Assembly (NCBI GenBank): GCA_003599415.1
Contig: QZKB01000047.1
Coordinates: forward strand, 1,832 to 65,831
Source of the DNA: Ignavibacteriales bacterium
GTDB lineage: Bacteria; Bacteroidota; Ignavibacteria; Ignavibacteriales; SURF-24
Length of the DNA: 64,000 bases
Direction: 5' to 3'
Positions 1 through 64,000 of the stretch are shown piece by piece. Below the pieces are notes generated by a model that was given only the letters and a program-made list of their open reading frames with translations, made no database searches and had not been told where the DNA came from. The position numbers and the translations under genes were made by a program. Within the stretch, counting starts at the first letter, position 1; each line of letters begins with the position of its first letter.

Positions 1-1937
1 ATGTAAGCAAGATTTTAAAATATATTGAAGCTGAACAACCTGTAGAAGATTCATTATTTTCCTCCACCACCAGGATGATGGATTACAGCCAGTTTACTTT
101 ACGCGGTCATTATACTGATCCGTATTCGCCAAAGCTTGGCAAATATTTTAAAACAATGATGTGGCTTGGCAGAACCGAAATCTACCTGCTTGCGCCCAGA
201 GCGTTAGAACCCGCACCTACTAAGGAAGATATTCAACGTCAGACTATTTTGGCATTGTTGGTGCGCGAAGCGTTGCATGCGTCAAATTCTGTTCAGTTGT
301 GGAAAGAAATAGATGATATAACAAAGTTCTTTGTGGGTGAATCCGATAACGTTACACCGGAAAATCTTGATGATCTTGTTGATGCTATCGGAATAACAAA
401 TTCATCAGATTTGCTTGATACTAACATAGTTAAAACATTCCAGGATACACTGAAAACAAAATCCTATGCTTTCCAGAGAATCTTATCCCAGATAATTATG
501 ACCGGATTTAACGATCCGGATAGTATAATTCCGGCTTCGTCGTTCTTATTGCTTGGGCAGAGATTTATTGTTGATTCTTATGTTATAGGTAATGTGGTAT
601 TTGATAAAATTGTTTACCAGAATCAAAGAGTAATGCGTATGCTTCCTTCAACGCTTGATATTTTATTTGCGTTAGGAAATGATGCCTCGGCCCAGCTTCT
701 TACTTCTGAACTTGAGCAATATCATTATGCGCCCAATTTATCTGCTATGAGGTATTTAATTGATAATTACGGAGATGATTTCTGGAATGCAAGCTTATAT
801 AATCTCTGGTTGAATTCAATAAGAAAACTGAACCCACCCGAACAAAGGCAAGACTTACCTATGTTTATGCAAACTGGTGGATGGTGGCAGGAAAAGATGA
901 ATACACAGCTTGCTTCCTGGGCACAGTTAAGACATGATAATCTGCTCTATGCAAAACAATCTTACAGCGGCGGCGCTACATGTTCCTATCCATATAGCTA
1001 CGTTGAACCGATACCACAGTTTTACAATGCAGTAAAACTATTCGCATCAACAGCTAAAAACTTCTTTGAAACTAAATTGAGTCTGGAAGGCACAGTATAT
1101 TATTTTGATGACGTTATGAAAATTTGTGATACACTTGCAACCATAGCAGATAAAGAATTGAACAAACAGCAGCTTAGCGATGTGGAAACTTCATTTTTAA
1201 AAAGAATGCTTTATGAAGGAAATATGTGCGGTATACATTATAACGGATGGTACTCTGAATTGTTTTATACTCCGGAAGAAACAGGACTTCTGAAAGAAGA
1301 TAAGGTAGTTGCAGATGTTCACACAGCGCCGACTGATGAATTTGGTGGTTTAGTGGGCTGGGTAATTCACGCCGGTACTGGTCCTATTAATCTTGGCGTA
1401 TTTATAGCAGAAGCAGCTAACAATTCTCCAATTGCATATGTTGGTCCGGTATTAAGTTATTACGAACACACTACAACGAATTTTAAGAGACTGACAGATG
1501 AAGAATGGAAAGACATTTATAATGTTGCCCCTTCATTAAGACCATCATTTGTAAATTTATATCTGGCAGATAACACCGGTATTTCTAAAGGTGAAGGATT
1601 GAATTTAATGACTAATGTTGAGAAAGATGAAAGTAATAAACAGATTCCGCAGACGATGCTGCTGGTACAGAATTATCCGAATCCGTTCAACTCATCAACA
1701 ATAATTAGATTTAGTGTTCCGGCAAGTTTAACAAACCAGAATGTTACGCTGAACATTTACGATGTTAACGGACAATTGGTTAACCGGTTATTGAATGAAA
1801 ACTTACCTGCAGGTAATTATCTCACTCGTTGGGAAGGTACAGACAACAAGGGAATGACAGTTACAAGCGGAATATATTTTTATAACTTAAACATAGAAGG
1901 AAATCAGATTTCCGGAAAGATGAGTTTAATAAAATAA
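1..1937 (+). CDS. DUF3160-like secreted protein with T9SS C-terminal sorting domain (5' end cut by window edge)
   Basis: Frame 3 is open from nt 3, so the gene starts upstream of the window. The 'DYSQFTLRGHYTD' motif is one I recognise as DUF3160-type. The C-terminus 'NYPNPFNSSTIIRF...VTLNIYDVNG...GIYFYNL' is a T9SS type-A tail. Confidence 0.65.
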   Translation, partial: VSKILKYIEAEQPVEDSLFSSTTRMMDYSQFTLRGHYTDPYSPKLGKYFKTMMWLGRTEIYLLAPRALEPAPTKEDIQRQTILALLVREALHASNSVQLWKEIDDITKFFVGESDNVTPENLDDLVDAIGITNSSDLLDTNIVKTFQDTLKTKSYAFQRILSQIIMTGFNDPDSIIPASSFLLLGQRFIVDSYVIGNVVFDKIVYQNQRVMRMLPSTLDILFALGNDASAQLLTSELEQYHYAPNLSAMRYLIDNYGDDFWNASLYNLWLNSIRKLNPPEQRQDLPMFMQTGGWWQEKMNTQLASWAQLRHDNLLYAKQSYSGGATCSYPYSYVEPIPQFYNAVKLFASTAKNFFETKLSLEGTVYYFDDVMKICDTLATIADKELNKQQLSDVETSFLKRMLYEGNMCGIHYNGWYSELFYTPEETGLLKEDKVVADVHTAPTDEFGGLVGWVIHAGTGPINLGVFIAEAANNSPIAYVGPVLSYYEHTTTNFKRLTDEEWKDIYNVAPSLRPSFVNLYLADNTGISKGEGLNLMTNVEKDESNKQIPQTMLLVQNYPNPFNSSTIIRFSVPASLTNQNVTLNIYDVNGQLVNRLLNENLPAGNYLTRWEGTDNKGMTVTSGIYFYNLNIEGNQISGKMSLIK

Positions 1938-1963
1938 TAATTTAAGGTTGAGGGGATTTTGAG

Positions 1964-3262
1964 ATGAAGTATAAAATTTTTCTGCTATTCTTGCTTACTG
2001 GTGGATTAGGAATTTGTCAATGGATCGAGCAGAACAGCGGCACCACGACTGATTTGTATGAAGTTTGTTTTACAGATTCTCTAAATGGTTTTGCATTGGG
2101 AAAATCAATTTTACTTCATACTACAGATGGTGGAAATAATTGGAGTTTTCAAAATTATTCATTTCAAAGCATAACTAAAATAAATGCTTATGATAAAAAT
2201 ATCGCAATCATAACTGGTGATTCTGAAGTTGTTTACATTACAAGAAATGGTGGTAAAAACTGGATAACATCCCGCACCGGATATCCTTATCACTATCACC
2301 ATTCTTCCTTTCTTAATGATAGTACCATTTATATTACAGGAACAATTCAAAAAGAATTTTATGGAGGGGGACTTATTTTAAGATCAACTGATTATGGCAT
2401 TAGTTGGGATAAATTGTATCAGACTAAATATGGAGTTGATCCAATTCCCTACTGGATTGATGATTTGTTTTTTACAAGTATCGATACAGGATACGCAATA
2501 TTCCACATTTCATTTGATAACTTTGGTCCAAACTATTTTATGAAAACTACAAATGGAGGTTATAGTTGGCTTCAAATAAGTGAAACACCCGGAATGGTTC
2601 TTGATCTTGAAAATAAAGATAATATCATATGGGCTAAAGCTGCTGGATTCAATTTTTCTACGGATTTTGGATTAACCTGGCAAATTGCTAATATCGCTTA
2701 CTGGGCAATATTGGATATGCATATTATAAAAGATAACTATGGTCTTTTTCTTATTTATGAATATTATGAAGATGCAATGAATAATAGATCAAAGTTAAGG
2801 TTTGCAGACATAACAGATAGTCTTTTTTACACCGTTTCCCTTCCTGATAGTTTTGTCGCCTATTCTTTTTCTTATGTAAATGAAAGGAATATTTGGTTAT
2901 GTGGTAAAGATGGAAAGATATTTAAATACAATACAACACCAGTTAATGTTATAGAAATTAATTCGGTTGAGACTATCTCTCTTTCCCAAAACTTCCCTAA
3001 TCCGTTTAACCCTGTTACAAAAATAAAATATACCATCCCTACCTCACCCCAGCCCTCTCCTTACCAAGGAGAGGGAGTAAGGGTGAGGTTGAAGGTTTAT
3101 GATATCCTCGGTAACGAGGTTGCTACTCTTGTAAATAAGGAGCAACCTACCGGAGAACATGAAGTTGAGTTCAATGCGAATAATCTTTCAAGCGGAATTT
3201 ATTTTTACGTACTTAATTTTGGCAATCAAAGGTTAAGTAAAAAGATGTGTTTGATAAAATAA
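1964..3262 (+). CDS. BNR/Asp-box (Ycf48-like) beta-propeller protein, T9SS cargo
   Basis: Signal peptide. Repeated SxDxGxxW-like motifs (TTDGGNNW, TRNGGKNW, STDYGISW, TTNGGYSW, STDFGLTW). T9SS tail 'NFPNPFNPVTKIKY...GIYFYVLNF...KMCLIK'. RBS-like GAGGGG upstream. Confidence 0.7.
   Translation: MKYKIFLLFLLTGGLGICQWIEQNSGTTTDLYEVCFTDSLNGFALGKSILLHTTDGGNNWSFQNYSFQSITKINAYDKNIAIITGDSEVVYITRNGGKNWITSRTGYPYHYHHSSFLNDSTIYITGTIQKEFYGGGLILRSTDYGISWDKLYQTKYGVDPIPYWIDDLFFTSIDTGYAIFHISFDNFGPNYFMKTTNGGYSWLQISETPGMVLDLENKDNIIWAKAAGFNFSTDFGLTWQIANIAYWAILDMHIIKDNYGLFLIYEYYEDAMNNRSKLRFADITDSLFYTVSLPDSFVAYSFSYVNERNIWLCGKDGKIFKYNTTPVNVIEINSVETISLSQNFPNPFNPVTKIKYTIPTSPQPSPYQGEGVRVRLKVYDILGNEVATLVNKEQPTGEHEVEFNANNLSSGIYFYVLNFGNQRLSKKMCLIK
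3041..3089. repeat. GC-rich imperfect palindrome, family 1, in frame inside a T9SS sorting domain
   Basis: ACCTCACCC-cag-CCCTCTCC-ttaccaa-GGAGAGGG-agtaa-GGGTGAGGT. The outer and inner arms are exact reverse complements. Translated as TSPQPSPYQGEGVR. Confidence 0.85.
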
Positions 3263-3271
3263 AGGGGAAAA

Positions 3272-5200
3272 ATGCTAAGATTTATTTGGATCTGTTTAAT
3301 CGTTTTTACAAGTGTTCTTTTTGCACAGGATGAAAAGGAGCTACAGGATTTACGAGGACTTGAAGATAGCTTAAACAATACTCATCTGTTTTACAGGATA
3401 TATGAGTTAGATAGAAACAGTATGGGTTCAATTAACTATGGATTAAATCCAGTATATCATCTTGACTTAAACAGCAAAACAGATACTTTATTTTTTATAG
3501 GTGTTGACAATGAACCTGTCGGATACTTTGAATCTATTTATGATTATGACTTCTGGAATAATGATCCTTCCAAATATATTTGCTGCGGTACTTACGGTGG
3601 ATTTGACGCAAGTGCATTCATTAAAAGATTTGACGGAGAGAAGATTTCAAATTGGAATGGACACTCACCCAAGATAAACATATCAAGACAAAATGATAGT
3701 TTAGTTTATGCCAACATTTGGAATCTCGTAACAATAAAAAGTTTTGATGGCGGAAGAAACTGGATAACATTACAAAAACAATTAGATTCTTCAGCTGGTA
3801 TAATTGCACTATCTCCTTTTAATGATAACTATTTATTTGCAATCAAAAACTCTTTTAATATTTATGCTTCTTCAGACGGAGGAGCAACTTATATTGATGC
3901 CGGCATTAAGACTAATGATAAAAGTAAATTTTATTTTGATTCTGATTCCAATCATGTTTACGCGCTTATTTGTCAAAGTGATTATGGCGATTCACCTGAT
4001 ATATGGTACCTGTTGGTTTCTGATGGACAGCCTGAGTTTTATTCATTTAAGAATAAATACTTTTTCGGACCAACTTATGATAAAATCCTTTTAGCGATTG
4101 ATGATTCCAGGTCAGGCAACCTATACGCCGCCATCAGAAACAGGATTTATAAATCAGAGGACTACGGAAATACCTTTTCTTTATATAAAACAATGCAAAG
4201 AAAGGTTACCGGCATTTATAAGAAACCCAATTCCGGTTTACTATACGTAATGACGAAATATAACATCCAGGAAATTTCTGATGATACTGTTAAAGTAATA
4301 AAGCAACTACAACCTTCTTTAGAATTTTTTAAATACTATCCATTGGCTGTTGGAAATAAATGGCTTTATTATGGTGAGTACAATAATTGGATTCATCCTC
4401 GCCAGTTTAGAGTACAACGTGAAATAACAGATTTTGTAAAGAAAAATAATGGTAATACCTATTTTGAAATAACTGAAAGCAGCGATATAGAAGAATTTCA
4501 AAATATCTATTATGAAAGAGTTGACTCAGCAACCTGCAATATATTTAGATACAATGCAGATTCAGTTAACTCCAATTCTGAATATATAATTGATGATCCT
4601 ACAATTGATTTAGGTGATACAGTAAAAAGTTTTAGGTTTCCTGATAGAGACAATTATACACTTCCGGTTTTTATATCTGATAGTGATACGAATTTGTTTA
4701 ATCAGTCCAGTCATTTAATCAATTTCATATACGGTAAGATAACAACCTGGTCATACTCACTTGCTAAGAATTTCGGAATTAAGTATGTAGCAAGTGGAAA
4801 CGACACCAGGTTTTATAATTGTAGTCTGATTGGAGCTTTAATAAATGGCGTTATATACGGCGATTCATCCGTAGTTAGCGTAAATGAAGATAAAAATTCT
4901 GCTATTACTTTTTCTCTTGCCCAAAACTTCCCTAACCCGTTTAACCCAACTACAAAAATAAAATATACAATCCCCATAGGGACGAGGCATTCCGCCGCAG
5001 GCGGATCGTCTCTACAAAATGTACAATTGAAAGTTTATGATATCCTTGGTAATGAGGTAGCAACTCTTGTAAACGAAGAAAAACCTGCCGGCGAATATGA
5101 AGTTGAATTAGATGGAAGCAAACTATCAAGTGGAATTTATTTTTATGTACTTAATTTCGGCAACCAAAGGTTAAGTAAAAAGATGTGTCTGATAAAGTGA
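3272..5200 (+). CDS. Asp-box repeat secreted protein, T9SS cargo
   Basis: Signal peptide. Asp-box-like motifs SFDGGRNW, SSDGGATY, SEDYGNTF. The T9SS tail ends in the same 'GIYFYVLNFGNQRLSKKMCLIK' as the upstream gene. Confidence 0.65.
   Translation: MLRFIWICLIVFTSVLFAQDEKELQDLRGLEDSLNNTHLFYRIYELDRNSMGSINYGLNPVYHLDLNSKTDTLFFIGVDNEPVGYFESIYDYDFWNNDPSKYICCGTYGGFDASAFIKRFDGEKISNWNGHSPKINISRQNDSLVYANIWNLVTIKSFDGGRNWITLQKQLDSSAGIIALSPFNDNYLFAIKNSFNIYASSDGGATYIDAGIKTNDKSKFYFDSDSNHVYALICQSDYGDSPDIWYLLVSDGQPEFYSFKNKYFFGPTYDKILLAIDDSRSGNLYAAIRNRIYKSEDYGNTFSLYKTMQRKVTGIYKKPNSGLLYVMTKYNIQEISDDTVKVIKQLQPSLEFFKYYPLAVGNKWLYYGEYNNWIHPRQFRVQREITDFVKKNNGNTYFEITESSDIEEFQNIYYERVDSATCNIFRYNADSVNSNSEYIIDDPTIDLGDTVKSFRFPDRDNYTLPVFISDSDTNLFNQSSHLINFIYGKITTWSYSLAKNFGIKYVASGNDTRFYNCSLIGALINGVIYGDSSVVSVNEDKNSAITFSLAQNFPNPFNPTTKIKYTIPIGTRHSAAGGSSLQNVQLKVYDILGNEVATLVNEEKPAGEYEVELDGSKLSSGIYFYVLNFGNQRLSKKMCLIK
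4977..5014. repeat. GC-rich palindrome, family 2 (long form), in frame inside a T9SS sorting domain
   Basis: TAGGGACGA-ggcatt-CCGCC-gca-GGCGG-a-TCGTCTCTA, with nested stems (one G-T pair in the outer stem). Translated as IGTRHSAAGGSSLQ. Confidence 0.8.
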
Positions 5201-5209
5201 GAGGTGGGT

Positions 5210-7522
5210 ATGAAAAAGATTTTAATATTTTTATGGCTGCCATTTATATTGAACGCTCAATGGATAAAACAGGAAAGCTACACTACAGAAAATCTGACAG
5301 ATGTTGTAATGCTTGATTCTGTTACAGCAGTTGCTGTTGGCCAGGGGCGCTCAATTTTAAGAACCAGTGACGCAGGTAAGACATGGAAGAACCTTACAAT
5401 TATGCTGTCGTCAGTGGTTCCATGGAATGGAGTTGCATTTGCAGATTCTTTAAACGGTGTAGTTGTTGGTGAAAATCAAATAAGGTTTTCATCTGATGGT
5501 GGTAGATTATGGAAGGTAAATACCCCACCCTACCGCAGAAAATTTCTGTCTGCTTTATATCCATTTCCGGGATTTATTTATGTCGGTGCTGATTCAGGTT
5601 GGATTTTTCATTCAACTGATACAGGAAAAACATGGTCCGCACAACAGATTGACAGCACTTCAATACGTGCTATATTTGCCTGGTTTAATGGTCCAACTGA
5701 ATGGATTCAAATTTTTGCTTTAACTCCAATCACTTTATATACAAGCTGGATGGTTACATCTTATCCATGGGAAAAAACTAATCTTCAGGTACAAGGACTT
5801 GGCTCAGAAATTTTTGATGGAGAATTCAGCCGCGATGGTAAGATAGGATATGTGGTTGGTGTTCAGGGAGATAAATGGCTGCAACCAAGAATATCCCGGC
5901 TAAAATTATTTGATACATCATGGACATCAATTGCGAACGGAATTACAGTTTCAGGAATTTTGCATGGTGTATCTGCACCATCTGAAAAGACTGTTTACAC
6001 CTGCGGAACAAACGGATTAATATTTAATTCAACTGATGGCGGAGAGAACTGGCAGAAGTACGATACACCTACCAGCCAAAAGCTTAATTCAATATCATTC
6101 TGTAATAACTCTGTTGGAATGGCAGTTGGAGATTCAGGAGTAATATTTTATACTTCCAACGGCGGAGTAATTCCGGAAATAACTGGTACGCTGATTCCAT
6201 ACGGCTTACAGGATAAAGTAATTACTTCACTGGCAGCAGAAGAATTAGATTACGGAGACAATTTATACATTGGCACAAATTGTCTTTTTGCAGGAACGGA
6301 TAAAGACGGTATTTTCAAAACAGATCCGTTAAGTAAACTGACAGAATGGACGCCGCTTGGACTAACAGGTAAATATATTAATGCTTTAAGTGTACAGTGC
6401 TGGGGCAGAGGTCCGGCAGAAGGATTGAAATTATTTGCGGCTGTTACTCCAAAATTTGAAGATAGTGATTCAACGCTGATCTATCAGAGAGAAGGATTTT
6501 TTACATCTGATACAATTTGGGCAGCTCTTGATAGTGGAATTGTTAAAACGAATACTTTAGTTAATGCAATCAACGCTTTTTATTATTCTGGTCATACTCC
6601 ACCGGGAAATATTTTAGCTGGTGCAAATTCAGGAATCTATAATTACAAAGTTGATTTCTGGGAGCAGGTAAATAACGATGCAAGTATATCTGATATTGAT
6701 GTATATCCGCATTGGTTTGGAAATTTAGTTTGGGCAACAGGAAATTACGGACGCGGTCCGTCAGCATTTAAATCTACTAACCGGGGAGAAACATGGAACC
6801 AGATATTTATACCTCATCCTCTTGATGGAAGTTCGTCTTCCGTTTGCATTAATACGCGCTACCCTGATTCAGTTTATTTTGCTGTTAATGGTTCAATCTA
6901 TCTTTCTCCTGATAGTGGAGCTACAATTAATGAAATATTTGCAAGCGCTCAGGGAAGTATCAAAGTAGTAGGGCTTGATCCATTAAAACCTGAAAATATT
7001 TATGCAGGCGGTTCAGCAGCACAAGGCGATTATTATTTTTGCAACAGTACAGATGGCGGAAAAACCTGGACTAGAGTTGAATCCTTTTTTAGCAGACCAA
7101 TTAAAAATATTACCTCAATTTCTGTTGTCAATAATCCATCCGGCAATGCTTTAGTTTTCCTCGGTACTGAAGGGACAGGTGTATGGTGTTACACATCTCC
7201 AGTGACAACTAATATCAAACCAGTTAAAATTATTCCGGAAGAATTTCGGCTGTACCAGAATTATCCTAACCCGCTTAACCCAACCACAAAAATAAAATAT
7301 TCCATCCCCGTAGAGACGTTGCGCGCATCGTCTCTACAAAATGTTACTTTGAAAATTTATGATATTCTTGGTAATGAAGTAGCTACTCTTGTAAACGAAG
7401 AACAACCTGCCGGAGAATATGAAGTTGAGTTAGATGGAAATAAACTAACGAGCGGAATATATTTCTATCAACTGAAAGTTGGAAGTTATATTTTAACAAA
7501 AAAAATGTGCTTAATAAAGTGA
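5210..7522 (+). CDS. Multi-propeller BNR/Asp-box (Ycf48-like) protein, T9SS cargo
   Basis: Motifs TSDAGKTW, SSDGGRLW, STDTGKTW, STDGGENW, STNRGETW, STDGGKTW. T9SS tail '...KMCLIK'. I prefer the ATG at 5210 (GAGG 6 nt upstream) over the GTG at 5204 given in the ORF track. Confidence 0.7.
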   Translation: MKKILIFLWLPFILNAQWIKQESYTTENLTDVVMLDSVTAVAVGQGRSILRTSDAGKTWKNLTIMLSSVVPWNGVAFADSLNGVVVGENQIRFSSDGGRLWKVNTPPYRRKFLSALYPFPGFIYVGADSGWIFHSTDTGKTWSAQQIDSTSIRAIFAWFNGPTEWIQIFALTPITLYTSWMVTSYPWEKTNLQVQGLGSEIFDGEFSRDGKIGYVVGVQGDKWLQPRISRLKLFDTSWTSIANGITVSGILHGVSAPSEKTVYTCGTNGLIFNSTDGGENWQKYDTPTSQKLNSISFCNNSVGMAVGDSGVIFYTSNGGVIPEITGTLIPYGLQDKVITSLAAEELDYGDNLYIGTNCLFAGTDKDGIFKTDPLSKLTEWTPLGLTGKYINALSVQCWGRGPAEGLKLFAAVTPKFEDSDSTLIYQREGFFTSDTIWAALDSGIVKTNTLVNAINAFYYSGHTPPGNILAGANSGIYNYKVDFWEQVNNDASISDIDVYPHWFGNLVWATGNYGRGPSAFKSTNRGETWNQIFIPHPLDGSSSSVCINTRYPDSVYFAVNGSIYLSPDSGATINEIFASAQGSIKVVGLDPLKPENIYAGGSAAQGDYYFCNSTDGGKTWTRVESFFSRPIKNITSISVVNNPSGNALVFLGTEGTGVWCYTSPVTTNIKPVKIIPEEFRLYQNYPNPLNPTTKIKYSIPVETLRASSLQNVTLKIYDILGNEVATLVNEEQPAGEYEVELDGNKLTSGIYFYQLKVGSYILTKKMCLIK
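7310..7337. repeat. GC-rich palindrome, family 2 (short form), in frame inside a T9SS sorting domain
   Basis: GTAGAGACG-ttgcgcgcat-CGTCTCTAC, a perfect 9-bp stem. Translated as VETLRASSLQ. Confidence 0.85.
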
Positions 7523-7593
7523 TTGCATAATAGGAAGTTTTTGGAGAGAAATATTTATAAAAATAAAAACAGATTTTAAGGATAGGGGTATTA

Positions 7594-10500
7594 ATGAAAC
7601 AGTTAATGTTGCTTTGGATGTTGATAATTTTAATAGCATTTAGTGCTATTTCTTATTCTCAATCCAATATTAGAACATGGACAGAAACCACAGTCCAGGA
7701 TTTTTCCGATGATCAACTTTTGAATTTAGTGATCACTAATAATTCGGGTGGTGAAGTACAATTTGCACATCCATTAATAAAAATTACCGAAGATAATATT
7801 GATAATTCAGTTCACCGTTTTATTGAAAGAGATAGTTCTGGAAGTTTTGTAAGAGCCCGGTTTCAAAGTGGAAATGTATATTTAGATAAATATTCTGAAG
7901 ATGGAAGATCACTTCTTAATTCAGTTCAGGTAAATGAACAAGGTGAAAACCCACATAATGACTACGATATCAAGGTTGCAATACTTAAGGATGGAATTTC
8001 GATTGTAATTTGGAGATGCACTAATTTTTATTGGTATGGTCAGATTTTTTCAAAACTGCTTACTAAAGTCGGTTCAAGTTTTAGGCTAAACGAGAGTGTC
8101 TCAGAATATCAGGCTTGTGTTTTCGCAGATAATGCCAACCACTCCTTTGGAATAATATACAGCCTAAATCTTACGACTAATTATAAACTTTTCTTTCAGA
8201 AAAGAGATTCTTCGGGAAATAAAACAACTGAAAGTGTTTATCTGAATCCTGATTATATAACAAAATATGAATTCGGTCCAACAGCTGTTAGTGATGATAA
8301 AGGCTTCTGGGTTGCCTGGGATGGTGCTGATGGAAATAGTACTTATGATTCAGATTTGTACATGCGTCGGTATACTTTTAATGGTGAACCTATTGGCAAC
8401 GCTTTTATCGTCAATGATAATTTACTAATGTTGCAAGGTGGAGCAGATTTAGCAATTGATAGTAATTCAAATCTTTTTGTTGTATGGATAGACGAAAGAG
8501 ATGGTATAGAACCAATAACTTCTGGACAATTAAATATCTATGGTCAAATTTTTAATTCTGACGGAATTAAAATTGGAAGTAATTTGAAACTCAATTCATT
8601 TGGAAACAGAAAAGAAAATACTTTACCAGATGTTGATTATAATAATGGAGAATATAAAGTTTCATGGCGCTACTGGGATGAAACCTACAGACGTTATTTA
8701 ATTCTAAAAAATTCTTGGAGGTTAGAGCCGAAAGATTATGGTGAGATAAAATCATCCATTTTTATGACGGATCCCAATGGTTCAAAATTCAATAAAATTT
8801 TTTGGAAACATAATAATTCTAATCAAGCACAAATAAAATTTAAATTAAGAACAGGAAAGACTCTTGATGATTTAGAAGAATCTCCTTGGTACGGCCCAAC
8901 AGATACACTAGGATTTTATACTAATTCAGTAGGAGAAAATATTTATGATAAACATTATGGTGATAATTATATTCAGTATAAAGCGTATCTGTATAGAGAC
9001 TCTAATTCTTCTCCCCAATTAAATGAGGTCTCAATAACCTACTCAGTTACTGATACGATCAGCCCCTCAGAGCCAACAAATTTACTTGCCACATCTAATC
9101 ATTCAGCTATTAAATTAAGCTGGGATAAAAATAAAGAAAATGATCTGATGGCATATAACATTTATAGAAGAACTGAAGGTGAAAATTATAATGAAGATAA
9201 CAAATTTATAGTTCAAAGACATGAATTGAGTTTTATTGATGTAAGTGCTACAACAGGTATAGTGTACTTTTATGTCATAGTTGCAATTGATTCAGCGGGC
9301 AATAAAAGCGACTATTCTAATGAAGTTTATGCTGAATCCTTTGGTTTATGTATTTATGTTAGTGAAAATGGGCAATCAATTGGAGAAGGGACAATAGATA
9401 AACCTTTTAGAACAATAGAAGAAGGCATGAAAAATGCCTTTTATGGAGATACAATTAAAATTTTACCGGGTAGTTATAAAGATCCCTTTACAATGAAAGA
9501 AGGAATTTCTCTGATAGGCTCAAATGCAGAAGAATGTAAGATCAACGTTTTAGTTGAAGCTTCCAATGAATCTCTGATTCAAGGATTGACTTTTACAAAA
9601 TCCATAAGATGTAGTTCAGCTTCTCCAATAATAACGGAAAATATTTTTAAAGGTGCATTTGATTCATATTCCCCAGCTATTTATTTGGAATTTTCATCAA
9701 ACCCGGTAATTAGTAAGAATTTTATAACTGATTGTGATAATGGCATTATTATTTATAATAGTAAACCTGCCATTCAAAATAATATTATACTTGTAAATTC
9801 TGTTGGAATAAATTTAGAGTCATCAGCAACAATTATTAATAATACAATAATTGCAAATAGATTTGCTGCACTGAATTTAAATTCACCCGAAAAATCAGTT
9901 ATTGAGAATAATATTCTTGTTACACTTGATGAAAATGCTATTGCATATCCGCGGTCAAATCCCGATAACAATTTAACAGTCTTCAATAACTTTTGGAATA
10001 AATACAAAACAAATACTATTGTTTCTTCGTTGAATACATTTCTGGATCCACAATTTGTAAATATAGATTTACAAGATTATCATCTTTCAGAAACTTCACC
10101 TTGTAAAAATGCTGGTCACCCAAATGTAACTTATAATGATGCAGACGGCTCCAGAAACGATCTGGGAGCTTATGGAGGTCCTGATCCAATAAATGGATCA
10201 TTATCTTCATCGTTAATAAGATCAATTTATGTTTCCTCACAATCTGGTTATCCGGGAGATACCGTATCAGTTTATATTAGCTTAGATAAAATTGTTGGTT
10301 TGGCAAAGGCAGAATTTGTACTTGAATATGATAATTCAATTTTAGAATTTCAAAGAGCAGAGTTGACGCAGGCTACAAAAGACTTTGTTCTTTCATATAG
10401 CTTAAGATCTCAAAAAGAAATTTGGTTTTCTTTATCTAATTCTACCCCACTAAATGAATTAAATAAAAACGTATTACTGTTAAAATTTGTTGTTAATCCG

Positions 10501-12438
10501 AATTCAAAACCAAATGATGCCAGCTCGTTGTCACTTAAAGAAGTTTTTCTAATGGCCACTAACTTAAAGAAGATAGACTTACGTAGTATTACTGATGGAG
10601 CATTTTTAGTTAATACAATTTCCGAAAGTGAAAATATGATTTTCGTAGATTCAAAATTTACTGGTAAAGAAGATGGTCGGCGTAACACACCATTTAATAC
10701 AGTAACAGAAGGAATTAATAAAGCAAAAGAAGGTGATACAGTTTTTGTTTATGGTGGCGACTATAACGAACCAATTATAATGAAAGAAGGCATTCATCTT
10801 ATCGGAAGTGGGGCTTCAGTTACAAAACTAATTTTTTCATTTGATAATATGGCTTTGGGTTTTTATAATATCAAAAATGCTGAAGTAAGTGGATTCACAA
10901 TAAAAACTGACAATACACACTTTTTCACTCCAATGATTGAATGCATTTCTTCTTCTCCTTTAATTAAAAATAACAGATTTGAAGTTGATAAATTATCAGA
11001 TGATTTCATTTCATTATCAAAAGGTTCATCTGCGATATTAGAGAATAACTTTATTAGCAATGTTGCTATAAGTATATCAAATTCAAACCCTATAATAAAA
11101 AATAATATTGTTGAGAATATTGGTTGCGGAATAGGCTCGGAACCATTGATATTAAATAATATTTTTACAGGTTTAATTAGTGGAGAACCATTTGGTGCTT
11201 ACAGATCAAAACCTGTTTTGAGAAATAATCTGATTTATTGTTCCGGTGGTGGAATAGGTATTTCTTTAATTGAATCGGATAGCTCTAAAATTTATAATAA
11301 CCTGGTAATAGATAAAAGTCTAACAGGAACAGGTATTAAATTGATCAACACCTTTAATTCAGAAATTATTAATAATTCACTTATCACTGGTGGGAAAGGA
11401 ATAGAAGAAATCGGTTCCGTTGCCACTTATTATAATAACATTGTAGTGAATAATAATAACTTTGGTCTGTCACTCTCGCTTTCATCATCATACAATTACA
11501 ATGATGTCTGGAATAATTATACTGACTATTTAGGCATAAGTCCGGGGAGTAATGATATTTCTGCCAATCCATTATTTGTTGATACAGCAAAAGGTGATTA
11601 CAGATTATCATTCAATTCTCCGTGTAAAAATGCCGGTCATCCGGATGCAAAATATAATAATCCCGATGGATCAAGGAATGATATTGGTGCATTCGGTGGC
11701 CCGTTTGCTGATTCTACATCGTTAAATTCATCCGGAAGTTCTCTTTCTATTGATTCGTTGAACGCTTCTTCATCTGATACTATAATAGTTTCTATAAGCG
11801 GAAAGGATTTGAAGGACGTGTTGGGACTTGAATTAGCACTATCTTTTGATCCGGCAATACTCAAGTTCATTAATGCCAATGCCGGAAGCACCACTAAAAG
11901 TTTTGCTCTTCAAAAATCTAACTTAGACAACTCTTCTGTGAACCTGTCGTTAACCGGAAGTAAGAGTTTACAAGTAGATAATGGTGAACTGATTAACCTG
12001 GTTTTTAAATCAAAGTTGAACTCATCAATGAACACCACCATACACTTCGATAGTGCAAAGATCAAAGATGGGAATACATTCGTGCGGAACATATTCAACC
12101 TGAAAGACGGTAATATTAAAATTACTTCCGGGATCAATAATTCAGATGATGAATTAATTCCAAAGAACTTTGCTTTATACCAGAACTTCCCTAACCCGTT
12201 TAACCCAACTACAAAAATCAGGTTTGATATTCCTACGGAAGGTAAGGTTACACTTAAGGTTTTTGATATTTTAGGCAGAGAGGTAACTACATTAATTAAT
12301 GAGATTAAGAAACCCGGTAGTTATGAAATTGATTGGAATGCGGGTAAATTATCAGGCGGATTTTCTTCTGGTGTTTATTTCTATCAGCTTAGTACAGCTG
12401 ATTTCGTTCAAACAAGAAAAATGATTTTAATGAAATAG
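7594..12438 (+). CDS. 1614-aa surface protein: N-terminal region, FN3, two [parallel beta-helix + cohesin-like] modules, T9SS tail
   Basis: Signal peptide. FN3-like 'PSEPTNLLATSNHSAIKLSWDKN...YNIYRR'. Two beta-helix blocks each end in 'SPCKNAGHP..Y(N)..DGSRND(L/I)GA(Y/F)GGP'. Two cohesin-like beta-sandwich blocks. Tail 'NFPNPFNPTTKIRF...GVYFYQL'. Confidence 0.7.
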   Translation: MKQLMLLWMLIILIAFSAISYSQSNIRTWTETTVQDFSDDQLLNLVITNNSGGEVQFAHPLIKITEDNIDNSVHRFIERDSSGSFVRARFQSGNVYLDKYSEDGRSLLNSVQVNEQGENPHNDYDIKVAILKDGISIVIWRCTNFYWYGQIFSKLLTKVGSSFRLNESVSEYQACVFADNANHSFGIIYSLNLTTNYKLFFQKRDSSGNKTTESVYLNPDYITKYEFGPTAVSDDKGFWVAWDGADGNSTYDSDLYMRRYTFNGEPIGNAFIVNDNLLMLQGGADLAIDSNSNLFVVWIDERDGIEPITSGQLNIYGQIFNSDGIKIGSNLKLNSFGNRKENTLPDVDYNNGEYKVSWRYWDETYRRYLILKNSWRLEPKDYGEIKSSIFMTDPNGSKFNKIFWKHNNSNQAQIKFKLRTGKTLDDLEESPWYGPTDTLGFYTNSVGENIYDKHYGDNYIQYKAYLYRDSNSSPQLNEVSITYSVTDTISPSEPTNLLATSNHSAIKLSWDKNKENDLMAYNIYRRTEGENYNEDNKFIVQRHELSFIDVSATTGIVYFYVIVAIDSAGNKSDYSNEVYAESFGLCIYVSENGQSIGEGTIDKPFRTIEEGMKNAFYGDTIKILPGSYKDPFTMKEGISLIGSNAEECKINVLVEASNESLIQGLTFTKSIRCSSASPIITENIFKGAFDSYSPAIYLEFSSNPVISKNFITDCDNGIIIYNSKPAIQNNIILVNSVGINLESSATIINNTIIANRFAALNLNSPEKSVIENNILVTLDENAIAYPRSNPDNNLTVFNNFWNKYKTNTIVSSLNTFLDPQFVNIDLQDYHLSETSPCKNAGHPNVTYNDADGSRNDLGAYGGPDPINGSLSSSLIRSIYVSSQSGYPGDTVSVYISLDKIVGLAKAEFVLEYDNSILEFQRAELTQATKDFVLSYSLRSQKEIWFSLSNSTPLNELNKNVLLLKFVVNPNSKPNDASSLSLKEVFLMATNLKKIDLRSITDGAFLVNTISESENMIFVDSKFTGKEDGRRNTPFNTVTEGINKAKEGDTVFVYGGDYNEPIIMKEGIHLIGSGASVTKLIFSFDNMALGFYNIKNAEVSGFTIKTDNTHFFTPMIECISSSPLIKNNRFEVDKLSDDFISLSKGSSAILENNFISNVAISISNSNPIIKNNIVENIGCGIGSEPLILNNIFTGLISGEPFGAYRSKPVLRNNLIYCSGGGIGISLIESDSSKIYNNLVIDKSLTGTGIKLINTFNSEIINNSLITGGKGIEEIGSVATYYNNIVVNNNNFGLSLSLSSSYNYNDVWNNYTDYLGISPGSNDISANPLFVDTAKGDYRLSFNSPCKNAGHPDAKYNNPDGSRNDIGAFGGPFADSTSLNSSGSSLSIDSLNASSSDTIIVSISGKDLKDVLGLELALSFDPAILKFINANAGSTTKSFALQKSNLDNSSVNLSLTGSKSLQVDNGELINLVFKSKLNSSMNTTIHFDSAKIKDGNTFVRNIFNLKDGNIKITSGINNSDDELIPKNFALYQNFPNPFNPTTKIRFDIPTEGKVTLKVFDILGREVTTLINEIKKPGSYEIDWNAGKLSGGFSSGVYFYQLSTADFVQTRKMILMK

Positions 12439-12450
12439 GTCGAGGGGAAG

Positions 12451-14442
12451 ATGAAAACTGTTTTAACATTTGTATTGGTTTTATTATCAAGCATAATTAA
12501 TATTGCTGCGGAAGAGATTTTATACGTTCAGTTCTCTGCAGATACAGTAAAAATCTGGAATAAGACTGAACTAAATTGCTGCTCATTAATAAGGTTTGAT
12601 GTTGAAGTCAGCGAAAACAAAATTAAACTTGTTGAAGTGGATACAGCTAAAAACTGGTGTTACTGTGACTGTAAATTTAATCTCTGCGCCTCATTAACCG
12701 GATTAACACCCGGCAGTTATAAAGTTGATGTTTACAGAAACTTGCCTATAATATATCCAAAAGATTCTCTAATCTTCATTGGCTCGTTGGAGTTCATTTA
12801 TCCAAACAACTTAATAACAGGCTCGTATCAAAGTAAATGTTTAAATCTGACAAAGAGCAATAGTGATAACTTTAATACTGATTCATTGTATATAGAGTTT
12901 GCTGGAGATACTGTAAAAATCTGGGATGCAAATGCTGAAGAAAACTGTTGCGCATTATTCAAAATGGAAGCAGATGTTGATAACACAAACATATTTATAA
13001 CTGAAGTAGACACAACTGCAGATCTATGTAACTGTATTTGTAAATTTAATCTATGCACTATATTAGTTGGATTACAACCGGGACATTATCGTGCAGATAT
13101 TTACAGGTCTCATCCAAAAATTTGGAGTGATACATCCATCTTTATCGGCAGCATTGATTTTGATTATGGACTACGAACTTATTCAACAATAAAGGTGAAA
13201 TCTTACCAAAGCGAATGCTTGAATGAAACAGAAGAAGTAATTTATTCAAACTCATTTGAAACATCGCAGGATACAGTTGGCTGGCAGGGTATTATGGATT
13301 TCAGAAATGATGCTCCTGTAAACGGAGGAAGTCGCTCACTCTTTATTTCGGATGGTTGTATTATTCCTCATGCCTGGGTAAACGCAGTTACAATTGCTGA
13401 AGAAGGTTTATACAGCTTACGATGCTGGGGAAAAAATTTAATGCTTGGCGGGACAATTTATTTACAGGTTGGCAGCCGTAGTCTCGACCGTAGCTACATT
13501 CAGATCGTGGATACTTCATGGACATTTTATGTTAGTCCGGATACACTACTTTGCGTCGAAGGTGACACATTATTGTTAGCAATGTATTCCGGTGGGCTAA
13601 TTCAGAGTGCAATGCTTGTTGACAAAATTGAAATTGCCAGAATAGGAACTCCTGAAGGTCATACTGCAAAATATTGGAAAGACAAAAGTTATTCTTCTGT
13701 TGAAAGATTCTTATCCGGTGCAAAGATTCAGCATATATCTGCCGATAATGTAAATCTTAATGGTGAAGCATTGAGATGGAAGTTCAGGTTTTCAAGATTT
13801 ATAAATGAGAGTTATCCCCTGGAATATATTTACTTGCATAGTAATTATAATGATGTGGTGTACGACAGCATTTCAACTCTACCTTTAGTTGGTGGTCAGA
13901 ATATCATTGATGAATGGATAGACAGTGATGCTGCTATTGAAAAAGCTGAATTGCTTGGTGGCAGTACTTTCAGAAATGATTACCCTGATTATGTTATTAA
14001 CGCCGGGCTTTATCAGGCTTTGGTACCTGATTCATATCCTATTTGGGAGATTATTTCTAAATCACAAAGTGATCCCACTAAAAAACTATCTCTTATTATT
14101 GATGCACGGGATTTAAATACCTGGAATGATCCTGATGATAATTATCCGAAGGAATTTTCTCTTTCTCAAAACTACCCTAACCCGTTTAATCCAACCACAA
14201 AAATAAAATATTCTATTCCTACCTCACCCCAGCCCTCTCCTTACAAAGGAGAGGGAGCAAGGGTGAGGTTAAAGGTATATGATATTTTAGGTAATGAAGT
14301 TGCTACTCTTGTAAATGAAGAACAACCTGCCGGAGAATATGAGGTTGAGTTGGATGGAAGCAAATTTTCAAGCGGGATTTATTTCTATCAACTGAAAGTT
14401 GGAAATTTTATTGAGACAAAAAAATTACTGCTCCTTAAATAG
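12451..14442 (+). CDS. Secreted protein with tandem Cys-rich N-terminal repeats, T9SS cargo
   Basis: Signal peptide. Two repeats of about 100 aa share 'GDTVKIW...NCC..F......I...EVDT....C.C.CKFNLC....GL.PG.Y..D.YR'. T9SS tail 'NYPNPFNPTTKIKY...GIYFYQLKVG'. Confidence 0.6.
   Translation: MKTVLTFVLVLLSSIINIAAEEILYVQFSADTVKIWNKTELNCCSLIRFDVEVSENKIKLVEVDTAKNWCYCDCKFNLCASLTGLTPGSYKVDVYRNLPIIYPKDSLIFIGSLEFIYPNNLITGSYQSKCLNLTKSNSDNFNTDSLYIEFAGDTVKIWDANAEENCCALFKMEADVDNTNIFITEVDTTADLCNCICKFNLCTILVGLQPGHYRADIYRSHPKIWSDTSIFIGSIDFDYGLRTYSTIKVKSYQSECLNETEEVIYSNSFETSQDTVGWQGIMDFRNDAPVNGGSRSLFISDGCIIPHAWVNAVTIAEEGLYSLRCWGKNLMLGGTIYLQVGSRSLDRSYIQIVDTSWTFYVSPDTLLCVEGDTLLLAMYSGGLIQSAMLVDKIEIARIGTPEGHTAKYWKDKSYSSVERFLSGAKIQHISADNVNLNGEALRWKFRFSRFINESYPLEYIYLHSNYNDVVYDSISTLPLVGGQNIIDEWIDSDAAIEKAELLGGSTFRNDYPDYVINAGLYQALVPDSYPIWEIISKSQSDPTKKLSLIIDARDLNTWNDPDDNYPKEFSLSQNYPNPFNPTTKIKYSIPTSPQPSPYKGEGARVRLKVYDILGNEVATLVNEEQPAGEYEVELDGSKFSSGIYFYQLKVGNFIETKKLLLLK
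14221..14269. repeat. GC-rich imperfect palindrome, family 1 (second copy), in frame inside a T9SS sorting domain
   Basis: Differs from 3041-3089 at 2 of 49 nt (my hand alignment). Translated as TSPQPSPYKGEGAR. Confidence 0.85.
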
Positions 14443-14630
14443 AACTGTAACATTTTAAATTTTATGGAAAAGTACATCGCCTTTCAGTAATAAATAAATT
14501 TTCTGCGAAGGAATAATCCTTGTTGTTATTTGTATAAAGTACTCAACTTTTGCACTCCCCTTTTTTTACCTTTATCAATTATTCATAATTTCTATCTTTA
14601 AAAGTGAAAGGAAACAAAAGGAGGTTTATT

Positions 14631-15152
14631 ATGAACATCACAAGATTTCTTGCCCTACGTAATTTATTTTTGTTTTTAACAGGCGCTTTGATTATTTCTT
14701 TTACCGGTTGTACTACACTTGCACTAAAACCCGCTGACTTTGCCTGGCCGGTTGAATCTGTTCTTAAGGTTGATGCCCAGGGCAATGTAACGGAGAACAG
14801 GAATTCTCTTTCATTCAATACTAAAGAGCTTTTCCTGGAAGAGACCGAAGATTCATCCGCATTTCAAAATAAGGAAATCAGACTGATACGCGATGTAAAA
14901 GGTTACTATTACATCACTGCTGATAACTTTAAAAATGTTTATGTGTTTAAAGACGATGACGGTACCCTTTCACTTGAAGACAAAATTCTGGTTTCCGAAT
15001 CCGGCATTAATAACCCGGCTTTTAACCAGAGACAACCGTTTATTGAATTGTTAAATGGTGAAGACAAAATTTTAATAAACAATGATGGAATATCCGATGA
15101 AAAAGAATCGGTTAATAGCTTAACAAAGATGGAGGATGAAAATGAAAAATAA
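14631..15152 (+). CDS. Hypothetical lipoprotein
   Basis: AAGGAGG lies 8 nt upstream of the ATG at 14631 (the ORF track starts at the GTG at 14604). Lipobox-like 'ISFTGC' follows a hydrophobic signal sequence. Confidence 0.5.
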   Translation: MNITRFLALRNLFLFLTGALIISFTGCTTLALKPADFAWPVESVLKVDAQGNVTENRNSLSFNTKELFLEETEDSSAFQNKEIRLIRDVKGYYYITADNFKNVYVFKDDDGTLSLEDKILVSESGINNPAFNQRQPFIELLNGEDKILINNDGISDEKESVNSLTKMEDENEK

Positions 15153-16389
15153 CATCTCATTAATGTTCGTAATGTTATTTCTCTTTTTGGGAATTCAGAC
15201 ATTACAAGCTCAATCTGATTATAAAATAGTGCAGGATTTCCGTGAAAATGTACAGAAGATTCAGCAATCAATAAAGAATGCAGATTCATCAGGTGCAATT
15301 AACCAGATAAACGAAAGCATTGATAAACTTGAAAATGATTTCGCTTCTCACAGAAACCTGCTTGACAAAAGCCTGTACCCTGAAAGTTTTGACGGCACAA
15401 TTAATCTTTTAAAAAATACTACTGAAGCAAGAGAACAGGTTTTTGTACAGGTAGAAGAATTGCATACAATCGTAACGAATCTTAATACTGAGATTGATAC
15501 TTTGAATCAACAGAATGCCGACCTGGAAGCTAAATTGGTTATGCTTGAAAATGAAAACAAAGAAAACGTGGAAAGACTTGAAAAGCTGATTGCACAGTTG
15601 AGAACAGATCTTCAAAGAAGAGACCAGATAGTTATGAATATGATCGATAACATTCTCCCGTCATCTTTCCAGGAAGGTGGCGAGATGAGCACAATTGAAA
15701 AGCAAAACCTTTTATCAAAAACAGTAAAAGAGAAACTGCTTCCGCATATTAGAAAAGCAATAACTGATAACATAAGATTTCTTGAAGCAACAAAATTATA
15801 TGCCGGTGACCTTAGCAAAATTAAAGCACAGCAGGAAAAATTTATGCAGGTATGGAAAAATGTAGGCCCGCAGTTATCAAAAGTATATGCAGAAAAAGGC
15901 AGGAACGTAAAAAATGTAACCGATATTGACCAGGATTTTGCGCTTTGGGACGCGAAAATAAATAACGAAGCCTGGGAATCAATTAACAGTGACTTTGCCG
16001 AAAACAACATTGACCTGCAGCCATTTAGTAACGGCGTCGAATTTACGGCAAGCATTACTTCCTATATCGATGATGCGATAAAGAATAAAGATGAAGCCGG
16101 AAAGACAAAAAGTGAAAGTCTGTATAAGGATTTTAACACTGTTTGGGATGATAAAATTACGGCATCCTGGCTTCCATTCCTTGCCGATAACAAAATGATT
16201 ACAAGGGATCAGAAAATAACAATGGAAGCAAAAATTTCCTCATGGGAAGATGTAATTTATCCTGAAAGCTTTAACTGGATGTATATTGTTGCCGGGGTAT
16301 TACTGCTGGCAATAATAGTGCTTTTCTTTGAGCTTTTAAGTTCAAGAAAGAAAGTAAAGAATTACAACGTTCAGGGGCAGCATTTGTAA
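15136..16389 (+). CDS. Hypothetical coiled-coil protein with signal peptide and C-terminal TM anchor
   Basis: N-terminal signal sequence. Heptad-like region 'LNTEIDTLNQQNADLEAKLVMLENENKENVERLEKLIAQL'. C-terminal hydrophobic helix 'MYIVAGVLLLAIIVLFF'. Confidence 0.45.
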   Translation: MKMKNNISLMFVMLFLFLGIQTLQAQSDYKIVQDFRENVQKIQQSIKNADSSGAINQINESIDKLENDFASHRNLLDKSLYPESFDGTINLLKNTTEAREQVFVQVEELHTIVTNLNTEIDTLNQQNADLEAKLVMLENENKENVERLEKLIAQLRTDLQRRDQIVMNMIDNILPSSFQEGGEMSTIEKQNLLSKTVKEKLLPHIRKAITDNIRFLEATKLYAGDLSKIKAQQEKFMQVWKNVGPQLSKVYAEKGRNVKNVTDIDQDFALWDAKINNEAWESINSDFAENNIDLQPFSNGVEFTASITSYIDDAIKNKDEAGKTKSESLYKDFNTVWDDKITASWLPFLADNKMITRDQKITMEAKISSWEDVIYPESFNWMYIVAGVLLLAIIVLFFELLSSRKKVKNYNVQGQHL

Positions 16390-16401
16390 TTTAGCAAGCA
16401 A

Positions 16402-16421
16402 GGGTGAGAGAATTCTCACCC
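16402..16421. terminator. Bidirectional intrinsic terminator between convergent genes
   Basis: GGGTGAGA-gaat-TCTCACCC followed by TCTTTTATTT. It lies between the stop at 16389 (+) and the stop at 16439 (-). Confidence 0.6.
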
Positions 16422-16438
16422 TCTTTTATTTCTGATTA

Positions 16439-17368
16439 TTACTTCGTTTTAATTTCCGTTTCTATTTTAACCTCCTTAGGTTTCCCTCTTTTAATACACA
16501 CTGCTAAAGTACCAAACACTGCAAAAAGCAACCCGATCATTGCTTTCATATTTAATGATTCACCTAAAAATATCCAGGCAAGTAATGCAATCTGGATTAG
16601 CATAGTATTGTTGATTATACTTGATTCTGCAGCAGTTAAAAATCTTAAAGTATGATTCCAGATTGTAAAAGCAATTGCCGTATTAATTACAGCTAACCAA
16701 ATTATAATCAACCAGGAATTAATCTGAAGCTGCGGAAATCCCTGGTACCATATTCCGCTTATTAAAAGCAAAACCGAACCAACACCCATACTAAGGACAG
16801 TTATTGTCAGTGGACGAAGATTCCCCTTCTTATTAATGCTTCTGCCTAAAATTGATGATAAAGCATTGGCAAGCACTCCTATCAGTACAATTACTAATCC
16901 TATCCATTCACTTTTAGGAAATTGTACCGGGTAAAAATAAATTACTGAACCAACAGTAAATAAAGCTACACCAAGCCATTGCAGTTTCGTTAAACTCTCG
17001 TTCAAAAATAAAATACCTATTACCGCTACTATAATTGTAGTAAAGTTTAACAATAACGTAACTGTAACAGAAGGAAGATAAAATAAACCAAGGAACTGTG
17101 AACCCTGTGTTACAAAATAGAAAAGAATTCCAAGAAATATTATTTTAGTCAAGTCTTTCTTGTTGATCCTGCCTATTTCTTGTTTAAAGTTTTTGGAAAA
17201 AAGAAAAACAATGAACAGACAAATAAAAGCAATTGAATACCGTAAACCCGCAAAAGTTATTGCGGGAATATTCTTCAATCCAATCTTAATAAGCACCCAG
17301 GAAGTGGACCAAAGAAAGGTAACAAACAATGCCTGTAAAACAACTGTAAGATGGGATTTTGATTTCAT
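16439..17368 (-). CDS. EamA/DMT-family transporter
   Basis: About 10 TM helices in two similar halves, about 300 aa. This is the typical EamA-repeat profile. Confidence 0.65.
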   Translation of the reverse strand: MKSKSHLTVVLQALFVTFLWSTSWVLIKIGLKNIPAITFAGLRYSIAFICLFIVFLFSKNFKQEIGRINKKDLTKIIFLGILFYFVTQGSQFLGLFYLPSVTVTLLLNFTTIIVAVIGILFLNESLTKLQWLGVALFTVGSVIYFYPVQFPKSEWIGLVIVLIGVLANALSSILGRSINKKGNLRPLTITVLSMGVGSVLLLISGIWYQGFPQLQINSWLIIIWLAVINTAIAFTIWNHTLRFLTAAESSIINNTMLIQIALLAWIFLGESLNMKAMIGLLFAVFGTLAVCIKRGKPKEVKIETEIKTK

Positions 17369-17373
17369 ATAAT

Positions 17374-18513
17374 TTAGAACCAGTTCTTTCTTTTAAATAA
17401 ATAAAGAAGACTTAACCCGACAATAAACATTACAACAAGAATAAACGGATAACCGTAAAACCAGTTTAGCTCCGGCATATTGTACGGGCTTGCATTCGTA
17501 TTAAAGTTCATTCCGTAAATGCCCGCAATAAATGTTAACGGGATAAATATTGTCGAGATGATTGTTAACACCTTCATCACTTCATTCATCCTGTTGCTAA
17601 CGCTGGAAAGATAAATATCCATCATGCCGGCAATCATTTCCCTGTAGTTCTCCGTTGTATCAATAATTTGTATTATGTGATCATACAAATCTCTAAGGTA
17701 AATTGAAGTACCGTTTTTCATTAATTCAGATTCAATTTTCTCAAGATTATTAATTGCTTCTCTTAGCGGCCAAACAGCGCGCCGGATAAGAATCATATCA
17801 GCTTTAAGACGATAGAGTTTGTGAAGTGTCTCTCTTGCAGGTTTAGCAAGTAGTTCATCTTCAATCTCTTCTATTTTATCGCCAACAGATTCCAACACAG
17901 AGAAATAATTATCGATCACCCAGTCTAAAAGACGGTAGGTTAAATAATCAGTTTTAAACTCACGGATGTGACCTTTATTCTTTCTGATATTTTCCCTTAT
18001 GACTTCGAATTCATCTTTCTCGTCTTCCTGGAAAGACAGGACGAAATTTTTTCCCAACACAAGACTAACGTGTTCAACTTTTAACTGGTTTTCATCATAC
18101 TTAAGAAGTTTAATAACAATAAAAACATATTCACCAAGATCTTCAGTCTTTGGCCGATGGGCAGTATTAAGAATATCTTCTAATGTAAGTGGATTTATTT
18201 TGAACAATTCGCCAAGCTTACCAATTTTATCCGGGTGCTGAATGCCGTCTACATTTATCCAGATTTTCTCATCCGGTTTCAGATATTGTAAAATTTCTTC
18301 CGGCTCAGAGACTATTTTTTCCACATATTGGTCTTTATTGTATGCAATTAAATTGCATTTAAAAATACCAGGTGGTTTTTCACCTGTGTAAATTAGTGTT
18401 CCCGGCGACTGGCCGATTTTCCTGGATGTATTCTTAAGCAGCTTTTTCATAATAATTCTTTGCGGATTTATAGCAGCAGCTTTTCTATAGAAAAAATTTC
18501 TTTTAAGATTCAT
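17374..18513 (-). CDS. corA: CorA-family Mg2+/Co2+ transporter
   Basis: Signature 'YGMNF' lies between two C-terminal TM helices, after a long soluble N-domain. The alternative start at 18450 (MKKLLKN) is equally plausible. Confidence 0.8.
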   Translation of the reverse strand: MNLKRNFFYRKAAAINPQRIIMKKLLKNTSRKIGQSPGTLIYTGEKPPGIFKCNLIAYNKDQYVEKIVSEPEEILQYLKPDEKIWINVDGIQHPDKIGKLGELFKINPLTLEDILNTAHRPKTEDLGEYVFIVIKLLKYDENQLKVEHVSLVLGKNFVLSFQEDEKDEFEVIRENIRKNKGHIREFKTDYLTYRLLDWVIDNYFSVLESVGDKIEEIEDELLAKPARETLHKLYRLKADMILIRRAVWPLREAINNLEKIESELMKNGTSIYLRDLYDHIIQIIDTTENYREMIAGMMDIYLSSVSNRMNEVMKVLTIISTIFIPLTFIAGIYGMNFNTNASPYNMPELNWFYGYPFILVVMFIVGLSLLYLFKRKNWF

Positions 18514-19083
18514 GTCTATACCCGGTCATTTATTTTTTTAACAAAATTTTATTACCTGAGGATCAGGGAATCAAAATCCGGAACCATAAATCCATTAACA
18601 GACAATGTTAAATTGTATTTCATATTTTTGATTTCCGGAATTCATCAATGCTACCTAAAACAAAATCAAAAGTGGATAAAAGATTTAAAAGAATTCAGAT
18701 TTAACAGAATTATTGCGTTTTCAAAATCAATCTCTCTCTATCTGTTGAATTGAGTAAATAATAAATTTATTATGGTACTTTTCTTAGCGTAAGAAAAGTA
18801 CGAAAAGAAACATGCCCTCTAAAAGAAATTCTAAAATTATCCTTCGTTCCGTTACAGAAAAAGAACTCCTCCGGCTAACGCCGGACTCAAACAGCTTTTT
18901 CTGTTTAACACTTCACTACCGATAATTTCTTAACGAATTTCTTTTAATGTGCCTGACTTTTATAAAATTATTTTAGGCACAATTGGAATTCATAATTCTT
19001 TTATCCTTGTGGATTGCATCTTCAACTTAATAGTAACTATATTTGCCGAATATTTTTTTAATGCGAAAGGAAATTATTAAAAG

Positions 19084-20406
19084 ATGACACAAAATGAAAA
19101 TAGAACCGGTTGGAAATTTCCAAAAGCTTTCTGGACTGCTAACCTTGTTGAGTTATTCGAACGTTCCGCACATTATGCCGTTTTTATTGCCATAACACTA
19201 TACTTAACAAAGGTTGTTGGTTTTAATGATATTTGGGCTGCATGGATTGGAGGCATTTATTCTGCGGGGCTATATTTTCTGCCAACATTTACAGGCGCCT
19301 ACGCAGATAAAATTGGTTTCAGGAAAGCTATTATTCTTGCGTTTGCTCTGTTAACTATCGGCTATTTTTCACTTGGTGCATTCCCATATAAAACTTCTGT
19401 ATTACCCTCACTTATAATTCTTATGTTCGGTGGTTCATTTATTAAATCCATTATTACAGGTACGGTTGCTAAAACAACAACGCAGGAAACCAGGGCAAAA
19501 GGCTATTCAATTTTTTACGGAATGGTAAACGTAGGTTCATTCCTTGGAAAAACTTTTGCTTATCCTTTAAGAGTTGAGTGGGGAGTTGAATCAATTAACT
19601 TTTATTCTGCAGCAATGACTTTTATCGCATTGGTTGTTGTAGCGTTATTTTATAAAAATGTTGATATGCACGGTGAAGGTAAATCAATTAAAGAAGCATG
19701 GAATGGATTTATACGAGTTATTAAAAATACAAGATTATTAATTCTAATTTTGATAGTAACAGGTTTCTGGATTATTCAGCATCAGCTATATGCTACAATG
19801 CCCAAATATGTTTTGCGCACTGTTGGAGAAAACGCTTCACCTGAATGGATTGCAAATGTTAATCCGCTTGTTGTAGTTCTAACTGTTGTTCTTATTACGC
19901 ACATGATGAGGAAAGTAAAAGCAATTACCTCAATGACGGTTGGAATGTTCCTTATGCCCATCTCCGCTCTTTTAATGGCTTCGAGCTATATACTTGAATC
20001 AATGGCCGGGGAGCAGGTTTCGGTATTCGGGTTATTTTCCGCTCATCCGATTACAATTATGATGATCATCGGAATTGTTTTCCAGGGACTTGCAGAGTGT
20101 TTTATTTCTCCGCGCTATTTGGAATTCTTTTCTCTTCAGGCGCCCAAAGGTGAAGAAGGATTATACCTCGGGTTCAGTCATCTTCACTCTTTTCTTGCAT
20201 CAATATTAGGTTTTGGTATTTCAGGATATTTATTAACTGCTTACGCTCCTGATCCTGCAAACCTTACACCTGAACAAATGCTTACTGCATATGATCATTC
20301 ATATTATATCTGGTTCTACTTTGCAGCAATTGGGTTAGTTGCGGCAATCGCTTTGATTATTTATAATATTATTACTTCAAAATTAGATAAGAAGAAATTT
20401 GCTTAG
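19084..20406 (+). CDS. MFS transporter, POT/PTR2-like
   Basis: About 12 TM helices. N-terminal 'ELFERSAHYAV' resembles the POT 'ExxERFxYY' motif. Confidence 0.55.
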   Translation: MTQNENRTGWKFPKAFWTANLVELFERSAHYAVFIAITLYLTKVVGFNDIWAAWIGGIYSAGLYFLPTFTGAYADKIGFRKAIILAFALLTIGYFSLGAFPYKTSVLPSLIILMFGGSFIKSIITGTVAKTTTQETRAKGYSIFYGMVNVGSFLGKTFAYPLRVEWGVESINFYSAAMTFIALVVVALFYKNVDMHGEGKSIKEAWNGFIRVIKNTRLLILILIVTGFWIIQHQLYATMPKYVLRTVGENASPEWIANVNPLVVVLTVVLITHMMRKVKAITSMTVGMFLMPISALLMASSYILESMAGEQVSVFGLFSAHPITIMMIIGIVFQGLAECFISPRYLEFFSLQAPKGEEGLYLGFSHLHSFLASILGFGISGYLLTAYAPDPANLTPEQMLTAYDHSYYIWFYFAAIGLVAAIALIIYNIITSKLDKKKFA

Positions 20407-20604
20407 CCGAATAACATTTATTTTGAGTACAGATTAAATGTTTTGATTGTCAATTAAAGTTTTTAATTTTAGAAAAACAATTTCTCTGACAAATAAACTA
20501 ACAAGGTTACTTATTACTACTCATAAAAATGAACATTAAGTTGTTAAACTTCATTAGGAATTAGAACTGTAAACAATACATAAACTTACCGCAAGGAGGC
20601 TTTG

Positions 20605-21168
20605 ATGGAAGCCGAAAAAAATTTGATGGACATGAATTTCCTTATCGCCCAAATCAAGAAAGATCTTGAAAAGGAATTCAAGCAAAAGATGCAGCGGCGC
20701 GAATCTACGGCAAGAAATATTAATAAAATAGTCGATAGGGATATAACTTACGGAGAACGAATTGCCGATAAAGTTGCATTAATAGGAGGAAGCTGGCGTT
20801 TTATTGTTGGTTTCGCAGTCTTCCTTATTGTGTGGATGTTCATTAACACTTTTATACTTGCAGCAAATGCATACGACCCGTACCCGTATATTTTATTAAA
20901 CCTGTGTCTTTCTTGCCTTGCAGCAATACAAGCACCGATAATTATGATGTCTCAGAACCGGCAGGCAAAAAAAGACCGGCTTGAATCTGAAGAGGATTTC
21001 AGAACAAACACACGCAGTGAAGTTCAGATACAGGAAATTGTTGCCAAGCTGGATTTGTTTATGGATTTATTCATCAAAATTAATTTTGAACAAAAGGAAG
21101 ATCAGTTCAAGAAAATCCATAGAATGCTTGAAGAAATTCATGAGCATTTGCATAACAAGAAACCGTAA
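20605..21168 (+). CDS. DUF1003 membrane protein
   Basis: 'YGERIADKVALIGGSWRFIVGF...DPYPYILLNLCLSCLAAIQAPIIMMSQNRQ' matches my memory of DUF1003. The ATG at 20605 follows AAGGAGG. Confidence 0.65.
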   Translation: MEAEKNLMDMNFLIAQIKKDLEKEFKQKMQRRESTARNINKIVDRDITYGERIADKVALIGGSWRFIVGFAVFLIVWMFINTFILAANAYDPYPYILLNLCLSCLAAIQAPIIMMSQNRQAKKDRLESEEDFRTNTRSEVQIQEIVAKLDLFMDLFIKINFEQKEDQFKKIHRMLEEIHEHLHNKKP

Positions 21169-21200
21169 TAAAACGATTAAACACTTACTTGGTCTAAGAT

Positions 21201-22565
21201 ATGAAAAAGAAATTTGTAAATATCGAAGAAGCAGTACAGGTTATAAGTCAGCAGGGTTTTGAGTTTGCCGTTATTCAAAATCCTGAATACGTTTATCCGT
21301 CTTTGGAAATCCATCCGCTTGCAGAAAAAATTTTAACTCCGCCAAATACATTAACAGCTGTAGTGTGTGATCTTGACGGTACATTAGCTACAACCGAAGA
21401 ATTAAGCATTTACTCGCTGGAATTTATGGTAAGGCAAATAAGCGGGAGATACACAAGAGAAAGCTGGAAAGGCTTCGATCCATTTATTGATTACCCGAAC
21501 ATTATTGGCAACAGCACAACAAAGCACATCGAATATTTAGTCTCAAGGTATAGTAATTTTATAAATCCTGATTGCCTGAAAAAAGCTTACTTCTGTGCAG
21601 CAATTTGGACGATGACAACAGGGCACGATAAACAAAGGGCGGACCAAGTAAAATCAAATCTTAGAAATCTTGGTTGCAAGAATATTCTTCTTGATAAAAA
21701 ACTAAATGAACTTATAGCTGAACGTATTTTTGATGAGGATTTGATCCAGGATTATTTCTTGCCCAAGTATGGTAATGATTTCGAAACTAAAGACATTACC
21801 GGAACCGTTAGAGCAGCAACAGATATTTTTTATCATCGCTATCATGAAATTCTTGAAGGTATTAAAGATGATAAAGGACAGCGCCTTGCCAGTGAATTGC
21901 TGCAGGATAACTCCAGGCATTTAATTGAAATGATGCCGGGTGCCGGAATTTTTCTTGCTTTTATTAAAGGATGGCTCGCTGATGCAACTGAAAATTTTAT
22001 CCCAGTTTTGAATGAATTAATGAAGATTAAAAATCCGCAGCACTATCAACCGGTTAATTCGGAAATAATAAAAGTAAAACTTGACAGGCTCGCAAAGACA
22101 TTTGAAAAAAAACCTTTAAGAATAGCAGTTGTAACTTCTTCAATTTATTACGAAACTGATATTGTTTTAACGGCATTATTTAAAACTATCTCGGCTGAGA
22201 TTGATAACTGGCCTGTCGCTGAAGAAAAGAAATCTTTCTTAAGAGCAAAGTTTTCAGACTATACGAATTATTTTGACGCTGTAGTAACTGCAGACAATTC
22301 AAGTGAAATGAGGTTAAAGCCGCACAGGGATTTATACAGCATCGCACTTCATAAAATTGGAATTCCTAAAAATAAATTTGATGAAGTAATTGGTTTGGAA
22401 GACAGTGAAAGTGGGATCATCTCTTTACGTACTGCAGGAATCGGGAGATGTCTTGCTGTTCCATTCAGCAAAACCGGCGGGCAGGATTTAAGTCTTGCCG
22501 CACATATTTTTTACGGAGGATTACCGGAATTACTGCTTAACAACAATATGTTTCAGGATTTTTAA
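21201..22565 (+). CDS. HAD-superfamily hydrolase (large cap)
   Basis: Motif I 'VVCDLDGTLATTE'. Distal 'GLEDSESG' acidic motif. Confidence 0.55.
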   Translation: MKKKFVNIEEAVQVISQQGFEFAVIQNPEYVYPSLEIHPLAEKILTPPNTLTAVVCDLDGTLATTEELSIYSLEFMVRQISGRYTRESWKGFDPFIDYPNIIGNSTTKHIEYLVSRYSNFINPDCLKKAYFCAAIWTMTTGHDKQRADQVKSNLRNLGCKNILLDKKLNELIAERIFDEDLIQDYFLPKYGNDFETKDITGTVRAATDIFYHRYHEILEGIKDDKGQRLASELLQDNSRHLIEMMPGAGIFLAFIKGWLADATENFIPVLNELMKIKNPQHYQPVNSEIIKVKLDRLAKTFEKKPLRIAVVTSSIYYETDIVLTALFKTISAEIDNWPVAEEKKSFLRAKFSDYTNYFDAVVTADNSSEMRLKPHRDLYSIALHKIGIPKNKFDEVIGLEDSESGIISLRTAGIGRCLAVPFSKTGGQDLSLAAHIFYGGLPELLLNNNMFQDF

Positions 22566-22724
22566 ATTTTCACTTCTCGTGAAGATTCCTGCAATATTTC
22601 TCTGCGTTTTTCTTTGAATTGAATCCCCTGCAAGTTATTTTTTGTTCCCTGAATTATTTAATAAAAAATATTTTTGGATACATAATTTTTATTACTTACA
22701 ATACACAACCAAATCAGAGAGAAA

Positions 22725-23726
22725 ATGAGCAGATATTCGTTTAAAGAAAATTCTTTTGGAAAACATAAAACAATTATCCTGCAGGATAATTTTAACGATA
22801 CAAAAACAGAAGTATGCCTTCGCGGTGCAACTCTTATTAATTTCTTCGTTTCATTAAAAGGGAAAAGCATTAATATCCTGGATGGATACTTAACACCTGA
22901 AGAGCTTGAAGAACAGGCTGGTGCAAGATCATGTATTATGGCTCCATATTCAAACAGGATTAAAGACGGCAGATTTACCTGGCAGGATGAAACGCTTCAA
23001 CTTGTTAACGCGGTTAATCCTAATAAGGATGTTATTCATGGATTTGCCCGGGTCATTAATTTCGATGTAAAGAATGTTTCTGCCGATGATGAAAAAGCCG
23101 AACTTGTTTTATTTACAGATAAAATAAGAAACGGATCTTTCCCCGGTTATCCATTCAACATTAATCTTACAGTTCGTTTTACATTAATGGAAAGGAATCT
23201 TGATTGTGTAATAACCGCTGAAAATATTGATTCAGTTCCGGTTCCATTCGGATGCGGCTGGCATCCTTATTTTAAACTTGGTGAAGACGGAATTGATAGT
23301 TTATACTTAGAAGTGCCTGCAAATAAAATTATCTTATTAGACGACAAATATGTTCCGCTGAAAGGTAAAGTTGCTTATTCCGATCTTAATGAACATAAAG
23401 AAATTGATTTCCGCTCTACCGGCAAAATTGGTGAAAGAACTGTGAATGTGTGCTACACAGATTTGATACCCGATAAAGATGGAATAACCAGAACTTATTT
23501 AACGGATAAGGAAAAAGGATTATGTCTGGTAGTTTATCAGGAAGGCGGAGTAACATATGCGTTTACTGCGGACACTGTTAAATACCGGACAAGAAAATCT
23601 ATTGCATTAGAACCAGTTCAATTTATGACTGATGCATTCAATCGTTCTGAACTGCTTGATGAAATTACAGTAAAGCCGGGCGACTCTAAGTCTTTCAGGT
23701 TCGGTATTGAGATAAAAGAATTATAA
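22725..23726 (+). CDS. Aldose 1-epimerase (galactose mutarotase-like) family protein
   Basis: 'GCGWHPYF' and overall mutarotase-like beta-sandwich length and pattern. Confidence 0.6.
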   Translation: MSRYSFKENSFGKHKTIILQDNFNDTKTEVCLRGATLINFFVSLKGKSINILDGYLTPEELEEQAGARSCIMAPYSNRIKDGRFTWQDETLQLVNAVNPNKDVIHGFARVINFDVKNVSADDEKAELVLFTDKIRNGSFPGYPFNINLTVRFTLMERNLDCVITAENIDSVPVPFGCGWHPYFKLGEDGIDSLYLEVPANKIILLDDKYVPLKGKVAYSDLNEHKEIDFRSTGKIGERTVNVCYTDLIPDKDGITRTYLTDKEKGLCLVVYQEGGVTYAFTADTVKYRTRKSIALEPVQFMTDAFNRSELLDEITVKPGDSKSFRFGIEIKEL

Positions 23727-24698
23727 TCAGAACATCATATCAAACTGAATCATTGGTGTAAAAAGGAAATTATTTGATATTGAACTTACACCATTTATTA
23801 AATGCATCTTTGCACCAAGATTAATTCTGCTATTATCATTCAGGATTAATGTTAAGCCGGGATTAACAAAAAGTATCGTGGCAGAATCATCACTCTTTCC
23901 CGTTTCATAGGTCGTCATATTTCCGAAGATATAATAACCCGGATCCGGATTTTTATGTTCAAACTCAAGTAATGTCTGGCTGAAGAATCCAAGTGATAAA
24001 AAGAAATCAATAAAATTGGATTTCGAATTGGAATTAAATGTAAGTGTAGCATAATAATCAAGACAAGCTTTACTTAACTTATCACTCATGAAAGTTACGT
24101 TGGTAGTTTTATCTCCCCAGAAAGGTTCATAAGTGGTAATCAGAACACTTGAAATATCATAATAAATCTTCTGCCATAAAATACCACCTTCCAATCTTAT
24201 TCCCGAGTTTTCATCACTTTTAAAATATCCTATACCTGCATGTCCACCCACAGAACTTTTTTCATTCTGGAAATAAGTATTTGCTCCAATAGTTAATGCA
24301 AACTGGTCTGACAAAGCAAGATCTACATTTAAGCCTAAAGCCGCTTCCGGTAAATTCCAATGCATGTTATTTCCTTTATAGGAGTAAACATTCTTCCCGG
24401 ATTCCTTATACGAAATACTTCCCTCTGCTATTGTTGAATCAACCTGAAAAACATTTGAGCTGTTCACCTTTGTATGCTCCATTACAGTTCCTGAAATACT
24501 CTTCTGAGAATTAATTGAAATACTTGGAGAAACTGTAATTGAACCGGCGGTTTTATTCTTTGTAATGTTAAGCGGTGGTGAATTTAGATTTGATTCAAGG
24601 TTTGCTTCCTGGATATAAAGTTTATTTGTAACAACTCCACACCCCGAAAGAAGCAGAGTAATTAGTGTTATAATAATATAAGACTTTATATTTTTCAT
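23727..24698 (-). CDS. Outer-membrane beta-barrel lipoprotein (hypothetical)
   Basis: Lipobox 'LLLSGC'. Alternating-residue beta strands. C-terminal aromatic residue ('...QFDMMF'). Confidence 0.45.
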   Translation of the reverse strand: MKNIKSYIIITLITLLLSGCGVVTNKLYIQEANLESNLNSPPLNITKNKTAGSITVSPSISINSQKSISGTVMEHTKVNSSNVFQVDSTIAEGSISYKESGKNVYSYKGNNMHWNLPEAALGLNVDLALSDQFALTIGANTYFQNEKSSVGGHAGIGYFKSDENSGIRLEGGILWQKIYYDISSVLITTYEPFWGDKTTNVTFMSDKLSKACLDYYATLTFNSNSKSNFIDFFLSLGFFSQTLLEFEHKNPDPGYYIFGNMTTYETGKSDDSATILFVNPGLTLILNDNSRINLGAKMHLINGVSSISNNFLFTPMIQFDMMF

Positions 24699-24722
24699 TT
24701 ACCCATTCCTTTATTAAACAGA

Positions 24723-24747
24723 GGGAAGTGATTATGTATCACTTCCC
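24723..24747 (-). terminator. Hairpin downstream of the 5'-nucleotidase gene
   Basis: GGGAAGTGAT-tatgt-ATCACTTCCC, a perfect 10-bp stem 12 nt past the stop. The minus-strand tail is only moderately T-rich. Confidence 0.5.
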
Positions 24748-24758
24748 AAAGGCAATTA

Positions 24759-26894
24759 TTACTTCATTAAAATCAATTTCTTTATTTCAGAAAATTTTTC
24801 TGTTTTCATTTGATAGAAATAAATTCCACTTGTTAAACCTGTTGCATCCCAGTTTACTTTATGTTTTCCAGCTTCTTTTATTTCATCAACTAGAATAGCT
24901 ACTTCTTCCCCAACTGTATTAAATACTTTTAAAGTAACTTTTTCAGTTGCAGGTAATGAGAATGAGATATTCGTACTTGGGTTAAAAGGATTTGGATAAT
25001 TTTGAGTTAAAGCATATTTAGCCGGAGTTAAATCAACTCTTACTTCTTCAGAATATTCATATGAGCCATCATAATTTATTTGCTTTAGCCTGTAATAAAT
25101 AACGCCGTATGATTCCAGTTTTTTAGGATCATCGGAAAAGCTATATGAATTTGAAGAGGAAGTAGTTCCATTTCCATCAACGCATCCTATCTTTTTCCAT
25201 TCACTGCCCGTCTTCCTTTCAACTTCAAAACCTTTGTTGTTTGTTTCTGTTGCGGTTGACCAGCTTAGCAATACTTTATCACCAACTGAAATTGCAGCAA
25301 ATGAGCTTAATTCAACCGGCAGTGTAACACGACCTTCAACATAAGGTGAAATCATACCACCTTTTCCAGTTACTACATAATCCAATAAAACCTGGAATTC
25401 TGATGAATCCTGGTAAAGATATAGATCCGAATATGGGACCTGGAAAAGGTAATCCATTGCATAGATCAAGGATTCATTAGTAGTAACTGAATAAGTTGCC
25501 AAAGGATCTATCGGCTGGTTATTTATTGTTATCCATTGAATTCTTGAACCGACAGGATTTGTTGGATTACAATAGTATTTCATTCCGGCTACCTGCGGTA
25601 AATATTCATCATTTATCATGTTTTGTGATAACGAGACGGAGGATTCCAGTGCAGACCATATAGCTGCACCCGTCATTTTAATCTTCATTATTCTGTAGTC
25701 TAATCCATTAACTGTATTAAATCCATAACCGAAAACCCTGTATAAATCAGCAGGAACAATCGGTCCCGCATACAATGGTTGAGATGTTGAACCCCCAATT
25801 GTAATTGCAACATCAGTACCGGTTTTCCAAAGGTATGCATCAGTAACCAGGTTACCAATTGGTGTATCATGCATTCCGGATATATAAAGATCCTTTGCTA
25901 CTTCTTCAAAATAATCAGTTGCAACCCCACATTGCTGAGTATAAAGTTTCCCATATGTCGATTCAATTCCTGCAATAAGATTATCAACAACGCCTGCAAT
26001 AGTTGGCTCTTCGGGTACATTCTGATCGAGTGGAATAAGTTGATAATCAATTACATTAACTTCGCCGGCATTCATAACCGCTTTCATTTTTCCGATATGA
26101 GAATAAGCAGTATTAGCCTGAACAATCCAAACAGGTTTGCTCAAAGGATTTATTACAATAATTGGTGTTTCCGTTAATAGATGATCATGAGCGCTTATAA
26201 TCACGTTTATATATGGTGCGGAAGCAGCTATCAGCTGGTCGTAATAAATACCAAGGTGAGACATACAAACAATAAAATTACATCCTTCACCCAGAAGCGC
26301 AGTTACCATAGTTGTTACTACTCCGTTAATATCCTCATCAACAAAAGCAGGAGCAATCTGCGAAAAATAATTTGCTTCCGGTGTTAATAAGCTGAAAATT
26401 CCCACCTTCAGATTCCCGTATTCTTTAACCGTATAAGGTTTAACATATTTTTTTAATGGTTGGACCTCGGCAGCTTCTAAATTCAGATTTGACGATAATA
26501 CAGTAAAACCTCCGGCAGCAAGAGAGGAATCGAAAGCAGTAAGCAGAGTGGAAGGTGTAAGGTCGAATTCATGATTACCAACAGCCATTGCATCAAATCC
26601 AATTGCATTCATTAATTGAAACTCTGCTATTCCAAAGTATTGATTAAAGAAAAGATCACCTATAAAAGCATCTCCGCCATGTAAAGTAAGAACATTTTTT
26701 TCAGTCATTTTAGTTGATCCGATAATAGAAGCAGCGCGTGCAATTCCACCGGTTGTTCCCTTAAGGTCCGGTGTTCTGGGGCCCATTGGTGCCAGCATTG
26801 AATGAGTGTCATTAACATGAAGAATTGTCAAAGTATCCTGAGCAATAGCAAGAGCAGAAAAACTAAGAATCAGGGCTAATAGTAACTTTTTCAT
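24759..26894 (-). CDS. Bifunctional metallophosphatase/5'-nucleotidase (UshA-like), T9SS cargo
   Basis: Metallophosphoesterase motifs 'HVNDTHS', 'GGDAFIGD', 'GNHEFD'. C-terminal 'NYPNPFNPSTNISF...GIYFYQM' tail. GGAGG RBS. Confidence 0.8.
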   Translation of the reverse strand: MKKLLLALILSFSALAIAQDTLTILHVNDTHSMLAPMGPRTPDLKGTTGGIARAASIIGSTKMTEKNVLTLHGGDAFIGDLFFNQYFGIAEFQLMNAIGFDAMAVGNHEFDLTPSTLLTAFDSSLAAGGFTVLSSNLNLEAAEVQPLKKYVKPYTVKEYGNLKVGIFSLLTPEANYFSQIAPAFVDEDINGVVTTMVTALLGEGCNFIVCMSHLGIYYDQLIAASAPYINVIISAHDHLLTETPIIVINPLSKPVWIVQANTAYSHIGKMKAVMNAGEVNVIDYQLIPLDQNVPEEPTIAGVVDNLIAGIESTYGKLYTQQCGVATDYFEEVAKDLYISGMHDTPIGNLVTDAYLWKTGTDVAITIGGSTSQPLYAGPIVPADLYRVFGYGFNTVNGLDYRIMKIKMTGAAIWSALESSVSLSQNMINDEYLPQVAGMKYYCNPTNPVGSRIQWITINNQPIDPLATYSVTTNESLIYAMDYLFQVPYSDLYLYQDSSEFQVLLDYVVTGKGGMISPYVEGRVTLPVELSSFAAISVGDKVLLSWSTATETNNKGFEVERKTGSEWKKIGCVDGNGTTSSSNSYSFSDDPKKLESYGVIYYRLKQINYDGSYEYSEEVRVDLTPAKYALTQNYPNPFNPSTNISFSLPATEKVTLKVFNTVGEEVAILVDEIKEAGKHKVNWDATGLTSGIYFYQMKTEKFSEIKKLILMK

Positions 26895-26951
26895 TGCGTA
26901 CCTCCATTTGATTATTTCTATATGAAAATTAGAATTATCGCATCAATCATT

Positions 26952-26979
26952 TGTCAAAAAAATATCAAAGAGATGTAAA
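26952..26979 (-). promoter_or_regulatory. Pho-box-like array of 11-bp-phased hexamers upstream of the 5'-nucleotidase gene
   Basis: Read in gene sense: TTTACA-tctct-TTGATA-ttttt-TTGACA, 58-85 nt upstream of the start codon. Confidence 0.5.
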
Positions 26980-27029
26980 AGTTTTATTCACTTATTTCTT
27001 AGCATAAGCCTGCTGAATTCATTAATTGA

Positions 27030-29159
27030 TTAAAAAATATGTCCAAAGTTGAAATATAATCCTGCAGTTTCGTTAGAGAATCCGGCATCAAAACGGACGA
27101 TAAAATTATCCAAGTTGAAACGTAAACCTACGGAAGGATTCATCTTCCAACCTGAAAGATCAATATCACTAAATGACGGAAACACCTGCCCGGCATCTAA
27201 TCCAATGATACCAGTAAATCTATTGTAAATTGGAAATCTTAATTCACCATTAAACAGGATTGAACATTTATCTATTAACCTATCCTGGGGGAAGCCACGA
27301 AGCGTTTTATTCCCGCCCAATGAATATAAAACCTGTACCGGAAGATTATTACATGAAATATTTTGTAACCGGAACCGTAATGCCAAAACAGTTTTCGGAT
27401 AAAATAAAATTGAATACGATTGACATTCGAAGTAATACCTGCTAAAGTCAACACCATGTTCGGTATCGTCATTAATTTTACCTGAGGTTTCAACTTCGCC
27501 CTGTAAAACCATTCCGCCGGAAGGATTAATATAGCTGTTCCTGGAGTCGTAACGTGGATTTAAAAAGACTGAGACAAAATAAGCGCTGGAATCTGAAGAA
27601 GATTTTACCAATTCTTTCAGCTTGCCGGTACTTTCGAAATTATAAACAGAAGCGCCTTTGAACCTTAATCCAAATTGCCCGACAAATTTTGTCGTAAATC
27701 CGCGGCTTGCAGACAAACAAATTTCTACCGGTTCTTTAGTATAGAATTCCTGGTCAACATATTTTGAATTTTTCCCGATGCCATAAAATCCATTCTTAAT
27801 CATTTTATCGTAATCGATACTAAAATCTATAGCAACAGGATAAATTTTTCCATGGCGTTTTTCAATGTCTGGAATGGAAAAAACTAACCTGTACCAACGC
27901 TCACCTTTAGTACTGTTGAATGCAGTAAGGTCAATAGATTCATTCTGATCGAATAAATTCATGAAGAATGCTTTTGCACCATAGCCAAAACCAATATCAG
28001 TATCATACATTAAAATGGGAAATGGTTCAATCGAGGAATAATTTATGTTAGTAAAGTAATCGGTTTCCTTTTTTATTTTACCTGAAATTCCTGATAAATA
28101 AATTTCAGAATAAACTCCTAAATGATCGGATGCCTGCACATCACCATCAAGTGAGTCTAATATAATTTTGTATTCTTTACTACACTTTTCATTAAAAAGG
28201 TTACTAAGGAATAAGTAATCAATAGTTCTTGGCGAAAGATCATAATAACGGTACATCAACTTGTATGCATCTTTATCTTCATTATTTGAACCGGAATCGG
28301 ATATTGAATAACCGATGTTTATATTTTTATATGGCAGCCAGGTAAACGGGGATTCAACTGATTCTTTTTGAGTATTAAGCAAATTATTCTCTGAAATTAA
28401 TTTTACTAAATGCGGATCATCAGGCTCAATATTAAAATCGCCCCCAAGTATAAATGGAATTCCGACCGGTAAATCTTTTAGCTTTTCACTTAATGTTTCA
28501 AATTCACATGAACGATTTTTTAATTTACGTGCCCATTCTTTCAATCCGTCATCATACTCTTCTTTTGATATGATATTTTTTGATAATAAATCTTCAAGGT
28601 AATTTCTTAAAGCAGGTTTGTCAGGTGGTGTCGAATTTGTATGCACATTGACTAAATAAACAGGCAATCCGTTTACATTTATCTTTGCTACTAAAGCAAA
28701 ATTAGTCTCATTAAATTGAGTTGAAAAGTAATCTCCGTACAGGCCAAACATACCGGAAAGTTTCCAGGCATCTGTTTTTTCAAGATTATATTTTGTTCTG
28801 GCAAGAATTGTAATTCCCTCTGAAAGATTTGTAGGAAATCCTAATGACGCTATTTTAATTCCGCCATTACAAACCTGGTGAACTTCATCCATTCCAAGCA
28901 ATCGTGCTATTCTTGAGGAATATGTTTTAACAGGATTTACTTCCTGCAGGAAAATTATATCGGCATTAATATCTTTTAACTGACTAACAAGAAACTGAAA
29001 TCTTTTTTCTGCTTTTTCTTCACTTTCATATTCACCCATTTTGATTGTGCCTTTATAATCCAGTCCTGACCAGACATTAATAGTGATTACTTTTAAACTC
29101 TGGCTGTAAACATTTAGGCATAATAAAAATAAAAGAAACAGGAAATATTTCTTCAGCAT
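27030..29159 (-). CDS. Endonuclease/exonuclease/phosphatase (EEP) domain fused to an Omp85/surface-antigen-type beta-barrel
   Basis: The N-terminal half has the EEP pattern ('DIIFLQEVN', 'GGDFNIEP', 'SDHLGV'). The C-terminal half has 'SLGGNKTLRGFPQDR', 'VGLRFNL..FIVRFDAGFS' and ends in '...NFGHIF'. The start at 29159 gives a clean signal peptide (MLKKYFLFLLFLLCLNVYSQ); the ORF track starts at 29183. Confidence 0.6.
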   Translation of the reverse strand: MLKKYFLFLLFLLCLNVYSQSLKVITINVWSGLDYKGTIKMGEYESEEKAEKRFQFLVSQLKDINADIIFLQEVNPVKTYSSRIARLLGMDEVHQVCNGGIKIASLGFPTNLSEGITILARTKYNLEKTDAWKLSGMFGLYGDYFSTQFNETNFALVAKINVNGLPVYLVNVHTNSTPPDKPALRNYLEDLLSKNIISKEEYDDGLKEWARKLKNRSCEFETLSEKLKDLPVGIPFILGGDFNIEPDDPHLVKLISENNLLNTQKESVESPFTWLPYKNINIGYSISDSGSNNEDKDAYKLMYRYYDLSPRTIDYLFLSNLFNEKCSKEYKIILDSLDGDVQASDHLGVYSEIYLSGISGKIKKETDYFTNINYSSIEPFPILMYDTDIGFGYGAKAFFMNLFDQNESIDLTAFNSTKGERWYRLVFSIPDIEKRHGKIYPVAIDFSIDYDKMIKNGFYGIGKNSKYVDQEFYTKEPVEICLSASRGFTTKFVGQFGLRFKGASVYNFESTGKLKELVKSSSDSSAYFVSVFLNPRYDSRNSYINPSGGMVLQGEVETSGKINDDTEHGVDFSRYYFECQSYSILFYPKTVLALRFRLQNISCNNLPVQVLYSLGGNKTLRGFPQDRLIDKCSILFNGELRFPIYNRFTGIIGLDAGQVFPSFSDIDLSGWKMNPSVGLRFNLDNFIVRFDAGFSNETAGLYFNFGHIF

Positions 29160-29258
29160 TTTATCACCCAAGGTTGTGTACAATTGATTCTATAATAAAC
29201 ACCTTTCAGAATTCAAACTAATTCCAGTGACAAATCTAAAGTCTATCCCAACCTTTGA

Positions 29259-29297
29259 TGTCAAAAAAATGTCATAACAATGTAAATGTTCTGTAAG
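29259..29297 (-). promoter_or_regulatory. Pho-box-like array of four 11-bp-phased hexamers upstream of the EEP-Omp85 gene
   Basis: Read in gene sense: CTTACA-gaaca-TTTACA-ttgtt-ATGACA-ttttt-TTGACA. The hexamers start exactly 11 bp apart (29292, 29281, 29270, 29259 on the plus strand). Confidence 0.55.
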
Positions 29298-29317
29298 AAT
29301 TTACCTGTTACTGACTA

Positions 29318-29998
29318 TCATTTTCTGAACCTGTACCCGGCTTTTGGTGCTGTAATAATAAATCTTGGTTCGGAAGAATCATCTTCAATTTTTTTACGAA
29401 GCGAGAGTATATAGTTATCCACCGTTCTTGTTGTCGGAAAAGTGTCGTATCCCCAGATTTCATTCAGAAGTATTTCTCTTGTTACAACCTGGTCTTCATG
29501 CTCAACCATATACTTTAATACTCTGAACTCAGTAACCGAAAGGTCAACAAGCTTTTTGTTTTTAGTAACTTCCTGTTTTTTGAAATCAATATTTATTTTG
29601 CCGAAACTAAACTCACTTAATTCATTTTCCTGTTTCTCATTTCTTCGGATTACAGCTTTAATGCGAGCTAATAATTCCCTTGTACTAAATGGTTTTGTAA
29701 CATAATCATCAGCGCCTGTTTCCAGTCCAATTATCTTATCAATTTCATCCTTTTTGCTCGTAAGAATAATTATTGGTGTCTGAACTTTTTCAGCCCGCAA
29801 TAAACTGCAGACTTCCATCCCATTCTTCTTCGGCAGCATCAGATCAAGAATAATAATATCGTAGTTATTTTTTCTTGCAAGGTTAAATCCTTTTTCACCA
29901 TCTTCGGCTGTTGAAACAATAAAATGCTCATCCTTAAGGCTTAATTCCAATCCCTGAAGAATTGCAGGGTCATCTTCGATAACAAGAATTTTTTTCAT
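29318..29998 (-). CDS. OmpR/PhoB-family response regulator
   Basis: Receiver domain ('ILVIEDD', 'DIIILDLMLP', 'GLETGADDYVTKPFSTRELLARIKAVIRR', very close to E. coli PhoB in this segment). Winged-helix C-terminus ('TRTVDNYILSLRKK...GYRF'). Confidence 0.85.
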   Translation of the reverse strand: MKKILVIEDDPAILQGLELSLKDEHFIVSTAEDGEKGFNLARKNNYDIIILDLMLPKKNGMEVCSLLRAEKVQTPIIILTSKKDEIDKIIGLETGADDYVTKPFSTRELLARIKAVIRRNEKQENELSEFSFGKINIDFKKQEVTKNKKLVDLSVTEFRVLKYMVEHEDQVVTREILLNEIWGYDTFPTTRTVDNYILSLRKKIEDDSSEPRFIITAPKAGYRFRK

Positions 29999-30029
29999 TT
30001 CTTTCCGTAAAAGATTATCTAAAAAAATT

Positions 30030-32468
30030 TTATTTGTTTTTTATAACCGGGAAAAGCAGGCTAAAACTTGTGCCTTTATTTAATTCGCTTTCAATTTCAA
30101 TTCTACCGTGATGAAAATCCATTGCATGCTTTACAATAGCCAAACCTAAACCGGTGCCGGCAACTCTTCGTGCTTCTTTGTCTTCCGATCTGAAATACGG
30201 TTCAAAGATTTTTTCCTTATCGTTCTGGTTTATACCTATGCCCTTATCTTTTATTCTTACTAAAACGAAGCTGTCTGAGAAATCAGTCTCAATTGTAATT
30301 TCCTTTTCATCACGGGAATATTTCATTGCATTAGAAATAATATTCACAACACACTCTATAATACTATCTTTGTCCGCTGTTACAGGAAGTCTTTTGTCTA
30401 CTAAGTTTTTGTTAACGGTAAACTTCTGCATCTGGAGTTGGTATTCCATTATCCTGAGTGAGTCTTCAACAATAACATTAAGATCGGTTTCAGTGAACCG
30501 GTAGTTCTTTATTCCTCTTTCAATTTTTACAAGATCCAGAACATTATCAATCATTCTGCTTAGTCTGTCGCTTTCCCCTTGAATTATTTTAAGGTGGTTG
30601 GAAAACTTAGGATCTGTATTACATTCATTATTTTCGAGCCGTTCGGTAAAAATCCTGATTGATGTAAGAGGCGTCTTAAATTCATGAGAAACGCTTGAAA
30701 CAAAATAAGATTTTAACCTGTTAAGTTCTTCGAGTTTTTCTTTTTCAAGCCGGTCAAGTATTATTTTTTCCTGCAACTGAATTCTTTCAATTGCCTGTGC
30801 CGATTCGTTTGAAAGCTGATTTAACAAATCGAAGTCTTCTTTATAATACCTGTTACCGGATTTCTTCTTCCCCATCAATTCAACAGCTACTAATTCACCT
30901 AAGACATTAACCGGAAAGATGAGAGCAATATTTCTTTTATTAAGAGATTTAGCTTCAGATATCTGAACCGGAATCCCTGCTTCAACACTATTGAAAGTTG
31001 CTATGGGATTGATTCTCAATTCCTCAACACTTTTTGGAGTTAAGAATATTTTATGCCTGTCAAAACCGGGCAGGTTTATCTGTCTGATAATAGTAAGTGA
31101 ATTGTCGTGTTTATTAAAAGTGAATATTCCTATTTTTTCAGCTGGGATTAACTTGTTTACCTCAGTTATAATCCTGTCTGCCAGCTCTGAAATACTTGTT
31201 GAAGTTTGTATTGCTTTAAATGTATCATTTATTGCTTTTCTAAAATCATAATGAATCCTGAAAAACTTTTTATCTACAAAATCCTGTACATATTTTTTTA
31301 ACGGTTGAAATATCAGTGCAATCAAAACAGCAGCTAGGACAGACGAAAAAGCAGGACCAACACTTACAAGATATGTTATACCGACTATTATTGAAACATA
31401 TAATACAATCAAAAAGGAAATGACAATAACATAAACCACACCGCGATTGATAATAAGGTCAATATCGTATAAATGATATTTAACTATGGCAATTCCAAAG
31501 GTTACAGGGATAGCCGACATTAGGATTAAGATAAATTCTTCGGGAATTAAACCATTGGTTGTTATTGCCTGAGGAATTACCCACAGTACAATAAATGAAA
31601 CCGGACCCGCAATAAAACCAAGCAGCACCCATTTTAATTTCTTTTTATCAATGTCAGATCTGAGTTTTCTATAGGTTAAAATGAATATCAGTATTGCCAG
31701 AAGAACTGAAATGACTACAAAAATTCTTGTGTAGTTGAAATACCTGATATATACAAGCGAGTATGAAATATCATTTATGTTAGATAATGGAATAAAGACT
31801 ATGCTTAGAATAATTGTAAGAGCCAGGGAGAGCAAATAAAACGGAATAATGTAAATGCTCCTTAATCTGTTTGTAGGAAACACTAATGTAAAATGCAGAA
31901 AGAGAGCAGGGGCAAAGGTATAAGCCGCGTGAAAAACATATCTTGTCAAATGACCAAGCCATTCCGGTTTTACCTGGTGGTTCCCCCAAGTTGTCATTAT
32001 AATTGCCGCAGTACAGATAACCACGTTATGAAAAGTATAAGCCTGTTGAAGGTTTTCTGCTTTATATAAAACTATGACTGCAATAAGAAAAAACAAGACA
32101 CCCACAAGCAAAACAATAAGCAAATAAAAAGTTGTGTAAAATGGTATAAGGTTTACAAAGAAATCAAATTGTCTGTTATATCTTTCCACTGAGATTTTAA
32201 CCATATCACCAATATTTTTCCCATCCAAATAAATTTCAATATGTTCACGGGAGACAAACTTATAATTATCAATTGAAACTATTCTATCATCATGGTTCAA
32301 GGGAGAATTGAAGATTTGCTTGTCAATAAATAAATGACTATCTGATTCATAAATTGAAAATGGAAGATCAGCTTTCAGATAAATATGATAAATACCGGAA
32401 AGGCAAACCAGGAATAGAAAGATATCAAAAGCAAGTAATAATTTTTTTGTATTATATCTTATCTTCAT
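30030..32468 (-). CDS. Polytopic sensor histidine kinase (PDZ-like loop + multi-TM sensor + HisKA + HATPase)
   Basis: H-box 'SVSHEFKTPLTSI'. N-box 'IISNAMKYS'. G-boxes 'DKGIGI' and 'GTGLGLAIV'. The N-terminal 390 aa or so hold about 8 TM helices. Confidence 0.8.
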   Translation of the reverse strand: MKIRYNTKKLLLAFDIFLFLVCLSGIYHIYLKADLPFSIYESDSHLFIDKQIFNSPLNHDDRIVSIDNYKFVSREHIEIYLDGKNIGDMVKISVERYNRQFDFFVNLIPFYTTFYLLIVLLVGVLFFLIAVIVLYKAENLQQAYTFHNVVICTAAIIMTTWGNHQVKPEWLGHLTRYVFHAAYTFAPALFLHFTLVFPTNRLRSIYIIPFYLLSLALTIILSIVFIPLSNINDISYSLVYIRYFNYTRIFVVISVLLAILIFILTYRKLRSDIDKKKLKWVLLGFIAGPVSFIVLWVIPQAITTNGLIPEEFILILMSAIPVTFGIAIVKYHLYDIDLIINRGVVYVIVISFLIVLYVSIIVGITYLVSVGPAFSSVLAAVLIALIFQPLKKYVQDFVDKKFFRIHYDFRKAINDTFKAIQTSTSISELADRIITEVNKLIPAEKIGIFTFNKHDNSLTIIRQINLPGFDRHKIFLTPKSVEELRINPIATFNSVEAGIPVQISEAKSLNKRNIALIFPVNVLGELVAVELMGKKKSGNRYYKEDFDLLNQLSNESAQAIERIQLQEKIILDRLEKEKLEELNRLKSYFVSSVSHEFKTPLTSIRIFTERLENNECNTDPKFSNHLKIIQGESDRLSRMIDNVLDLVKIERGIKNYRFTETDLNVIVEDSLRIMEYQLQMQKFTVNKNLVDKRLPVTADKDSIIECVVNIISNAMKYSRDEKEITIETDFSDSFVLVRIKDKGIGINQNDKEKIFEPYFRSEDKEARRVAGTGLGLAIVKHAMDFHHGRIEIESELNKGTSFSLLFPVIKNK

Positions 32469-32563
32469 ATACCGCTTTATTAATATATCCGTAACCAGAA
32501 AGAAAGGAATAGAAGACCCATGAAAATTAAATTATAGCATATGAATAAGCAATAGTAAGCATG

Positions 32564-33592
32564 CTATAACTTTGTCATCATTCTTTGATATTCGTTTTTG
32601 TTATGTGTTACAGAAATAAGAAGCATGATTGGTGCTACAATTGTTGTAAACTGCATAAAGACCATACTCACAAGTTCATACCCCATCAATATTCTGGGTA
32701 TTAAACATAAAAACACATAAATAAGCGGACCAAATGTTATTCCTGATAATGCCCAGTAAATCTGCTTTTTATGTGTAACATCATTTATTGAAAGAGCAGA
32801 GTGCTCAAACTTTGCAATTGTAAGAATAATTACTATTACAAGAAAAACATCGGCAACAGTTGTATGAAAGTTCAGGTAATAAAGTTTATTAATATCGGCA
32901 TTAAAGAAAAATATTTTTACAAGTTGTATACAACTAATAACTATGAAGGTAATAGCAGCGCAGTAAACAGCAGAAAGGAAAAAAATATTCTTACTTTTTG
33001 TCTTGACCGGATAAGTGAAGCTTAAATGAAGGAATAGTGCTGGCACCATATATATACTAATTTCAAACAGTAAGAAAATTATAAAATTCAGGGACCTGCC
33101 GTAAGTAATAAGATCGCCCCAATCAAATATTATCATTATACCTGTGCACACTGAAAGCGCATGGATGATAAATGAAAAAGAATTATTCCTGTATTTAATA
33201 AGAATGAAAACACCGGTAAAAAAGAAAAACAAAGTAACAACCATCATTATTGCCAATTCATAGTTCTCGTATGTATTTACCAGAATAACTTTTGGCGTTG
33301 TAATTTCTGAATCAGCACCGATTGATTTAACATTTACCGTATCTTTGGCTTTATGACTCAACAAATAAAATTCAAGCTGCCCGTTCTTATTTATTTCCTT
33401 ACCGTCAAATTCAATTACCTGTTTTTTCCTGTAAATATTTTTAACATCAAAAGAAAAATTATTTATCATTGCCTGATATTCAGTAGGTAATGAGGCCTTT
33501 TCACTGAATAACCTAAGATTGAGAAAAGCTAGAATGAGCAGGCAAAAATCTATTGCCAAAAGAAAAACTATTATTTTCCTTTTTGAATTCAT
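32564..33592 (-). CDS. Kinase-less paralog of the sensor module of the adjacent histidine kinase
   Basis: Same layout as HK residues 1 to about 330: TM1, a soluble loop of about 90 aa, then multiple TM helices. Shared 'VPALFLHLSFTYP' versus 'APALFLHFTLVFP'. Its start overlaps the upstream stop by 4 nt. Confidence 0.55.
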   Translation of the reverse strand: MNSKRKIIVFLLAIDFCLLILAFLNLRLFSEKASLPTEYQAMINNFSFDVKNIYRKKQVIEFDGKEINKNGQLEFYLLSHKAKDTVNVKSIGADSEITTPKVILVNTYENYELAIMMVVTLFFFFTGVFILIKYRNNSFSFIIHALSVCTGIMIIFDWGDLITYGRSLNFIIFLLFEISIYMVPALFLHLSFTYPVKTKSKNIFFLSAVYCAAITFIVISCIQLVKIFFFNADINKLYYLNFHTTVADVFLVIVIILTIAKFEHSALSINDVTHKKQIYWALSGITFGPLIYVFLCLIPRILMGYELVSMVFMQFTTIVAPIMLLISVTHNKNEYQRMMTKL

Positions 33593-34563
33593 CTTTTAAC
33601 TCCATCTAAGGTTGTAAAAACTTGTAACCTATCCTTTGCTATTTCAATTGTACATGATAAGTAACCCGCCGGATCCCCGTCAAACTCAACTTCCGGATGA
33701 ATAATATTATTCCTGATTTCAATCTTTGAGGCATATTCTTTTGCAAGAAATGATGTATCAGAAAAATTTTCACCTGTATATAAAATCTTTATAAGTCTCG
33801 GAAGTTCTGATAACCTGATCTGGTTCGTTTTAAGAATATAAAACTGATCATCAGGAATTAAATCATCTTTATAAACTTTGATTCCTGAAGCAATGAATTT
33901 TGTAATTCCAACAGAAATATTAATTATATTTTTTACTTCTCTCTCTTCTGAATTTATTGAAATACTATAATCGGTTCCCCTGTAACTAAAAAGTATTTTT
34001 AAAAATGAAATGAACGTTCCAAGAAAATCTCCAAGATACCCTCTTATTCCCGAGCTTGCGCTTCTTGCTAATGAAGCGCCTAGCCCAATATTGGCGCAGC
34101 AAGCAAAGTATTTTGTCGTATCCGGATTCTTCTGAGTATTTCCATCATTCTTTTGAGGCCGGGTATTTAATCTTATCATACCAACGGGAATATTTATAAA
34201 GTGCTGAGCCATTATTACGTCTGCTGCCTGTAAAATATTGGTGGGAATATTATAGCTTTTACAAAAATCCGGACTAGTACCGGTATGAATAACTCCAAAC
34301 CTTGAAGAAGAAATTTTATTCCCGTTACCATCATAAAATCCATTAAGAACTTTATTAATTGTACCGTCACCTCCTACGGCAACAATGTTATTAATACCGT
34401 CTTTATTTGCTTGTACAGAAATGTTGTAGGCGTCATCAAAATTATTAATCTCCGTAAAATCAAAAGAGAAATTTTTATCTTGCAGGTATCTGCATACTCT
34501 CTTTGCAAGAGCACCCGACTTTCCACCCCTGGAATAAGGATTAATAATCAGAAGAGTTTTCAT
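33589..34563 (-). CDS. Diacylglycerol/lipid kinase family protein (YegS/BmrU-like)
   Basis: 'LLIINPYSRGGK' and 'VAVGGDGTINKVLNG' catalytic-domain motifs. Confidence 0.7.
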   Translation of the reverse strand: MKTLLIINPYSRGGKSGALAKRVCRYLQDKNFSFDFTEINNFDDAYNISVQANKDGINNIVAVGGDGTINKVLNGFYDGNGNKISSSRFGVIHTGTSPDFCKSYNIPTNILQAADVIMAQHFINIPVGMIRLNTRPQKNDGNTQKNPDTTKYFACCANIGLGASLARSASSGIRGYLGDFLGTFISFLKILFSYRGTDYSISINSEEREVKNIINISVGITKFIASGIKVYKDDLIPDDQFYILKTNQIRLSELPRLIKILYTGENFSDTSFLAKEYASKIEIRNNIIHPEVEFDGDPAGYLSCTIEIAKDRLQVFTTLDGVKR

Positions 34564-34565
34564 TC

Positions 34566-35738
34566 TTAGTTCCAGTGTTCAAAAAGATTTACAACTTTAT
34601 TAACCGAACTCTCTTTTATATTTGCTCCGGCAATCAATCTTATTCTGCCGTCATTTTTCCTTACCGAAGGATAAATAAACGGTGTTGAAAAAACGCCGTT
34701 ATCAAATAATTTTTTTGCAAAGTCTATTGTATCTTCCGAAGTACCAGCTATAATAGAGGTTATGGGAGCAGTACTGTCTGCTACCCGGAAACCGTTTCTT
34801 ACAAGAGCCTGCTTTAATAAATTTGAATACCTGAAAACTTTTGCTGCCCTTACATCATATTCTTCTTTGACTATATCAAGTGTTTTATTTATTCCCGCAA
34901 TAACAGACGGAGAAATGGCTGTTGAGTAAATTAGGTGCGAACTGCTGTAACTTAAATAATTAATCAACTCTTTACTTCCGCCAACTACCCCACAGTTATT
35001 CGCAAAGGCTTTTCCCAAAGAAGTTGTATAAATAACATCATCATCATCAATTCCCGAATGTGAAAGAATACCTTTCCCTTTTCTACCAATTACTCCAATT
35101 CCATGTGAATCATCCACAACAGGAATAGCATTGTATTTCCTGCACAACTCACAGATTTCCTTAAATGGAGCAATACTTCCTTCAGTTGAAAAAACAGATT
35201 CTGTTACCACAAAGATTTTTGGGCTGAGGTAATATTTTTCAAGCAGATACTCGAGCGACACAACATCATTATGACTGAAAGGTAATGATCTGCATCCGAC
35301 GCTTCTGATTCCCTGAATTAAAGAGGAATGAGCAAATCTATCGAATAAAATTAAATCTTCTTTTTTTGCAACAGCCTGGAAAATTCCATTATTAGCTTGG
35401 TAGCAGGATGGATATAAGATTACGCTCTCTACTCCGATAAAAGAAGCCAGCTTTCTTTGTGTATCTTCGAATAATTCTGTATAACCTCCTGCAATAGGAG
35501 TAGCGCACATTGAAATACCGTATTTTCTTATAGCATCAATATATACTTCCTTTATCCTGGAATCGTTGGACAACCCGAGATAATTATTTGTGGCAAGATT
35601 AACAACTTCTTTTCCGTTAACATAAACCGGATCGTTCTGTTCGCTGTTTATGGAAAGATAATAAGGATTGAATCCTTTTTTTAATACAGAATCGTCCAGC
35701 TGAAATCTATCTTTCAGACAAATACTTTCCGTTCTCAT
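34566..35738 (-). CDS. PLP-dependent alpha-oxoamine synthase (Spt/BioF/Kbl family)
   Basis: 'DDSHGIGVIGRKGKG' and PLP-lysine context 'TSLGKAF'. I prefer the ATG at 35738 (GAGGTG RBS, no overlap) over 35777. Confidence 0.75.
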   Translation of the reverse strand: MRTESICLKDRFQLDDSVLKKGFNPYYLSINSEQNDPVYVNGKEVVNLATNNYLGLSNDSRIKEVYIDAIRKYGISMCATPIAGGYTELFEDTQRKLASFIGVESVILYPSCYQANNGIFQAVAKKEDLILFDRFAHSSLIQGIRSVGCRSLPFSHNDVVSLEYLLEKYYLSPKIFVVTESVFSTEGSIAPFKEICELCRKYNAIPVVDDSHGIGVIGRKGKGILSHSGIDDDDVIYTTSLGKAFANNCGVVGGSKELINYLSYSSSHLIYSTAISPSVIAGINKTLDIVKEEYDVRAAKVFRYSNLLKQALVRNGFRVADSTAPITSIIAGTSEDTIDFAKKLFDNGVFSTPFIYPSVRKNDGRIRLIAGANIKESSVNKVVNLFEHWN

Positions 35739-35758
35739 AACGCACCTCTTAAAATTAA

Positions 35759-36967
35759 TTATCCTTTTGAATAACAAATTGTTGGTTTACCGGAATCGCA
35801 CATGAAAACACATTTATTACAATTGATGCACCTTGATTTATAATCTCCATCTGTTGCAGCAAGTTTTTCTGCAAAGTCAGGTTCACAAATAAAGGGTCTT
35901 GCCATACCTACTAAATCAGTCTGTTTATTATTTATTGCATTCTCTATTTCAAATTTAGATCTGAATCCGCCAACAGAAATAACAGGAATTGTTGTTAACT
36001 GTTTTGCCCTTTCAGCATAGCGAAGATTATAAGCAGGAGAAAAATCGATGAACCTGGAACTTATAAAGGTATTTATATAGAATTTCATCAAATATTTTTT
36101 AATGGGATTATCTGTCAGGAATATGGGATTGTGTTTAAATACTAACTCTAAATCCAGATCACCTCTGAAAATATTAATCGCATAATCCATTGTACCATAG
36201 CTTATTTCTATAGCATCAAAATGTTTTCCATCCAGGAAACTGATTAAGTGGTCGAACTGATCAGGGAAAAAATTACTGCCGAGATTATGATCTCCGCTTA
36301 TTTTAACAAGTACAGGAAACGAATTATCGCACCCGGCTTTTATACTGTCAAATATCTCTTCCAGAAGTTTTATACCGAGGTGAGTCTTTTTATCAATGCC
36401 ATATTTATTTTTTAGTACATTAGTTTCCGGGAGTAAAAACTGATGAAGCAAATAACCGTGAGCAGCATGTATCTGAACGCCGTCAAAACCGGCTTCCTTT
36501 GCCAGGTAAGCTGCGTTTGAAAACTGCATGATTACTTCTTCAATTTCCGAATCATTTATTAAGGATGGCTTCTGTCTGAAATAGACAGACGATTTCTTGG
36601 TGCTCGAAATTATTTTACTGTTTGTTACCTTTTTAATTGTTTGCCTACCCGAATGGGCAATCTGCAATATTATAGGGACATTATGTTTATGTACTTCATC
36701 TGTAATTTTTCTGTACGAAAGAATTTTTTTACTTGTATCTATTCCTGCCTGTGCCCGCTGCATTGCTCTGCCATTGCCTGAAACAAATGCAAACCCGGTT
36801 ATTATCATTCCAACTTGTTTTTCCGCGAGTGATTTATATAATGCAATGTATTTAGAATTAGGATTTCCATTTTCATCAGCAGCTCCCTCAAATGTAGCAG
36901 ACCGAACAATCCTGTTTCTAAGGGTCATTCCTCCAATTTTATAACTGTTAAATATTATTGAATCCAT
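35759..36967 (-). CDS. Old-yellow-enzyme-type NADH:flavin oxidoreductase with C-terminal Cys cluster
   Basis: 'LRNRIVRSATFEG', 'IILQIAHSGRQ', 'GFDGVQIHAAHGYLLHQFL'. C-terminal 'CINCNKCVFMCDSG'. Confidence 0.7.
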   Translation of the reverse strand: MDSIIFNSYKIGGMTLRNRIVRSATFEGAADENGNPNSKYIALYKSLAEKQVGMIITGFAFVSGNGRAMQRAQAGIDTSKKILSYRKITDEVHKHNVPIILQIAHSGRQTIKKVTNSKIISSTKKSSVYFRQKPSLINDSEIEEVIMQFSNAAYLAKEAGFDGVQIHAAHGYLLHQFLLPETNVLKNKYGIDKKTHLGIKLLEEIFDSIKAGCDNSFPVLVKISGDHNLGSNFFPDQFDHLISFLDGKHFDAIEISYGTMDYAINIFRGDLDLELVFKHNPIFLTDNPIKKYLMKFYINTFISSRFIDFSPAYNLRYAERAKQLTTIPVISVGGFRSKFEIENAINNKQTDLVGMARPFICEPDFAEKLAATDGDYKSRCINCNKCVFMCDSGKPTICYSKG

Positions 36968-36970
36968 TAC

Positions 36971-37978
36971 CTAACCCTTCACATTAACATGGAAATTAAA
37001 AAGGAATCCAATAAAGAAATAGGATAACAGAAACAGAACAACTCCAAATGCAGGATTGAAAATTGCAATTATTGCCGATTCAGTACAGGCACATGCCCTG
37101 AAATTCATGGAAAGTGAAAAATAAGTTTTACTACCAATCGGATTTTCATAGTAAAGGTAGCCTGTCCATAACTGCATTCCTGTTGCAATTAATGCCAGCT
37201 CCATAAAAATATTATTTAACTGGTATGCCCATACTTCAAAACCGAAATAAAATATCATGAAAATAAATATCGGAAGAAATGAAGCAAACAGAGCCAGTTT
37301 CTTCGAACGCTCAATACCCAACTTAACTATTAATGTATTTTTACCGGCAAGTTTATCTCCTTCATAATCCTTAAAGTAAGTATACAAGGTCATTAACCCG
37401 TTTAATAAAGAAAGGTAGAGGATCATTAAAATGTTTCCGACAGAAATTATTGAAGCGTCTGTTTTTCCTGAGGCCAAGAATCCAAACACAGCACAAATAG
37501 AAATCATAATACCAAAAATTATATTCCCCCAGATTCCGTAACCTTTGGCATATTCATAAATAAGATTAAGTATTATTCCTGCAAAAAGTGGTATTACAGC
37601 AACAGGTTCCAGATAAAACCATGTAACCAGAATTGCACAGGTCATAAGCAGCGTAGATAAAAGTATTGCATACTTAGGATTCAACTCTCCTGTAACCATT
37701 GGTCGTTCAGGGGCATTTATTCTATCTTCGTTTATCCCAAGGTAGTCGTTATAAATCTGATTAATGCCCCACGCAAAAAATAGAATTATCATTATTACAA
37801 CTAACTTTGTAAACGAGGTTGGCTGAAAAATTAGAGAATGTTTTTCGGTTGAGTATGCAAGATACTGGTAATAAGAAATACCGATCAAACCGGCTATTCC
37901 TGTAATGAAGGAATAATATAGCCTCATTGATTTTATGTACGCTCTTATAAATGTTTCAATTTTTTTTATATGAATCAT
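36971..37978 (-). CDS. UbiA-superfamily prenyltransferase (DGGGPS/ChlG-like motif)
   Basis: About 8-9 TM helices. First Asp-rich motif 'NDYLGINEDRINAPERP'. Second motif 'KDYEGDKLAG'. Confidence 0.75.
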   Translation of the reverse strand: MIHIKKIETFIRAYIKSMRLYYSFITGIAGLIGISYYQYLAYSTEKHSLIFQPTSFTKLVVIMIILFFAWGINQIYNDYLGINEDRINAPERPMVTGELNPKYAILLSTLLMTCAILVTWFYLEPVAVIPLFAGIILNLIYEYAKGYGIWGNIIFGIMISICAVFGFLASGKTDASIISVGNILMILYLSLLNGLMTLYTYFKDYEGDKLAGKNTLIVKLGIERSKKLALFASFLPIFIFMIFYFGFEVWAYQLNNIFMELALIATGMQLWTGYLYYENPIGSKTYFSLSMNFRACACTESAIIAIFNPAFGVVLFLLSYFFIGFLFNFHVNVKG

Positions 37979-37990
37979 ATTTATTCTTCT

Positions 37991-39283
37991 TTATAACTTT
38001 ATTACCCGTTTATAAAAATCTGCTTCTTCACCTCTATTCCAGCCGTTAATTACCTGTTGTGATAATTCTTTTGAAAGAGGCAGAACAGTAATATTATTTT
38101 CCTTAACAATTGCTGCTATGCGGGCAGAGCAAATCTCGCAAAGCCAGCTATCGCCGGATTTTCGGAAAGAATCCCTCATTCGAGCATAAATCAAATCAAA
38201 GTCCTCATCCTTAATATTTCCGAAAGAAATATTTAAGAATTCACAAGGCTGGACATCTCCTTTTGCATTAATGTAAAACCGATCTGTACCACCGGCAGTG
38301 CAACCGAACATATCGCTTCTTTCATCTTCAATCTGTGCATATATAAAAGGATAATTCCTGAATTCTTTCCTGTTATTGTACTGGTGTACTTTTTCTTCTA
38401 TATGAATAAGATCCTCTCTTGAAAAGTTGCCTATGTCAGCACCAAGCCATCCACCTGATGGCTTAGGTTTAATTAGCTGAATTAATGTTATCCCTAATTT
38501 TTGTGCAAGCTCAATAATTTTTTGAAAGTTACCATTATAAAAATCTTCTTTAAGAATGCAGGTATTTGCTGTAACTTCCAACCCGGCTTCATGACATAAG
38601 ATTATTCCATTAGATAAATTATCCCAGGCTTTCTCATTTTTCATGAACTGATTTATTCTTTCGGGATATGGAGAGTGAAGAGAGAACATAATACCATATA
38701 CACCGGCATTTTTAAGTTGCAGAAGCTTTTCCCTGCTCATACCGTCCCCGGTTGAATTAATCCAGATTTCACCGACCTTGATTGCATCGCACAATTTTAA
38801 AAGTTTATCAAACACAAGGAATGGTTCACCGCCTTCAATATTAAAAAATGAGACTCCCCTTTTATCAAGTCTTGCTGCAATATCGCAAAGAAGATTTATA
38901 TCCACATCTTTACCTTTATCCATCTTCTGATAACAATGTTCACAATTATAACGACAGGCAGAAGTAACTGATAGAAGAACTGAAATACATGGCATACTTT
39001 CTTCCGAAACCAAAACTTTCTTGCTGGCTTTAAAAAATGCCTTTGACGGAAACGCCGGTACATACAGATTCATTTTAATGTATTTCCCAGATTTGACATA
39101 CTTGTTCATTTTCATTTTAGAAAGGAAGAAAAGTAATCGTTTGAGAAACCGGATAAAATTTCTTGCGGGTATTTTACCTGTAAGCATTTCAAGCAGGAAA
39201 TGGAAAAAGACATATATTTTAATATAGTTATCATATATCATCTTCTCCCGACCAATTAAATATTTTATATTACCCATAACCAA
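37991..39283 (-). CDS. Radical SAM enzyme
   Basis: 'SACRYNCEHCY' CxxxCxxC motif. 'GGEPF'. The C-terminal Cys-containing region ('GCTAGG...QPCEF', 'CEICSARI') suggests an auxiliary cluster. Confidence 0.75.
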   Translation of the reverse strand: MVMGNIKYLIGREKMIYDNYIKIYVFFHFLLEMLTGKIPARNFIRFLKRLLFFLSKMKMNKYVKSGKYIKMNLYVPAFPSKAFFKASKKVLVSEESMPCISVLLSVTSACRYNCEHCYQKMDKGKDVDINLLCDIAARLDKRGVSFFNIEGGEPFLVFDKLLKLCDAIKVGEIWINSTGDGMSREKLLQLKNAGVYGIMFSLHSPYPERINQFMKNEKAWDNLSNGIILCHEAGLEVTANTCILKEDFYNGNFQKIIELAQKLGITLIQLIKPKPSGGWLGADIGNFSREDLIHIEEKVHQYNNRKEFRNYPFIYAQIEDERSDMFGCTAGGTDRFYINAKGDVQPCEFLNISFGNIKDEDFDLIYARMRDSFRKSGDSWLCEICSARIAAIVKENNITVLPLSKELSQQVINGWNRGEEADFYKRVIKL

Positions 39284-39289
39284 ATCCTC

Positions 39290-40324
39290 TTATAGATATT
39301 TATTTTCTTTGTACCAAAGGATAGTTTTTTCTATACTTTCTTCCAGAGAATAATCCGGAGTAAAATCCAGAAGAGCCTTTAGCTTTTCAGAAGAGTACTC
39401 AATATTATCATAAAATATATTTACTCTGCCTCGTGAAATTGGCGGCGCATTTTTACTTCTGGATATTGTGTACATAAGTTCCGTTAAAAATGCAGGCGGA
39501 TAAATAATTGATTTAGGAATCCGATGAGGTATTTTAATGCCTGCTTTTTCGCAAAACAGGTTGAACAAATTAAATTGATTCGGAGCCTCGGGAGCAACAG
39601 CAAGAATTTTATTTACTCCCTGTAATTCTTTTTTATATGACAGATAATAAATTTTTCCAAGATCTCTTGCATATATGGTATGAAATTTATTTTTCTTTGA
39701 ACCCGGCAGAAAATGCAAACCACCTTTTACGAGTTTAATGAAATCGTAAAATCCTGAATGAAATTCTCTTTCTCCATATACCCAGGCAGGTTCAAGTATT
39801 GTTAAATTGAATTGATTCAGCTCAGCAAACTTAATTGCCTGAACATTTGCTTCAGCCTTTGTATCCCTGTAAAAATTTAAAGCCGAAGGAAAGATCTTAT
39901 CCATAAAATATTTGTAATGGGAACTGTATGGATAGTTCTCGTCCTTTACAATTGAAGAGGATTCTTCACCGTAGCATGAAACTGATCCGGTTATGATTAA
40001 ATTATTAATACTGTTTGCATAGGCAGCTTTCAAAACATTTGATGTACCTTCAACATTCACTTTACGGAAATCTTCATACGTACCCCAGTCTCCTACTTTT
40101 GCTGCAGTATGAATAACAAAATCGATTCCCGAATTAAAAACAGAGATCAATTTTTGCAGATCGGTTACATCCCCGTAAACAATATCTGCACCCAACATTT
40201 TCAAAAAACCAGTATCACTTCTTTCTCTCACCATACAAAATGGACTTATTCCTTTTGAATGGAAATATTCGGTAATATGACTTCCTATCAATCCATTTGC
40301 TCCGGTGACTAAAATCCTTCCCAT
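39290..40324 (-). CDS. NAD-dependent epimerase/dehydratase-family (extended SDR) enzyme
   Basis: 'ILVTGANGLIGSH' Rossmann motif. 'YRDTKAEA' YxxxK. Confidence 0.75.
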   Translation of the reverse strand: MGRILVTGANGLIGSHITEYFHSKGISPFCMVRERSDTGFLKMLGADIVYGDVTDLQKLISVFNSGIDFVIHTAAKVGDWGTYEDFRKVNVEGTSNVLKAAYANSINNLIITGSVSCYGEESSSIVKDENYPYSSHYKYFMDKIFPSALNFYRDTKAEANVQAIKFAELNQFNLTILEPAWVYGEREFHSGFYDFIKLVKGGLHFLPGSKKNKFHTIYARDLGKIYYLSYKKELQGVNKILAVAPEAPNQFNLFNLFCEKAGIKIPHRIPKSIIYPPAFLTELMYTISRSKNAPPISRGRVNIFYDNIEYSSEKLKALLDFTPDYSLEESIEKTILWYKENKYL

Positions 40325-41341
40325 CTAACTAATCCTACGAGAGATTAAATATTCAGTTAAGCATTTGATATACTCATAATGATCCTTGAAATCGCGGGCA
40401 GCTATATTGAAATCATTTAAGAGAAGCTGTTTATTCTTAATTTCTAAAATTTTTGATTTTTCTTTTGTAATCTTACCGATACAGAAGAGTTTAATTCCAA
40501 TGTCTTCAGCATCTTTAATCAATATTTTTTCGTCTCTCTGATTAATTGTGAAAAGCAATTCATACTCACCGCATTCGCCAAATAGCAGACATTCTTTGGG
40601 AAGACCAATTTTGTTAATCCAATCAATGCCAGGTTTAAAATAAGGTAGATTGTTAACAACAAAACCGCACTCATTTATTTCTGAGATGATATCCAATGAT
40701 TTATACAGTCCGTCGCTTGTATCAATACATGAAGTAGCATAGCTTGAAACAAGTTCAGCCTCCCTGAAACGTAGCGGAAAAATAATCTTATGTTTTTCGA
40801 AAAGCTCATCACCCTCACCAGAATTAATTTCATATAATGAGGAAGCGGCTTCGAAATTCCCTCTGCCAATCTCCCCGGTTAAAAAAATAAGATCTCCGTC
40901 GTTTGCACCTTTTCTTGTTACAATTTTGTTTGCCTCACCTATAGCAATTCCTGTAAAATTCCAATTTTCACAATAACCAAAATCACCTCCGATAAAGGCA
41001 ATTCCGCATTTTTCCAGTACATATGCAATTCCTTTTGAAAGAGAATCGATAAAATCAATACTCCAGGAGTGTTCGCAGTTAAGACTATTACAAAAGAATA
41101 AAGGTTTTCCTCCACATGCAAAAATATCACTCAGTGTACAAGTGGCAAGGTTCATACCCAGAATATAAGGATCATTTAACCTGAAGTGATCTTCATTAGA
41201 ATATGTATCGACAGTAATCAGATAATCTTTGTTGCCCAACTTAATAATTTCCGAATCTGACTGAAAGAATTGATTTCTATGTCTATCAGACTTCCTGAAA
41301 TTTCCAAGTATGGTTTTTATTATTTCATATTCACTAATCAT
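40325..41341 (-). CDS. AIR-synthase-related / ThiL-like ATP-utilising protein (PurM superfamily)
   Basis: 'DSEIIKLG...LITVDTYSNEDHF', 'NLATCTLSDIFACGGKP', 'FIGGDFG', 'GDLIFLTGEIGRG' follow the ThiL/PurM pattern. Confidence 0.6.
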   Translation of the reverse strand: MISEYEIIKTILGNFRKSDRHRNQFFQSDSEIIKLGNKDYLITVDTYSNEDHFRLNDPYILGMNLATCTLSDIFACGGKPLFFCNSLNCEHSWSIDFIDSLSKGIAYVLEKCGIAFIGGDFGYCENWNFTGIAIGEANKIVTRKGANDGDLIFLTGEIGRGNFEAASSLYEINSGEGDELFEKHKIIFPLRFREAELVSSYATSCIDTSDGLYKSLDIISEINECGFVVNNLPYFKPGIDWINKIGLPKECLLFGECGEYELLFTINQRDEKILIKDAEDIGIKLFCIGKITKEKSKILEIKNKQLLLNDFNIAARDFKDHYEYIKCLTEYLISRRIS

Positions 41342-41395
41342 TTATCAACTCTTTAATAATCTCATTTGTAAAATGCGCATTTAATTCGATTCTGT

Positions 41396-41423
41396 TGTCA
41401 TAATAATGTCATAAAAATGTAAA
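41396..41423 (-). promoter_or_regulatory. Pho-box-like array of 11-bp-phased hexamers upstream of the biosynthetic operon
   Basis: Plus strand TGTCAT-aataa-TGTCAT-aaaaa-TGTAAA. In gene sense this reads TTTACA-ttttt-ATGACA-ttatt-ATGACA, 55-82 nt upstream of the start at 41341. Confidence 0.5.
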
Positions 41424-41507
41424 AACCTATTTGATCTATTCCCTTAGGATAAAAAAGTAAAAATTTCTGTTTGATATTTGGGAAATAAGAATTTATATTT
41501 CGTTCAA

Positions 41508-41585
41508 ATGAATAGAGATTTAAACATATTAAATAAAAGCTGGGCTTGGTGGTGGAACCTCCGCGTTTCGCTATCTGGCATGTGA
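41508..41585 (+). CDS. Trp-rich leader peptide (MNRDLNILNKSWAWWWNLRVSLSGM)
   Basis: 25-codon ORF with four TGG codons within five positions (41541-41555). It sits directly upstream of two terminator hairpins and trpB2. No obvious SD sequence. Confidence 0.75.
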   Translation: MNRDLNILNKSWAWWWNLRVSLSGM

Positions 41586-41604
41586 TAGATAAAAATTAAA
41601 TAAT

Positions 41605-41640
41605 AGCCGTGGATAGTGAAACAACTGTCCACGGCTTTTT
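41605..41640 (+). terminator. Attenuator hairpin 1
   Basis: AGCCGTGGA-(14 nt)-TCCACGGCT followed by TTTTT. Confidence 0.7.
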
Positions 41641-41646
41641 CATTTT

Positions 41647-41678
41647 AAAGCCGTGAGAATGCAAATCACGGCTTTTTT
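41647..41678 (+). terminator. Attenuator hairpin 2 (intrinsic terminator)
   Basis: AAAGCCGTGA-gaatgcaaa-TCACGGCTTTTTT. Its 5' arm is complementary to the 3' arm of hairpin 1. Confidence 0.75.
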
Positions 41679-41754
41679 GTTTGCTGGATATTACACTTAA
41701 TAAATAACAAATGATTAGAGAATCAAAAAATTAAAAAACAATTTAGGAGTTACC

Positions 41755-43119
41755 ATGCGAGACAACAAATTTCACATTCACGTAAATGATATGCCGAACA
41801 AATGGTATAATATTCTTCCGGATCTTCCTGTACCATTAGCACCACCAATTCATCCCGGGACAAAAAAACCGATTAATCCTGAAGACCTTGCAGCAATTTT
41901 TCCAATGGAATTAATCCAACAGGAAATGAGTCCTGATAGGTTTATTGAAATTCCGGATGAAGTACTGGATGTTCTTTCCTTAAGCAGGCCAACACCAGTC
42001 ATCAGAGCTTACAGGTTAGAGAAAGCGCTCGATACTCCTGCCAAAATTTATTTCAAGTATGAAGGTGCAAATTCATCCGGAAGTCACAAATTAAACACGT
42101 CAATTGCACAGGCTTACTATAATAAAAAAGCCGGCATTAAAAGGATTGCAACTGAGACAGGTGCTGGTCAATGGGGCAGTGCGTTGGCAATGGCTTGTAA
42201 TCATTTTAATATGGAATGCCAGGTATTTATGGTAAAAGTAAGTTTTCAGCAGAAACCTTACAGGAAATCATTGATGCAGTTATTTGGCGCTGAAGTAATT
42301 CCAAGTCCGTCCAATCTTACAAACTCCGGAAGGAATGTTTTGGCACAATATCCGGATTCTCCCGGTTCACTCGGCATTGCAATTAGTGAAGCAGTTGAAG
42401 TTGCTGCACAGCGTGATGACACAAACTATTCACTTGGGAGTGTGTTGAATCATGTCTTACTGCACCAGACAATTATTGGTGAAGAAGCAAGATTGCAGAT
42501 GGAGATGGCCGGAGATTACCCGGATATAGTTATTGCTTGTGTTGGTGGCGGAAGTAATTTTGGTGGAATCGCATTCCCATTCCTAAGGGACAAACTTACC
42601 GGAGATAAAAAAGAACTTGAAGTTATTGCAGTGGAACCGGCTTCCTGTCCTACATTGACCCGAGGTAAATTCACATATGATTTTGGAGACGAAGCAGGAT
42701 TTACACCTTTACTTAAAATGTACACGCTCGGGCATAATTTCATTCCGGCAAAAATTCATTCAGGCGGATTAAGGTACCATGGAATGTCACCAATTGTATC
42801 TCACTTAAAGAGTCTTGATTTAATTAAGGCTGAAGCTTATTATCAGAAGGAAGTATTTGAAGCGGCAGTTCTATTTGCCCGTGAAGAAGGAATTGTTCCT
42901 GCACCTGAAAGTTCACATGCGATTAAATCTGCTATTGAACAGGCTAATAAATGCAAAGAAAGCGGAGAATCAAAGACTATCTTATTCAACCTTTCAGGAC
43001 ATGGATTTTTAGACCTTGCTGCATATGATGCATATCTTAGTGATCACCTTGAAGATCATGAAATGACTGAAGAAGAAATTGCAGAAAATGTAAAAGATCT
43101 GCCTGAAGTATTAGTCTAA
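41755..43119 (+). CDS. trpB: TrpB2-type tryptophan synthase beta-like PLP enzyme
   Basis: 454 aa (long TrpB2 form). '[14 protein letters not shown]' PLP-lysine motif, 'VGGGSNFGG', 'GGLRYHGM'. AGGAG RBS. Confidence 0.8.
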
Positions 43120-43143
43120 AACAATTCACTATTAATTGTTCAA

Positions 43144-43175
43144 TCCCCTCTCATCATAGAGAGGGGAATATTTTT
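43144..43175 (+). terminator. Intrinsic terminator after trpB2
   Basis: TCCCCTCTC-atcata-GAGAGGGGA followed by ATATTTTT. Confidence 0.75.
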
Positions 43176-43381
43176 CCAGGAAGTTTAATGCCCGCCTTCT
43201 ACCTTGCTGTTCCTTCTATATAAATTTTAAACACTATAGTAATTCCGTAAAATAATTTTACGATTATTATTTCCTTTTATATCAAACGTTTATAAGTCTG
43301 TTGTAAAATAATTTTACAATCGCCAATTCAACATTGAAAGCTTAGCCGGACTTTATTCAGCTTAAAACTAATTTAACTTAC

Positions 43382-43396
43382 TGGCATAATGATTGT
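43382..43396 (+). promoter_or_regulatory. Possible sigma-54 promoter (-24/-12)
   Basis: TGGCAT-aatga-TTGT has the exact TGGCAC-N5-TTGC spacing, 46 nt upstream of the ATG at 43442. The -12 element is GT instead of GC. Confidence 0.3.
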
Positions 43397-43441
43397 TTAA
43401 TAAGCAGCAGTTGAAAATGAAAAACTTTCAGGGAGAATAAA

Positions 43442-44437
43442 ATGCAAAAGAGAATTTTATTAGTAGATGATGAATCAGCTTTAAGAAGATCATTGTCTCT
43501 TGGACTAAACCAGAATGGTTATGATGTAGAACCATGTGAGAATGGATTAACCGCTCTAGATAAACTTGATCTTTACAGCAAGAGTCATATGAACCTTGAT
43601 GTTGTTGTGCTTGACATTCAACTTCCGGATATAAACGGTAAAAAGCTTGGCAGAATTATAAGATCAAAATATCCTGATGCAACAATGCTTTATATAACCG
43701 GCTATGTGGATAAACTTGATCTTCTTGAAATTGAAGACTTAAAGGTGGATGGCTTACTTGAAAAACCTTTTACCGCAGATGTACTCAGTAAACAACTTGA
43801 CCAGATTTTAAATAAAAAACCATTGACTGAAGAAACAAAGGAAAAAGAAAAGGCTGAACCCGTTACGACATCAGCTTATATTTTAATTAAGATTAAACAA
43901 AACGCTGATTTCTTTTCCCTTTATAAAAAACTATACTTTATGGAAAATGTTCTTTACTGCGATGCCACACGCGGAGACATAGATATTTTTATGCTTATTC
44001 AATCAGATTCATCTGAAGCATGCAGAGACTTATTTGAAAATGGAATTAAGAACTTAGATGAAATTGAAGAAGCTACTTTCCTGCCGGTAGATGTTCCTGT
44101 CCTGAATGATAACATCAAAGACATAATAAGCAGTGTAGGCATTACAATGTTTGATGATTTGCCTGAAATGTCAAAAGTAAGAGATAGCAGAAAATCCGTT
44201 TGTTCTTATGTTCTTGTTGATGTTGACAGGGAAAGACTTCAGGAGATTTATCCTGTTCTCCGTCTTACTGAAAATGTACTTTACTGCGATTATATTTCCG
44301 GCAAGTATAATTTAGTTCTTATGGTTCACGGTCCGCAGTTCAGTGAGATTGATAAGATCATTACAAATAAAATTGTTAATCTTGGCGGTGTTCTTAAAGT
44401 AAAGGAATACCCGATAATAAATATTTTTGAAATGTAA
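43442..44437 (+). CDS. Response-regulator receiver fused to two AsnC/Lrp-type ligand-binding (RAM-like) domains
   Basis: Receiver ('ILLVDDE', 'VVVLDIQLPD', 'GLLEKPF'). Two repeats follow, each with 'ENVLYCD...G..(D/N)(I/L)..(M/L).(I/V)'. No DNA-binding domain seen. Confidence 0.6.
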   Translation: MQKRILLVDDESALRRSLSLGLNQNGYDVEPCENGLTALDKLDLYSKSHMNLDVVVLDIQLPDINGKKLGRIIRSKYPDATMLYITGYVDKLDLLEIEDLKVDGLLEKPFTADVLSKQLDQILNKKPLTEETKEKEKAEPVTTSAYILIKIKQNADFFSLYKKLYFMENVLYCDATRGDIDIFMLIQSDSSEACRDLFENGIKNLDEIEEATFLPVDVPVLNDNIKDIISSVGITMFDDLPEMSKVRDSRKSVCSYVLVDVDRERLQEIYPVLRLTENVLYCDYISGKYNLVLMVHGPQFSEIDKIITNKIVNLGGVLKVKEYPIINIFEM

Positions 44438-44452
44438 CGAGGGACGAAACTG

Positions 44453-44495
44453 AATACTGAATGCCTGGTTAATCCCTGCATTCAGTATTTGTTTT
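44453..44495 (+). terminator. Intrinsic terminator
   Basis: AATACTGAATGC-(13 nt)-GCATTCAGTATT followed by TGTTTT. Confidence 0.7.
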
Positions 44496-44636
44496 AACTT
44501 AGTTCCTTATCCGGTTAACTTTATTGCCCGTTTATGCTGAACAAAATTCTTTTAATGGAGCAGTTAATTCTTCATCGCTTTTTAAAGCGAAGGGAATTGC
44601 CTGCTCTGTTTTCATTTTAAATAAAAGGTAGCAGTT

Positions 44637-45155
44637 ATGACAGACATTTCTATCCGCGAAGACAAAAAAGAAATTCTGAATTTCAAAATTGACCTGATTA
44701 ACAAAAGGCACCAGGAAGGTTCGCTTATTACCTTGCTTCAGTCTGCACAGGATTCATACGGTTATGTACCGGAGAAAGTAATTCATTATATAAGCGAACT
44801 TGTTGGAATTCCGTCATCGGAAATTTATGGTGTGCTAACATTCTATTCGCAATTCAGGTTAAAGCCGATGGGAAAAAATATAATAAGGATTTGCGAAGGA
44901 ACAGCCTGCCACGTTAACGGCGCAAAAACGGTTCTATCTGTTCTGCAGGATGAACTTGGGATTTCCGTTGATGAAACTACTGATGATGGTTTATTTACAC
45001 TTCAGTCTGTTGCCTGCCTTGGCTGCTGCTCCCTTGCACCCGTTATGATGATTAACCAGGAAACTCACGGTAACCTTACGACAGAAAAAATTAAAAAAGT
45101 AATTAAGAGTTACAAATCCAACCAACACGCAGGAGTTACAAATGAAAAAAATTAA
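44637..45155 (+). CDS. NuoE/HydC-like [2Fe-2S] thioredoxin-fold subunit
   Basis: Cys pattern 'CEGTACHVNG...CLGCCSLAP'. Confidence 0.8.
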   Translation: MTDISIREDKKEILNFKIDLINKRHQEGSLITLLQSAQDSYGYVPEKVIHYISELVGIPSSEIYGVLTFYSQFRLKPMGKNIIRICEGTACHVNGAKTVLSVLQDELGISVDETTDDGLFTLQSVACLGCCSLAPVMMINQETHGNLTTEKIKKVIKSYKSNQHAGVTNEKN

Positions 45156-46905
45156 AGTTGGACTTGGTACCTGTGGTGTTTCTGCCGGCGGAGAATTAGT
45201 TTATAATAAACTCAAGCAGTCAATCAGTGAATTAAATCTTGATGTTGAATTAAGCGAAACCGGTTGTATGGGAATGTGTTATGAAGAAGCTCTTGTGGAA
45301 ATTGAAGACGACAATGATAAATATCTTTACTCAAAAGTTTCTGTTGATAAAGTTGGCAGAATAATTAACGAACACATAATAAACAATCAACCCATCAACG
45401 ATTGGATTATTAAAAGCAGCCAGGTTTCCAAAGAAGAATCTTTCTTAAAACACCAGACAAGAATTGTTTTAAGAAACTGCGGGGAAATTAATCCTTCTTC
45501 AATTGATGATTACATTGCAAAGAACGGCTACAATGCAATTCAAAAAGTTTTAAATGAATATTCCCAGCAGGATGTAATTGAGATTGTAACCAAATCCGGT
45601 TTACGCGGAAGAGGCGGCGCCGGCTTTGCTACAGGAATGAAATGGAAATTTGCAAATCAATCCGTGGCAGATAAAAAATATATTATCTGCAATGCAGATG
45701 AAGGCGACCCCGGCGCATTTATGGACAGAAGCGTGCTTGAAGGAGATCCTCATTCTGTATTGGAAGGAATGATGATTGCCGGCTACACTATTGGCGCCGA
45801 TGAAGGAATAATTTACGCAAGAGCAGAATATCCTCTTGCAATTAAAAGATTAAAAAACGCTTTGCAGCAATGCAGGCAAAAAGGAATTCTTGGTAAAAAT
45901 ATTTTCGGCACTTCTTTCAGTTTCGATATTAGAATTAAAGAAGGAGCCGGTGCTTTTGTATGCGGTGAAGAAACTGCACTTATGGCATCTGTAGAAGGGA
46001 GAAGAGGAATCCCCCGGATTCGTCCTCCCTTTCCTGCAGTTAGCGGTTTGTGGGGCAAACCAACCAACATTAACAATGTAGAAACTAATGCTAATGTTCC
46101 ATGGATAATCTTAAACGGCTGGCAAGCTTTTGCTTCAATGGGCACAGAGAAAAGTAAGGGCTCAAAAGTTTTTGCACTTGCAGGAAAAATTAAAAGAAGC
46201 GGTTTAATTGAAGTGCCGATGGGTATGACGATAAATCAAATTGTGTTTGATGTCGGCGGTGGAATTAAAAACGACAGAAAATTTAAAGCCGTTCAGATTG
46301 GCGGTCCTTCAGGCGGCTGCATACCTGCTTCAATGGGAGATTTAAGAATTGATTATGATGAGATCGTTAAAACAGGAGCCATCGTTGGCTCTGGTGGTTT
46401 AATTGTTCTGGATGATACAACCTGTATGGTTGATCTTGCACGATACTTCTTAAATTTCACCCAGCTTGAGTCCTGCGGCAAATGTACATTCTGCAGAATT
46501 GGAACTAAGCGAATGCTTGAAATTCTTGAAAGAATAACTGAAGGGCATGGAAAAGAATCTGATATTGATTTACTTGAGAATCTTGCAATGCAAATTAAAA
46601 GTGCAAGCTTGTGCGGATTAGGGCAATCGGCGCCAAATCCTGTTTTAACAACAATAAAATATTTCCGAGAAGAATACGAAGAACACATTCTTAATAAACG
46701 ATGCCCGACTCATTCCTGCTCATCATTAATTACTTACAACATAATTGAAGAGAAGTGTAAAGGCTGCGGCGTATGCATAAAAGCGTGCCCAACCGGTGCA
46801 ATTACAGGCAAGAAGAAAGAATTGCATTACATAAACTATGAACTGTGTATTAAGTGCGGCAAATGTTATGAATCCTGCCGGCTTGACGCAGTTGAAAAAA
46901 TATAA
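45142..46905 (+). CDS. NuoF/HydB-like FMN- and NAD(H)-binding subunit with extra Fe-S domains
   Basis: 'GRGGAGFATGMKWKF'. 'ESCGKCTFCR' N3-cluster motif. N-terminal thioredoxin-like [2Fe-2S] domain. C-terminal 2x[4Fe-4S] ('CKGCGVCIKACP', 'CIKCGKCYESC'). Confidence 0.8.
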   Translation: MKKIKVGLGTCGVSAGGELVYNKLKQSISELNLDVELSETGCMGMCYEEALVEIEDDNDKYLYSKVSVDKVGRIINEHIINNQPINDWIIKSSQVSKEESFLKHQTRIVLRNCGEINPSSIDDYIAKNGYNAIQKVLNEYSQQDVIEIVTKSGLRGRGGAGFATGMKWKFANQSVADKKYIICNADEGDPGAFMDRSVLEGDPHSVLEGMMIAGYTIGADEGIIYARAEYPLAIKRLKNALQQCRQKGILGKNIFGTSFSFDIRIKEGAGAFVCGEETALMASVEGRRGIPRIRPPFPAVSGLWGKPTNINNVETNANVPWIILNGWQAFASMGTEKSKGSKVFALAGKIKRSGLIEVPMGMTINQIVFDVGGGIKNDRKFKAVQIGGPSGGCIPASMGDLRIDYDEIVKTGAIVGSGGLIVLDDTTCMVDLARYFLNFTQLESCGKCTFCRIGTKRMLEILERITEGHGKESDIDLLENLAMQIKSASLCGLGQSAPNPVLTTIKYFREEYEEHILNKRCPTHSCSSLITYNIIEEKCKGCGVCIKACPTGAITGKKKELHYINYELCIKCGKCYESCRLDAVEKI

Positions 46906-46925
46906 TAATCATCCTGGAAAAGTTT

Positions 46926-49900
46926 ATGGAAAATATAAAAGTAACAATTAACGGCAAAGAGTTCGAAACAACCAACGACAAAACAATTCTTGAAGTTGTA
47001 AACGAAAACAAGGTTGATAACATTCCGACTTTATGCGAAGATAAAAGACTTGAGCATTACACTTCCTGCTTTTTATGCGTTGTAGAAGTTGAAGGACTGA
47101 ACAGATTAATTCCTTCCTGCTCAACTAAAGTTATCAACGGAATGAAAATAAAAACAAGAAGCGAAGCAGTGCTCAAATCAAGAAAGACTGCGCTTGAATT
47201 GCTTATGTCCAACCATTACGCGGATTGTATTGGTCCCTGCACAAACAACTGCCCTGCCGGAGTTGATGCTCAGACTTACATTGCTTTAATCTCTATGGGT
47301 AAATACAAGGAAGCGTTAAAGCTTGTTAAACAAAATAATCCTCTTCCCCTTTCTATTGGAAGAGTTTGCGTAAGAGATTGCGAAAAAGACTGCCGCAGAA
47401 ATTATGTTGATGAACCTGTTTCTGTTAATGCACTTAAAAGATTTGTTGCCGATCTTGATTCAATAAACAAATGGATTCCTGAGTTAAAGCCAAAAAGAAA
47501 TAAAAAGGTAGCAGTGATTGGAAGCGGTCCCGCCGGTTTAACCTGCGCCTATTTTTTAACTCTTGATGGTAATGATGTTACTATTTTTGAAAAGCTGCCG
47601 GAACTTGGCGGAATGTTAAGGTACGGAATTCCGGAATACAGATTACCGAAGAATATACTTGATACAGAAATCAACTGGATACTTGATCTTGGCGTCAAGG
47701 TAAAAACAAATGTTGAACTTGGAAAAGATTTTTGCCTCGATGATTTGAAAGCACAAGGATTTGAATCCGTGTTTATAGGCGTTGGAGCACACAAGGCAAC
47801 TAAACTTGGTTTGGATGGTGAAGAAAAAACCGTTGGAGTTTTCCGGGGAATTGATTTCTTAAGAGAAATAACTTTTAACCAAAATAAAACTCTTAACGGA
47901 ATTGTAATTGTTGTTGGCGGAGGAAACACTGCAATTGATGCTGCCAGAACAGCTTTAAGATGCGGTGCAGATCAGGTTAAAATTGTTTACAGGAGAAGCA
48001 TTAACGAAATGCCCGCTGCAAAAGAGGAAATTGAAGCTGCGCAACATGAAGGCGTTGAAATTTTATTCCTGACAAATCCTAAATCTCTTGTAGTTGAAAA
48101 TGAAAAGCTTAAAGGAATTGAATGCTTAAAAATGCAGCTTGAGGAAACAAAGCCAGGTGAACGCCCCCGCCCTGTTCCGGTTGCAGGCTCAGAATTTATA
48201 ATCAACTGCGACCATATCATAAGCGCAATAGGACAGGCAGTTGATACGTCATTTGTTCAGAAAGATAAGAATATTGGTTTGGAAAAATGGGGAACAATAT
48301 CTGTTAACAAAGATACGCTCGAAACATCATTCCCTGGAATATTTGCCGGTGGAGATGATGTAACCGGCCCATTAACCGCAATCAGTTCAATTGCCCAGGG
48401 CAAGAAAGCCGCATACGCAATAATGAATTACCTTGAAACCGGCGAAGCTAAAAAATCAGATTTTAAATTCTATAGCCTAAAACATAAGCTTCACAAATTA
48501 ACTGACCGGGAATTTGAGCAGTACAAAAAAATTCCGCGTGAGAAGATTGCTGAAATTCCTTTAAGCGAAAGAAATAATTTTTGTGAAGTTGAACTTGGAA
48601 TAAACGAGGACCAATCTTTACAAGAAACAGAAAGATGCCTTGAGTGCGGCTGCTCTGAATATGCAGACTGTACATTAAGAAAATACTGCGATGAATACCA
48701 GGTTGATGTTTCTGAGTTTATCGGCGAAACAAGAAAATATATGGTGGATGGCAGACATCCGTTTATTCTTCTTGATTCCAATAAATGTATAAACTGCGGT
48801 AAGTGCGTTAGAACTTGTTCAGAAATATTAAAAGTATCTGCACTTGGATTTGTTTACCGCGGATTCAAATCAATTGTAAAGCCGGCAATGGAAAAAGCTT
48901 TAAGCGAAACTAATTGCATTGCCTGCGGTAACTGTATTGATGTTTGTCCTACCGGCGCAATTGCAGAGAAGTATCCATTTAAATTGCTTGGAACCTTGCC
49001 GAAAGAAAATATTGAAACAGTCTGCAATTTCTGTTCGATTGGATGCAAAGTTAACTTTAAGAAAATTACAAACGATATTTTCTATGTTTCAAATTCAACA
49101 GAAGAAATAAAAGAAACTCACAACAAAGGATTCCTCTGTTCAAAAGGAAGATTCGGCCATCGTTATCTTCTTCAAAAAAACAGAATACTCACTCCGCAGA
49201 TTAAGCAGAATGGCTTGTACAGTAATGTTGACGAAAATGCGGCACTTAAATACACTGCTTATAAACTGAAAGAAATTATCCGTGAATACGGAAAAGAATC
49301 TGTTGCTGTTTTTGCATCTCCAAAACTCTCCAACGAAGAACTTTATCTGCTTCAGAAGTTTGCAAGAATTGGAATAGGCAATAACAATATTCACAGCTTT
49401 TCCAATATGCTTTACGGACTTGAGCTGAACAGCCTTGATGATTCAGTTGGATTTACTTCTTCAACCATTGATTCCGGAAAACTTGAAAAGGCAGATGTAA
49501 TTGTTGTGATAAACTCTAACCTGTCTGAAGAAAACCTTGTGATGGAATTAAAAATAAAAGCCGCGCAGAAAAGAGGTGCTAAAGTTATTCTGATTAATTC
49601 TTCTGAAATAAAATTAACCCGGCAGGCTGACCTGTGGATTGACAGTAAAAAAGGAACGAACACTTCCCTTCTTAATGCAATGATGAAACAGCTTCTTGAT
49701 GATGGTAAGATTGATAACAGTTTTATTTCATCCAGGACAGAAAAGTTTGAGGAATTCAGGCAAAGCATTGATGAATTAAAAATCCAAAACGCACTGGATA
49801 TTTCAGGGGTAAGCAAAGACAAATTTGCAGCATGCCTTCAGCTTCTATCAAACCCGGATTTAAACATTATATTTATTTATAACATTGATTCAACTGCGGA

Positions 49901-50681
49901 CAAATCATTAAATGATCTTCAGGCAGTTAATAATTTTCTATTGATGACTGGCAGAGTTGGTAAAGAAAATAACGGAATTATCCTTCTTAGAGAATTCAAT
50001 AATTCTGCCGGCTTAATGGATATGGGCGTTATACCTGATTATCTTCCCGGCTTTGTTAAAGCTTCCGATAAAGATGAGGTAGAGAGAATTGGAAGATTCT
50101 GGAATCATAATTTAAATGAAAACTTCGTTCCGGTTAACCTGCTAAGTAAACTTAAACGAGGTGAAATAAAAGCTGCATTAATCTTTGGTGAAGACCCGCT
50201 CTCACATAGTAGCAACAGCAGGTACTTAAACAATCTTGAACTGCTTGTTGTGAGCGATTCATTCCATACTGCTACAACTGCTGAAGCAGATGTGATTTTA
50301 CCGGCTTCTACTCATATTGAACAGACAGGGACTTATACAAACTGCGATAACATAACTCAAAGATCAAACAAAGTAGTTGACAGCTTAAACATGTTTGCAA
50401 ACTGGGAAATAATTAAAATGCTCTCTTCCCAATTCTCAGATCAGTTTAACCATAAATCAATTGAAGATGTTTTTGCTGAGATTAAATCTGTAAACAGGTT
50501 TTACAATTACTCAGAAGCTGGAAAGTTCTGGATGGATAATTTCTTTACAAACGGATTTACAAAACAAAAGTTGAATTTCCAAAATTACGATATAAATTTA
50601 TCTACGTTTGACCCGGTTAAACCAGCTATACATTACCAGGAAAATTACTATTTTAAGAACATAAAAATGCAACTTATGTAG
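46926..50681 (+). CDS. Fusion protein: NuoG-type [2Fe-2S] + GltD/NfnB-like NAD(P)H flavoenzyme + 4Fe-4S ferredoxins + molybdopterin-oxidoreductase-like domain
   Basis: N-terminus 'ITINGKEF...IPTLC...CFLCVVEV'. GltD-type 'CIGPCTNNCPAG...GRVCVRDCEKDC' plus 'VAVIGSGPAGLTCA' and 'VVGGGNTAIDAA'. 'CINCGKCVRTC', 'CIACGNCIDVCP'. MopB 'CNFCSIGC' and 'GFLCSKGRFG'. Confidence 0.7.
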   Translation: MENIKVTINGKEFETTNDKTILEVVNENKVDNIPTLCEDKRLEHYTSCFLCVVEVEGLNRLIPSCSTKVINGMKIKTRSEAVLKSRKTALELLMSNHYADCIGPCTNNCPAGVDAQTYIALISMGKYKEALKLVKQNNPLPLSIGRVCVRDCEKDCRRNYVDEPVSVNALKRFVADLDSINKWIPELKPKRNKKVAVIGSGPAGLTCAYFLTLDGNDVTIFEKLPELGGMLRYGIPEYRLPKNILDTEINWILDLGVKVKTNVELGKDFCLDDLKAQGFESVFIGVGAHKATKLGLDGEEKTVGVFRGIDFLREITFNQNKTLNGIVIVVGGGNTAIDAARTALRCGADQVKIVYRRSINEMPAAKEEIEAAQHEGVEILFLTNPKSLVVENEKLKGIECLKMQLEETKPGERPRPVPVAGSEFIINCDHIISAIGQAVDTSFVQKDKNIGLEKWGTISVNKDTLETSFPGIFAGGDDVTGPLTAISSIAQGKKAAYAIMNYLETGEAKKSDFKFYSLKHKLHKLTDREFEQYKKIPREKIAEIPLSERNNFCEVELGINEDQSLQETERCLECGCSEYADCTLRKYCDEYQVDVSEFIGETRKYMVDGRHPFILLDSNKCINCGKCVRTCSEILKVSALGFVYRGFKSIVKPAMEKALSETNCIACGNCIDVCPTGAIAEKYPFKLLGTLPKENIETVCNFCSIGCKVNFKKITNDIFYVSNSTEEIKETHNKGFLCSKGRFGHRYLLQKNRILTPQIKQNGLYSNVDENAALKYTAYKLKEIIREYGKESVAVFASPKLSNEELYLLQKFARIGIGNNNIHSFSNMLYGLELNSLDDSVGFTSSTIDSGKLEKADVIVVINSNLSEENLVMELKIKAAQKRGAKVILINSSEIKLTRQADLWIDSKKGTNTSLLNAMMKQLLDDGKIDNSFISSRTEKFEEFRQSIDELKIQNALDISGVSKDKFAACLQLLSNPDLNIIFIYNIDSTADKSLNDLQAVNNFLLMTGRVGKENNGIILLREFNNSAGLMDMGVIPDYLPGFVKASDKDEVERIGRFWNHNLNENFVPVNLLSKLKRGEIKAALIFGEDPLSHSSNSRYLNNLELLVVSDSFHTATTAEADVILPASTHIEQTGTYTNCDNITQRSNKVVDSLNMFANWEIIKMLSSQFSDQFNHKSIEDVFAEIKSVNRFYNYSEAGKFWMDNFFTNGFTKQKLNFQNYDINLSTFDPVKPAIHYQENYYFKNIKMQLM

Positions 50682-50691
50682 CCAGGCATTA

Positions 50692-52530
50692 ATGTTTAGT
50701 AGTTTCACCCTTATAAACGAATTGTTTGATAACATCGTAATCTTCAACGGTGATTATTCAATCATCTATTGCGGCAATTCTATTAGAAGTCTCCTCTTAC
50801 AAAATAAAATAGATATTAATCATTTAAATCAAATTGAAATTATCAGGGTTTCAGCAGGTAAGTTAAAAGAGAATAAATATATTACTTTCAACTTCGGAAG
50901 AATAAAAGAAGATTTTGTTTTATTCCCATATGAAAACCAGGAAAACTTTTATGCTTTTGGTTTGAAAGATAAGGTAATGCACATTGCCACGATTGAACAC
51001 GATCTGAAAGAAAGAGTTAAAGAACTGGAAAGTCTTTACCAAATAAGCAAGGACCTTGATTCGCCTGGTGAGATAAAAGATATTTTGGATGCTGCAATAA
51101 ATCATATTCAGCAGGCATTTCAATTCCCGGCAGATACAATTGTGAATATTGAGATTGGTAAAAATATTTATGGAATTACCGATTGGAATCCCAATGATAT
51201 TTACGACCTTGTCGAAAGTGAAATAAAACCAAACGGGCAGAAAAAAGGAAAGATAAAGGTTTTCTCAAAGAACAAAACCGGTTTGCATAAGGACGCAAAT
51301 AAATATATTGATGAGGTTGCCAATAAGATATCCCGGAAGATTGAACAGAACGAGAGAGAAAAAAATCTTGAGAAGCAACAGAAAATTCTAAAAGCAAAAA
51401 ATGAAATTCTTCTTAGACTTGGTGAAGAATGCAAGCAAAGCCGTGAAAAATTAAGAGCGTTCTTCAGCGCTATTACTAACACAATTATTGTGGTTGATAA
51501 GGATTTCAATATCAGCATGTCCAATAAGGATGAAATTGGTGATGCCGGGAAATGTTATAATAAATTATTCGGTTTGAATGAGAGATGCCCTGAGTGCCCT
51601 ACATTAGAATCTATACGAACCTGCAACAGTGCAGTGCAGGAAAGAATTATAGAGGATAAATATTTCCAGCTTAACACTTATCCGATTTTTGGTGAGAATG
51701 GAGTTGTCGATAGTGTGCTTGAGGTCTGTATGGATGTTACTATGCAGAAAAAAATGGAAGAACAATTACTGCAGTCTTATAAACTTGCGTCGCTTGGTAA
51801 ACTTGTTGCCGGAGTAGCACACGAGATTAATAATCCAAATACTTTTATTCTTGGCAATCTTAAAATTATCCAGGAATCCTTCACCGATATTTTTCCTTTA
51901 CTGGATTTGTATTACCAGTATCACCCTGATTTGAAGATTGCAAGACTTGATTACAAAACCTTTAAGGAAAATATTACAATTCTTGTGGAGGACATGCTTA
52001 CCGGCGCTAACCGTACTAAGAAAATTGTAACTGACCTGCGCAACTTTGCTAAAAAAGATGAAGGCGGCTTAACAGAAAATATTGACCTGAACAGCATTAT
52101 TACAAATAACCTGACATTCACGCAAAAGCACACAAAGAAATATGCTAAGCTTGAAATTGAACTTGGCAGCGATATTCCAATATTCAAAGGCAATTCAAAT
52201 AAGCTTGAACAATTGCTTGTTAATTTGATCTTAAATGCTTCTGAGGCAATTGAGTGTGAAGGCGGTCTAATAAAAATTACCACAAACTTTGATAAAGATA
52301 CTAATAACATAATCCTTACCGTGAGCGATAATGGTATTGGGATGCCTGATAACGTTAAGAAAAATATTTTCGATCCGTTCTTTACTACAAAAAGAAATAA
52401 AGGAGGAACGGGACTTGGTCTTTCAATTTCCTACGGAATTGTTAAAGACCATAACGGTGAAATTGAAGTTGATTCCAAAGTTGGGCAGGGCACTAAATTT
52501 ACAATACGAATTCCTGTAAATAAAAACTAA
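50692..52530 (+). CDS. Cytoplasmic PAS-type sensor histidine kinase with a 4-Cys motif
   Basis: H-box 'GVAHEINNPNTFI'. 'LILNASEA'. 'DNGIGM'. 'GTGLGLSISYGIV'. The Cys cluster 'CYNKLFGLNERCPECPTLESIRTC' lies in the sensor domain. Confidence 0.75.
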   Translation: MFSSFTLINELFDNIVIFNGDYSIIYCGNSIRSLLLQNKIDINHLNQIEIIRVSAGKLKENKYITFNFGRIKEDFVLFPYENQENFYAFGLKDKVMHIATIEHDLKERVKELESLYQISKDLDSPGEIKDILDAAINHIQQAFQFPADTIVNIEIGKNIYGITDWNPNDIYDLVESEIKPNGQKKGKIKVFSKNKTGLHKDANKYIDEVANKISRKIEQNEREKNLEKQQKILKAKNEILLRLGEECKQSREKLRAFFSAITNTIIVVDKDFNISMSNKDEIGDAGKCYNKLFGLNERCPECPTLESIRTCNSAVQERIIEDKYFQLNTYPIFGENGVVDSVLEVCMDVTMQKKMEEQLLQSYKLASLGKLVAGVAHEINNPNTFILGNLKIIQESFTDIFPLLDLYYQYHPDLKIARLDYKTFKENITILVEDMLTGANRTKKIVTDLRNFAKKDEGGLTENIDLNSIITNNLTFTQKHTKKYAKLEIELGSDIPIFKGNSNKLEQLLVNLILNASEAIECEGGLIKITTNFDKDTNNIILTVSDNGIGMPDNVKKNIFDPFFTTKRNKGGTGLGLSISYGIVKDHNGEIEVDSKVGQGTKFTIRIPVNKN

Positions 52531-52536
52531 ATATAT

Positions 52537-53904
52537 ATGATTAAAATTCTCCTAATCGATGATAACCAGGCGGTACTTAACTTCCTTAGGATATTTCTTC
52601 TTCAGAAAGAGAAATATGAAATAACAACATTGCAGGATTCGTCAAAAGCATTTGATCTATTAGACAAGGAAAAGTTTGATGTCCTTTTGCTTGATATGGA
52701 TATGCCGGAAGTGACCGGTTTAGATATTTTAAAACATATCAAACTGAAAAAAATTGATCTTGTGACAATTGTACTAACCGGAGTGGAAGATATTGACCTT
52801 GCAATCTCTGCGATGAAGCTTGGCACTTTCGATTATATGCTGAAACCGATTGAAGAAAATAAATTAATCGAAACAATTGAAACCGCAATCAGGCAAAAAG
52901 AAATTGTTAAAAGCGAAATTGAATCTCCCGGTAAATTTAAACTTGATGATCTGACATACAAGGACGCTTTCAAAAATATTATCACCTGCGATGAAAAGAT
53001 TATAAGAATATTTCAGTTCGTGGAAAAGTTTGCCCAGACTGATAACAGCGTTTTAATCTGGGGTGAAAGTGGTTCCGGTAAAGAACTCATCGCAGAAGCA
53101 ATTCATAAAATTAGCAGCAGACGAGATAAGAAATTTGTAGCCGTAAATGCCGGCGCATTCGCTCAGGAATTATTCTCGAGTGAATTCTTTGGTTATGAAA
53201 AAGGTGCGTTTACGGGAGCATCACACGATAAATCCGGATTCCTTGAAGAAGCAAACGGCGGCACATTATTCCTTGATGAGATAGGCGAATTATCTCTGCC
53301 AATCCAGGTAAAGCTGTTACGTGTTCTGCAGGAGGAAGAATTTTATCGTCTCGGCTCTACAAAAAATATCAAGGTAGATGTAAGGATAATCGCTGCAACA
53401 AATAAAAATCTTTTTGAAGAAATTAAGAAAGGAAGTTTCAGGAAGGATTTATTCTTCAGGCTAAATATAAATTCAATCTATGTTCCCCCGCTACGCGAAA
53501 GAAAAGGAGATATAGAATTACTTTCCGGTTATTTCCTTAAGAAATTCAGTGCAAAGTACAACAAGAGCATTGAAAAAATTTCAGAACCTGTTTTGAATTG
53601 TTTCAGGAGTTATCCTTTTCCGGGTAACGTGCGCGAGCTGATGAATATTATCAACAGCGCTATAATAGTGGAAACAACAAACGAGCTAAGGAAAAAATCC
53701 TTACCAAATTATTTCTTATCAACGAATGGTTCTTACAAAGAATTTGATGAAGGTATTATACCGCCTACTTTAAATGAAGTTGAAAAGCAGCACATTAAAA
53801 AAGTTTTGGAGTTTACAAACAACAATAAGACAAAGGCAGCTGAGATACTGGATATCTCGCGCGTTAACCTTATAGCGAAAATTAAAAAGTACGAACTCGA
53901 ATAA
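52537..53904 (+). CDS. Sigma-54-dependent (NtrC-family) response regulator
   Basis: Receiver, then AAA+ domain ('GESGSGKE', 'EKGAFTGA', 'GGTLFLDEI'), then Fis-type HTH ('NKTKAAEILDISRVNLIAKIKKY'). Confidence 0.85.
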   Translation: MIKILLIDDNQAVLNFLRIFLLQKEKYEITTLQDSSKAFDLLDKEKFDVLLLDMDMPEVTGLDILKHIKLKKIDLVTIVLTGVEDIDLAISAMKLGTFDYMLKPIEENKLIETIETAIRQKEIVKSEIESPGKFKLDDLTYKDAFKNIITCDEKIIRIFQFVEKFAQTDNSVLIWGESGSGKELIAEAIHKISSRRDKKFVAVNAGAFAQELFSSEFFGYEKGAFTGASHDKSGFLEEANGGTLFLDEIGELSLPIQVKLLRVLQEEEFYRLGSTKNIKVDVRIIAATNKNLFEEIKKGSFRKDLFFRLNINSIYVPPLRERKGDIELLSGYFLKKFSAKYNKSIEKISEPVLNCFRSYPFPGNVRELMNIINSAIIVETTNELRKKSLPNYFLSTNGSYKEFDEGIIPPTLNEVEKQHIKKVLEFTNNNKTKAAEILDISRVNLIAKIKKYELE

Positions 53905-53924
53905 AAGCGCTAAGTTGTCTTCTC

Positions 53925-55073
53925 TTAATGCGGTAGTTTAAAAGTCAGTTTAAGATGAAATCCATTATCATTCTGCATCTTTAAAAGTCCTTTTAACTGC
54001 TGAGCGGAAATTTTAATTAACAACATACCAAGAGAATCAAGTTTATCTGCGTTAAAATTCTCCGGAAGCCCAACCCCGTTATCCCTGTATTCAAATACAA
54101 TATTTCCGTTTTCTTTCTGCTCAACTGATACTTTAATTACCGGTTGCTCAACTTCTCTGAACGCATGCTTAATCGAATTTGTAATTAACTCATTCAACAA
54201 AAATCCTAATGAAACCGTAACATTCACCGGCATATTTATTTCCGGACTAAAACATTCAAAACTAATTCCGGAATGAGAAAGGCTTTTAAGCTGAAAATCT
54301 CCAACATCTTTAAGATATTTTCCGATTAAAATCTTATCAAGATTAGTTGAAAAGTAGAGTTTATCATGAATCAGGGATATTGCATTGATCTTGGATTGTA
54401 TTTCGGCAAGTACAGTTTTAATATCTTTATAACTATAATCCTTAATCGACTGAAGCGATATAGTGCTTATTAATAAATTAAAATGATTTTTAACCCGATG
54501 ATGAATTTCTCTTATCTGCATTTCTTTGCACATAAGATCATTTTTAAATTGCTCTAATAAAATTACCTGCTTCAGATCGTTTTGAATTATTTCACGGAGT
54601 GATATAATAAGTTCTTTATATTCTTCGGAGAATTGATTCTCTTTATTATCAAGCAGGCAGAAAGTACCGAATACTTCGCCATCAGGCCAGAAAATCGGCA
54701 CTCCCATATATGAAATCATGTTAAATGGAATGCTTGGATTCTCTTTCCATTTATCATCCTTATGCGCATTAGGCAACAATAATTCTTTTTTACTTCCGGC
54801 TACATTTTCGCAATACCAGCCAAGTCCGAGTTTTAAATTTAAATTCTTCTCAAAGATATTGTTCACTGTTCTGCTTGATAAAAAAACTTCTAATGTTTCC
54901 TCGTTAAGCTTGTTAATTAAACCGGAAGGTACCCCAATAATTTTCGCTGCAAGATCAATAATTTTTTGCCATTTCCTTTCAACATCTTCAGGTATTTCCG
55001 GTTTATCATCAGACGTAATTGCAACAAGTACATCTTCAGATGATCCTTCCGTTTTTAATCTTGCTATTTTCAT
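53925..55073 (-). CDS. GAF-domain sensor histidine kinase (HisKA_2 type)
   Basis: 'EIHHRVKNHFNLLISTISLQ' H-box, typical of HisKA_2/HWE-like kinases. C-terminal HATPase ('DNGVGLP'). N-terminal GAF-like region. Confidence 0.65.
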   Translation of the reverse strand: MKIARLKTEGSSEDVLVAITSDDKPEIPEDVERKWQKIIDLAAKIIGVPSGLINKLNEETLEVFLSSRTVNNIFEKNLNLKLGLGWYCENVAGSKKELLLPNAHKDDKWKENPSIPFNMISYMGVPIFWPDGEVFGTFCLLDNKENQFSEEYKELIISLREIIQNDLKQVILLEQFKNDLMCKEMQIREIHHRVKNHFNLLISTISLQSIKDYSYKDIKTVLAEIQSKINAISLIHDKLYFSTNLDKILIGKYLKDVGDFQLKSLSHSGISFECFSPEINMPVNVTVSLGFLLNELITNSIKHAFREVEQPVIKVSVEQKENGNIVFEYRDNGVGLPENFNADKLDSLGMLLIKISAQQLKGLLKMQNDNGFHLKLTFKLPH

Positions 55074-55433
55074 GAGAGGTTATGTTTATTCCTATTGTTA
55101 TTAATTTACATGAAGGATGAAGCACATCGATTTTATATTATCGGTTATTCTGACCATTAATTATATAATTATTATCGATTTTAATTTTAATTTATTTATA
55201 ACTCCATAATAAAAATATTGTTTGGGCATAATATTCACATTAAGAAAAAATAATTCATCAGGGACAGAGAGAAGTAAATTCAATAATAAATTAATACGAT
55301 TGATTACTTAATGGTTTCACTCCAGACAATTAAGCTCAGTCTTCGTTCATTCATCCATAATACTACTAACGCAGGTTGGGGCGTCTCTTTAAATCCCTAG
55401 ATAGTATTTCCCCTGATTTTGAATTAAGAATTG

Positions 55434-58400
55434 CTATTTAAGCAGAATTAATTTCCTTGTCTGAGCATAACTTCCGGCTTTTAGCTGGTAAAAGTAAATT
55501 CCGCTTGTCAGCATACTTCCTCCGCCTTCGGCGGACAGTTCTACTTCATATTCTCCTGCAGGTTGTTCTTCGTCCACGAGAGTTGCAACTTCATTACCAA
55601 GAATGTCATAGACTTTTAATGTAACAACTTGTAGAGACTGTCCGCCTGCGGTGGAATACCCTGTCTCTGCGAGTGGAATTGTATATTTTATTTTGGTAAC
55701 CGGATTAAATGGATTCGGATAATTCTGGTAAAGTTTAAATTCAGTTGGATTGGCATCTCGGTTTACGGATTCAACTTCCGTTAATGTTGAGTTTATGTAT
55801 CCTGGTGTACCATATTTGCCTGCAGCAGAAATCCAGTTACCCGGTAAATCATTATCAAGCATCGGAGCTTTCAGTTCTAATGTTGCACCGGTACCGTCAG
55901 CCTCAACGGGCCAGGAGAATTTATTATCGTAATGAACTGAATCGATAAGAAAACCATTAGAAGAATACAATCTTACAACTTCACCTTTATTATTTAGCCC
56001 GTAACCGAAATTACCTGTCTTATTCCTTACTAACGTAAAACAAGAATTGAACGAACTGGTATCTTTGCAAATAACTAAAAAATTTCTGCATCCAATCTTA
56101 GTGCCTTCAGGAAAAATAAAAGGAGACTCATCATTTTCATCTTTCAATATCCAGCCAGACAGGTTAACAAGCGTATCTTTCCTGTTGTATAACTCAATCC
56201 AATCTTCGCTATTGAATAAACCTGATGAGTTATAATTAATTTCGTTTATAATGATAAGGTTACTATCGCTGAACACTTCCTCTTCAAAGTAAGCAATTAG
56301 CAAAGAATCTTTGTCGGGTATAATTTGTAAGCACGAATTGTAAATTGTTGAATCACCATGCCTCCAGTATAAAAACCTGTAACCAAAGTAAGGCACGGCT
56401 TCAACAGTAAAAGGAATTCCTTTAAAGTATTTTCCTTTCAAACCAGGTTCGGGTATCTGCCAATTGAAAAATTTTAATTTACCAGCTTCCGTAATATTAG
56501 ATGAGATTGTAATACTAACAGTGTCACTTATTTTAAAATACTCCATCATATGTTTCCAGGAATAGTTCTGTCTTTCTCCAGCAAACTCTCTAAGTTCTTC
56601 AACATTCTCATTCCACTCCTCAACAGAATTAAATGTTGGTTCTGGAGTCCATCCAACCTCACTAAAATCGGGATCTACTTTACCGCCCCATTTGGTTATA
56701 TGTCTTGGAATTTCTTTGGCAATTATATTCTGCAGGCTATCGATATATTGAATTACATTACCAGGTTCAAAAAGCGTATTCATTAAATAAGTATAGCTCT
56801 GGATAAATTTATTTTTAAATTCTTTGTTCATTAATAATCTTCTGAACAGCAGGTTTGACCATGGTGGATTGGGCCAGCTTGGTCCGTTAGATGCTGCAGC
56901 AACAGCAATTGAATTTGTAGTTGTATAAATAAAAACCTGGTCCATATCGTAATTAATCCAGCGCCATTTTTTATAATTACCCGAGTTTGCTTTCCAGTAT
57001 CTTATGTTATTTCCAGGCCAGTCTCTTTCCGCAAGATAGATATGACCTATTTGATAGTTAATATACTGATCAACATCCATAAGTGTTTTAACATATTCAT
57101 AATGAATAGTCTGAGCCATGTCCTTGGATCTGACATAGTTCAGCATATTATTATATGCAGTGGCAGTACCGGCAATAATGTTTGCATTCCTTTCCAGCAG
57201 ATCAACTTCACTTGCCGGAACATTAAAATTCTCTTCAAAATAATGTTCATTAATTTTTTCCCTTATGTTGTGAATGCCCCAGTATTCTCCGTTTAGAAAA
57301 ACTACGGCAGGCCGAAATGCCTGGTAATCAATATCAAGTTCTTTTGACAGAATAGTGTGAGCCAACCCATCACGGAACATTGTAAAGACCTGGTCATCAG
57401 AAGAGCTTCGCAATAAAACGGATTCGAATTTATCAATATTCTTATCAGCAAAAAATTTATATTCAAATGAACCTTTACCGTAATCGCTTCGAGCAAACAG
57501 CGCCAGAGATTTTTGCGGGTATCTTGTACGCGAACAGCCGCCGAAAATTTTTATTCCAGCCAACTGATTAATTCTCTGTTCACCCGTTGATTCATAAAAC
57601 TCAAAATTAACCGGGCGTTCCCAGTCCTGGTTTACATTACGAATTTTGGGATCGCATTCGCCGTAAGTGCCGTTTGTTCCGGTAACATAAATTCCGATCT
57701 TATCATCAAAAAAGTTATCCGGGTCCGTTACAATAGAAACGACAGGAAGATTAATCTCTTCATTAATAAAATAAGTTTGCGTTACAACTTCGCTTGGAAC
57801 CATTCCTTCTGAAAATGCTTTTGCTCTTATTGCAGTAGTTGAATCCAGTTCTATTGGTTTAGTATAAAGTTCGGATGAATCATCAGGCGGAGTACCGTCT
57901 GTGGTAAACCTGATTCCCGCAGACGAATCGTTTGAGGATAAAGTTAATTGCTGATGTCCTTTATAAAATCCTCCTTTCAATGAAAAATCCGGTTCTTTAG
58001 TGAATCCATTAATATATTCTGCACTATTTATTTTTAACGGCGTTGGATGAGAGAAATATCCCCAGGAATTAATATCACCCTGAAGCCTGCCAAAAGACAT
58101 ATCATTTTTCTGCAGCCCGAATGTTATTGAATCAACCACATTACCGGAAGGATCGTACAATCCAATATATTCTCCATCCTTATCAAGTTTGAAATTTGTA
58201 TGTAGAAGAGTATCTCTGCCGTCAGCCCAGAATATTTTAGCATTTACTGAACCAATGAGTGAATGATCCGGGATTTTCCATTTGTAAGGATTTGCCGCAT
58301 CATCGGTTAAATAATACCCGGAAATATCAATTACTACCTGATTGAAATTTACTATTTCAATCCAGTCACTATACTCGGAAAAATCAAAGCTGACATTTGT

Positions 58401-58508
58401 AGAAGTGTTGGAAGCAAGAATCTCGTTGATATAAACTTTTGAAACCTGTGCGGTGCAGGTTTCCATAAGAATCCAAATACAATACAATAAAACAGATTTC
58501 GGTTTCAT
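55434..58508 (-). CDS. CotH-family protein flanked by lamin-tail (LTD) domains, T9SS cargo
   Basis: LTD-like 'VYINEILASN...DWIEIVNF...ISGYYLTDD' and 'IINEINYNS...DWIELYNR...LSGWILKDE'. CotH-like core ('GGCSRTRYPQKSL', 'FLNGEYWGIHNIREK'). T9SS tail. Confidence 0.65.
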   Translation of the reverse strand: MKPKSVLLYCIWILMETCTAQVSKVYINEILASNTSTNVSFDFSEYSDWIEIVNFNQVVIDISGYYLTDDAANPYKWKIPDHSLIGSVNAKIFWADGRDTLLHTNFKLDKDGEYIGLYDPSGNVVDSITFGLQKNDMSFGRLQGDINSWGYFSHPTPLKINSAEYINGFTKEPDFSLKGGFYKGHQQLTLSSNDSSAGIRFTTDGTPPDDSSELYTKPIELDSTTAIRAKAFSEGMVPSEVVTQTYFINEEINLPVVSIVTDPDNFFDDKIGIYVTGTNGTYGECDPKIRNVNQDWERPVNFEFYESTGEQRINQLAGIKIFGGCSRTRYPQKSLALFARSDYGKGSFEYKFFADKNIDKFESVLLRSSSDDQVFTMFRDGLAHTILSKELDIDYQAFRPAVVFLNGEYWGIHNIREKINEHYFEENFNVPASEVDLLERNANIIAGTATAYNNMLNYVRSKDMAQTIHYEYVKTLMDVDQYINYQIGHIYLAERDWPGNNIRYWKANSGNYKKWRWINYDMDQVFIYTTTNSIAVAAASNGPSWPNPPWSNLLFRRLLMNKEFKNKFIQSYTYLMNTLFEPGNVIQYIDSLQNIIAKEIPRHITKWGGKVDPDFSEVGWTPEPTFNSVEEWNENVEELREFAGERQNYSWKHMMEYFKISDTVSITISSNITEAGKLKFFNWQIPEPGLKGKYFKGIPFTVEAVPYFGYRFLYWRHGDSTIYNSCLQIIPDKDSLLIAYFEEEVFSDSNLIIINEINYNSSGLFNSEDWIELYNRKDTLVNLSGWILKDENDESPFIFPEGTKIGCRNFLVICKDTSSFNSCFTLVRNKTGNFGYGLNNKGEVVRLYSSNGFLIDSVHYDNKFSWPVEADGTGATLELKAPMLDNDLPGNWISAAGKYGTPGYINSTLTEVESVNRDANPTEFKLYQNYPNPFNPVTKIKYTIPLAETGYSTAGGQSLQVVTLKVYDILGNEVATLVDEEQPAGEYEVELSAEGGGSMLTSGIYFYQLKAGSYAQTRKLILLK
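55631..55670. repeat. GC-rich palindrome, family 2 (long form), in frame inside the CotH gene's T9SS sorting domain
   Basis: Coding-strand sequence GCAGAGACAGGGTATTCCACCGCAGGCGGACAGTCTCTAC matches the 4975-5014 segment (the 4977-5014 copy plus flanking bases) at 31 of 40 positions (hand alignment). Translated as AETGYSTAGGQSLQ. Confidence 0.8.
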
Positions 58509-58519
58509 AAATCTGTTTT

Positions 58520-60748
58520 CTATTTAATCAGGATCATCTTTCTTGAGCTAACAAATGACCCTGTCTTCAGTCTGTACAAATAAATTCCTGATGATAAATT
58601 ACCGGCATCAAATTTATAGTTATGTTTCCCCGGATTTAATTCTTTATCGGCAAGAACTCTAACTTCTTTTCCAAGCATATCATAAATCTTCAGTTCAACT
58701 TTACTTTTTTCTTTTAGTGAAAATGAAATGATTGTTTCCGGATTAAACGGATTCGGATAGTTTGTAAATAAAATTGTTTCAACAGGAACAGACAGGTTAG
58801 TAACATCAGTCGTTTTGTCTGTAAGCTGATCTTCAGGAGTATTGCCCGAATCGTAATAAGACCAGTCTGAACCAAGCTTGAAATAAATTTTGTTTGTGTT
58901 ATCAAACAGCTGAGAATCAAACAATAAACCGGGAGTTGCAGCATTACTCACGTGAATTTCCACAGCCACCACATTTTCACCATTATGAAGTTTGTCCAAT
59001 CCTTTAGCTGAATTTATAACCACCATTTTGGTCATATTCTGCGGTTCTATTGCAAGAGTATTATAAAAAACTTCTTCGTCCGTAAACATATTAATTCTTT
59101 CTACTTCATGGCCATTAAGATAAACTACAGCACCATCATTTCCCTTTATCATCAAACCAAAACCAATAAGGGATTCATAATTCTGAATTTCAAATTTCTT
59201 CCTGAAGTAAGCAGTAGTAACAGTAGCCAGTGTAGTCTTTATACCTGTTTTTCCAACTGTGCCCATAGGTGTTAAACCTGTTTTCCATGCTGATGCATCA
59301 TAACCTTGAGCCTGCCAGCTTAAAAGTATTTTTGTTGTATCAACATCAAACTGAACAACGACCGATGAGTTCATTGAGTTTCCATTCATATCTTTTGCCC
59401 TGATATAAATTGTGTACTGTTGGTTATGTTCACAGGAAATTTTAACTGAATGTTCACGTTTGCCTGTTATAGTAAAATTATTTTCCATTTCATTAAAAGG
59501 CTTATCGGCAGTGCTGTATCTTAAAGTTGAATAGGAATCTGTCATCACCTCTAAAGTATAGGTTGTATCGTAAACAGTGAAAGGTGATGCCGGCAGTTTT
59601 ACAATTTCAGGAGGAACATTATCAACATAAGGCTCCCATGCATTTATTGTATCAATTGCAGCAATTAATCTCTCGGCAATTTTATGATGAGACTCCACAT
59701 TCGGGTGACCGTTATTTACATAGCCTCCGTTATAGTAAGGAAAGTAAGTATAAAATACATCCTTGTTACCACTTTCGTTTTCTTCCTGCACAACTTGCTG
59801 TACAGTGTTCTGAATCCATTCAACGTGCGCAGCTACTGCAAGTATTTTAATTCCGGGATAAACATCTCTTATCTGCGCAATAAATTCGTGATATCTCGTT
59901 TTATATAAATCGGTTTTATCCTGGGGAACGGCTGACGAGTAACCTCCGAAACCTGAATAATCATTTAAGCCAAGACAAACAACTACTAAATTTGGAATCC
60001 ACCCTTCAAAATCCCATTTCGGATTTTCTGCAATCAATACCGTCCTGTCAAAAACATCCGGCAGGTTGCCTTGGTAATTGCCTGTATAATCAAGTACTAA
60101 TCCATAGCCAGAACGACCTGACAAAACATACTGCGCATCAAAATGTCTTGCGGTTATCGAACCAAAACCCTCATAAATATTTGTGTACTTCTCAACATTG
60201 GAAGGAGCAGAATTATCTGTCCATTCATTACCGGAAGCACAGGTAAACGAATCACCGATAAACTCAATCTTTCTGACCGGTTTTTCTTTTGGAGGAAGAA
60301 GAGTCTTGCCATCATCAAGTATAAAACCATTGAATGAAAATTTAGTCCAGCTGGTTTCACTACGCTTTACGAATAAAATTGAATGTTGTCCTTCCGGTAA
60401 ACCGGAAGCTAATGTATAAGATGATATTCCCGAATTTGTACCATGAAATACAGTCAGTATTGTATCATCGATTATAACATTGTAGTAGTCAAAATTATCA
60501 TTCAACTTAACACCTATGCTTGTACCTTCAAACTCAGCATAGATATAAACGCCGGGCCAGGAGTGAGTTGGAGCTAAAGGATCTGTAAAATCCCATCTGC
60601 CGAAATATTGTATATTGGGATCGTCAGCCGGAATTGTTGTTTGACAATAAATACTGAATGGTGAAATGAAGGAGGAAGAGAGTAAGATTAAGAATAAGAG
60701 TAAGAATGGATTTTTACATGAAGTTTGATTCTTTAGATTAGTATTCAT
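58520..60748 (-). CDS. SGNH/GDSL-type esterase with N-terminal beta-sandwich (CE2-like) and extra beta-sandwich domains, T9SS cargo
   Basis: 'IEFIGDSFTCASG' block I. 'VVVCLGLNDY' block III-like. T9SS tail 'NYPNPFNPETIISF...GIYLYRLK'. Confidence 0.55.
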   Translation of the reverse strand: MNTNLKNQTSCKNPFLLLFLILLSSSFISPFSIYCQTTIPADDPNIQYFGRWDFTDPLAPTHSWPGVYIYAEFEGTSIGVKLNDNFDYYNVIIDDTILTVFHGTNSGISSYTLASGLPEGQHSILFVKRSETSWTKFSFNGFILDDGKTLLPPKEKPVRKIEFIGDSFTCASGNEWTDNSAPSNVEKYTNIYEGFGSITARHFDAQYVLSGRSGYGLVLDYTGNYQGNLPDVFDRTVLIAENPKWDFEGWIPNLVVVCLGLNDYSGFGGYSSAVPQDKTDLYKTRYHEFIAQIRDVYPGIKILAVAAHVEWIQNTVQQVVQEENESGNKDVFYTYFPYYNGGYVNNGHPNVESHHKIAERLIAAIDTINAWEPYVDNVPPEIVKLPASPFTVYDTTYTLEVMTDSYSTLRYSTADKPFNEMENNFTITGKREHSVKISCEHNQQYTIYIRAKDMNGNSMNSSVVVQFDVDTTKILLSWQAQGYDASAWKTGLTPMGTVGKTGIKTTLATVTTAYFRKKFEIQNYESLIGFGLMIKGNDGAVVYLNGHEVERINMFTDEEVFYNTLAIEPQNMTKMVVINSAKGLDKLHNGENVVAVEIHVSNAATPGLLFDSQLFDNTNKIYFKLGSDWSYYDSGNTPEDQLTDKTTDVTNLSVPVETILFTNYPNPFNPETIISFSLKEKSKVELKIYDMLGKEVRVLADKELNPGKHNYKFDAGNLSSGIYLYRLKTGSFVSSRKMILIK

Positions 60749-60927
60749 TTTTATGTTGAAAGTTTATTGCACAGGTTTAATTTGATTAATTAAGTAATTC
60801 TTTCAAAAGTTATGCCCTTTGCAGAAGCAGTTTTCAAACCTTAAAACTGAATTAACTTAATGATCCCGCTCATCATTCATTATTGAATTGATAAGATATT
60901 ATTGTTTCGATAAACAGTGATTGAAAA

Positions 60928-61407
60928 TTATTTAAACTTCTTAGCCAAAGCTTCCTGCACGCATGGCGGAACAAAATCGCTTACATCACTTTTAAGGTTG
61001 GCAAGGTTTCTAATTAAAGATGAATTAAGGTAAGTATATTTTTCATGAGGCATTAAAAAAATTGTTGCAATATCGCCTGCAAGTTTCCTGTTCATCAGTG
61101 CCATCTGAAACTCGAATTCAAAATCACTTACAGCCCGTAAGCCACGGATAATACCAACGGCACCAACTTCACGTGCATGGTCAACAGTTAAGCCTGTAAA
61201 ATAATCCACGTAAACATTATCAAATTCTTTTAGACTTTCCTTTAACAGAAAAATTCTTTCATCAGCGGTGAATAACGTAACTGCTTTGTTTGGATTGACT
61301 GCAATAGTTACATTAACTTCATCAAAAAGATCTATTGCCCTTCTTACAATATCAATGTGTCCGTATGTAACCGGATCGAAAGTACCGGGATAAATTACTT
61401 TTCTCAT
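60928..61407 (-). CDS. coaD: Phosphopantetheine adenylyltransferase
   Basis: 'YPGTFDPVTYGHIDIVRRA', 159 aa. Confidence 0.9.
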   Translation of the reverse strand: MRKVIYPGTFDPVTYGHIDIVRRAIDLFDEVNVTIAVNPNKAVTLFTADERIFLLKESLKEFDNVYVDYFTGLTVDHAREVGAVGIIRGLRAVSDFEFEFQMALMNRKLAGDIATIFLMPHEKYTYLNSSLIRNLANLKSDVSDFVPPCVQEALAKKFK

Positions 61408-61485
61408 ATAGCACTCTTCGTAATTTCAACTGATAGAAAAATATAGAGCAGATACGAATTAAACAACATGTCTTCAGAAGTTAAT

Positions 61486-62037
61486 TCATGTAGTCTTTTC
61501 AAACTTGTAAAGAAGTGTGTCACCTATTCGTTTAAAAGGTTCTGTTCCGAATTGCTGAATGTCTTTTTCTTTTGTCTGGATTGATCTTTCAACTATAATA
61601 ATTCCTTCATCGTATAGGAAAGAATTAGCTAAAAGATTTTTCACCACATCATGAATATCATCTTTGAAGAAAGGCGGATCCGCAAGTATAAGGTGGTATT
61701 GTTTGTGGTTAGCTAATCTGGTTACCCCGATTGCTTCCATTTTATAAATGTAACACTGTTCATCAACTTTCAGATGCGAGATATTTTCACCAAGGATTTT
61801 ATAAACAGGAAAATTCTTTTCAACAAAATCAACTTTCCCTGCTCCCCTGCTCAATGCTTCAAGTCCAAGTGAACCTGACCCGGCATAAATATCGAGCACT
61901 TCAATACCATCAAAGTCAATCGTGTTATTTAAAATATTAAAAAGTGATTCGCGGACTTTATCGGTTGTTGGTCTTGTAAATTTTGAACCTGGTACCTTTA
62001 TGGTTCGGCCTTTATGTAAACCGGAGATTATTCGCAT
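61486..62037 (-). CDS. rsmD: 16S rRNA (guanine966-N2)-methyltransferase
   Basis: 'RPTTDKVRESLFNIL', 'LDIYAGSGSLGLEALSRGA', 'ILADPPF'. Confidence 0.8.
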   Translation of the reverse strand: MRIISGLHKGRTIKVPGSKFTRPTTDKVRESLFNILNNTIDFDGIEVLDIYAGSGSLGLEALSRGAGKVDFVEKNFPVYKILGENISHLKVDEQCYIYKMEAIGVTRLANHKQYHLILADPPFFKDDIHDVVKNLLANSFLYDEGIIIVERSIQTKEKDIQQFGTEPFKRIGDTLLYKFEKTT

Positions 62038-62052
62038 TATTATCTTTTATGG

Positions 62053-62967
62053 CTAAACAATTCTGAATGCAATTCCCGCAGCAGATATAAAGGAATATTG
62101 TTTACTGAACTGCATATTGCTTTCAAGTAACGATGAGTCAATTTTAATCTTGTCAAAAGGATTATGCCGTTCAATCTCTATCCTGATGTTCTTCTTTAAA
62201 TTCTCCATAAATATTTCAGTTATATCATCACCGGCAACATAAAGTTTGGAAATTGAACCAATATCTCCGCCCACGGCTATGCTGTCTTTTATAACTTCAA
62301 TTAATTTCGGAATAATCTCGCCTGCATTTTTGGGAAACAGTTTATGAAATTCAATATACTTCTCATCCTGGTAGACATTTAAGGTCACACTTCCATCACT
62401 TACGAAAAGGCTGATAATTTTTTTACCAGAACTAAAATCGGTATCTGTTTTAAGAATATTATCCGAGGCAAAATGAGGCGTATCAATATACATTAATGTC
62501 AGCTCATTTCTTGAACAGAAATCAGATGAAATTTTCATAAATTTCTTATGCAATCCGCCTACGACAACTCTGCCGGGCGTAACAGAATCAATCCTGTGAA
62601 ATTGAAAATGGAAATCCTTTATATCGTTGTATGGAAACAGGAGAGAAAATTCCCACTGAAGGTGCTCCATCAAATCGGCATCCAATAGTGTGTTTTCAAG
62701 CGGAAGTTCTGCGATGAAAAATAAATTCTGCGGGAGTGTAAAAGATACGTGTTTACCAGTCAAAGGCTTCCTGATTAAAATATCATTAAAAGCGTTCTGA
62801 AGTAAAGAACTTATCTTTGTTTCCTTTTCATTAAAATCGAGCGACTCATTAAAATAAGCTTCATCAATATTTGAGACAATAAAATCTTCACCTGCAAACG
62901 CAACTTCTACAAGCTGCATCCTGGAATTTGTAAGATTGATTCCGATATGATTATGAAAGACATTCAT
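62053..62967 (-). CDS. Hypothetical protein, possibly PilM/FtsA-like actin-fold
   Basis: Only weak resemblance: N-terminal 'IGINLTNSRMQLVEV' versus PilM 'GLDIGSSSIKLVEL'. Confidence 0.3.
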   Translation of the reverse strand: MNVFHNHIGINLTNSRMQLVEVAFAGEDFIVSNIDEAYFNESLDFNEKETKISSLLQNAFNDILIRKPLTGKHVSFTLPQNLFFIAELPLENTLLDADLMEHLQWEFSLLFPYNDIKDFHFQFHRIDSVTPGRVVVGGLHKKFMKISSDFCSRNELTLMYIDTPHFASDNILKTDTDFSSGKKIISLFVSDGSVTLNVYQDEKYIEFHKLFPKNAGEIIPKLIEVIKDSIAVGGDIGSISKLYVAGDDITEIFMENLKKNIRIEIERHNPFDKIKIDSSLLESNMQFSKQYSFISAAGIAFRIV

Positions 62968-62994
62968 AGTTTACTTCTTTTAATGATAAGATTT

Positions 62995-63486
62995 TTATTT
63001 AACGTAAATATATTTCTCAATCTTCCTGAACTTTGTCTGCTGAATTCCTTTTACGTTCATCAGTTCATCAATACTTTTATACCTGCCGTTTATTCTTCTG
63101 AACTCAATAATATTCTCTGCTGTCTTTTCACCAATACCCGGTAAATTCATCAAATCTTCTTTTACGGCAGTATTCAGGTTCAAGCTTTTTTCTTTAAGAA
63201 CAGTTTTCTTTTTTGCTTCCGGGAATTTATTTTCACTTAATCCCAGCACTTTCACTTTAACGCTGTCTTCAGTAGTAACTACATTAATTTCTTCAGGTTC
63301 TGTTGCAGATTTACCCTGGTAAAAAAGACTGTCCTCCGCTTTATAATCATATTGTTTGTAAACTGCTTTTTCAATGCTAAAGAATTTTATTATAAGTCCT
63401 GCCAGTAGAGCAATTACCACGAAGCCGGTAACTTTAAATTCAGTTTCGGTAAAACCAATAAGGTCAGAAATCTTCTTAAGTTTCAT
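62995..63486 (-). CDS. comEA: ComEA-family helix-hairpin-helix DNA-binding protein
   Basis: N-terminal TM helix. C-terminal 'LNTAVKEDLMNLPGIGEKTAENIIEFRRINGRYKSIDELMNVKGI'. Confidence 0.75.
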   Translation of the reverse strand: MKLKKISDLIGFTETEFKVTGFVVIALLAGLIIKFFSIEKAVYKQYDYKAEDSLFYQGKSATEPEEINVVTTEDSVKVKVLGLSENKFPEAKKKTVLKEKSLNLNTAVKEDLMNLPGIGEKTAENIIEFRRINGRYKSIDELMNVKGIQQTKFRKIEKYIYVK

Positions 63487-63581
63487 AAAAATATTTTTAT
63501 TGAATTTATCTTAAAGAAATATTTCCAACACTAACGGCCTAAGCATTCATTTCAGGCAGGAATGCCTGTTCAATTATTTTT

Positions 63582-64000
63582 TTAAGAAGGCACTTTAATA
63601 TTAGGCAATTCACCAAGTTCTTTCAATAAATCTTTTTCCTTTGAAGATATTTTCTTCGGAACGTGGATATTTATTTTAACAAGCTGATCGCCCGCACCAT
63701 GACGATTCAAATGCTGAATGCCCTTCTCCCGCATCTTAAGATATTTACCTGCTTCAGTGCCCGGATCAATTTTTAATTTGGCTTTTCCATTTAAAGTCGG
63801 CACTTCAACTTCACATCCAAGAACAGCTTCGGGATAACTCAAGAATAACTCGTAGATTATATTATCACCATCTCTAAGAAACAAGTTATGTGGAATCTCT
63901 TCAAACACTACAATAATGTTACCGGCATAGCCGCCTCTTTTTCCGGCATTCCCTTCTCCTCGTAAAGTCATATAGCTGCCATCCGTAACTCCGGCAGGTG
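63582..64000 (-). CDS. dnaJ: Molecular chaperone DnaJ, C-terminal part (5' end beyond window)
   Basis: 'GEGNAGKRGGYAGNIIVVFEEIPH..F.RDGDNI', 'P.L.G...L.I..GT..G', 'GAGDQLVKINIHVPKK...EKDLLKEL'. The frame stays open to the window end. Confidence 0.85.
   Translation of the reverse strand, partial: PAGVTDGSYMTLRGEGNAGKRGGYAGNIIVVFEEIPHNLFLRDGDNIIYELFLSYPEAVLGCEVEVPTLNGKAKLKIDPGTEAGKYLKMREKGIQHLNRHGAGDQLVKINIHVPKKISSKEKDLLKELGELPNIKVPS

Follow-up and report, generated by a model that had tools for sequence, protein, structure and literature searches.

We found that seven genes on the minus strand of an Ignavibacteria contig, at positions 33589-41341 of the window (the whole 64,000-nucleotide stretch analysed here), form an operon that is a conserved unit and not a chance neighbourhood, the gene set being kept together in anaerobic bacteria of at least 15 phylum-level groups. 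The seven genes are a reduced Ignavibacterial form of an ancestral nine-gene operon, because most versions also have an acyl carrier protein (ACP) and a ketosynthase (KS). Tentatively, and with confidence a little short of even, we propose that this reduced, regulator-controlled operon makes a membrane-resident hybrid acyl/amino-alcohol/isoprenoid lipid.

Organization of the operon

The open reading frame listing and Pfam agreed with the sequence-only reading in the identity and close packing of the genes, which follow one another from 5' to 3' with intergenic gaps of 0, 12, 12, 3, 20 and 2 nt. They encode a ThiL/PurM-superfamily ATP enzyme (40325-41341, 338 aa; AIRS/AIRS_C), an extended SDR (39290-40324, 344 aa; Epimerase/3Beta_HSD), a radical SAM enzyme (37991-39277, 428 aa; Radical_SAM and SPASM), a UbiA-superfamily intramembrane prenyltransferase (36971-37978, 335 aa; UbiA), an OYE-type FMN ene-reductase (35759-36967, 402 aa; Oxidored_FMN), a PLP-dependent alpha-oxoamine synthase (AOS; 34566-35738, 390 aa; Aminotran_1_2) and a DgkB/BmrU-type soluble lipid kinase (33589-34563, 324 aa; DAGK_cat and YegS_C). 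When the proteins were assigned to subfamilies by HMM, a check that the earlier reading had proposed, none of the seven reached any curated NCBIfam cut-off; all are divergent, unassigned members of their families. No description of the cluster was found in the literature searched, and the earlier remark that the combination belongs to no nameable pathway held, in that no curated family or paper found accounts for the set.

Conservation and gene order

The sample consisted of 71 loci found with the UbiA protein, and comparison of the window proteins with these loci by tblastn showed that the operon genes travel together. By family clustering, UbiA was present in 68 loci, OYE in 59, AOS and the lipid kinase in 52 each, the radical SAM enzyme in 51, the ThiL-like enzyme in 49, the SDR in 45, KS in 33 and ACP in 28. 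All seven families of the window occurred in 36 other fetched loci, spanning 7.4-10.4 kb (15 kb in one), as expected of the single uncharacterised lipid-type unit suggested earlier, and all nine families, including ACP and KS, occurred together in 23. OYE, missing from four otherwise complete loci, was encoded directly upstream of AOS or ACP-AOS wherever present. Carriers belong to the Ignavibacteriota, Bacteroidota, Bacillota, Omnitrophota, Cloacimonadota, Spirochaetota, PVC bacteria, Desulfovibrio and others, and the cultured ones include Desulfosporosinus spp., Mangrovibacterium lignilyticum and Acetivibrio alkalicellulosi. The set is thus co-conserved across genomes, in three gene orders, two of which are related by circular permutation of two blocks, UbiA-OYE-ACP-AOS-lipid kinase and ThiL-like-KS-SDR-radical SAM; the lipid kinase and ThiL-like genes are adjacent in orders A and C.

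The ACP and the FabF-like KS, identified by Pfam and NCBIfam in the versions of most other lineages, retain the DS motif and the Cys-His-His triad, respectively; the Ignavibacteria and PVC-type versions lack both. The absence of an ACP had been noted earlier, correctly for this window but not for the cluster elsewhere. The Mangrovibacterium cluster has in addition an AMP-ligase and a carbamoyltransferase. Where likeness to long-chain-base chemistry is concerned, the ACP of the relatives and the AMP-ligase of Mangrovibacterium are additions to the enzymes encoded in the window.

Properties of the encoded enzymes

The AOS, whose 390-aa start equals that of RJP70981.1, fell below the cut-offs of BioF, Kbl, SPT, CqsA and ALAS. 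Its family profile scored best against the SPT of Sphingobacterium multivorum (390 bits), followed by KBL (378), BioF (293) and CqsA (234), and scores this close for SPT and KBL do not single out an amino acid or a chain length. The top NCBIfam matches of the SDR, all far under cut-off, were HpnA and the 2-alkyl-3-oxoalkanoate reductase OleD, suggesting that it may be the keto-reductase of the AOS product. The likeness of AOS, SDR and lipid kinase to long-chain-base enzymes, pointed out earlier, holds at the family level. The lipid kinase is closer to the diacylglycerol kinase DgkB than to the sphingosine kinase SphK1, its family profile scoring 117 bits with the former and only 34 bits with the latter. 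The OYE has the HAAHGY motif, CINCNKCVFMCDSGKPTIC and a C-terminal cysteine cluster (CxxCxxC..C..C), and the PDB entries nearest to it in sequence are YqjM-class ene-reductases and 2,4-dienoyl-CoA reductase.

For the ThiL-like enzyme, the closest PDB sequences are those of ThiL (E 4e-17), and it scored 145.9 bits against TIGR01379 thiL, with a cut-off of 184; a TPP riboswitch was looked for upstream of the gene and none was found. To our knowledge, ThiL is the sole PurM-family member that turns a phosphate monoester into a diphosphate, and the ThiL-like enzyme may be a kinase that takes a lipid or prenyl monophosphate to the diphosphate.

The radical SAM enzyme, with its 428-aa start confirmed by exact look-up, carries the CxxxCxxC motif as CRYNCEHC, a C-terminal domain of the SPASM/twitch type and an N-terminal helical extension of about 95 residues. 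Foldseek neighbours of its AF2 model (pLDDT 88) were SkfB, SuiB, PqqE, BlsE and MoaA, mostly peptide and cofactor enzymes that give no lipid-specific hint. Two relatives have natural UbiA::Radical_SAM fusion proteins (P0430 and P0451); in P0430 the radical SAM half shares 35% identity with the enzyme of the window (E 5e-88), and the fusion gene is followed at the same locus by those for kinase, AIRS, OYE, AOS and SDR.

The UbiA protein belongs to a sharply delimited clade (40 representatives at E<=1e-30) with the motif NDxxGxxEDxxNAPxRP, or NDxxGxxED in short form, which is invariant in 66 sequences. The window protein contains NDYLGINEDRINAPERP, which had been likened to the DGGGP-synthase/chlorophyll-synthase branch. 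By sequence and by fold (AF2 model, pLDDT 91), the closest solved structure is the M. jannaschii DGGGP synthase (DGGGPS; E 1e-9 and E 2e-8, respectively). The first Asp-rich motif lacks its second Asp, the residue being G81 here and Gly in all 66 clade members. Its counterpart D66 is required for DGGGPS activity, and donor binding may therefore differ from that of the model enzyme. UbiA enzymes group by acceptor and not by donor, and ring systems are the established prenylation target of most of them (PMC9385802). A polyprenyl synthase was not found in the cluster or the window.

Two-component system and repeat arrays

As described earlier, the gene string runs without a strand change into three minus-strand genes. 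The first encodes a kinase-less polytopic membrane protein (32564-33592, 342 aa), the start of which overlaps the lipid-kinase stop by 4 nt, and which by BLASTP is paralogous to the membrane sensor module of the second gene product (E 2e-14, residues 123-328 against 126-328). This second product is a polytopic histidine kinase (30030-32468, 812 aa) with a PDZ-like loop, about 8 TM segments, HisKA and HATPase_c, and is followed by an OmpR/PhoB-family response regulator assigned by Pfam (29318-29998, 226 aa). The sensor paralogue follows the lipid-kinase gene in seven loci and in L075, all from Ignavibacteria, and histidine-kinase orthologues adjoin the cluster in L003 and L004 only; the full two-component system stands beside the cluster in three loci and the sensor paralogue in about eight. 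The proposed two-component coupling is real beside the window operon but confined to Ignavibacteria, Firmicute versions carrying an XRE-type regulator in its place.

The Pho-box-like array noted earlier also proved real. On the minus strand at 41396-41423, 55 nt upstream of the first ATG of the operon, a pattern scan of the window located TTTACA-N5-ATGACA-N5-ATGACA with an 11-bp period (array 1); the window contained four matches to this pattern, where 0.31 would be expected. In L002, L003, L004, L006, L007 and L008 an equivalent array precedes the orthologue of the first gene, and in these six other Ignavibacteria loci the di-hexamer pattern is almost unique to the pre-operon position. Array 2 (29259-29297, minus strand; CTTACA, TTTACA, ATGACA and TTGACA, 11-bp period) lies upstream of a minus-strand gene for an outer-membrane fusion protein of an endonuclease/exonuclease/phosphatase (EEP) domain and an Omp85 barrel (27030-29159, 709 aa; Pfam and NCBIfam Omp85_fam; start confirmed by look-up). 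Orthologues of this gene stand beside the two-component system and the cluster in L003 and L004, with a matching array upstream in L004. Array 3 (26952-26979, minus strand; TTTACA, TTGATA and TTGACA, two mismatches to the pattern) is located 58 nt upstream of a minus-strand gene for a 5'-nucleotidase/metallophosphoesterase with a T9SS sorting tail (24759-26894, 711 aa; Pfam and NCBIfam). From site architecture and position only, we infer control by the adjacent OmpR/PhoB-type regulator, which in Ignavibacteria probably switches the operon on via the 11-bp-periodic direct repeats, and the EEP-Omp85 and nucleotidase genes probably share its regulon. The regulator fell below the cut-offs of YycF, PhoB, MtrA and OmpR and the kinase below that of PhoR; the earlier suggestion of phosphate stress therefore draws only on the companions of the array, which also precedes these two phosphoesterase genes.

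Proposed product and alternatives

In the pathway we favour, an acyl chain would be carried on ACP, the cluster's own and KS-extended where present and the housekeeping ACP in Ignavibacteria, and AOS would condense it with a small amino acid, forming a 2-amino-3-ketoalkane. The Fe-S ene-reductase (OYE) would saturate a carbon-carbon double bond in conjugation with that carbonyl or thioester, the OleD/HpnA-like SDR would reduce the ketone to an amino alcohol, and the DgkB-type kinase would phosphorylate a hydroxyl, with the ThiL-like enzyme adding a second phosphate to the amino-alcohol lipid or to a prenyl monophosphate. The UbiA enzyme would attach an isoprenoid chain to the phosphorylated backbone, much as DGGGPS does with a lipid-alcohol phosphate, and the membrane-tethered radical SAM enzyme would modify the UbiA substrate or product at an unactivated carbon. 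The step given to the ThiL-like enzyme is the weakest link, because UbiA has no obvious use for a non-allylic lipid diphosphate. In addition, two ATP-consuming phosphorylations fit poorly with induction by phosphate scarcity, unless the phosphates are leaving groups.

An unlikely alternative is that the product is a prenylated heterocycle, such as a lipid-soluble cofactor, pigment or quinone-like compound. KS and ACP would provide a beta-ketoacyl-ACP, from which AOS with serine or glycine would yield a pyrrolinone after cyclisation; SDR and OYE would convert this into an alkyl-(hydroxymethyl)pyrrole, the two kinases would form an ionisable diphosphate, and UbiA would use or prenylate the ring. 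PigH and RedL perform such an AOS-type condensation with serine or glycine in prodiginine biosynthesis, and ThiD and ThiL convert the hydroxymethyl of hydroxymethylpyrimidine to a diphosphate. We know of no other setting for the trio of KS, ACP and AOS, which co-occurs in 23-33 loci, than pyrrole-forming prodiginine pathways; however, the KS is FabF-like (274 bits) and just remotely PigJ-like (74 bits), and the Ignavibacteria and PVC-type versions do without KS and ACP. Every enzyme would have a role, including the two consecutive kinases, and the distribution is limited to anaerobes, whereas the cluster has no oxidase, methyltransferase or second ring-forming enzyme. Although the preference of most UbiA enzymes for rings agrees with this route, and an unusual diphosphate substrate could lie behind the deviant first Asp-rich motif, the UbiA protein is nearest to DGGGPS and not to aromatic prenyltransferases, and the lipid kinase is nearest to diacylglycerol kinases.

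Rather improbably, the operon may make a hydrophobic signal, an elaborated relative of the CAI-1/LAI-1-type amino- or hydroxy-ketones, that is sensed by the histidine kinase and its paralogue, with the regulator activating the operon in positive feedback, along with the exported phosphoesterases. CqsA-type autoinducer synthases are relatives of the AOS, but it scores 231 bits against their cut-off of 428. Translation of the sensor paralogue is coupled to that of the last biosynthetic gene, and the genes for kinase and regulator come next in the same orientation, no convincing terminator having been found; nevertheless, only in Ignavibacteria does the cluster have sensor genes beside it, and in other phyla more than 40 loci either lack them or carry the XRE regulator instead. 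An operator common to biosynthesis and exoenzyme genes, as seen before the operon and the two exoenzyme genes here, is typical of quorum-sensing regulons, yet for a signal the number of enzymes, seven to nine with an intramembrane prenyltransferase among them, is large.

Very unlikely is a polyprenyl-phosphate-linked envelope precursor, raised earlier by analogy to decaprenyl-phospho-arabinose, the logic of which combines a UbiA-type phosphoribosyltransferase with an epimerase-type SDR: both superfamilies are present by Pfam, but the mycobacterial-type membrane phosphoribosyltransferase 8j8j was only the 15th-ranked fold match of UbiA (E 3e-3, 11% identity), the top SDR matches are lipid ketoreductases such as OleD, AOS, ACP and KS would have no role, and the conserved families include no DprE1-type FAD oxidase, glycosyltransferase or sugar-activating enzyme. 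Least probable of all is that UbiA is a genuine DGGGPS and the cluster makes archaeal-type diether lipids, since, despite the JGI auto-annotation of the family as 'geranylgeranylglycerol-phosphate geranylgeranyltransferase' and the closest solved structure, UbiA is far under the NCBIfam DGGGPS cut-offs (74.7 against 296 bits and 82.1 against 269 bits), shares about 20% identity with the M. jannaschii enzyme in the fold search and has Gly in place of the catalytic Asp throughout its clade, and neither GGGPS nor G1P dehydrogenase was found in the cluster, the window or the conserved neighbours.

The acyl/amino-alcohol/isoprenoid lipid that we favour would, in Ignavibacteria, be made under a regulator whose gene lies downstream beside those for a polytopic kinase and for a copy of the kinase's sensor module that lacks the kinase part, and it is probably a lipid not previously described.

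Organization of the operon

The seven minus-strand open reading frames that the sequence-only reading had placed at 33589-41341 were all found, each with the Pfam domain claimed for it (open reading frame listing and Pfam). In order, they encode a ThiL-like enzyme (AIRS/AIRS_C), an epimerase-type extended SDR, a radical SAM enzyme (rSAM; Radical_SAM plus SPASM, minus strand, 37991-39277), a UbiA protein (UbiA), an FMN ene-reductase (OYE; Oxidored_FMN), an alpha-oxoamine synthase (AOS; Aminotran_1_2, minus strand, 34566-35738) and a lipid kinase (DAGK_cat plus YegS_C), the starts of the rSAM and AOS genes being those of the database entries. With database-supported starts, the successive gaps between the seven genes are 0, 12, 12, 3, 20 and 2 nt. 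The motifs read from the sequence were also present, namely CxxxCxxC in the rSAM enzyme, a C-terminal cysteine cluster (CxxCxxC..C..C) in the flavoenzyme, which in addition carries an HAAHGY motif, and both NDYLGINEDRINAPERP and KDYEGDKLAGKNT in the UbiA protein. An exact-sequence look-up identified the window proteins as entries RJP70974-RJP71011; GC content was ~0.30-0.39 across the whole window, with the operon not distinct from its surroundings. None of the ten proteins of the operon and two-component genes scored above the curated cut-off of an NCBIfam equivalog, and no Rfam element, TPP riboswitch or other, was detected upstream of the operon.

Conservation and gene order

Scanning the UbiA protein against one genome per species yielded 71 loci, distributed among Ignavibacteriota, Bacteroidota, Bacillota (many Desulfosporosinus species and other Clostridia), Omnitrophota, Cloacimonadota, Marinisomatota-type MAGs, Auribacterota, Spirochaetota, Latescibacterota, Riflebacteria, Armatimonadota, Victivallales/PVC, Bdellovibrionota, Desulfovibrio and Atribacterota; judged by the names and sources of these loci, the carriers are anaerobes. 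Searches with the window proteins (tblastn) and all-against-all clustering of the open reading frames in the 71 loci showed that the seven families travel together, so that the grouping proposed from the sequence is borne out across phyla: all seven lie within 7.4-10.4 kb (15 kb in one case) in 36 loci as well as in the window, many of the loci not showing the full set being cut by contig ends. Nine genes, the seven plus an acyl carrier protein (ACP) and a ketosynthase (KS), were present in 23 loci; the cluster of Desulfosporosinus fructosivorans (L016, about 10001-19635) is of this nine-gene type.

Three gene orders were found: order A, UbiA-OYE-ACP-AOS-kinase-ThiL-KS-SDR-rSAM, in some cases preceded by a gene for an XRE-type regulator; order B, in Ignavibacteria, ThiL-SDR-rSAM-UbiA-OYE-AOS-kinase; and order C, in PVC bacteria and Desulfovibrio, UbiA-rSAM-kinase-ThiL-OYE-AOS-SDR. 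Order B is a circular permutation of order A, built from the same two blocks. That the seven families have been kept together through rearrangement across phyla is strong evidence of a single function; chance adjacency is ruled out by this co-conservation, and the seven genes are nearly certainly a conserved, uncharacterised lipid-type biosynthetic unit.

In 28 loci an ACP of ~80 aa is encoded immediately upstream of the AOS. The KS, FabF-like with its Cys-His-His triad preserved, is encoded between the ThiL-like enzyme and the SDR. Both are dispensable in two of the three architectures; a Bacteroidales MAG with order B has kept them. Since most versions hold ACP and KS, the window, in which no ACP was found, has a reduced form of the cluster. 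The OYE gene is absent from four otherwise complete loci and elsewhere always adjoins the AOS gene or the ACP-AOS pair.

Several individual loci departed from these patterns. In Mangrovibacterium lignilyticum (cluster at L072, 10001-20225), which has an AMP-dependent ligase gene upstream, a 734-aa NodU/CmcH-type carbamoyltransferase (L072, 11014-13218) occupies the KS position, right after the PurM-family gene; this pairing recalls HypE/HypF. The product of this lineage may be carbamoylated, with the carbamoyl group possibly dehydrated. In Acetivibrio alkalicellulosi (L073, 1-693 and 6328-14629), ~5.6 kb containing an AAA-ATPase/PDDEXK gene, an ECF sigma factor gene and genes of unknown type part the UbiA gene from the remaining cluster, which suggests that the operon was interrupted by an insertion. 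In Riflebacteria and relatives (L046, L048, L051, L063 and L064), the UbiA-OYE pair either stands alone or is oriented divergently from more weakly similar homologues of the remaining genes, and may represent a variant or decaying form. Locus L001 (JBLNEL010000080.1), labelled a Bacillota MAG, has cluster genes 62-74% identical to those of the window, including the Ignavibacteria-specific sensor paralogue, and its contig is probably mis-binned or mislabelled.

The UbiA clade and its radical SAM partner

The UbiA protein belongs to the multi-helix UbiA superfamily, with 96.9 bits against Pfam UbiA (cut-off, 34.2) and an AF2 model (pLDDT 91) that gave TM-scores up to 0.77 against solved homologues. 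Its second Asp-rich motif is intact and its first is modified, and the third motif, KDYEGDKxxGKxT, is of the DGGGP synthase (DGGGPS)/chlorophyll synthase type. The top NCBIfam models were prenyltransferase PRK12884 (82 bits; cut-off, 269) and DGGGPS PRK12882 (75 bits; cut-off, 296), and archaeal DGGGPS (PDB 6M31/7BPU) was the closest solved relative by both sequence and fold, the best match being the Methanocaldococcus jannaschii enzyme (sequence, E 1e-9; fold, E 2e-8). This clade, which JGI annotates as DGGGP synthase, is sharply bounded, with 40 representatives at E<=1e-30, 136 at <=1e-10 and 1329 at <=1e-3 in a full-library search.

The likeness to DGGGPS has limits, however. Identity is only ~20%, the cluster UbiA has NDxxGxxED in place of NDxxDxxxD, and it is encoded in a different operon and fused to rSAM in some relatives. 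As a DGGGP synthase the protein was rejected, with 74.7 bits against a cut-off of 296 and 54.7 against 353, and without the canonical N-x3-D-x3-D motif. GGGPS and G1P dehydrogenase genes were absent from the cluster, the 64-kb window and the conserved neighbours. The DGGGPS of Cloacimonetes was defined by co-location with GGGPS (PMC7852524), and the lack of such co-location here sets the cluster UbiA apart from it. The signature NQ-x-x-ND-x-LG-x-x-ED-x-x-NAP-x-RP occurred in all 66 UbiA sequences covering the motif, with an invariant Gly (G81 in the window protein) at the position equivalent to D66 of DGGGPS, whose alanine mutant is nearly inactive (PMC9385802). Here the more distant UbiA::rSAM fusion proteins carry D or N, so that the Gly of the main clade is derived.

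Two of the representatives from the full-library search are such natural fusions, 721-739 aa in length. In one of them, P0430, the rSAM half shares 35% identity with the window enzyme (E 5e-88), and at its locus the fusion gene is followed by kinase, AIRS, OYE, AOS and SDR genes. Fusion argues that both enzymes act on one membrane-embedded molecule and suggests that intramembrane prenyltransferase and radical enzyme operate as a single machine, a partnership for which our searches found no precedent.

For the rSAM enzyme itself, the top NCBIfam models were NirJ2 (80 bits; cut-off, 500) and GeoRSP (76 bits; cut-off, 400), and the fold neighbours of its AF2 model (pLDDT 88) were SkfB, SuiB, PqqE, BlsE, MoaA, viperin, DesII and anSME, giving no lipid-specific assignment. 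The model has an N-terminal extension of ~95 residues, made up of a hairpin and a pair of long helices, one of which is hydrophobic on inspection of its residues; it is not obviously an RRE. With gaps of only 0-20 nt, the window operon has no room for a RiPP precursor peptide gene. Two lipid-related assignments were rejected: no tetraether synthase structure was among the top 50 fold matches, and similarity to HpnH was negligible (24 bits).

Family affinities of the other enzymes

The ThiL-like enzyme resembles ThiL in its best family match (145.9 bits; the closest PDB entry is also ThiL, E 4e-17) and in keeping the PurM-superfamily motifs, but its score is below the equivalog cut-off of 184 bits, no TPP riboswitch accompanies it, and it is always in the lipid-type cluster and not among thiamine genes. 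The SDR matched HpnA (99 bits; cut-off, 368) and OleD-type 2-alkyl-3-oxoalkanoate reductase (97; cut-off, 580). The kinase matched the lipid kinase model PRK13057 (90; cut-off, 274) and the YegS/Rv2252/BmrU-family model TIGR00147 (83; cut-off, 119), and its profile scored 117 bits with DgkB versus 34 with human SphK1 in the PDB. For the flavoenzyme, the top models were the mycofactocin-system FadH/OYE oxidoreductase (177; cut-off, 793) and NamA (165; cut-off, 431), and the closest PDB entries were YqjM-class ene-reductases and 2,4-dienoyl-CoA reductase.

All 22 AOS family members tested fell among generic BioF/Kbl/SPT matches, the top models for the window enzyme being BioF (298 bits; cut-off, 426), Kbl (291; cut-off, 460) and CFB-type SPT (266; cut-off, 640). 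A profile of the 22 sequences scored 390 bits against Sphingobacterium multivorum SPT, 378 against KBL, 293 against BioF and 234 against CqsA, the SPT and KBL scores being too nearly equal to predict the amino acid substrate. Specific assignments were rejected one after another: SPT (NF047600, NF047599 and NF047603; 266, 199 and 148 bits versus cut-offs of 640, 500 and 670), BioF, bio genes being in no locus, a Kbl/Tdh pair (a second Kbl model gave 247 versus 493 bits, and the SDR matched HpnA/OleD, not threonine dehydrogenase), and a CqsA/LqsA autoinducer system (231 versus 428 bits, with a polytopic kinase adjoining only in the window, L003 and L004).

Regulation in Ignavibacteria and neighbouring genes

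Direct repeats with an 11-bp period are the typical geometry of OmpR/PhoB-family sites. Arrays of TGACA-type hexamers with this period were found at 41396-41423 (three hexamers, TTTACA, ATGACA and ATGACA), at 29259-29297 (four hexamers) and at 26952-26979, the latter two on the operon's strand; the pattern had 4 matches in 64 kb versus 0.31 expected, and its complement, TGTCAT, resembles a Pho box. The array at 26952-26979 is 58 nt upstream of a gene for a T9SS-exported 5'-nucleotidase, and that at 29259-29297 is upstream of a gene (27030-29159, minus strand) for a 709-aa protein with an endonuclease/exonuclease/phosphatase domain fused to an Omp85-type barrel (EEP-Omp85). Upstream of the orthologous first gene in the related loci L002, L003, L004, L006, L007 and L008 there were arrays of two or more xTGACA hexamers with this period, and the di-hexamer pattern was found almost nowhere else in them. 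A sigma-70 promoter scan was uninformative (65 sites versus 67 expected).

The lipid kinase gene is overlapped by 4 nt by the gene for a 342-aa polytopic protein, a paralogue (E 2e-14) of the membrane module of the 812-aa polytopic histidine kinase, after which comes the 226-aa OmpR/PhoB-type regulator. This sensor paralogue follows the lipid kinase gene in about eight Ignavibacteria loci, and in L003 and L004 the kinase, regulator and EEP-Omp85 genes adjoin the cluster in different arrangements. The coupling to a two-component system claimed earlier is thus well supported in Ignavibacteria by the arrays and by these neighbours, but is not general, since order A has an XRE-type regulator (22 loci).

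A link to phosphate stress, also suggested from the sequence, survives in part. The wiring resembles a Pho regulon in the PhoR/PnpS-like catalytic core of the kinase, the type of the regulator and a putative operator with 11-bp spacing before candidate co-regulated exported phosphoesterases. Unlike PhoR, however, the window sensor takes the form of a polytopic module that contains a PDZ-like loop and is accompanied by a free paralogue; the regulator was rejected as PhoB (217 versus 296 bits; Bacteroidota PhoB model, 183 versus 270), as was the kinase as PhoR (185 versus 334), and no pst or phoU genes were found nearby. With two exported phosphoesterase genes preceded by the array, a phosphate-scavenging regulon is plausible, envelope stress or product sensing being the alternatives. 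Together, the putative operator, polytopic kinase, free sensor paralogue and exported phosphoesterases would constitute a small dissectable regulon.

The layout of the EEP-Omp85 protein, which had no PDB sequence match, recalls type Vd autotransporters, but with a phosphoesterase as passenger. An EEP gene adjacent to the Bacteroidales cluster L074, at first sight a recurrence of the EEP-Omp85 partner, was rejected as such, being an unrelated ExoIII-type nuclease by its translation motifs. Between the operon and a divergent TrpB2-like gene (41755-43119, plus strand), two adjacent GCCGTG/CACGGC hairpins lie at 41600-41700, one of them followed by a T-run on the plus strand ~110 nt upstream of the TrpB-like gene; they could be an attenuator or bidirectional terminator. 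Their only Rfam hit was below threshold and at chance level (E 0.57). Further along the plus strand are an unusual 331-aa response regulator with a receiver domain and an AsnC/Lrp-type ligand-binding domain (43442-44437) and, at 44637-52530, NuoE-like and NuoF-like genes, a gene for a 1251-aa fusion (2Fe-2S, GltD-like pyridine-nucleotide-disulphide oxidoreductase, Nqo3-type ferredoxin and molybdopterin oxidoreductase domains), a histidine kinase gene and a sigma-54 activator gene, which together resemble an NAD(P)H-linked formate-dehydrogenase-type complex provided with regulators of its own. A run of genes at 75-14442 (plus strand) and 55434-58508 (minus strand) encodes large proteins that have T9SS C-terminal sorting domains and carry DUF3160, BNR/Sortilin repeats or CotH kinase and lamin-tail domains; a 1614-aa open reading frame (7594-12438) also lies within this run.

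Proposed pathway and alternatives

Among known systems, the bacterial sphingolipid pathway comes nearest to the first half of the proposed pathway, the archaeal DGGGPS step to UbiA, and the prodiginine modules to the KS/ACP/AOS trio. The cluster belongs to none of the three, whose defining features were tested and found lacking; it is a lipid-type biosynthetic operon in which known enzyme families are brought together in an unprecedented combination. Full-text literature searches found no description of it, a provisional result, subscription literature being outside their coverage; the lipocone paper treats a different UbiA neighbourhood.

Sphingolipid synthesis in Caulobacter and Bacteroidota uses Spt, a dedicated ACP with an acyl-ACP synthetase, a CerR-type SDR, the ceramide synthase bCerS and a DAGK-fold ceramide kinase. 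The cluster is similar in having an SPT/KBL-group AOS, with Sphingobacterium SPT as best profile match, an epimerase-family SDR adjacent to it in the pathway, a DAGK-fold lipid kinase and, in Mangrovibacterium, an AMP-ligase; the ACP encoded just before the AOS in 28 loci may serve that enzyme. It differs in its kinase, which is DgkB-like and not SphK-like, and in adding UbiA, rSAM, OYE, ThiL-like enzyme and KS, none of which has a role in ceramide synthesis; no ceramide-synthase-type N-acyltransferase was found in the 71 loci, where only the nine families and the XRE regulator recurred.

From the co-conservation, the ACP and KS partners, the UbiA-rSAM fusion and the family affinities, we propose a hybrid acyl/amino-alcohol/isoprenoid lipid made in two halves, a tentative scheme to which we give a nearly even chance and of which the first half (AOS, OYE and SDR) is better supported than the second. 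The AOS would condense an acyl-ACP with a small amino acid, the ene-reductase would remove a conjugated C=C, and the SDR would reduce the ketone to an amino alcohol, in parallel with long-chain-base synthesis; the carbamoyltransferase of Mangrovibacterium is consistent with a free OH or NH2 on the product. The DgkB-type kinase would then phosphorylate a hydroxyl. ThiL is the PurM-family member that converts a phosphate monoester into a diphosphate, and the ThiL-like enzyme could plausibly add a second phosphate, either to this lipid or to a prenyl monophosphate; geranylgeraniol and geranylgeranyl-phosphate kinase activities are known biochemically (PMC9385802). UbiA would attach an isoprenoid chain to this phosphorylated backbone, much as DGGGPS acts on GGGP. 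Since UbiA enzymes group by acceptor (PMC9385802), this analogy leads us to expect a lipid alcohol carrying a phosphate as acceptor. Finally, the rSAM partner would modify an unactivated carbon.

The prodiginine modules PigH/PigJ and RedL/RedK combine KS, ACP, AOS and a reductase in a single pathway, as does the cluster, and suggest a different product, a prenylated heterocycle. A beta-ketoacyl-ACP and Ser or Gly would give a pyrrolinone and then an alkyl-hydroxymethylpyrrole, which the two kinases would convert into a diphosphate for UbiA. Such a route gives every enzyme a role and accounts for the occurrence of KS, ACP and AOS together, but we consider it unlikely: the cluster KS is FabF-like with weak similarity to PigJ, KS and ACP are separate proteins and not parts of multidomain enzymes, both are lost in two architectures, and the UbiA and kinase are DGGGPS-like and DgkB-like. 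A membrane signal sensed by the adjacent kinase would match the wiring in Ignavibacteria but is at odds with the distribution of the cluster, and is improbable. A pathway like that of decaprenyl-phospho-arabinose, which the sequence-only reading had offered as an alternative, is very improbable, as the corresponding fold match (8j8j) ranked 15 with 11% identity and no FAD oxidase was among the conserved families, and a true archaeal diether pathway is scarcely credible given the DGGGPS scores, first motif and missing partner genes.

Significance

The cluster makes up a large biosynthetic module with clear limits and no known product. Word-indexed searches matched ~1,000 90%-identity protein clusters for UbiA, ~930 for rSAM and ~600 for the ThiL-like enzyme, counts that come from different E-value cut-offs and that for UbiA (E<=1e-5) may include other UbiA-family proteins. 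As there are cultured carriers (Desulfosporosinus spp., M. lignilyticum and A. alkalicellulosi), the question of the product is directly testable. Should the ThiL-like and DgkB-like enzymes together make a lipid or prenyl diphosphate, they would put genes to kinase activities that in prokaryotes are known from biochemistry alone.

DGGGPS homologues of unknown use have been reported across FCB-group bacteria (PMC6431249; PMC7852524), and the operon offers a concrete candidate for an alternative role of part of them, presuming that they belong to this clade. It is possible, if rather doubtful, that the cluster is the pathway for an unrecognised class of bacterial membrane lipid, made by anaerobes of at least 15 phylum-level groups, in which a fatty-acid-derived amino-alcohol phosphate replaces glycerol phosphate as backbone, an isoprenoid chain is attached by a DGGGPS-like enzyme and rSAM modifies the lipid further. 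In that case a considerable fraction of the homologues cited as 'bacterial DGGGP synthase' in the lipid-divide debate would be part of this unrelated pathway, and its product could be the source of the orphan mixed isoprenoid/alkyl lipids in anoxic sediments.

Follow-up and report, generated by a model that had tools for sequence, protein, structure and literature searches.

A probable tryptophan-sensing attenuator with two arm-sharing terminators upstream of trpB2 in the Ignavibacteriota

Introduction

In the 64-kb stretch of DNA analysed here (hereafter the window; G+C content 35%), a stand-alone trpB2 gene is preceded by a short ORF with clustered Trp codons and by two successive hairpins, each followed by a run of T residues. 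This arrangement raises two questions. Does the region upstream of trpB2 act as a leader-peptide attenuator, and what part does the second terminator play, an arm of which is complementary to an arm of the first? A first-pass annotation of the sequence had answered both at once by proposing that a ribosome stalled on the Trp codons disrupts the two terminators. To the first question the answer is fairly firm: I put at about 0.85 the probability that the element is a Trp-sensing leader-peptide transcription attenuator of trpB2, which would respond to charged tRNA-Trp. The second is answered with more reserve.

Results

trpB2 and its leader ORF

The gene downstream of the hairpins encodes a TrpB-like PLP enzyme, and its identification as TrpB2 in the first-pass annotation is borne out by its score with family model NF009057 (Table 1). 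Stand-alone TrpB2 is thought to condense indole with serine; as expected of the target of a leader-peptide attenuator, the gene belongs to the pathway of the amino acid that would be sensed. Since trpB2 has its own Shine-Dalgarno sequence (AGGAG, 41745-49) and its own terminator (43144-43167), it is taken to be monocistronic. The upstream neighbour, a thiL-like gene (40325-41341), is a minus-strand gene whose transcription runs away from the element, and the idea that the hairpins terminate transcription of an upstream gene was rejected on this ground. The nearest TrpB2 loci, with at most 88% amino-acid identity, are found in metagenome-assembled genomes (MAGs) of Melioribacter, Melioribacteraceae and Ignavibacteria, and the host genome is a Melioribacter-like one of the Ignavibacteriota.

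Table 1. Coordinates of the features of the trpB2 leader region; two coordinate ranges separated by a slash are the two strands of a helix
Feature	Position	Strand	Description
Predicted promoter	41471..41499	+	-35 TTGATA 41471-76, 17-nt spacer, -10 TATATT 41494-99
Leader ORF	41508-41585	+	25 codons, read directly; ATG 41508, stop TGA 41583-41585; peptide MNRDLNILNKSWAWWWNLRVSLSGM
Segment 1	41544..41558	+	Trp codons plus 3 nt; 5' strand of helix 1:2
Segment 2	41565..41579	+	End of leader ORF, GUUUCGCUAUCUGGC; pairs with segment 1 or with segment 3 (antiterminator)
Segment 3	41605..41623	+	5' arm of terminator T1 (41605-17) plus loop
Segment 4	41624..41641	+	3' arm of T1 (41624-36) and U-run; 41630-38 alternatively pairs with segment 5
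Segment 5	41647..41656	+	AAAGCCGUGA; 5' arm of T2, also complementary to segment 4 (relay helix 4:5)
Segment 6	41666..41679	+	3' arm of T2 (41666-75); last three pairs overlap the run of six U (41673-78)
Helix 1:2, core	41548-58 / 41565-75	+	Extended to 41544 and 41579; Trp codons and three next bases, GGUGGUGGAAC, with GUUUCGCUAUC; -17.3 kcal/mol
Helix 2:3 (antiterminator)	41565-79 / 41611-22 and 41606-08	+	12 bp + 3 bp; -18.2 kcal/mol
Helix 3:4 (T1)	41605-41617 / 41624-41636	+	13 bp, loop 6; -24.0 kcal/mol; followed by UUUUCAUUUU
Helix 4:5	41630-38 / 41647-55	+	9 bp including UUU:AAA, loop 8; -14.2 kcal/mol
Helix 5:6 (T2)	41647-56 / 41666-75	+	10 bp, loop 9; core AGCCGTGA (41649-56) with TCACGGCT (41666-73); six-T run 41673-78; -14.5 kcal/mol
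trpB2	41755..43119	+	TrpB-like PLP enzyme, 454 aa; NF009057 739 bits (cut-off 366), TIGR01415 675 bits

The leader ORF, found in the sequence just as it had been described, is a short translatable ORF with clustered cognate codons, its four regulatory TGG codons (41541-43 and 41547-55) forming the pattern W-A-W-W-W. Trp accounts for 1.08% of the 20,142 codons in the long ORFs of the window, so that TGG is indeed rare in this genome, as had been claimed, if only with the ordinary rarity of Trp. Four Trp codons within five positions of a 25-codon ORF would arise by chance with P ~1e-6. Against an expectation of 0.14, the string TGGTGGTGG occurs twice in the 64 kb; the second occurrence, at 64-72 on the minus strand, was rejected as a leader, since it is not read as Trp codons.

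The predicted promoter scores 10/12 in a consensus scan, and related loci display TTGACA or TTGCAT together with a TAnnTTTG-like element 4-8 nt ahead of the leader start codon. Because only 8 nt separate the -10 element from the leader ATG in the window, the mRNA is likely to be leaderless or almost leaderless, with transcription presumably starting at or just before the ATG. The leader ORF lacks a Shine-Dalgarno sequence, and its translation would rely on a leaderless start.

Six segments and five mutually exclusive helices

The RNA downstream of the leader start codon can be divided into six segments, which could pair successively as 1:2, 2:3, 3:4 (terminator T1), 4:5 and 5:6 (terminator T2), each helix excluding its neighbours (Table 1). 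The helices 1:2, 2:3 and 3:4 are those of the leader-peptide attenuator class, as is the location of the regulatory codons within or beside segment 1; both terminators lie between the leader and the structural gene. The structures are more extensive than those first proposed. Both hairpins and their T-runs are real; the first, which also came out of a terminator scan, comprises 13 bp and the second extends to 10 bp, more in each case than had been described. The sharing of arms between them likewise holds, over 9 bp, which is longer than had been stated: the 3' arm of T1 with the first U residues of its tail faces an A-tract with the 5' arm of T2. The 5 + 3 bp pairing that had been noticed between the end of the leader ORF and T1 exists as a fragment of helix 2:3, which spans nearly all of the 5' arm of T1. 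Helix 1:2, by contrast, which joins the Trp codons to the last part of the ORF, had been overlooked, leaving the earlier anatomy incomplete. It is present in both the minimum free energy (MFE) and the centroid folds, and provides the classical default-off state.

Region 41500-41700 (201 nt) folds with z = -5.3 relative to 200 dinucleotide-preserving shuffles, and the interval 40800-43600 contains six terminator-like sites, the shuffle mean being 1.8. On these figures and those for the Trp codons, the features are not attributable to chance. A seeming terminator on the minus strand (41656-41629) was discarded: it is the mirror image of helix 4:5, and no nearby minus-strand gene heads toward it.

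Conservation and covariation

If the element is an attenuator, its codons and its helices should be conserved together in relatives. Fifty-three further distinct homologues were collected, 18 from genomes and 35 from metagenomes, which, duplicates being removed, makes 54 distinct sequences with that of the window. The same arrangement is present at 18 of the 20 best-matching trpB2 loci for which upstream sequence was available, in MAGs that are labelled as Ignavibacteriota or resemble them. Metagenomes were scanned with a pattern that describes T1 alone (CCGTGGATRG N4-20 TYCACGGYTTT); since this pattern is devoid of Trp codons, those of the 35 metagenome homologues were not selected for. It matched 120 stretches, 44 of them with a (TGG)2-4 run at most 130 nt upstream, and all but two of these 44 (L096 and L141, which are chance matches) are family members.

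Every one of the 54 members has an in-frame run of two to four TGG codons, and trpB2 follows in every member with enough downstream sequence, in agreement with the proposed attenuator upstream of trpB2. Across the family, the leader stop codon falls within segment 2 or immediately to either side of it; this position fits the model, in which segment 2 would be covered whenever a ribosome terminates.

The helices were assessed on an alignment of 48 sequences (A1). Helix 1:2 is paired at 92%, T1 at 95% and the antiterminator 2:3 at 85%, as compared with 40-58% for slid controls of 1:2 and T1 counted together and 30-52% for those of 2:3. None of 500 shuffles reached the observed covariation score, either for 1:2 together with T1 or for 2:3. 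Among the covarying pairs are pair 32-82 of helix 2:3 (UA in 21 sequences, CG in 16, UG in 9) and, in helix 1:2, pairs 17-26 (GC 22, AU 14) and 18-25. The earlier annotation had looked to conserved Trp codons and compensatory changes in orthologous leaders, and both are found, the latter in 1:2, 2:3 and 3:4; its antiterminator, in competition with the first terminator, is thereby upheld. In five relatives with an early stop codon (L018, L097, L106, L143 and L169), helix 1:2 is no better than in shuffles.

Could the inverted repeat of T1 be a DNA operator instead? G-U pairs, which are strand-specific, occur in T1 at 79-102 in 42 of the 48 sequences and at 81-100 in 33 of them, indicating that the structure forms in the plus-strand RNA. 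Together with the covarying inner pairs, they led to rejection of the operator.

A covariance model built from A1 (R1) scores a single copy of the element in the window at 61.5 bits (E = 9e-12). Each of the 18 relatives' loci likewise yields one, a match that holds by construction as those loci went into the model; nothing significant comes up in trpB2 loci of other phyla.

Other readings of the leader

Two alternatives to a ribosome-controlled switch were weighed. According to the first, the switch is operated by a protein or a tRNA (TRAP-like or T-box-like) or is a small-molecule riboswitch, and the Trp-rich ORF is incidental. Such devices are not foreign to the gene: trpB2 is under a T-box in other phyla (RF00230, 94-105 bits, loci L055, L061 and L065), this model matching trpB2 leaders of Chloroflexi, and the window gives a weak match to the candidate trpB motif RF04312 (25.6 bits, E = 1.1), which is the top Rfam bit score there though not the lowest E-value. 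This match is to be set against a gathering score of 59 and a motif known from Firmicutes and Fusobacteria. As for a T-box, RF00230 has no match in the window at E up to 10, nor is the core sequence GGUGGNACCGCG present. TRAP binding would need 9-11 (G/U)AG triplets 2-3 nt apart, and the region offers four, irregularly spaced (41586, 41604, 41614 and 41655). On these absent or subthreshold matches and on the triplet count, the T-box, TRAP and riboswitch identities were rejected. Above all, an incidental ORF is hard to reconcile with an in-frame TGG run, a start codon and a positioned stop that are conserved in 54/54 members, and this whole group of explanations is highly improbable.

The second alternative is that the transcript ended at T1 or T2 acts chiefly in trans, as an sRNA or as the template of a functional small peptide, after the fashion of Sinorhizobium rnTrpL/peTrpL, control of trpB2 being secondary. 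There is precedent for it, as two reports document attenuator-derived sRNAs and leader peptides with trans functions (PMC6614838, PMC7298713), and the element gives weak matches to two sRNA models, BTnc231 (19.2 bits) and TEG147 (24.4 bits). These matches fall far under the gathering scores, and the element, which always stands directly upstream of trpB2, was found once in the window and once per relative's locus. A peptide function is in turn disfavoured by the variability of the leader-peptide residues outside the Trp run; those conserved at the C-terminus can be put down to the RNA pairing that segment 2 undergoes. A role chiefly in trans is accordingly improbable, if somewhat less so than the preceding group of explanations.

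A proposed kinetic switch

How would a leader-peptide attenuator of this build work? When Trp is plentiful, the ribosome would reach the stop codon and cover segment 2, or, if the leader is not translated, helix 1:2 would form; in both cases segment 3 is left free, T1 can form and most transcripts would end near 41640. In those that escape, segment 4 would be locked in T1 and segment 5 free to form T2, giving a second chance of termination near 41678. When Trp is scarce, the ribosome would stall on the UGG codons (41541-55) and cover segment 1. Segment 2 would then pair with segment 3 as soon as the latter is made, blocking T1, and the freed segment 4 would take segment 5 before segment 6 exists, thus blocking T2 as well and letting the polymerase read into trpB2.

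This succession of events was compared with folds of transcripts of increasing length, parts of the leader being masked, a computation that the first-pass annotation had suggested. When 41532-62 are masked, as by a ribosome on the Trp codons, the MFE structure is 2:3 until 41629, and 2:3 together with 4:5 at 41657, a length at which segment 5 is already out and segment 6 still untranscribed. A ribosome placed on the stop codon keeps 2:3 from forming at any length, and T1, then T2, appear. With no ribosome, 1:2 forms first, and the full-length MFE structure consists of 1:2, T1 and T2. At equilibrium, T1 and T2 are still favoured when segment 1 is masked (lengths 41641 and 41680), T1 being more stable than 2:3 (-24.0 vs -18.2 kcal/mol). 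Since T1 beats the antiterminator at equilibrium, the switch must be kinetic; the choice would be made during transcription, under kinetic control as in the E. coli trp attenuator.

The second terminator and helix 4:5

The hairpin T2 is itself well conserved. In an alignment of the 23 members endowed with a second terminator (A2), it is 89% paired, with a covarying inner stem. The inner stem varies freely; the outer one (GCCG/CGGC) does not vary at all and has the same sequence as in T1. Is T2 coupled to T1 through helix 4:5, so that a single stall would open both terminators?

In A2, helix 4:5 is 85% paired as compared with 13-50% for slid controls, and shows no covariation, its columns being nearly invariant and hence uninformative. 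Complementarity between segments 4 and 5 is found in 52 of the 54 sequences, with duplex energies of -7.5 to -18.5 kcal/mol, and constrained folds of 4:5 average -13.4, as against -6.2 for shuffles. L004 and L009, which like L014 are misplaced by MAFFT in the alignment, are instructive: segments 4, 5 and 6 have changed jointly to CACGGU, ACCGUG and CACGGU, leaving all three helices intact. Conversely, two members that lack segment 5 (L011 and L184) also lack T2 and the UUCAC spacer.

A sister variant of the element, represented by about 25 sequences, provides a further clue. Its segment 5 reads GCCGUGAAC(C) and is a 9-bp, all-Watson-Crick partner of segment 4, taking the place of two of the G-U pairs present in helix 3:4. 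In some of its members T2 is weak or absent. This segment 5 also pairs with GGAGGUUCAC-AUG, a ribosome site that is conserved; the pairing energies are -9 to -13.6 kcal/mol, where shuffles give -4 to -6. The window differs in this respect: pairing of segment 5 with the trpB2 ribosome site is at background (-3.2 kcal/mol vs -4.4 for shuffles), and sequestration of that site was rejected for the window.

The competing explanation is that T2 is uncoupled from T1, either as an unconditional, leaky back-up or as a relic duplicate of T1, and lowers expression in both states, T1 alone being regulated. Several of the above observations agree with it. Helix 4:5 lacks covariation; in many relatives with a second terminator it has only ~8 bp (ACGGCUUU/AAAGCCGU) and is weaker than T2; T1 and T2 have identical arms, as a duplication would give; and the existence of L011 and L184 indicates that T1 alone can suffice. 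Others are at odds with it. A 10-bp GC-rich stem followed by six U would, if unregulated, prevent induction, and no partner other than segment 4 is evident for its 5' arm. A plain terminator has no need of an invariant outer stem alongside a freely diverging inner one. The sister variant keeps segment 5 as a better Watson-Crick partner of segment 4 even where T2 is weak or absent, and 2:3 + 4:5 is the MFE structure at length 41657 under a stalled ribosome. The uncoupled terminator is rather unlikely on this evidence.

Control of T2 by relay through 4:5 is slightly favoured, being supported by the conserved complementarity, the joint change in L004 and L009, the sister variant and the joint loss in L011 and L184, besides the argument from induction. 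Even so, the shared arm sequence could partly reflect the origin of T2 as a duplicate of T1. Of the first proposal that a stall disrupts both terminators, conserved 4:5 complementarity (52/54) speaks for the part concerning T2, and the want of covariation in this helix leaves it less secure.

Taken with the sister variant, these results would fit a modular six-segment relay in the Ignavibacteriota, in which one stall on a leaderless Trp leader reaches two successive checkpoints, the second being T2 in the branch of the window and sequestration of the trpB2 ribosome-binding site in the other. I give this scheme an even chance. If true, it would combine one sensor with interchangeable outputs and afford a tighter off-state with induction kept.

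Discussion

The core of the proposed mechanism is textbook; what is new is the lineage and the second checkpoint, the latter by way of a plausible but unproven relay. The element shares with E. coli trpL a short ORF with tandem Trp codons, the helices 1:2, 2:3 and 3:4, of which 3:4 is an intrinsic terminator, the freeing of segment 2 by a stalled ribosome and, presumably, the kinetic nature of the choice. It differs from trpL in bearing no sequence or model similarity to it, in its Ignavibacteriota host, in the gene controlled (stand-alone trpB2, not trpEDCBA), in its arm-sharing second terminator and in an mRNA that is probably leaderless.

Chains of mutually exclusive helices are textbook for the his attenuator. 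That of Salmonella and E. coli is said to consist of helices A:B, B:C, C:D, D:E and E:F. There too, a six-segment chain relays the position of the ribosome to a distal terminator; however, only the last helix, E:F, terminates transcription, whereas the window has terminators at both 3:4 and 5:6, two serial checkpoints. A literature search found no published description of two terminators inside an exclusive-helix chain.

In read-through transcripts of the Bacillus subtilis trp leader, TRAP brings about sequestration of the trpE Shine-Dalgarno sequence. The sister variant resembles this system in that one sensor would serve both a terminator and, in the escapees, a hairpin that sequesters the ribosome site. 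Transcription attenuation by TRAP (PMC3064811) relies on a protein sensor bound to (G/U)AG repeats, in contrast to the translating ribosome of the present case; moreover, the window has the two-terminator version, with ribosome-site pairing at background.

No Rfam family accounts for the element: at gathering score, none is found in the window, in 20 related loci or in outgroups of the FCB group. The Trp_leader model (RF00513, gathering 41 bits) has no match in 40500-43000 at E up to 10 and none at gathering score in the whole window. RF04312, described as a riboswitch candidate of Firmicutes and Fusobacteria found mostly upstream of ABC transporter genes (Narunsky et al. 2024, PMC11109978), is regarded as unrelated. 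It resembles the element in that its hairpin precedes a terminator and that trpB is at times the gene downstream; its description makes no mention of Trp codons.

The closest precedent is the Bacteroid-trp motif (RF01692). Weinberg et al. 2010 (PMC2864571, supplement) predicted such a peptide leader with Trp codons in Bacteroidetes, ahead of trpB and trpE; they mention 'a loosely conserved hairpin' and draw no consensus. Here also the leader is a predicted Trp-codon peptide leader in a phylum of the FCB group, known from comparative genomics only; the Ignavibacteriota element differs in being tightly conserved in sequence and in having a resolved six-segment architecture. RF01692 has no match in the window, none at gathering score in the 20 related loci, and none at E up to 1 in trpB2 loci of Bacteroidales, Weeksellaceae and Caldithrix. 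The novelty first claimed for the attenuator has to be toned down in consequence. It stands for the Ignavibacteriota, since a literature search found no report of such a Trp leader attenuator there, and was overstated with regard to the 2010 prediction.

With its architecture resolved in full, the present element brings ribosome-mediated Trp attenuation to a little-studied phylum; no Rfam model covers it, and it opens no long-standing question. If the relay is real, it offers a compact natural design against leakiness, which would hold some interest for work on RNA-based regulation and in synthetic biology.

Trp-codon leaders also precede trpB2 in other lineages, a case of which the first-pass annotation was not aware: WWW leaders with a single, unrelated terminator are found ahead of the gene in Bacteroidales, Weeksellaceae, Caldithrix and a spirochaete MAG. 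In the FCB group the gene appears to be placed under leader peptides, in Chloroflexi under T-boxes; both are sensors of tRNA-Trp charging, which fits a role of TrpB2 in Trp supply.

A sister variant with a possible translational checkpoint

In the sister variant of the attenuator, segment 5, which in the window forms the 5' arm of the second terminator hairpin, lies in the region between T1 (the first terminator hairpin) and the trpB2 start and reads GCCGTGAAC(C). The variant was seen at loci L003, L005, L006, L008, L086, L094, L102, L107-L109, L112, L126, L127, L134, L144, L178, L188, L191 and L195, in which the trpB2 ribosome site GGAGGTTCAC-ATG is conserved. Since segment 5 is complementary here both to the T1 3' arm and to this ribosome site, its sequence suggests that the second checkpoint, the control step after T1, would be translational sequestration, replacing or supplementing the second terminator.

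Leader start

The -10-like element of the window (see table) has its counterpart in the relatives, where a TTGACA or TTGCAT -35 is followed by a TAnnTTTG-like element and, 4-8 nt further on, by the leader ATG. There is no space for a Shine-Dalgarno sequence between such an element and the leader ATG, so translation of the leader peptide probably starts on an mRNA that is leaderless or almost so. In two metagenome loci, L144 and L195, the leader ORF begins about 10 nt past a sequence that resembles a tRNA gene's 3' end (…GGTTCGATCCCACCCGCGCTCA); there, the leader may be co-transcribed with the tRNA instead of being expressed from its own promoter.

Leaders of trpB2 in other lineages

In L032, L039, L054, L057 and L037, whose hosts are Bacteroidales, Weeksellaceae, Caldithrix and a spirochaete MAG, trpB2 is preceded by an unrelated WWW leader ORF with one strong terminator after it (the Bacteroidales leader reads MKRSILHTWWWHRYNKYAVNQAVM). 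For no Rfam family, Bacteroid-trp (RF01692) included, did any of these five leaders reach the gathering score. In three Chloroflexi MAGs, trpB2 is preceded by a T-box leader scoring 94-105 bits, and the T-box core sequence is also present in several further Chloroflexi and Dehalococcoidia loci. These T-boxes imply that stand-alone trpB2 is under predicted tRNA-Trp-sensing RNA control in unrelated phyla.

Features of the window and T-box leaders of Chloroflexi loci
Feature	Location	Strand	Context
-10-like TATATT	window, within 41471-41510	+	leader ATG 8 nt downstream
Co-directional gene block	window, 36971-41341	-	upstream of attenuator
NuoE-like and NuoF-like genes, then 1251-aa ORF	window, 44637-50681	+	
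T-box leader (RF00230)	L055, 2628-2889		directly upstream of trpB2
T-box leader (RF00230)	L061, 2682-2951		directly upstream of trpB2
T-box leader (RF00230)	L065, 2656-2916		directly upstream of trpB2

Neighbouring genes

The minus-strand block looks like a lipid or cofactor modification cluster: it encodes a UbiA-type prenyltransferase, a radical-SAM/SPASM protein, an NAD-dependent epimerase/dehydratase-family protein and a thiL-like AIR-synthase-family protein, the last scoring 146 bits, below the thiL cut-off of 184. The arrangement of the NuoE-like and NuoF-like genes and the long ORF is reminiscent of a soluble NADH-dependent hydrogenase or dehydrogenase module, possibly an electron-bifurcating one, rather than of complex I.
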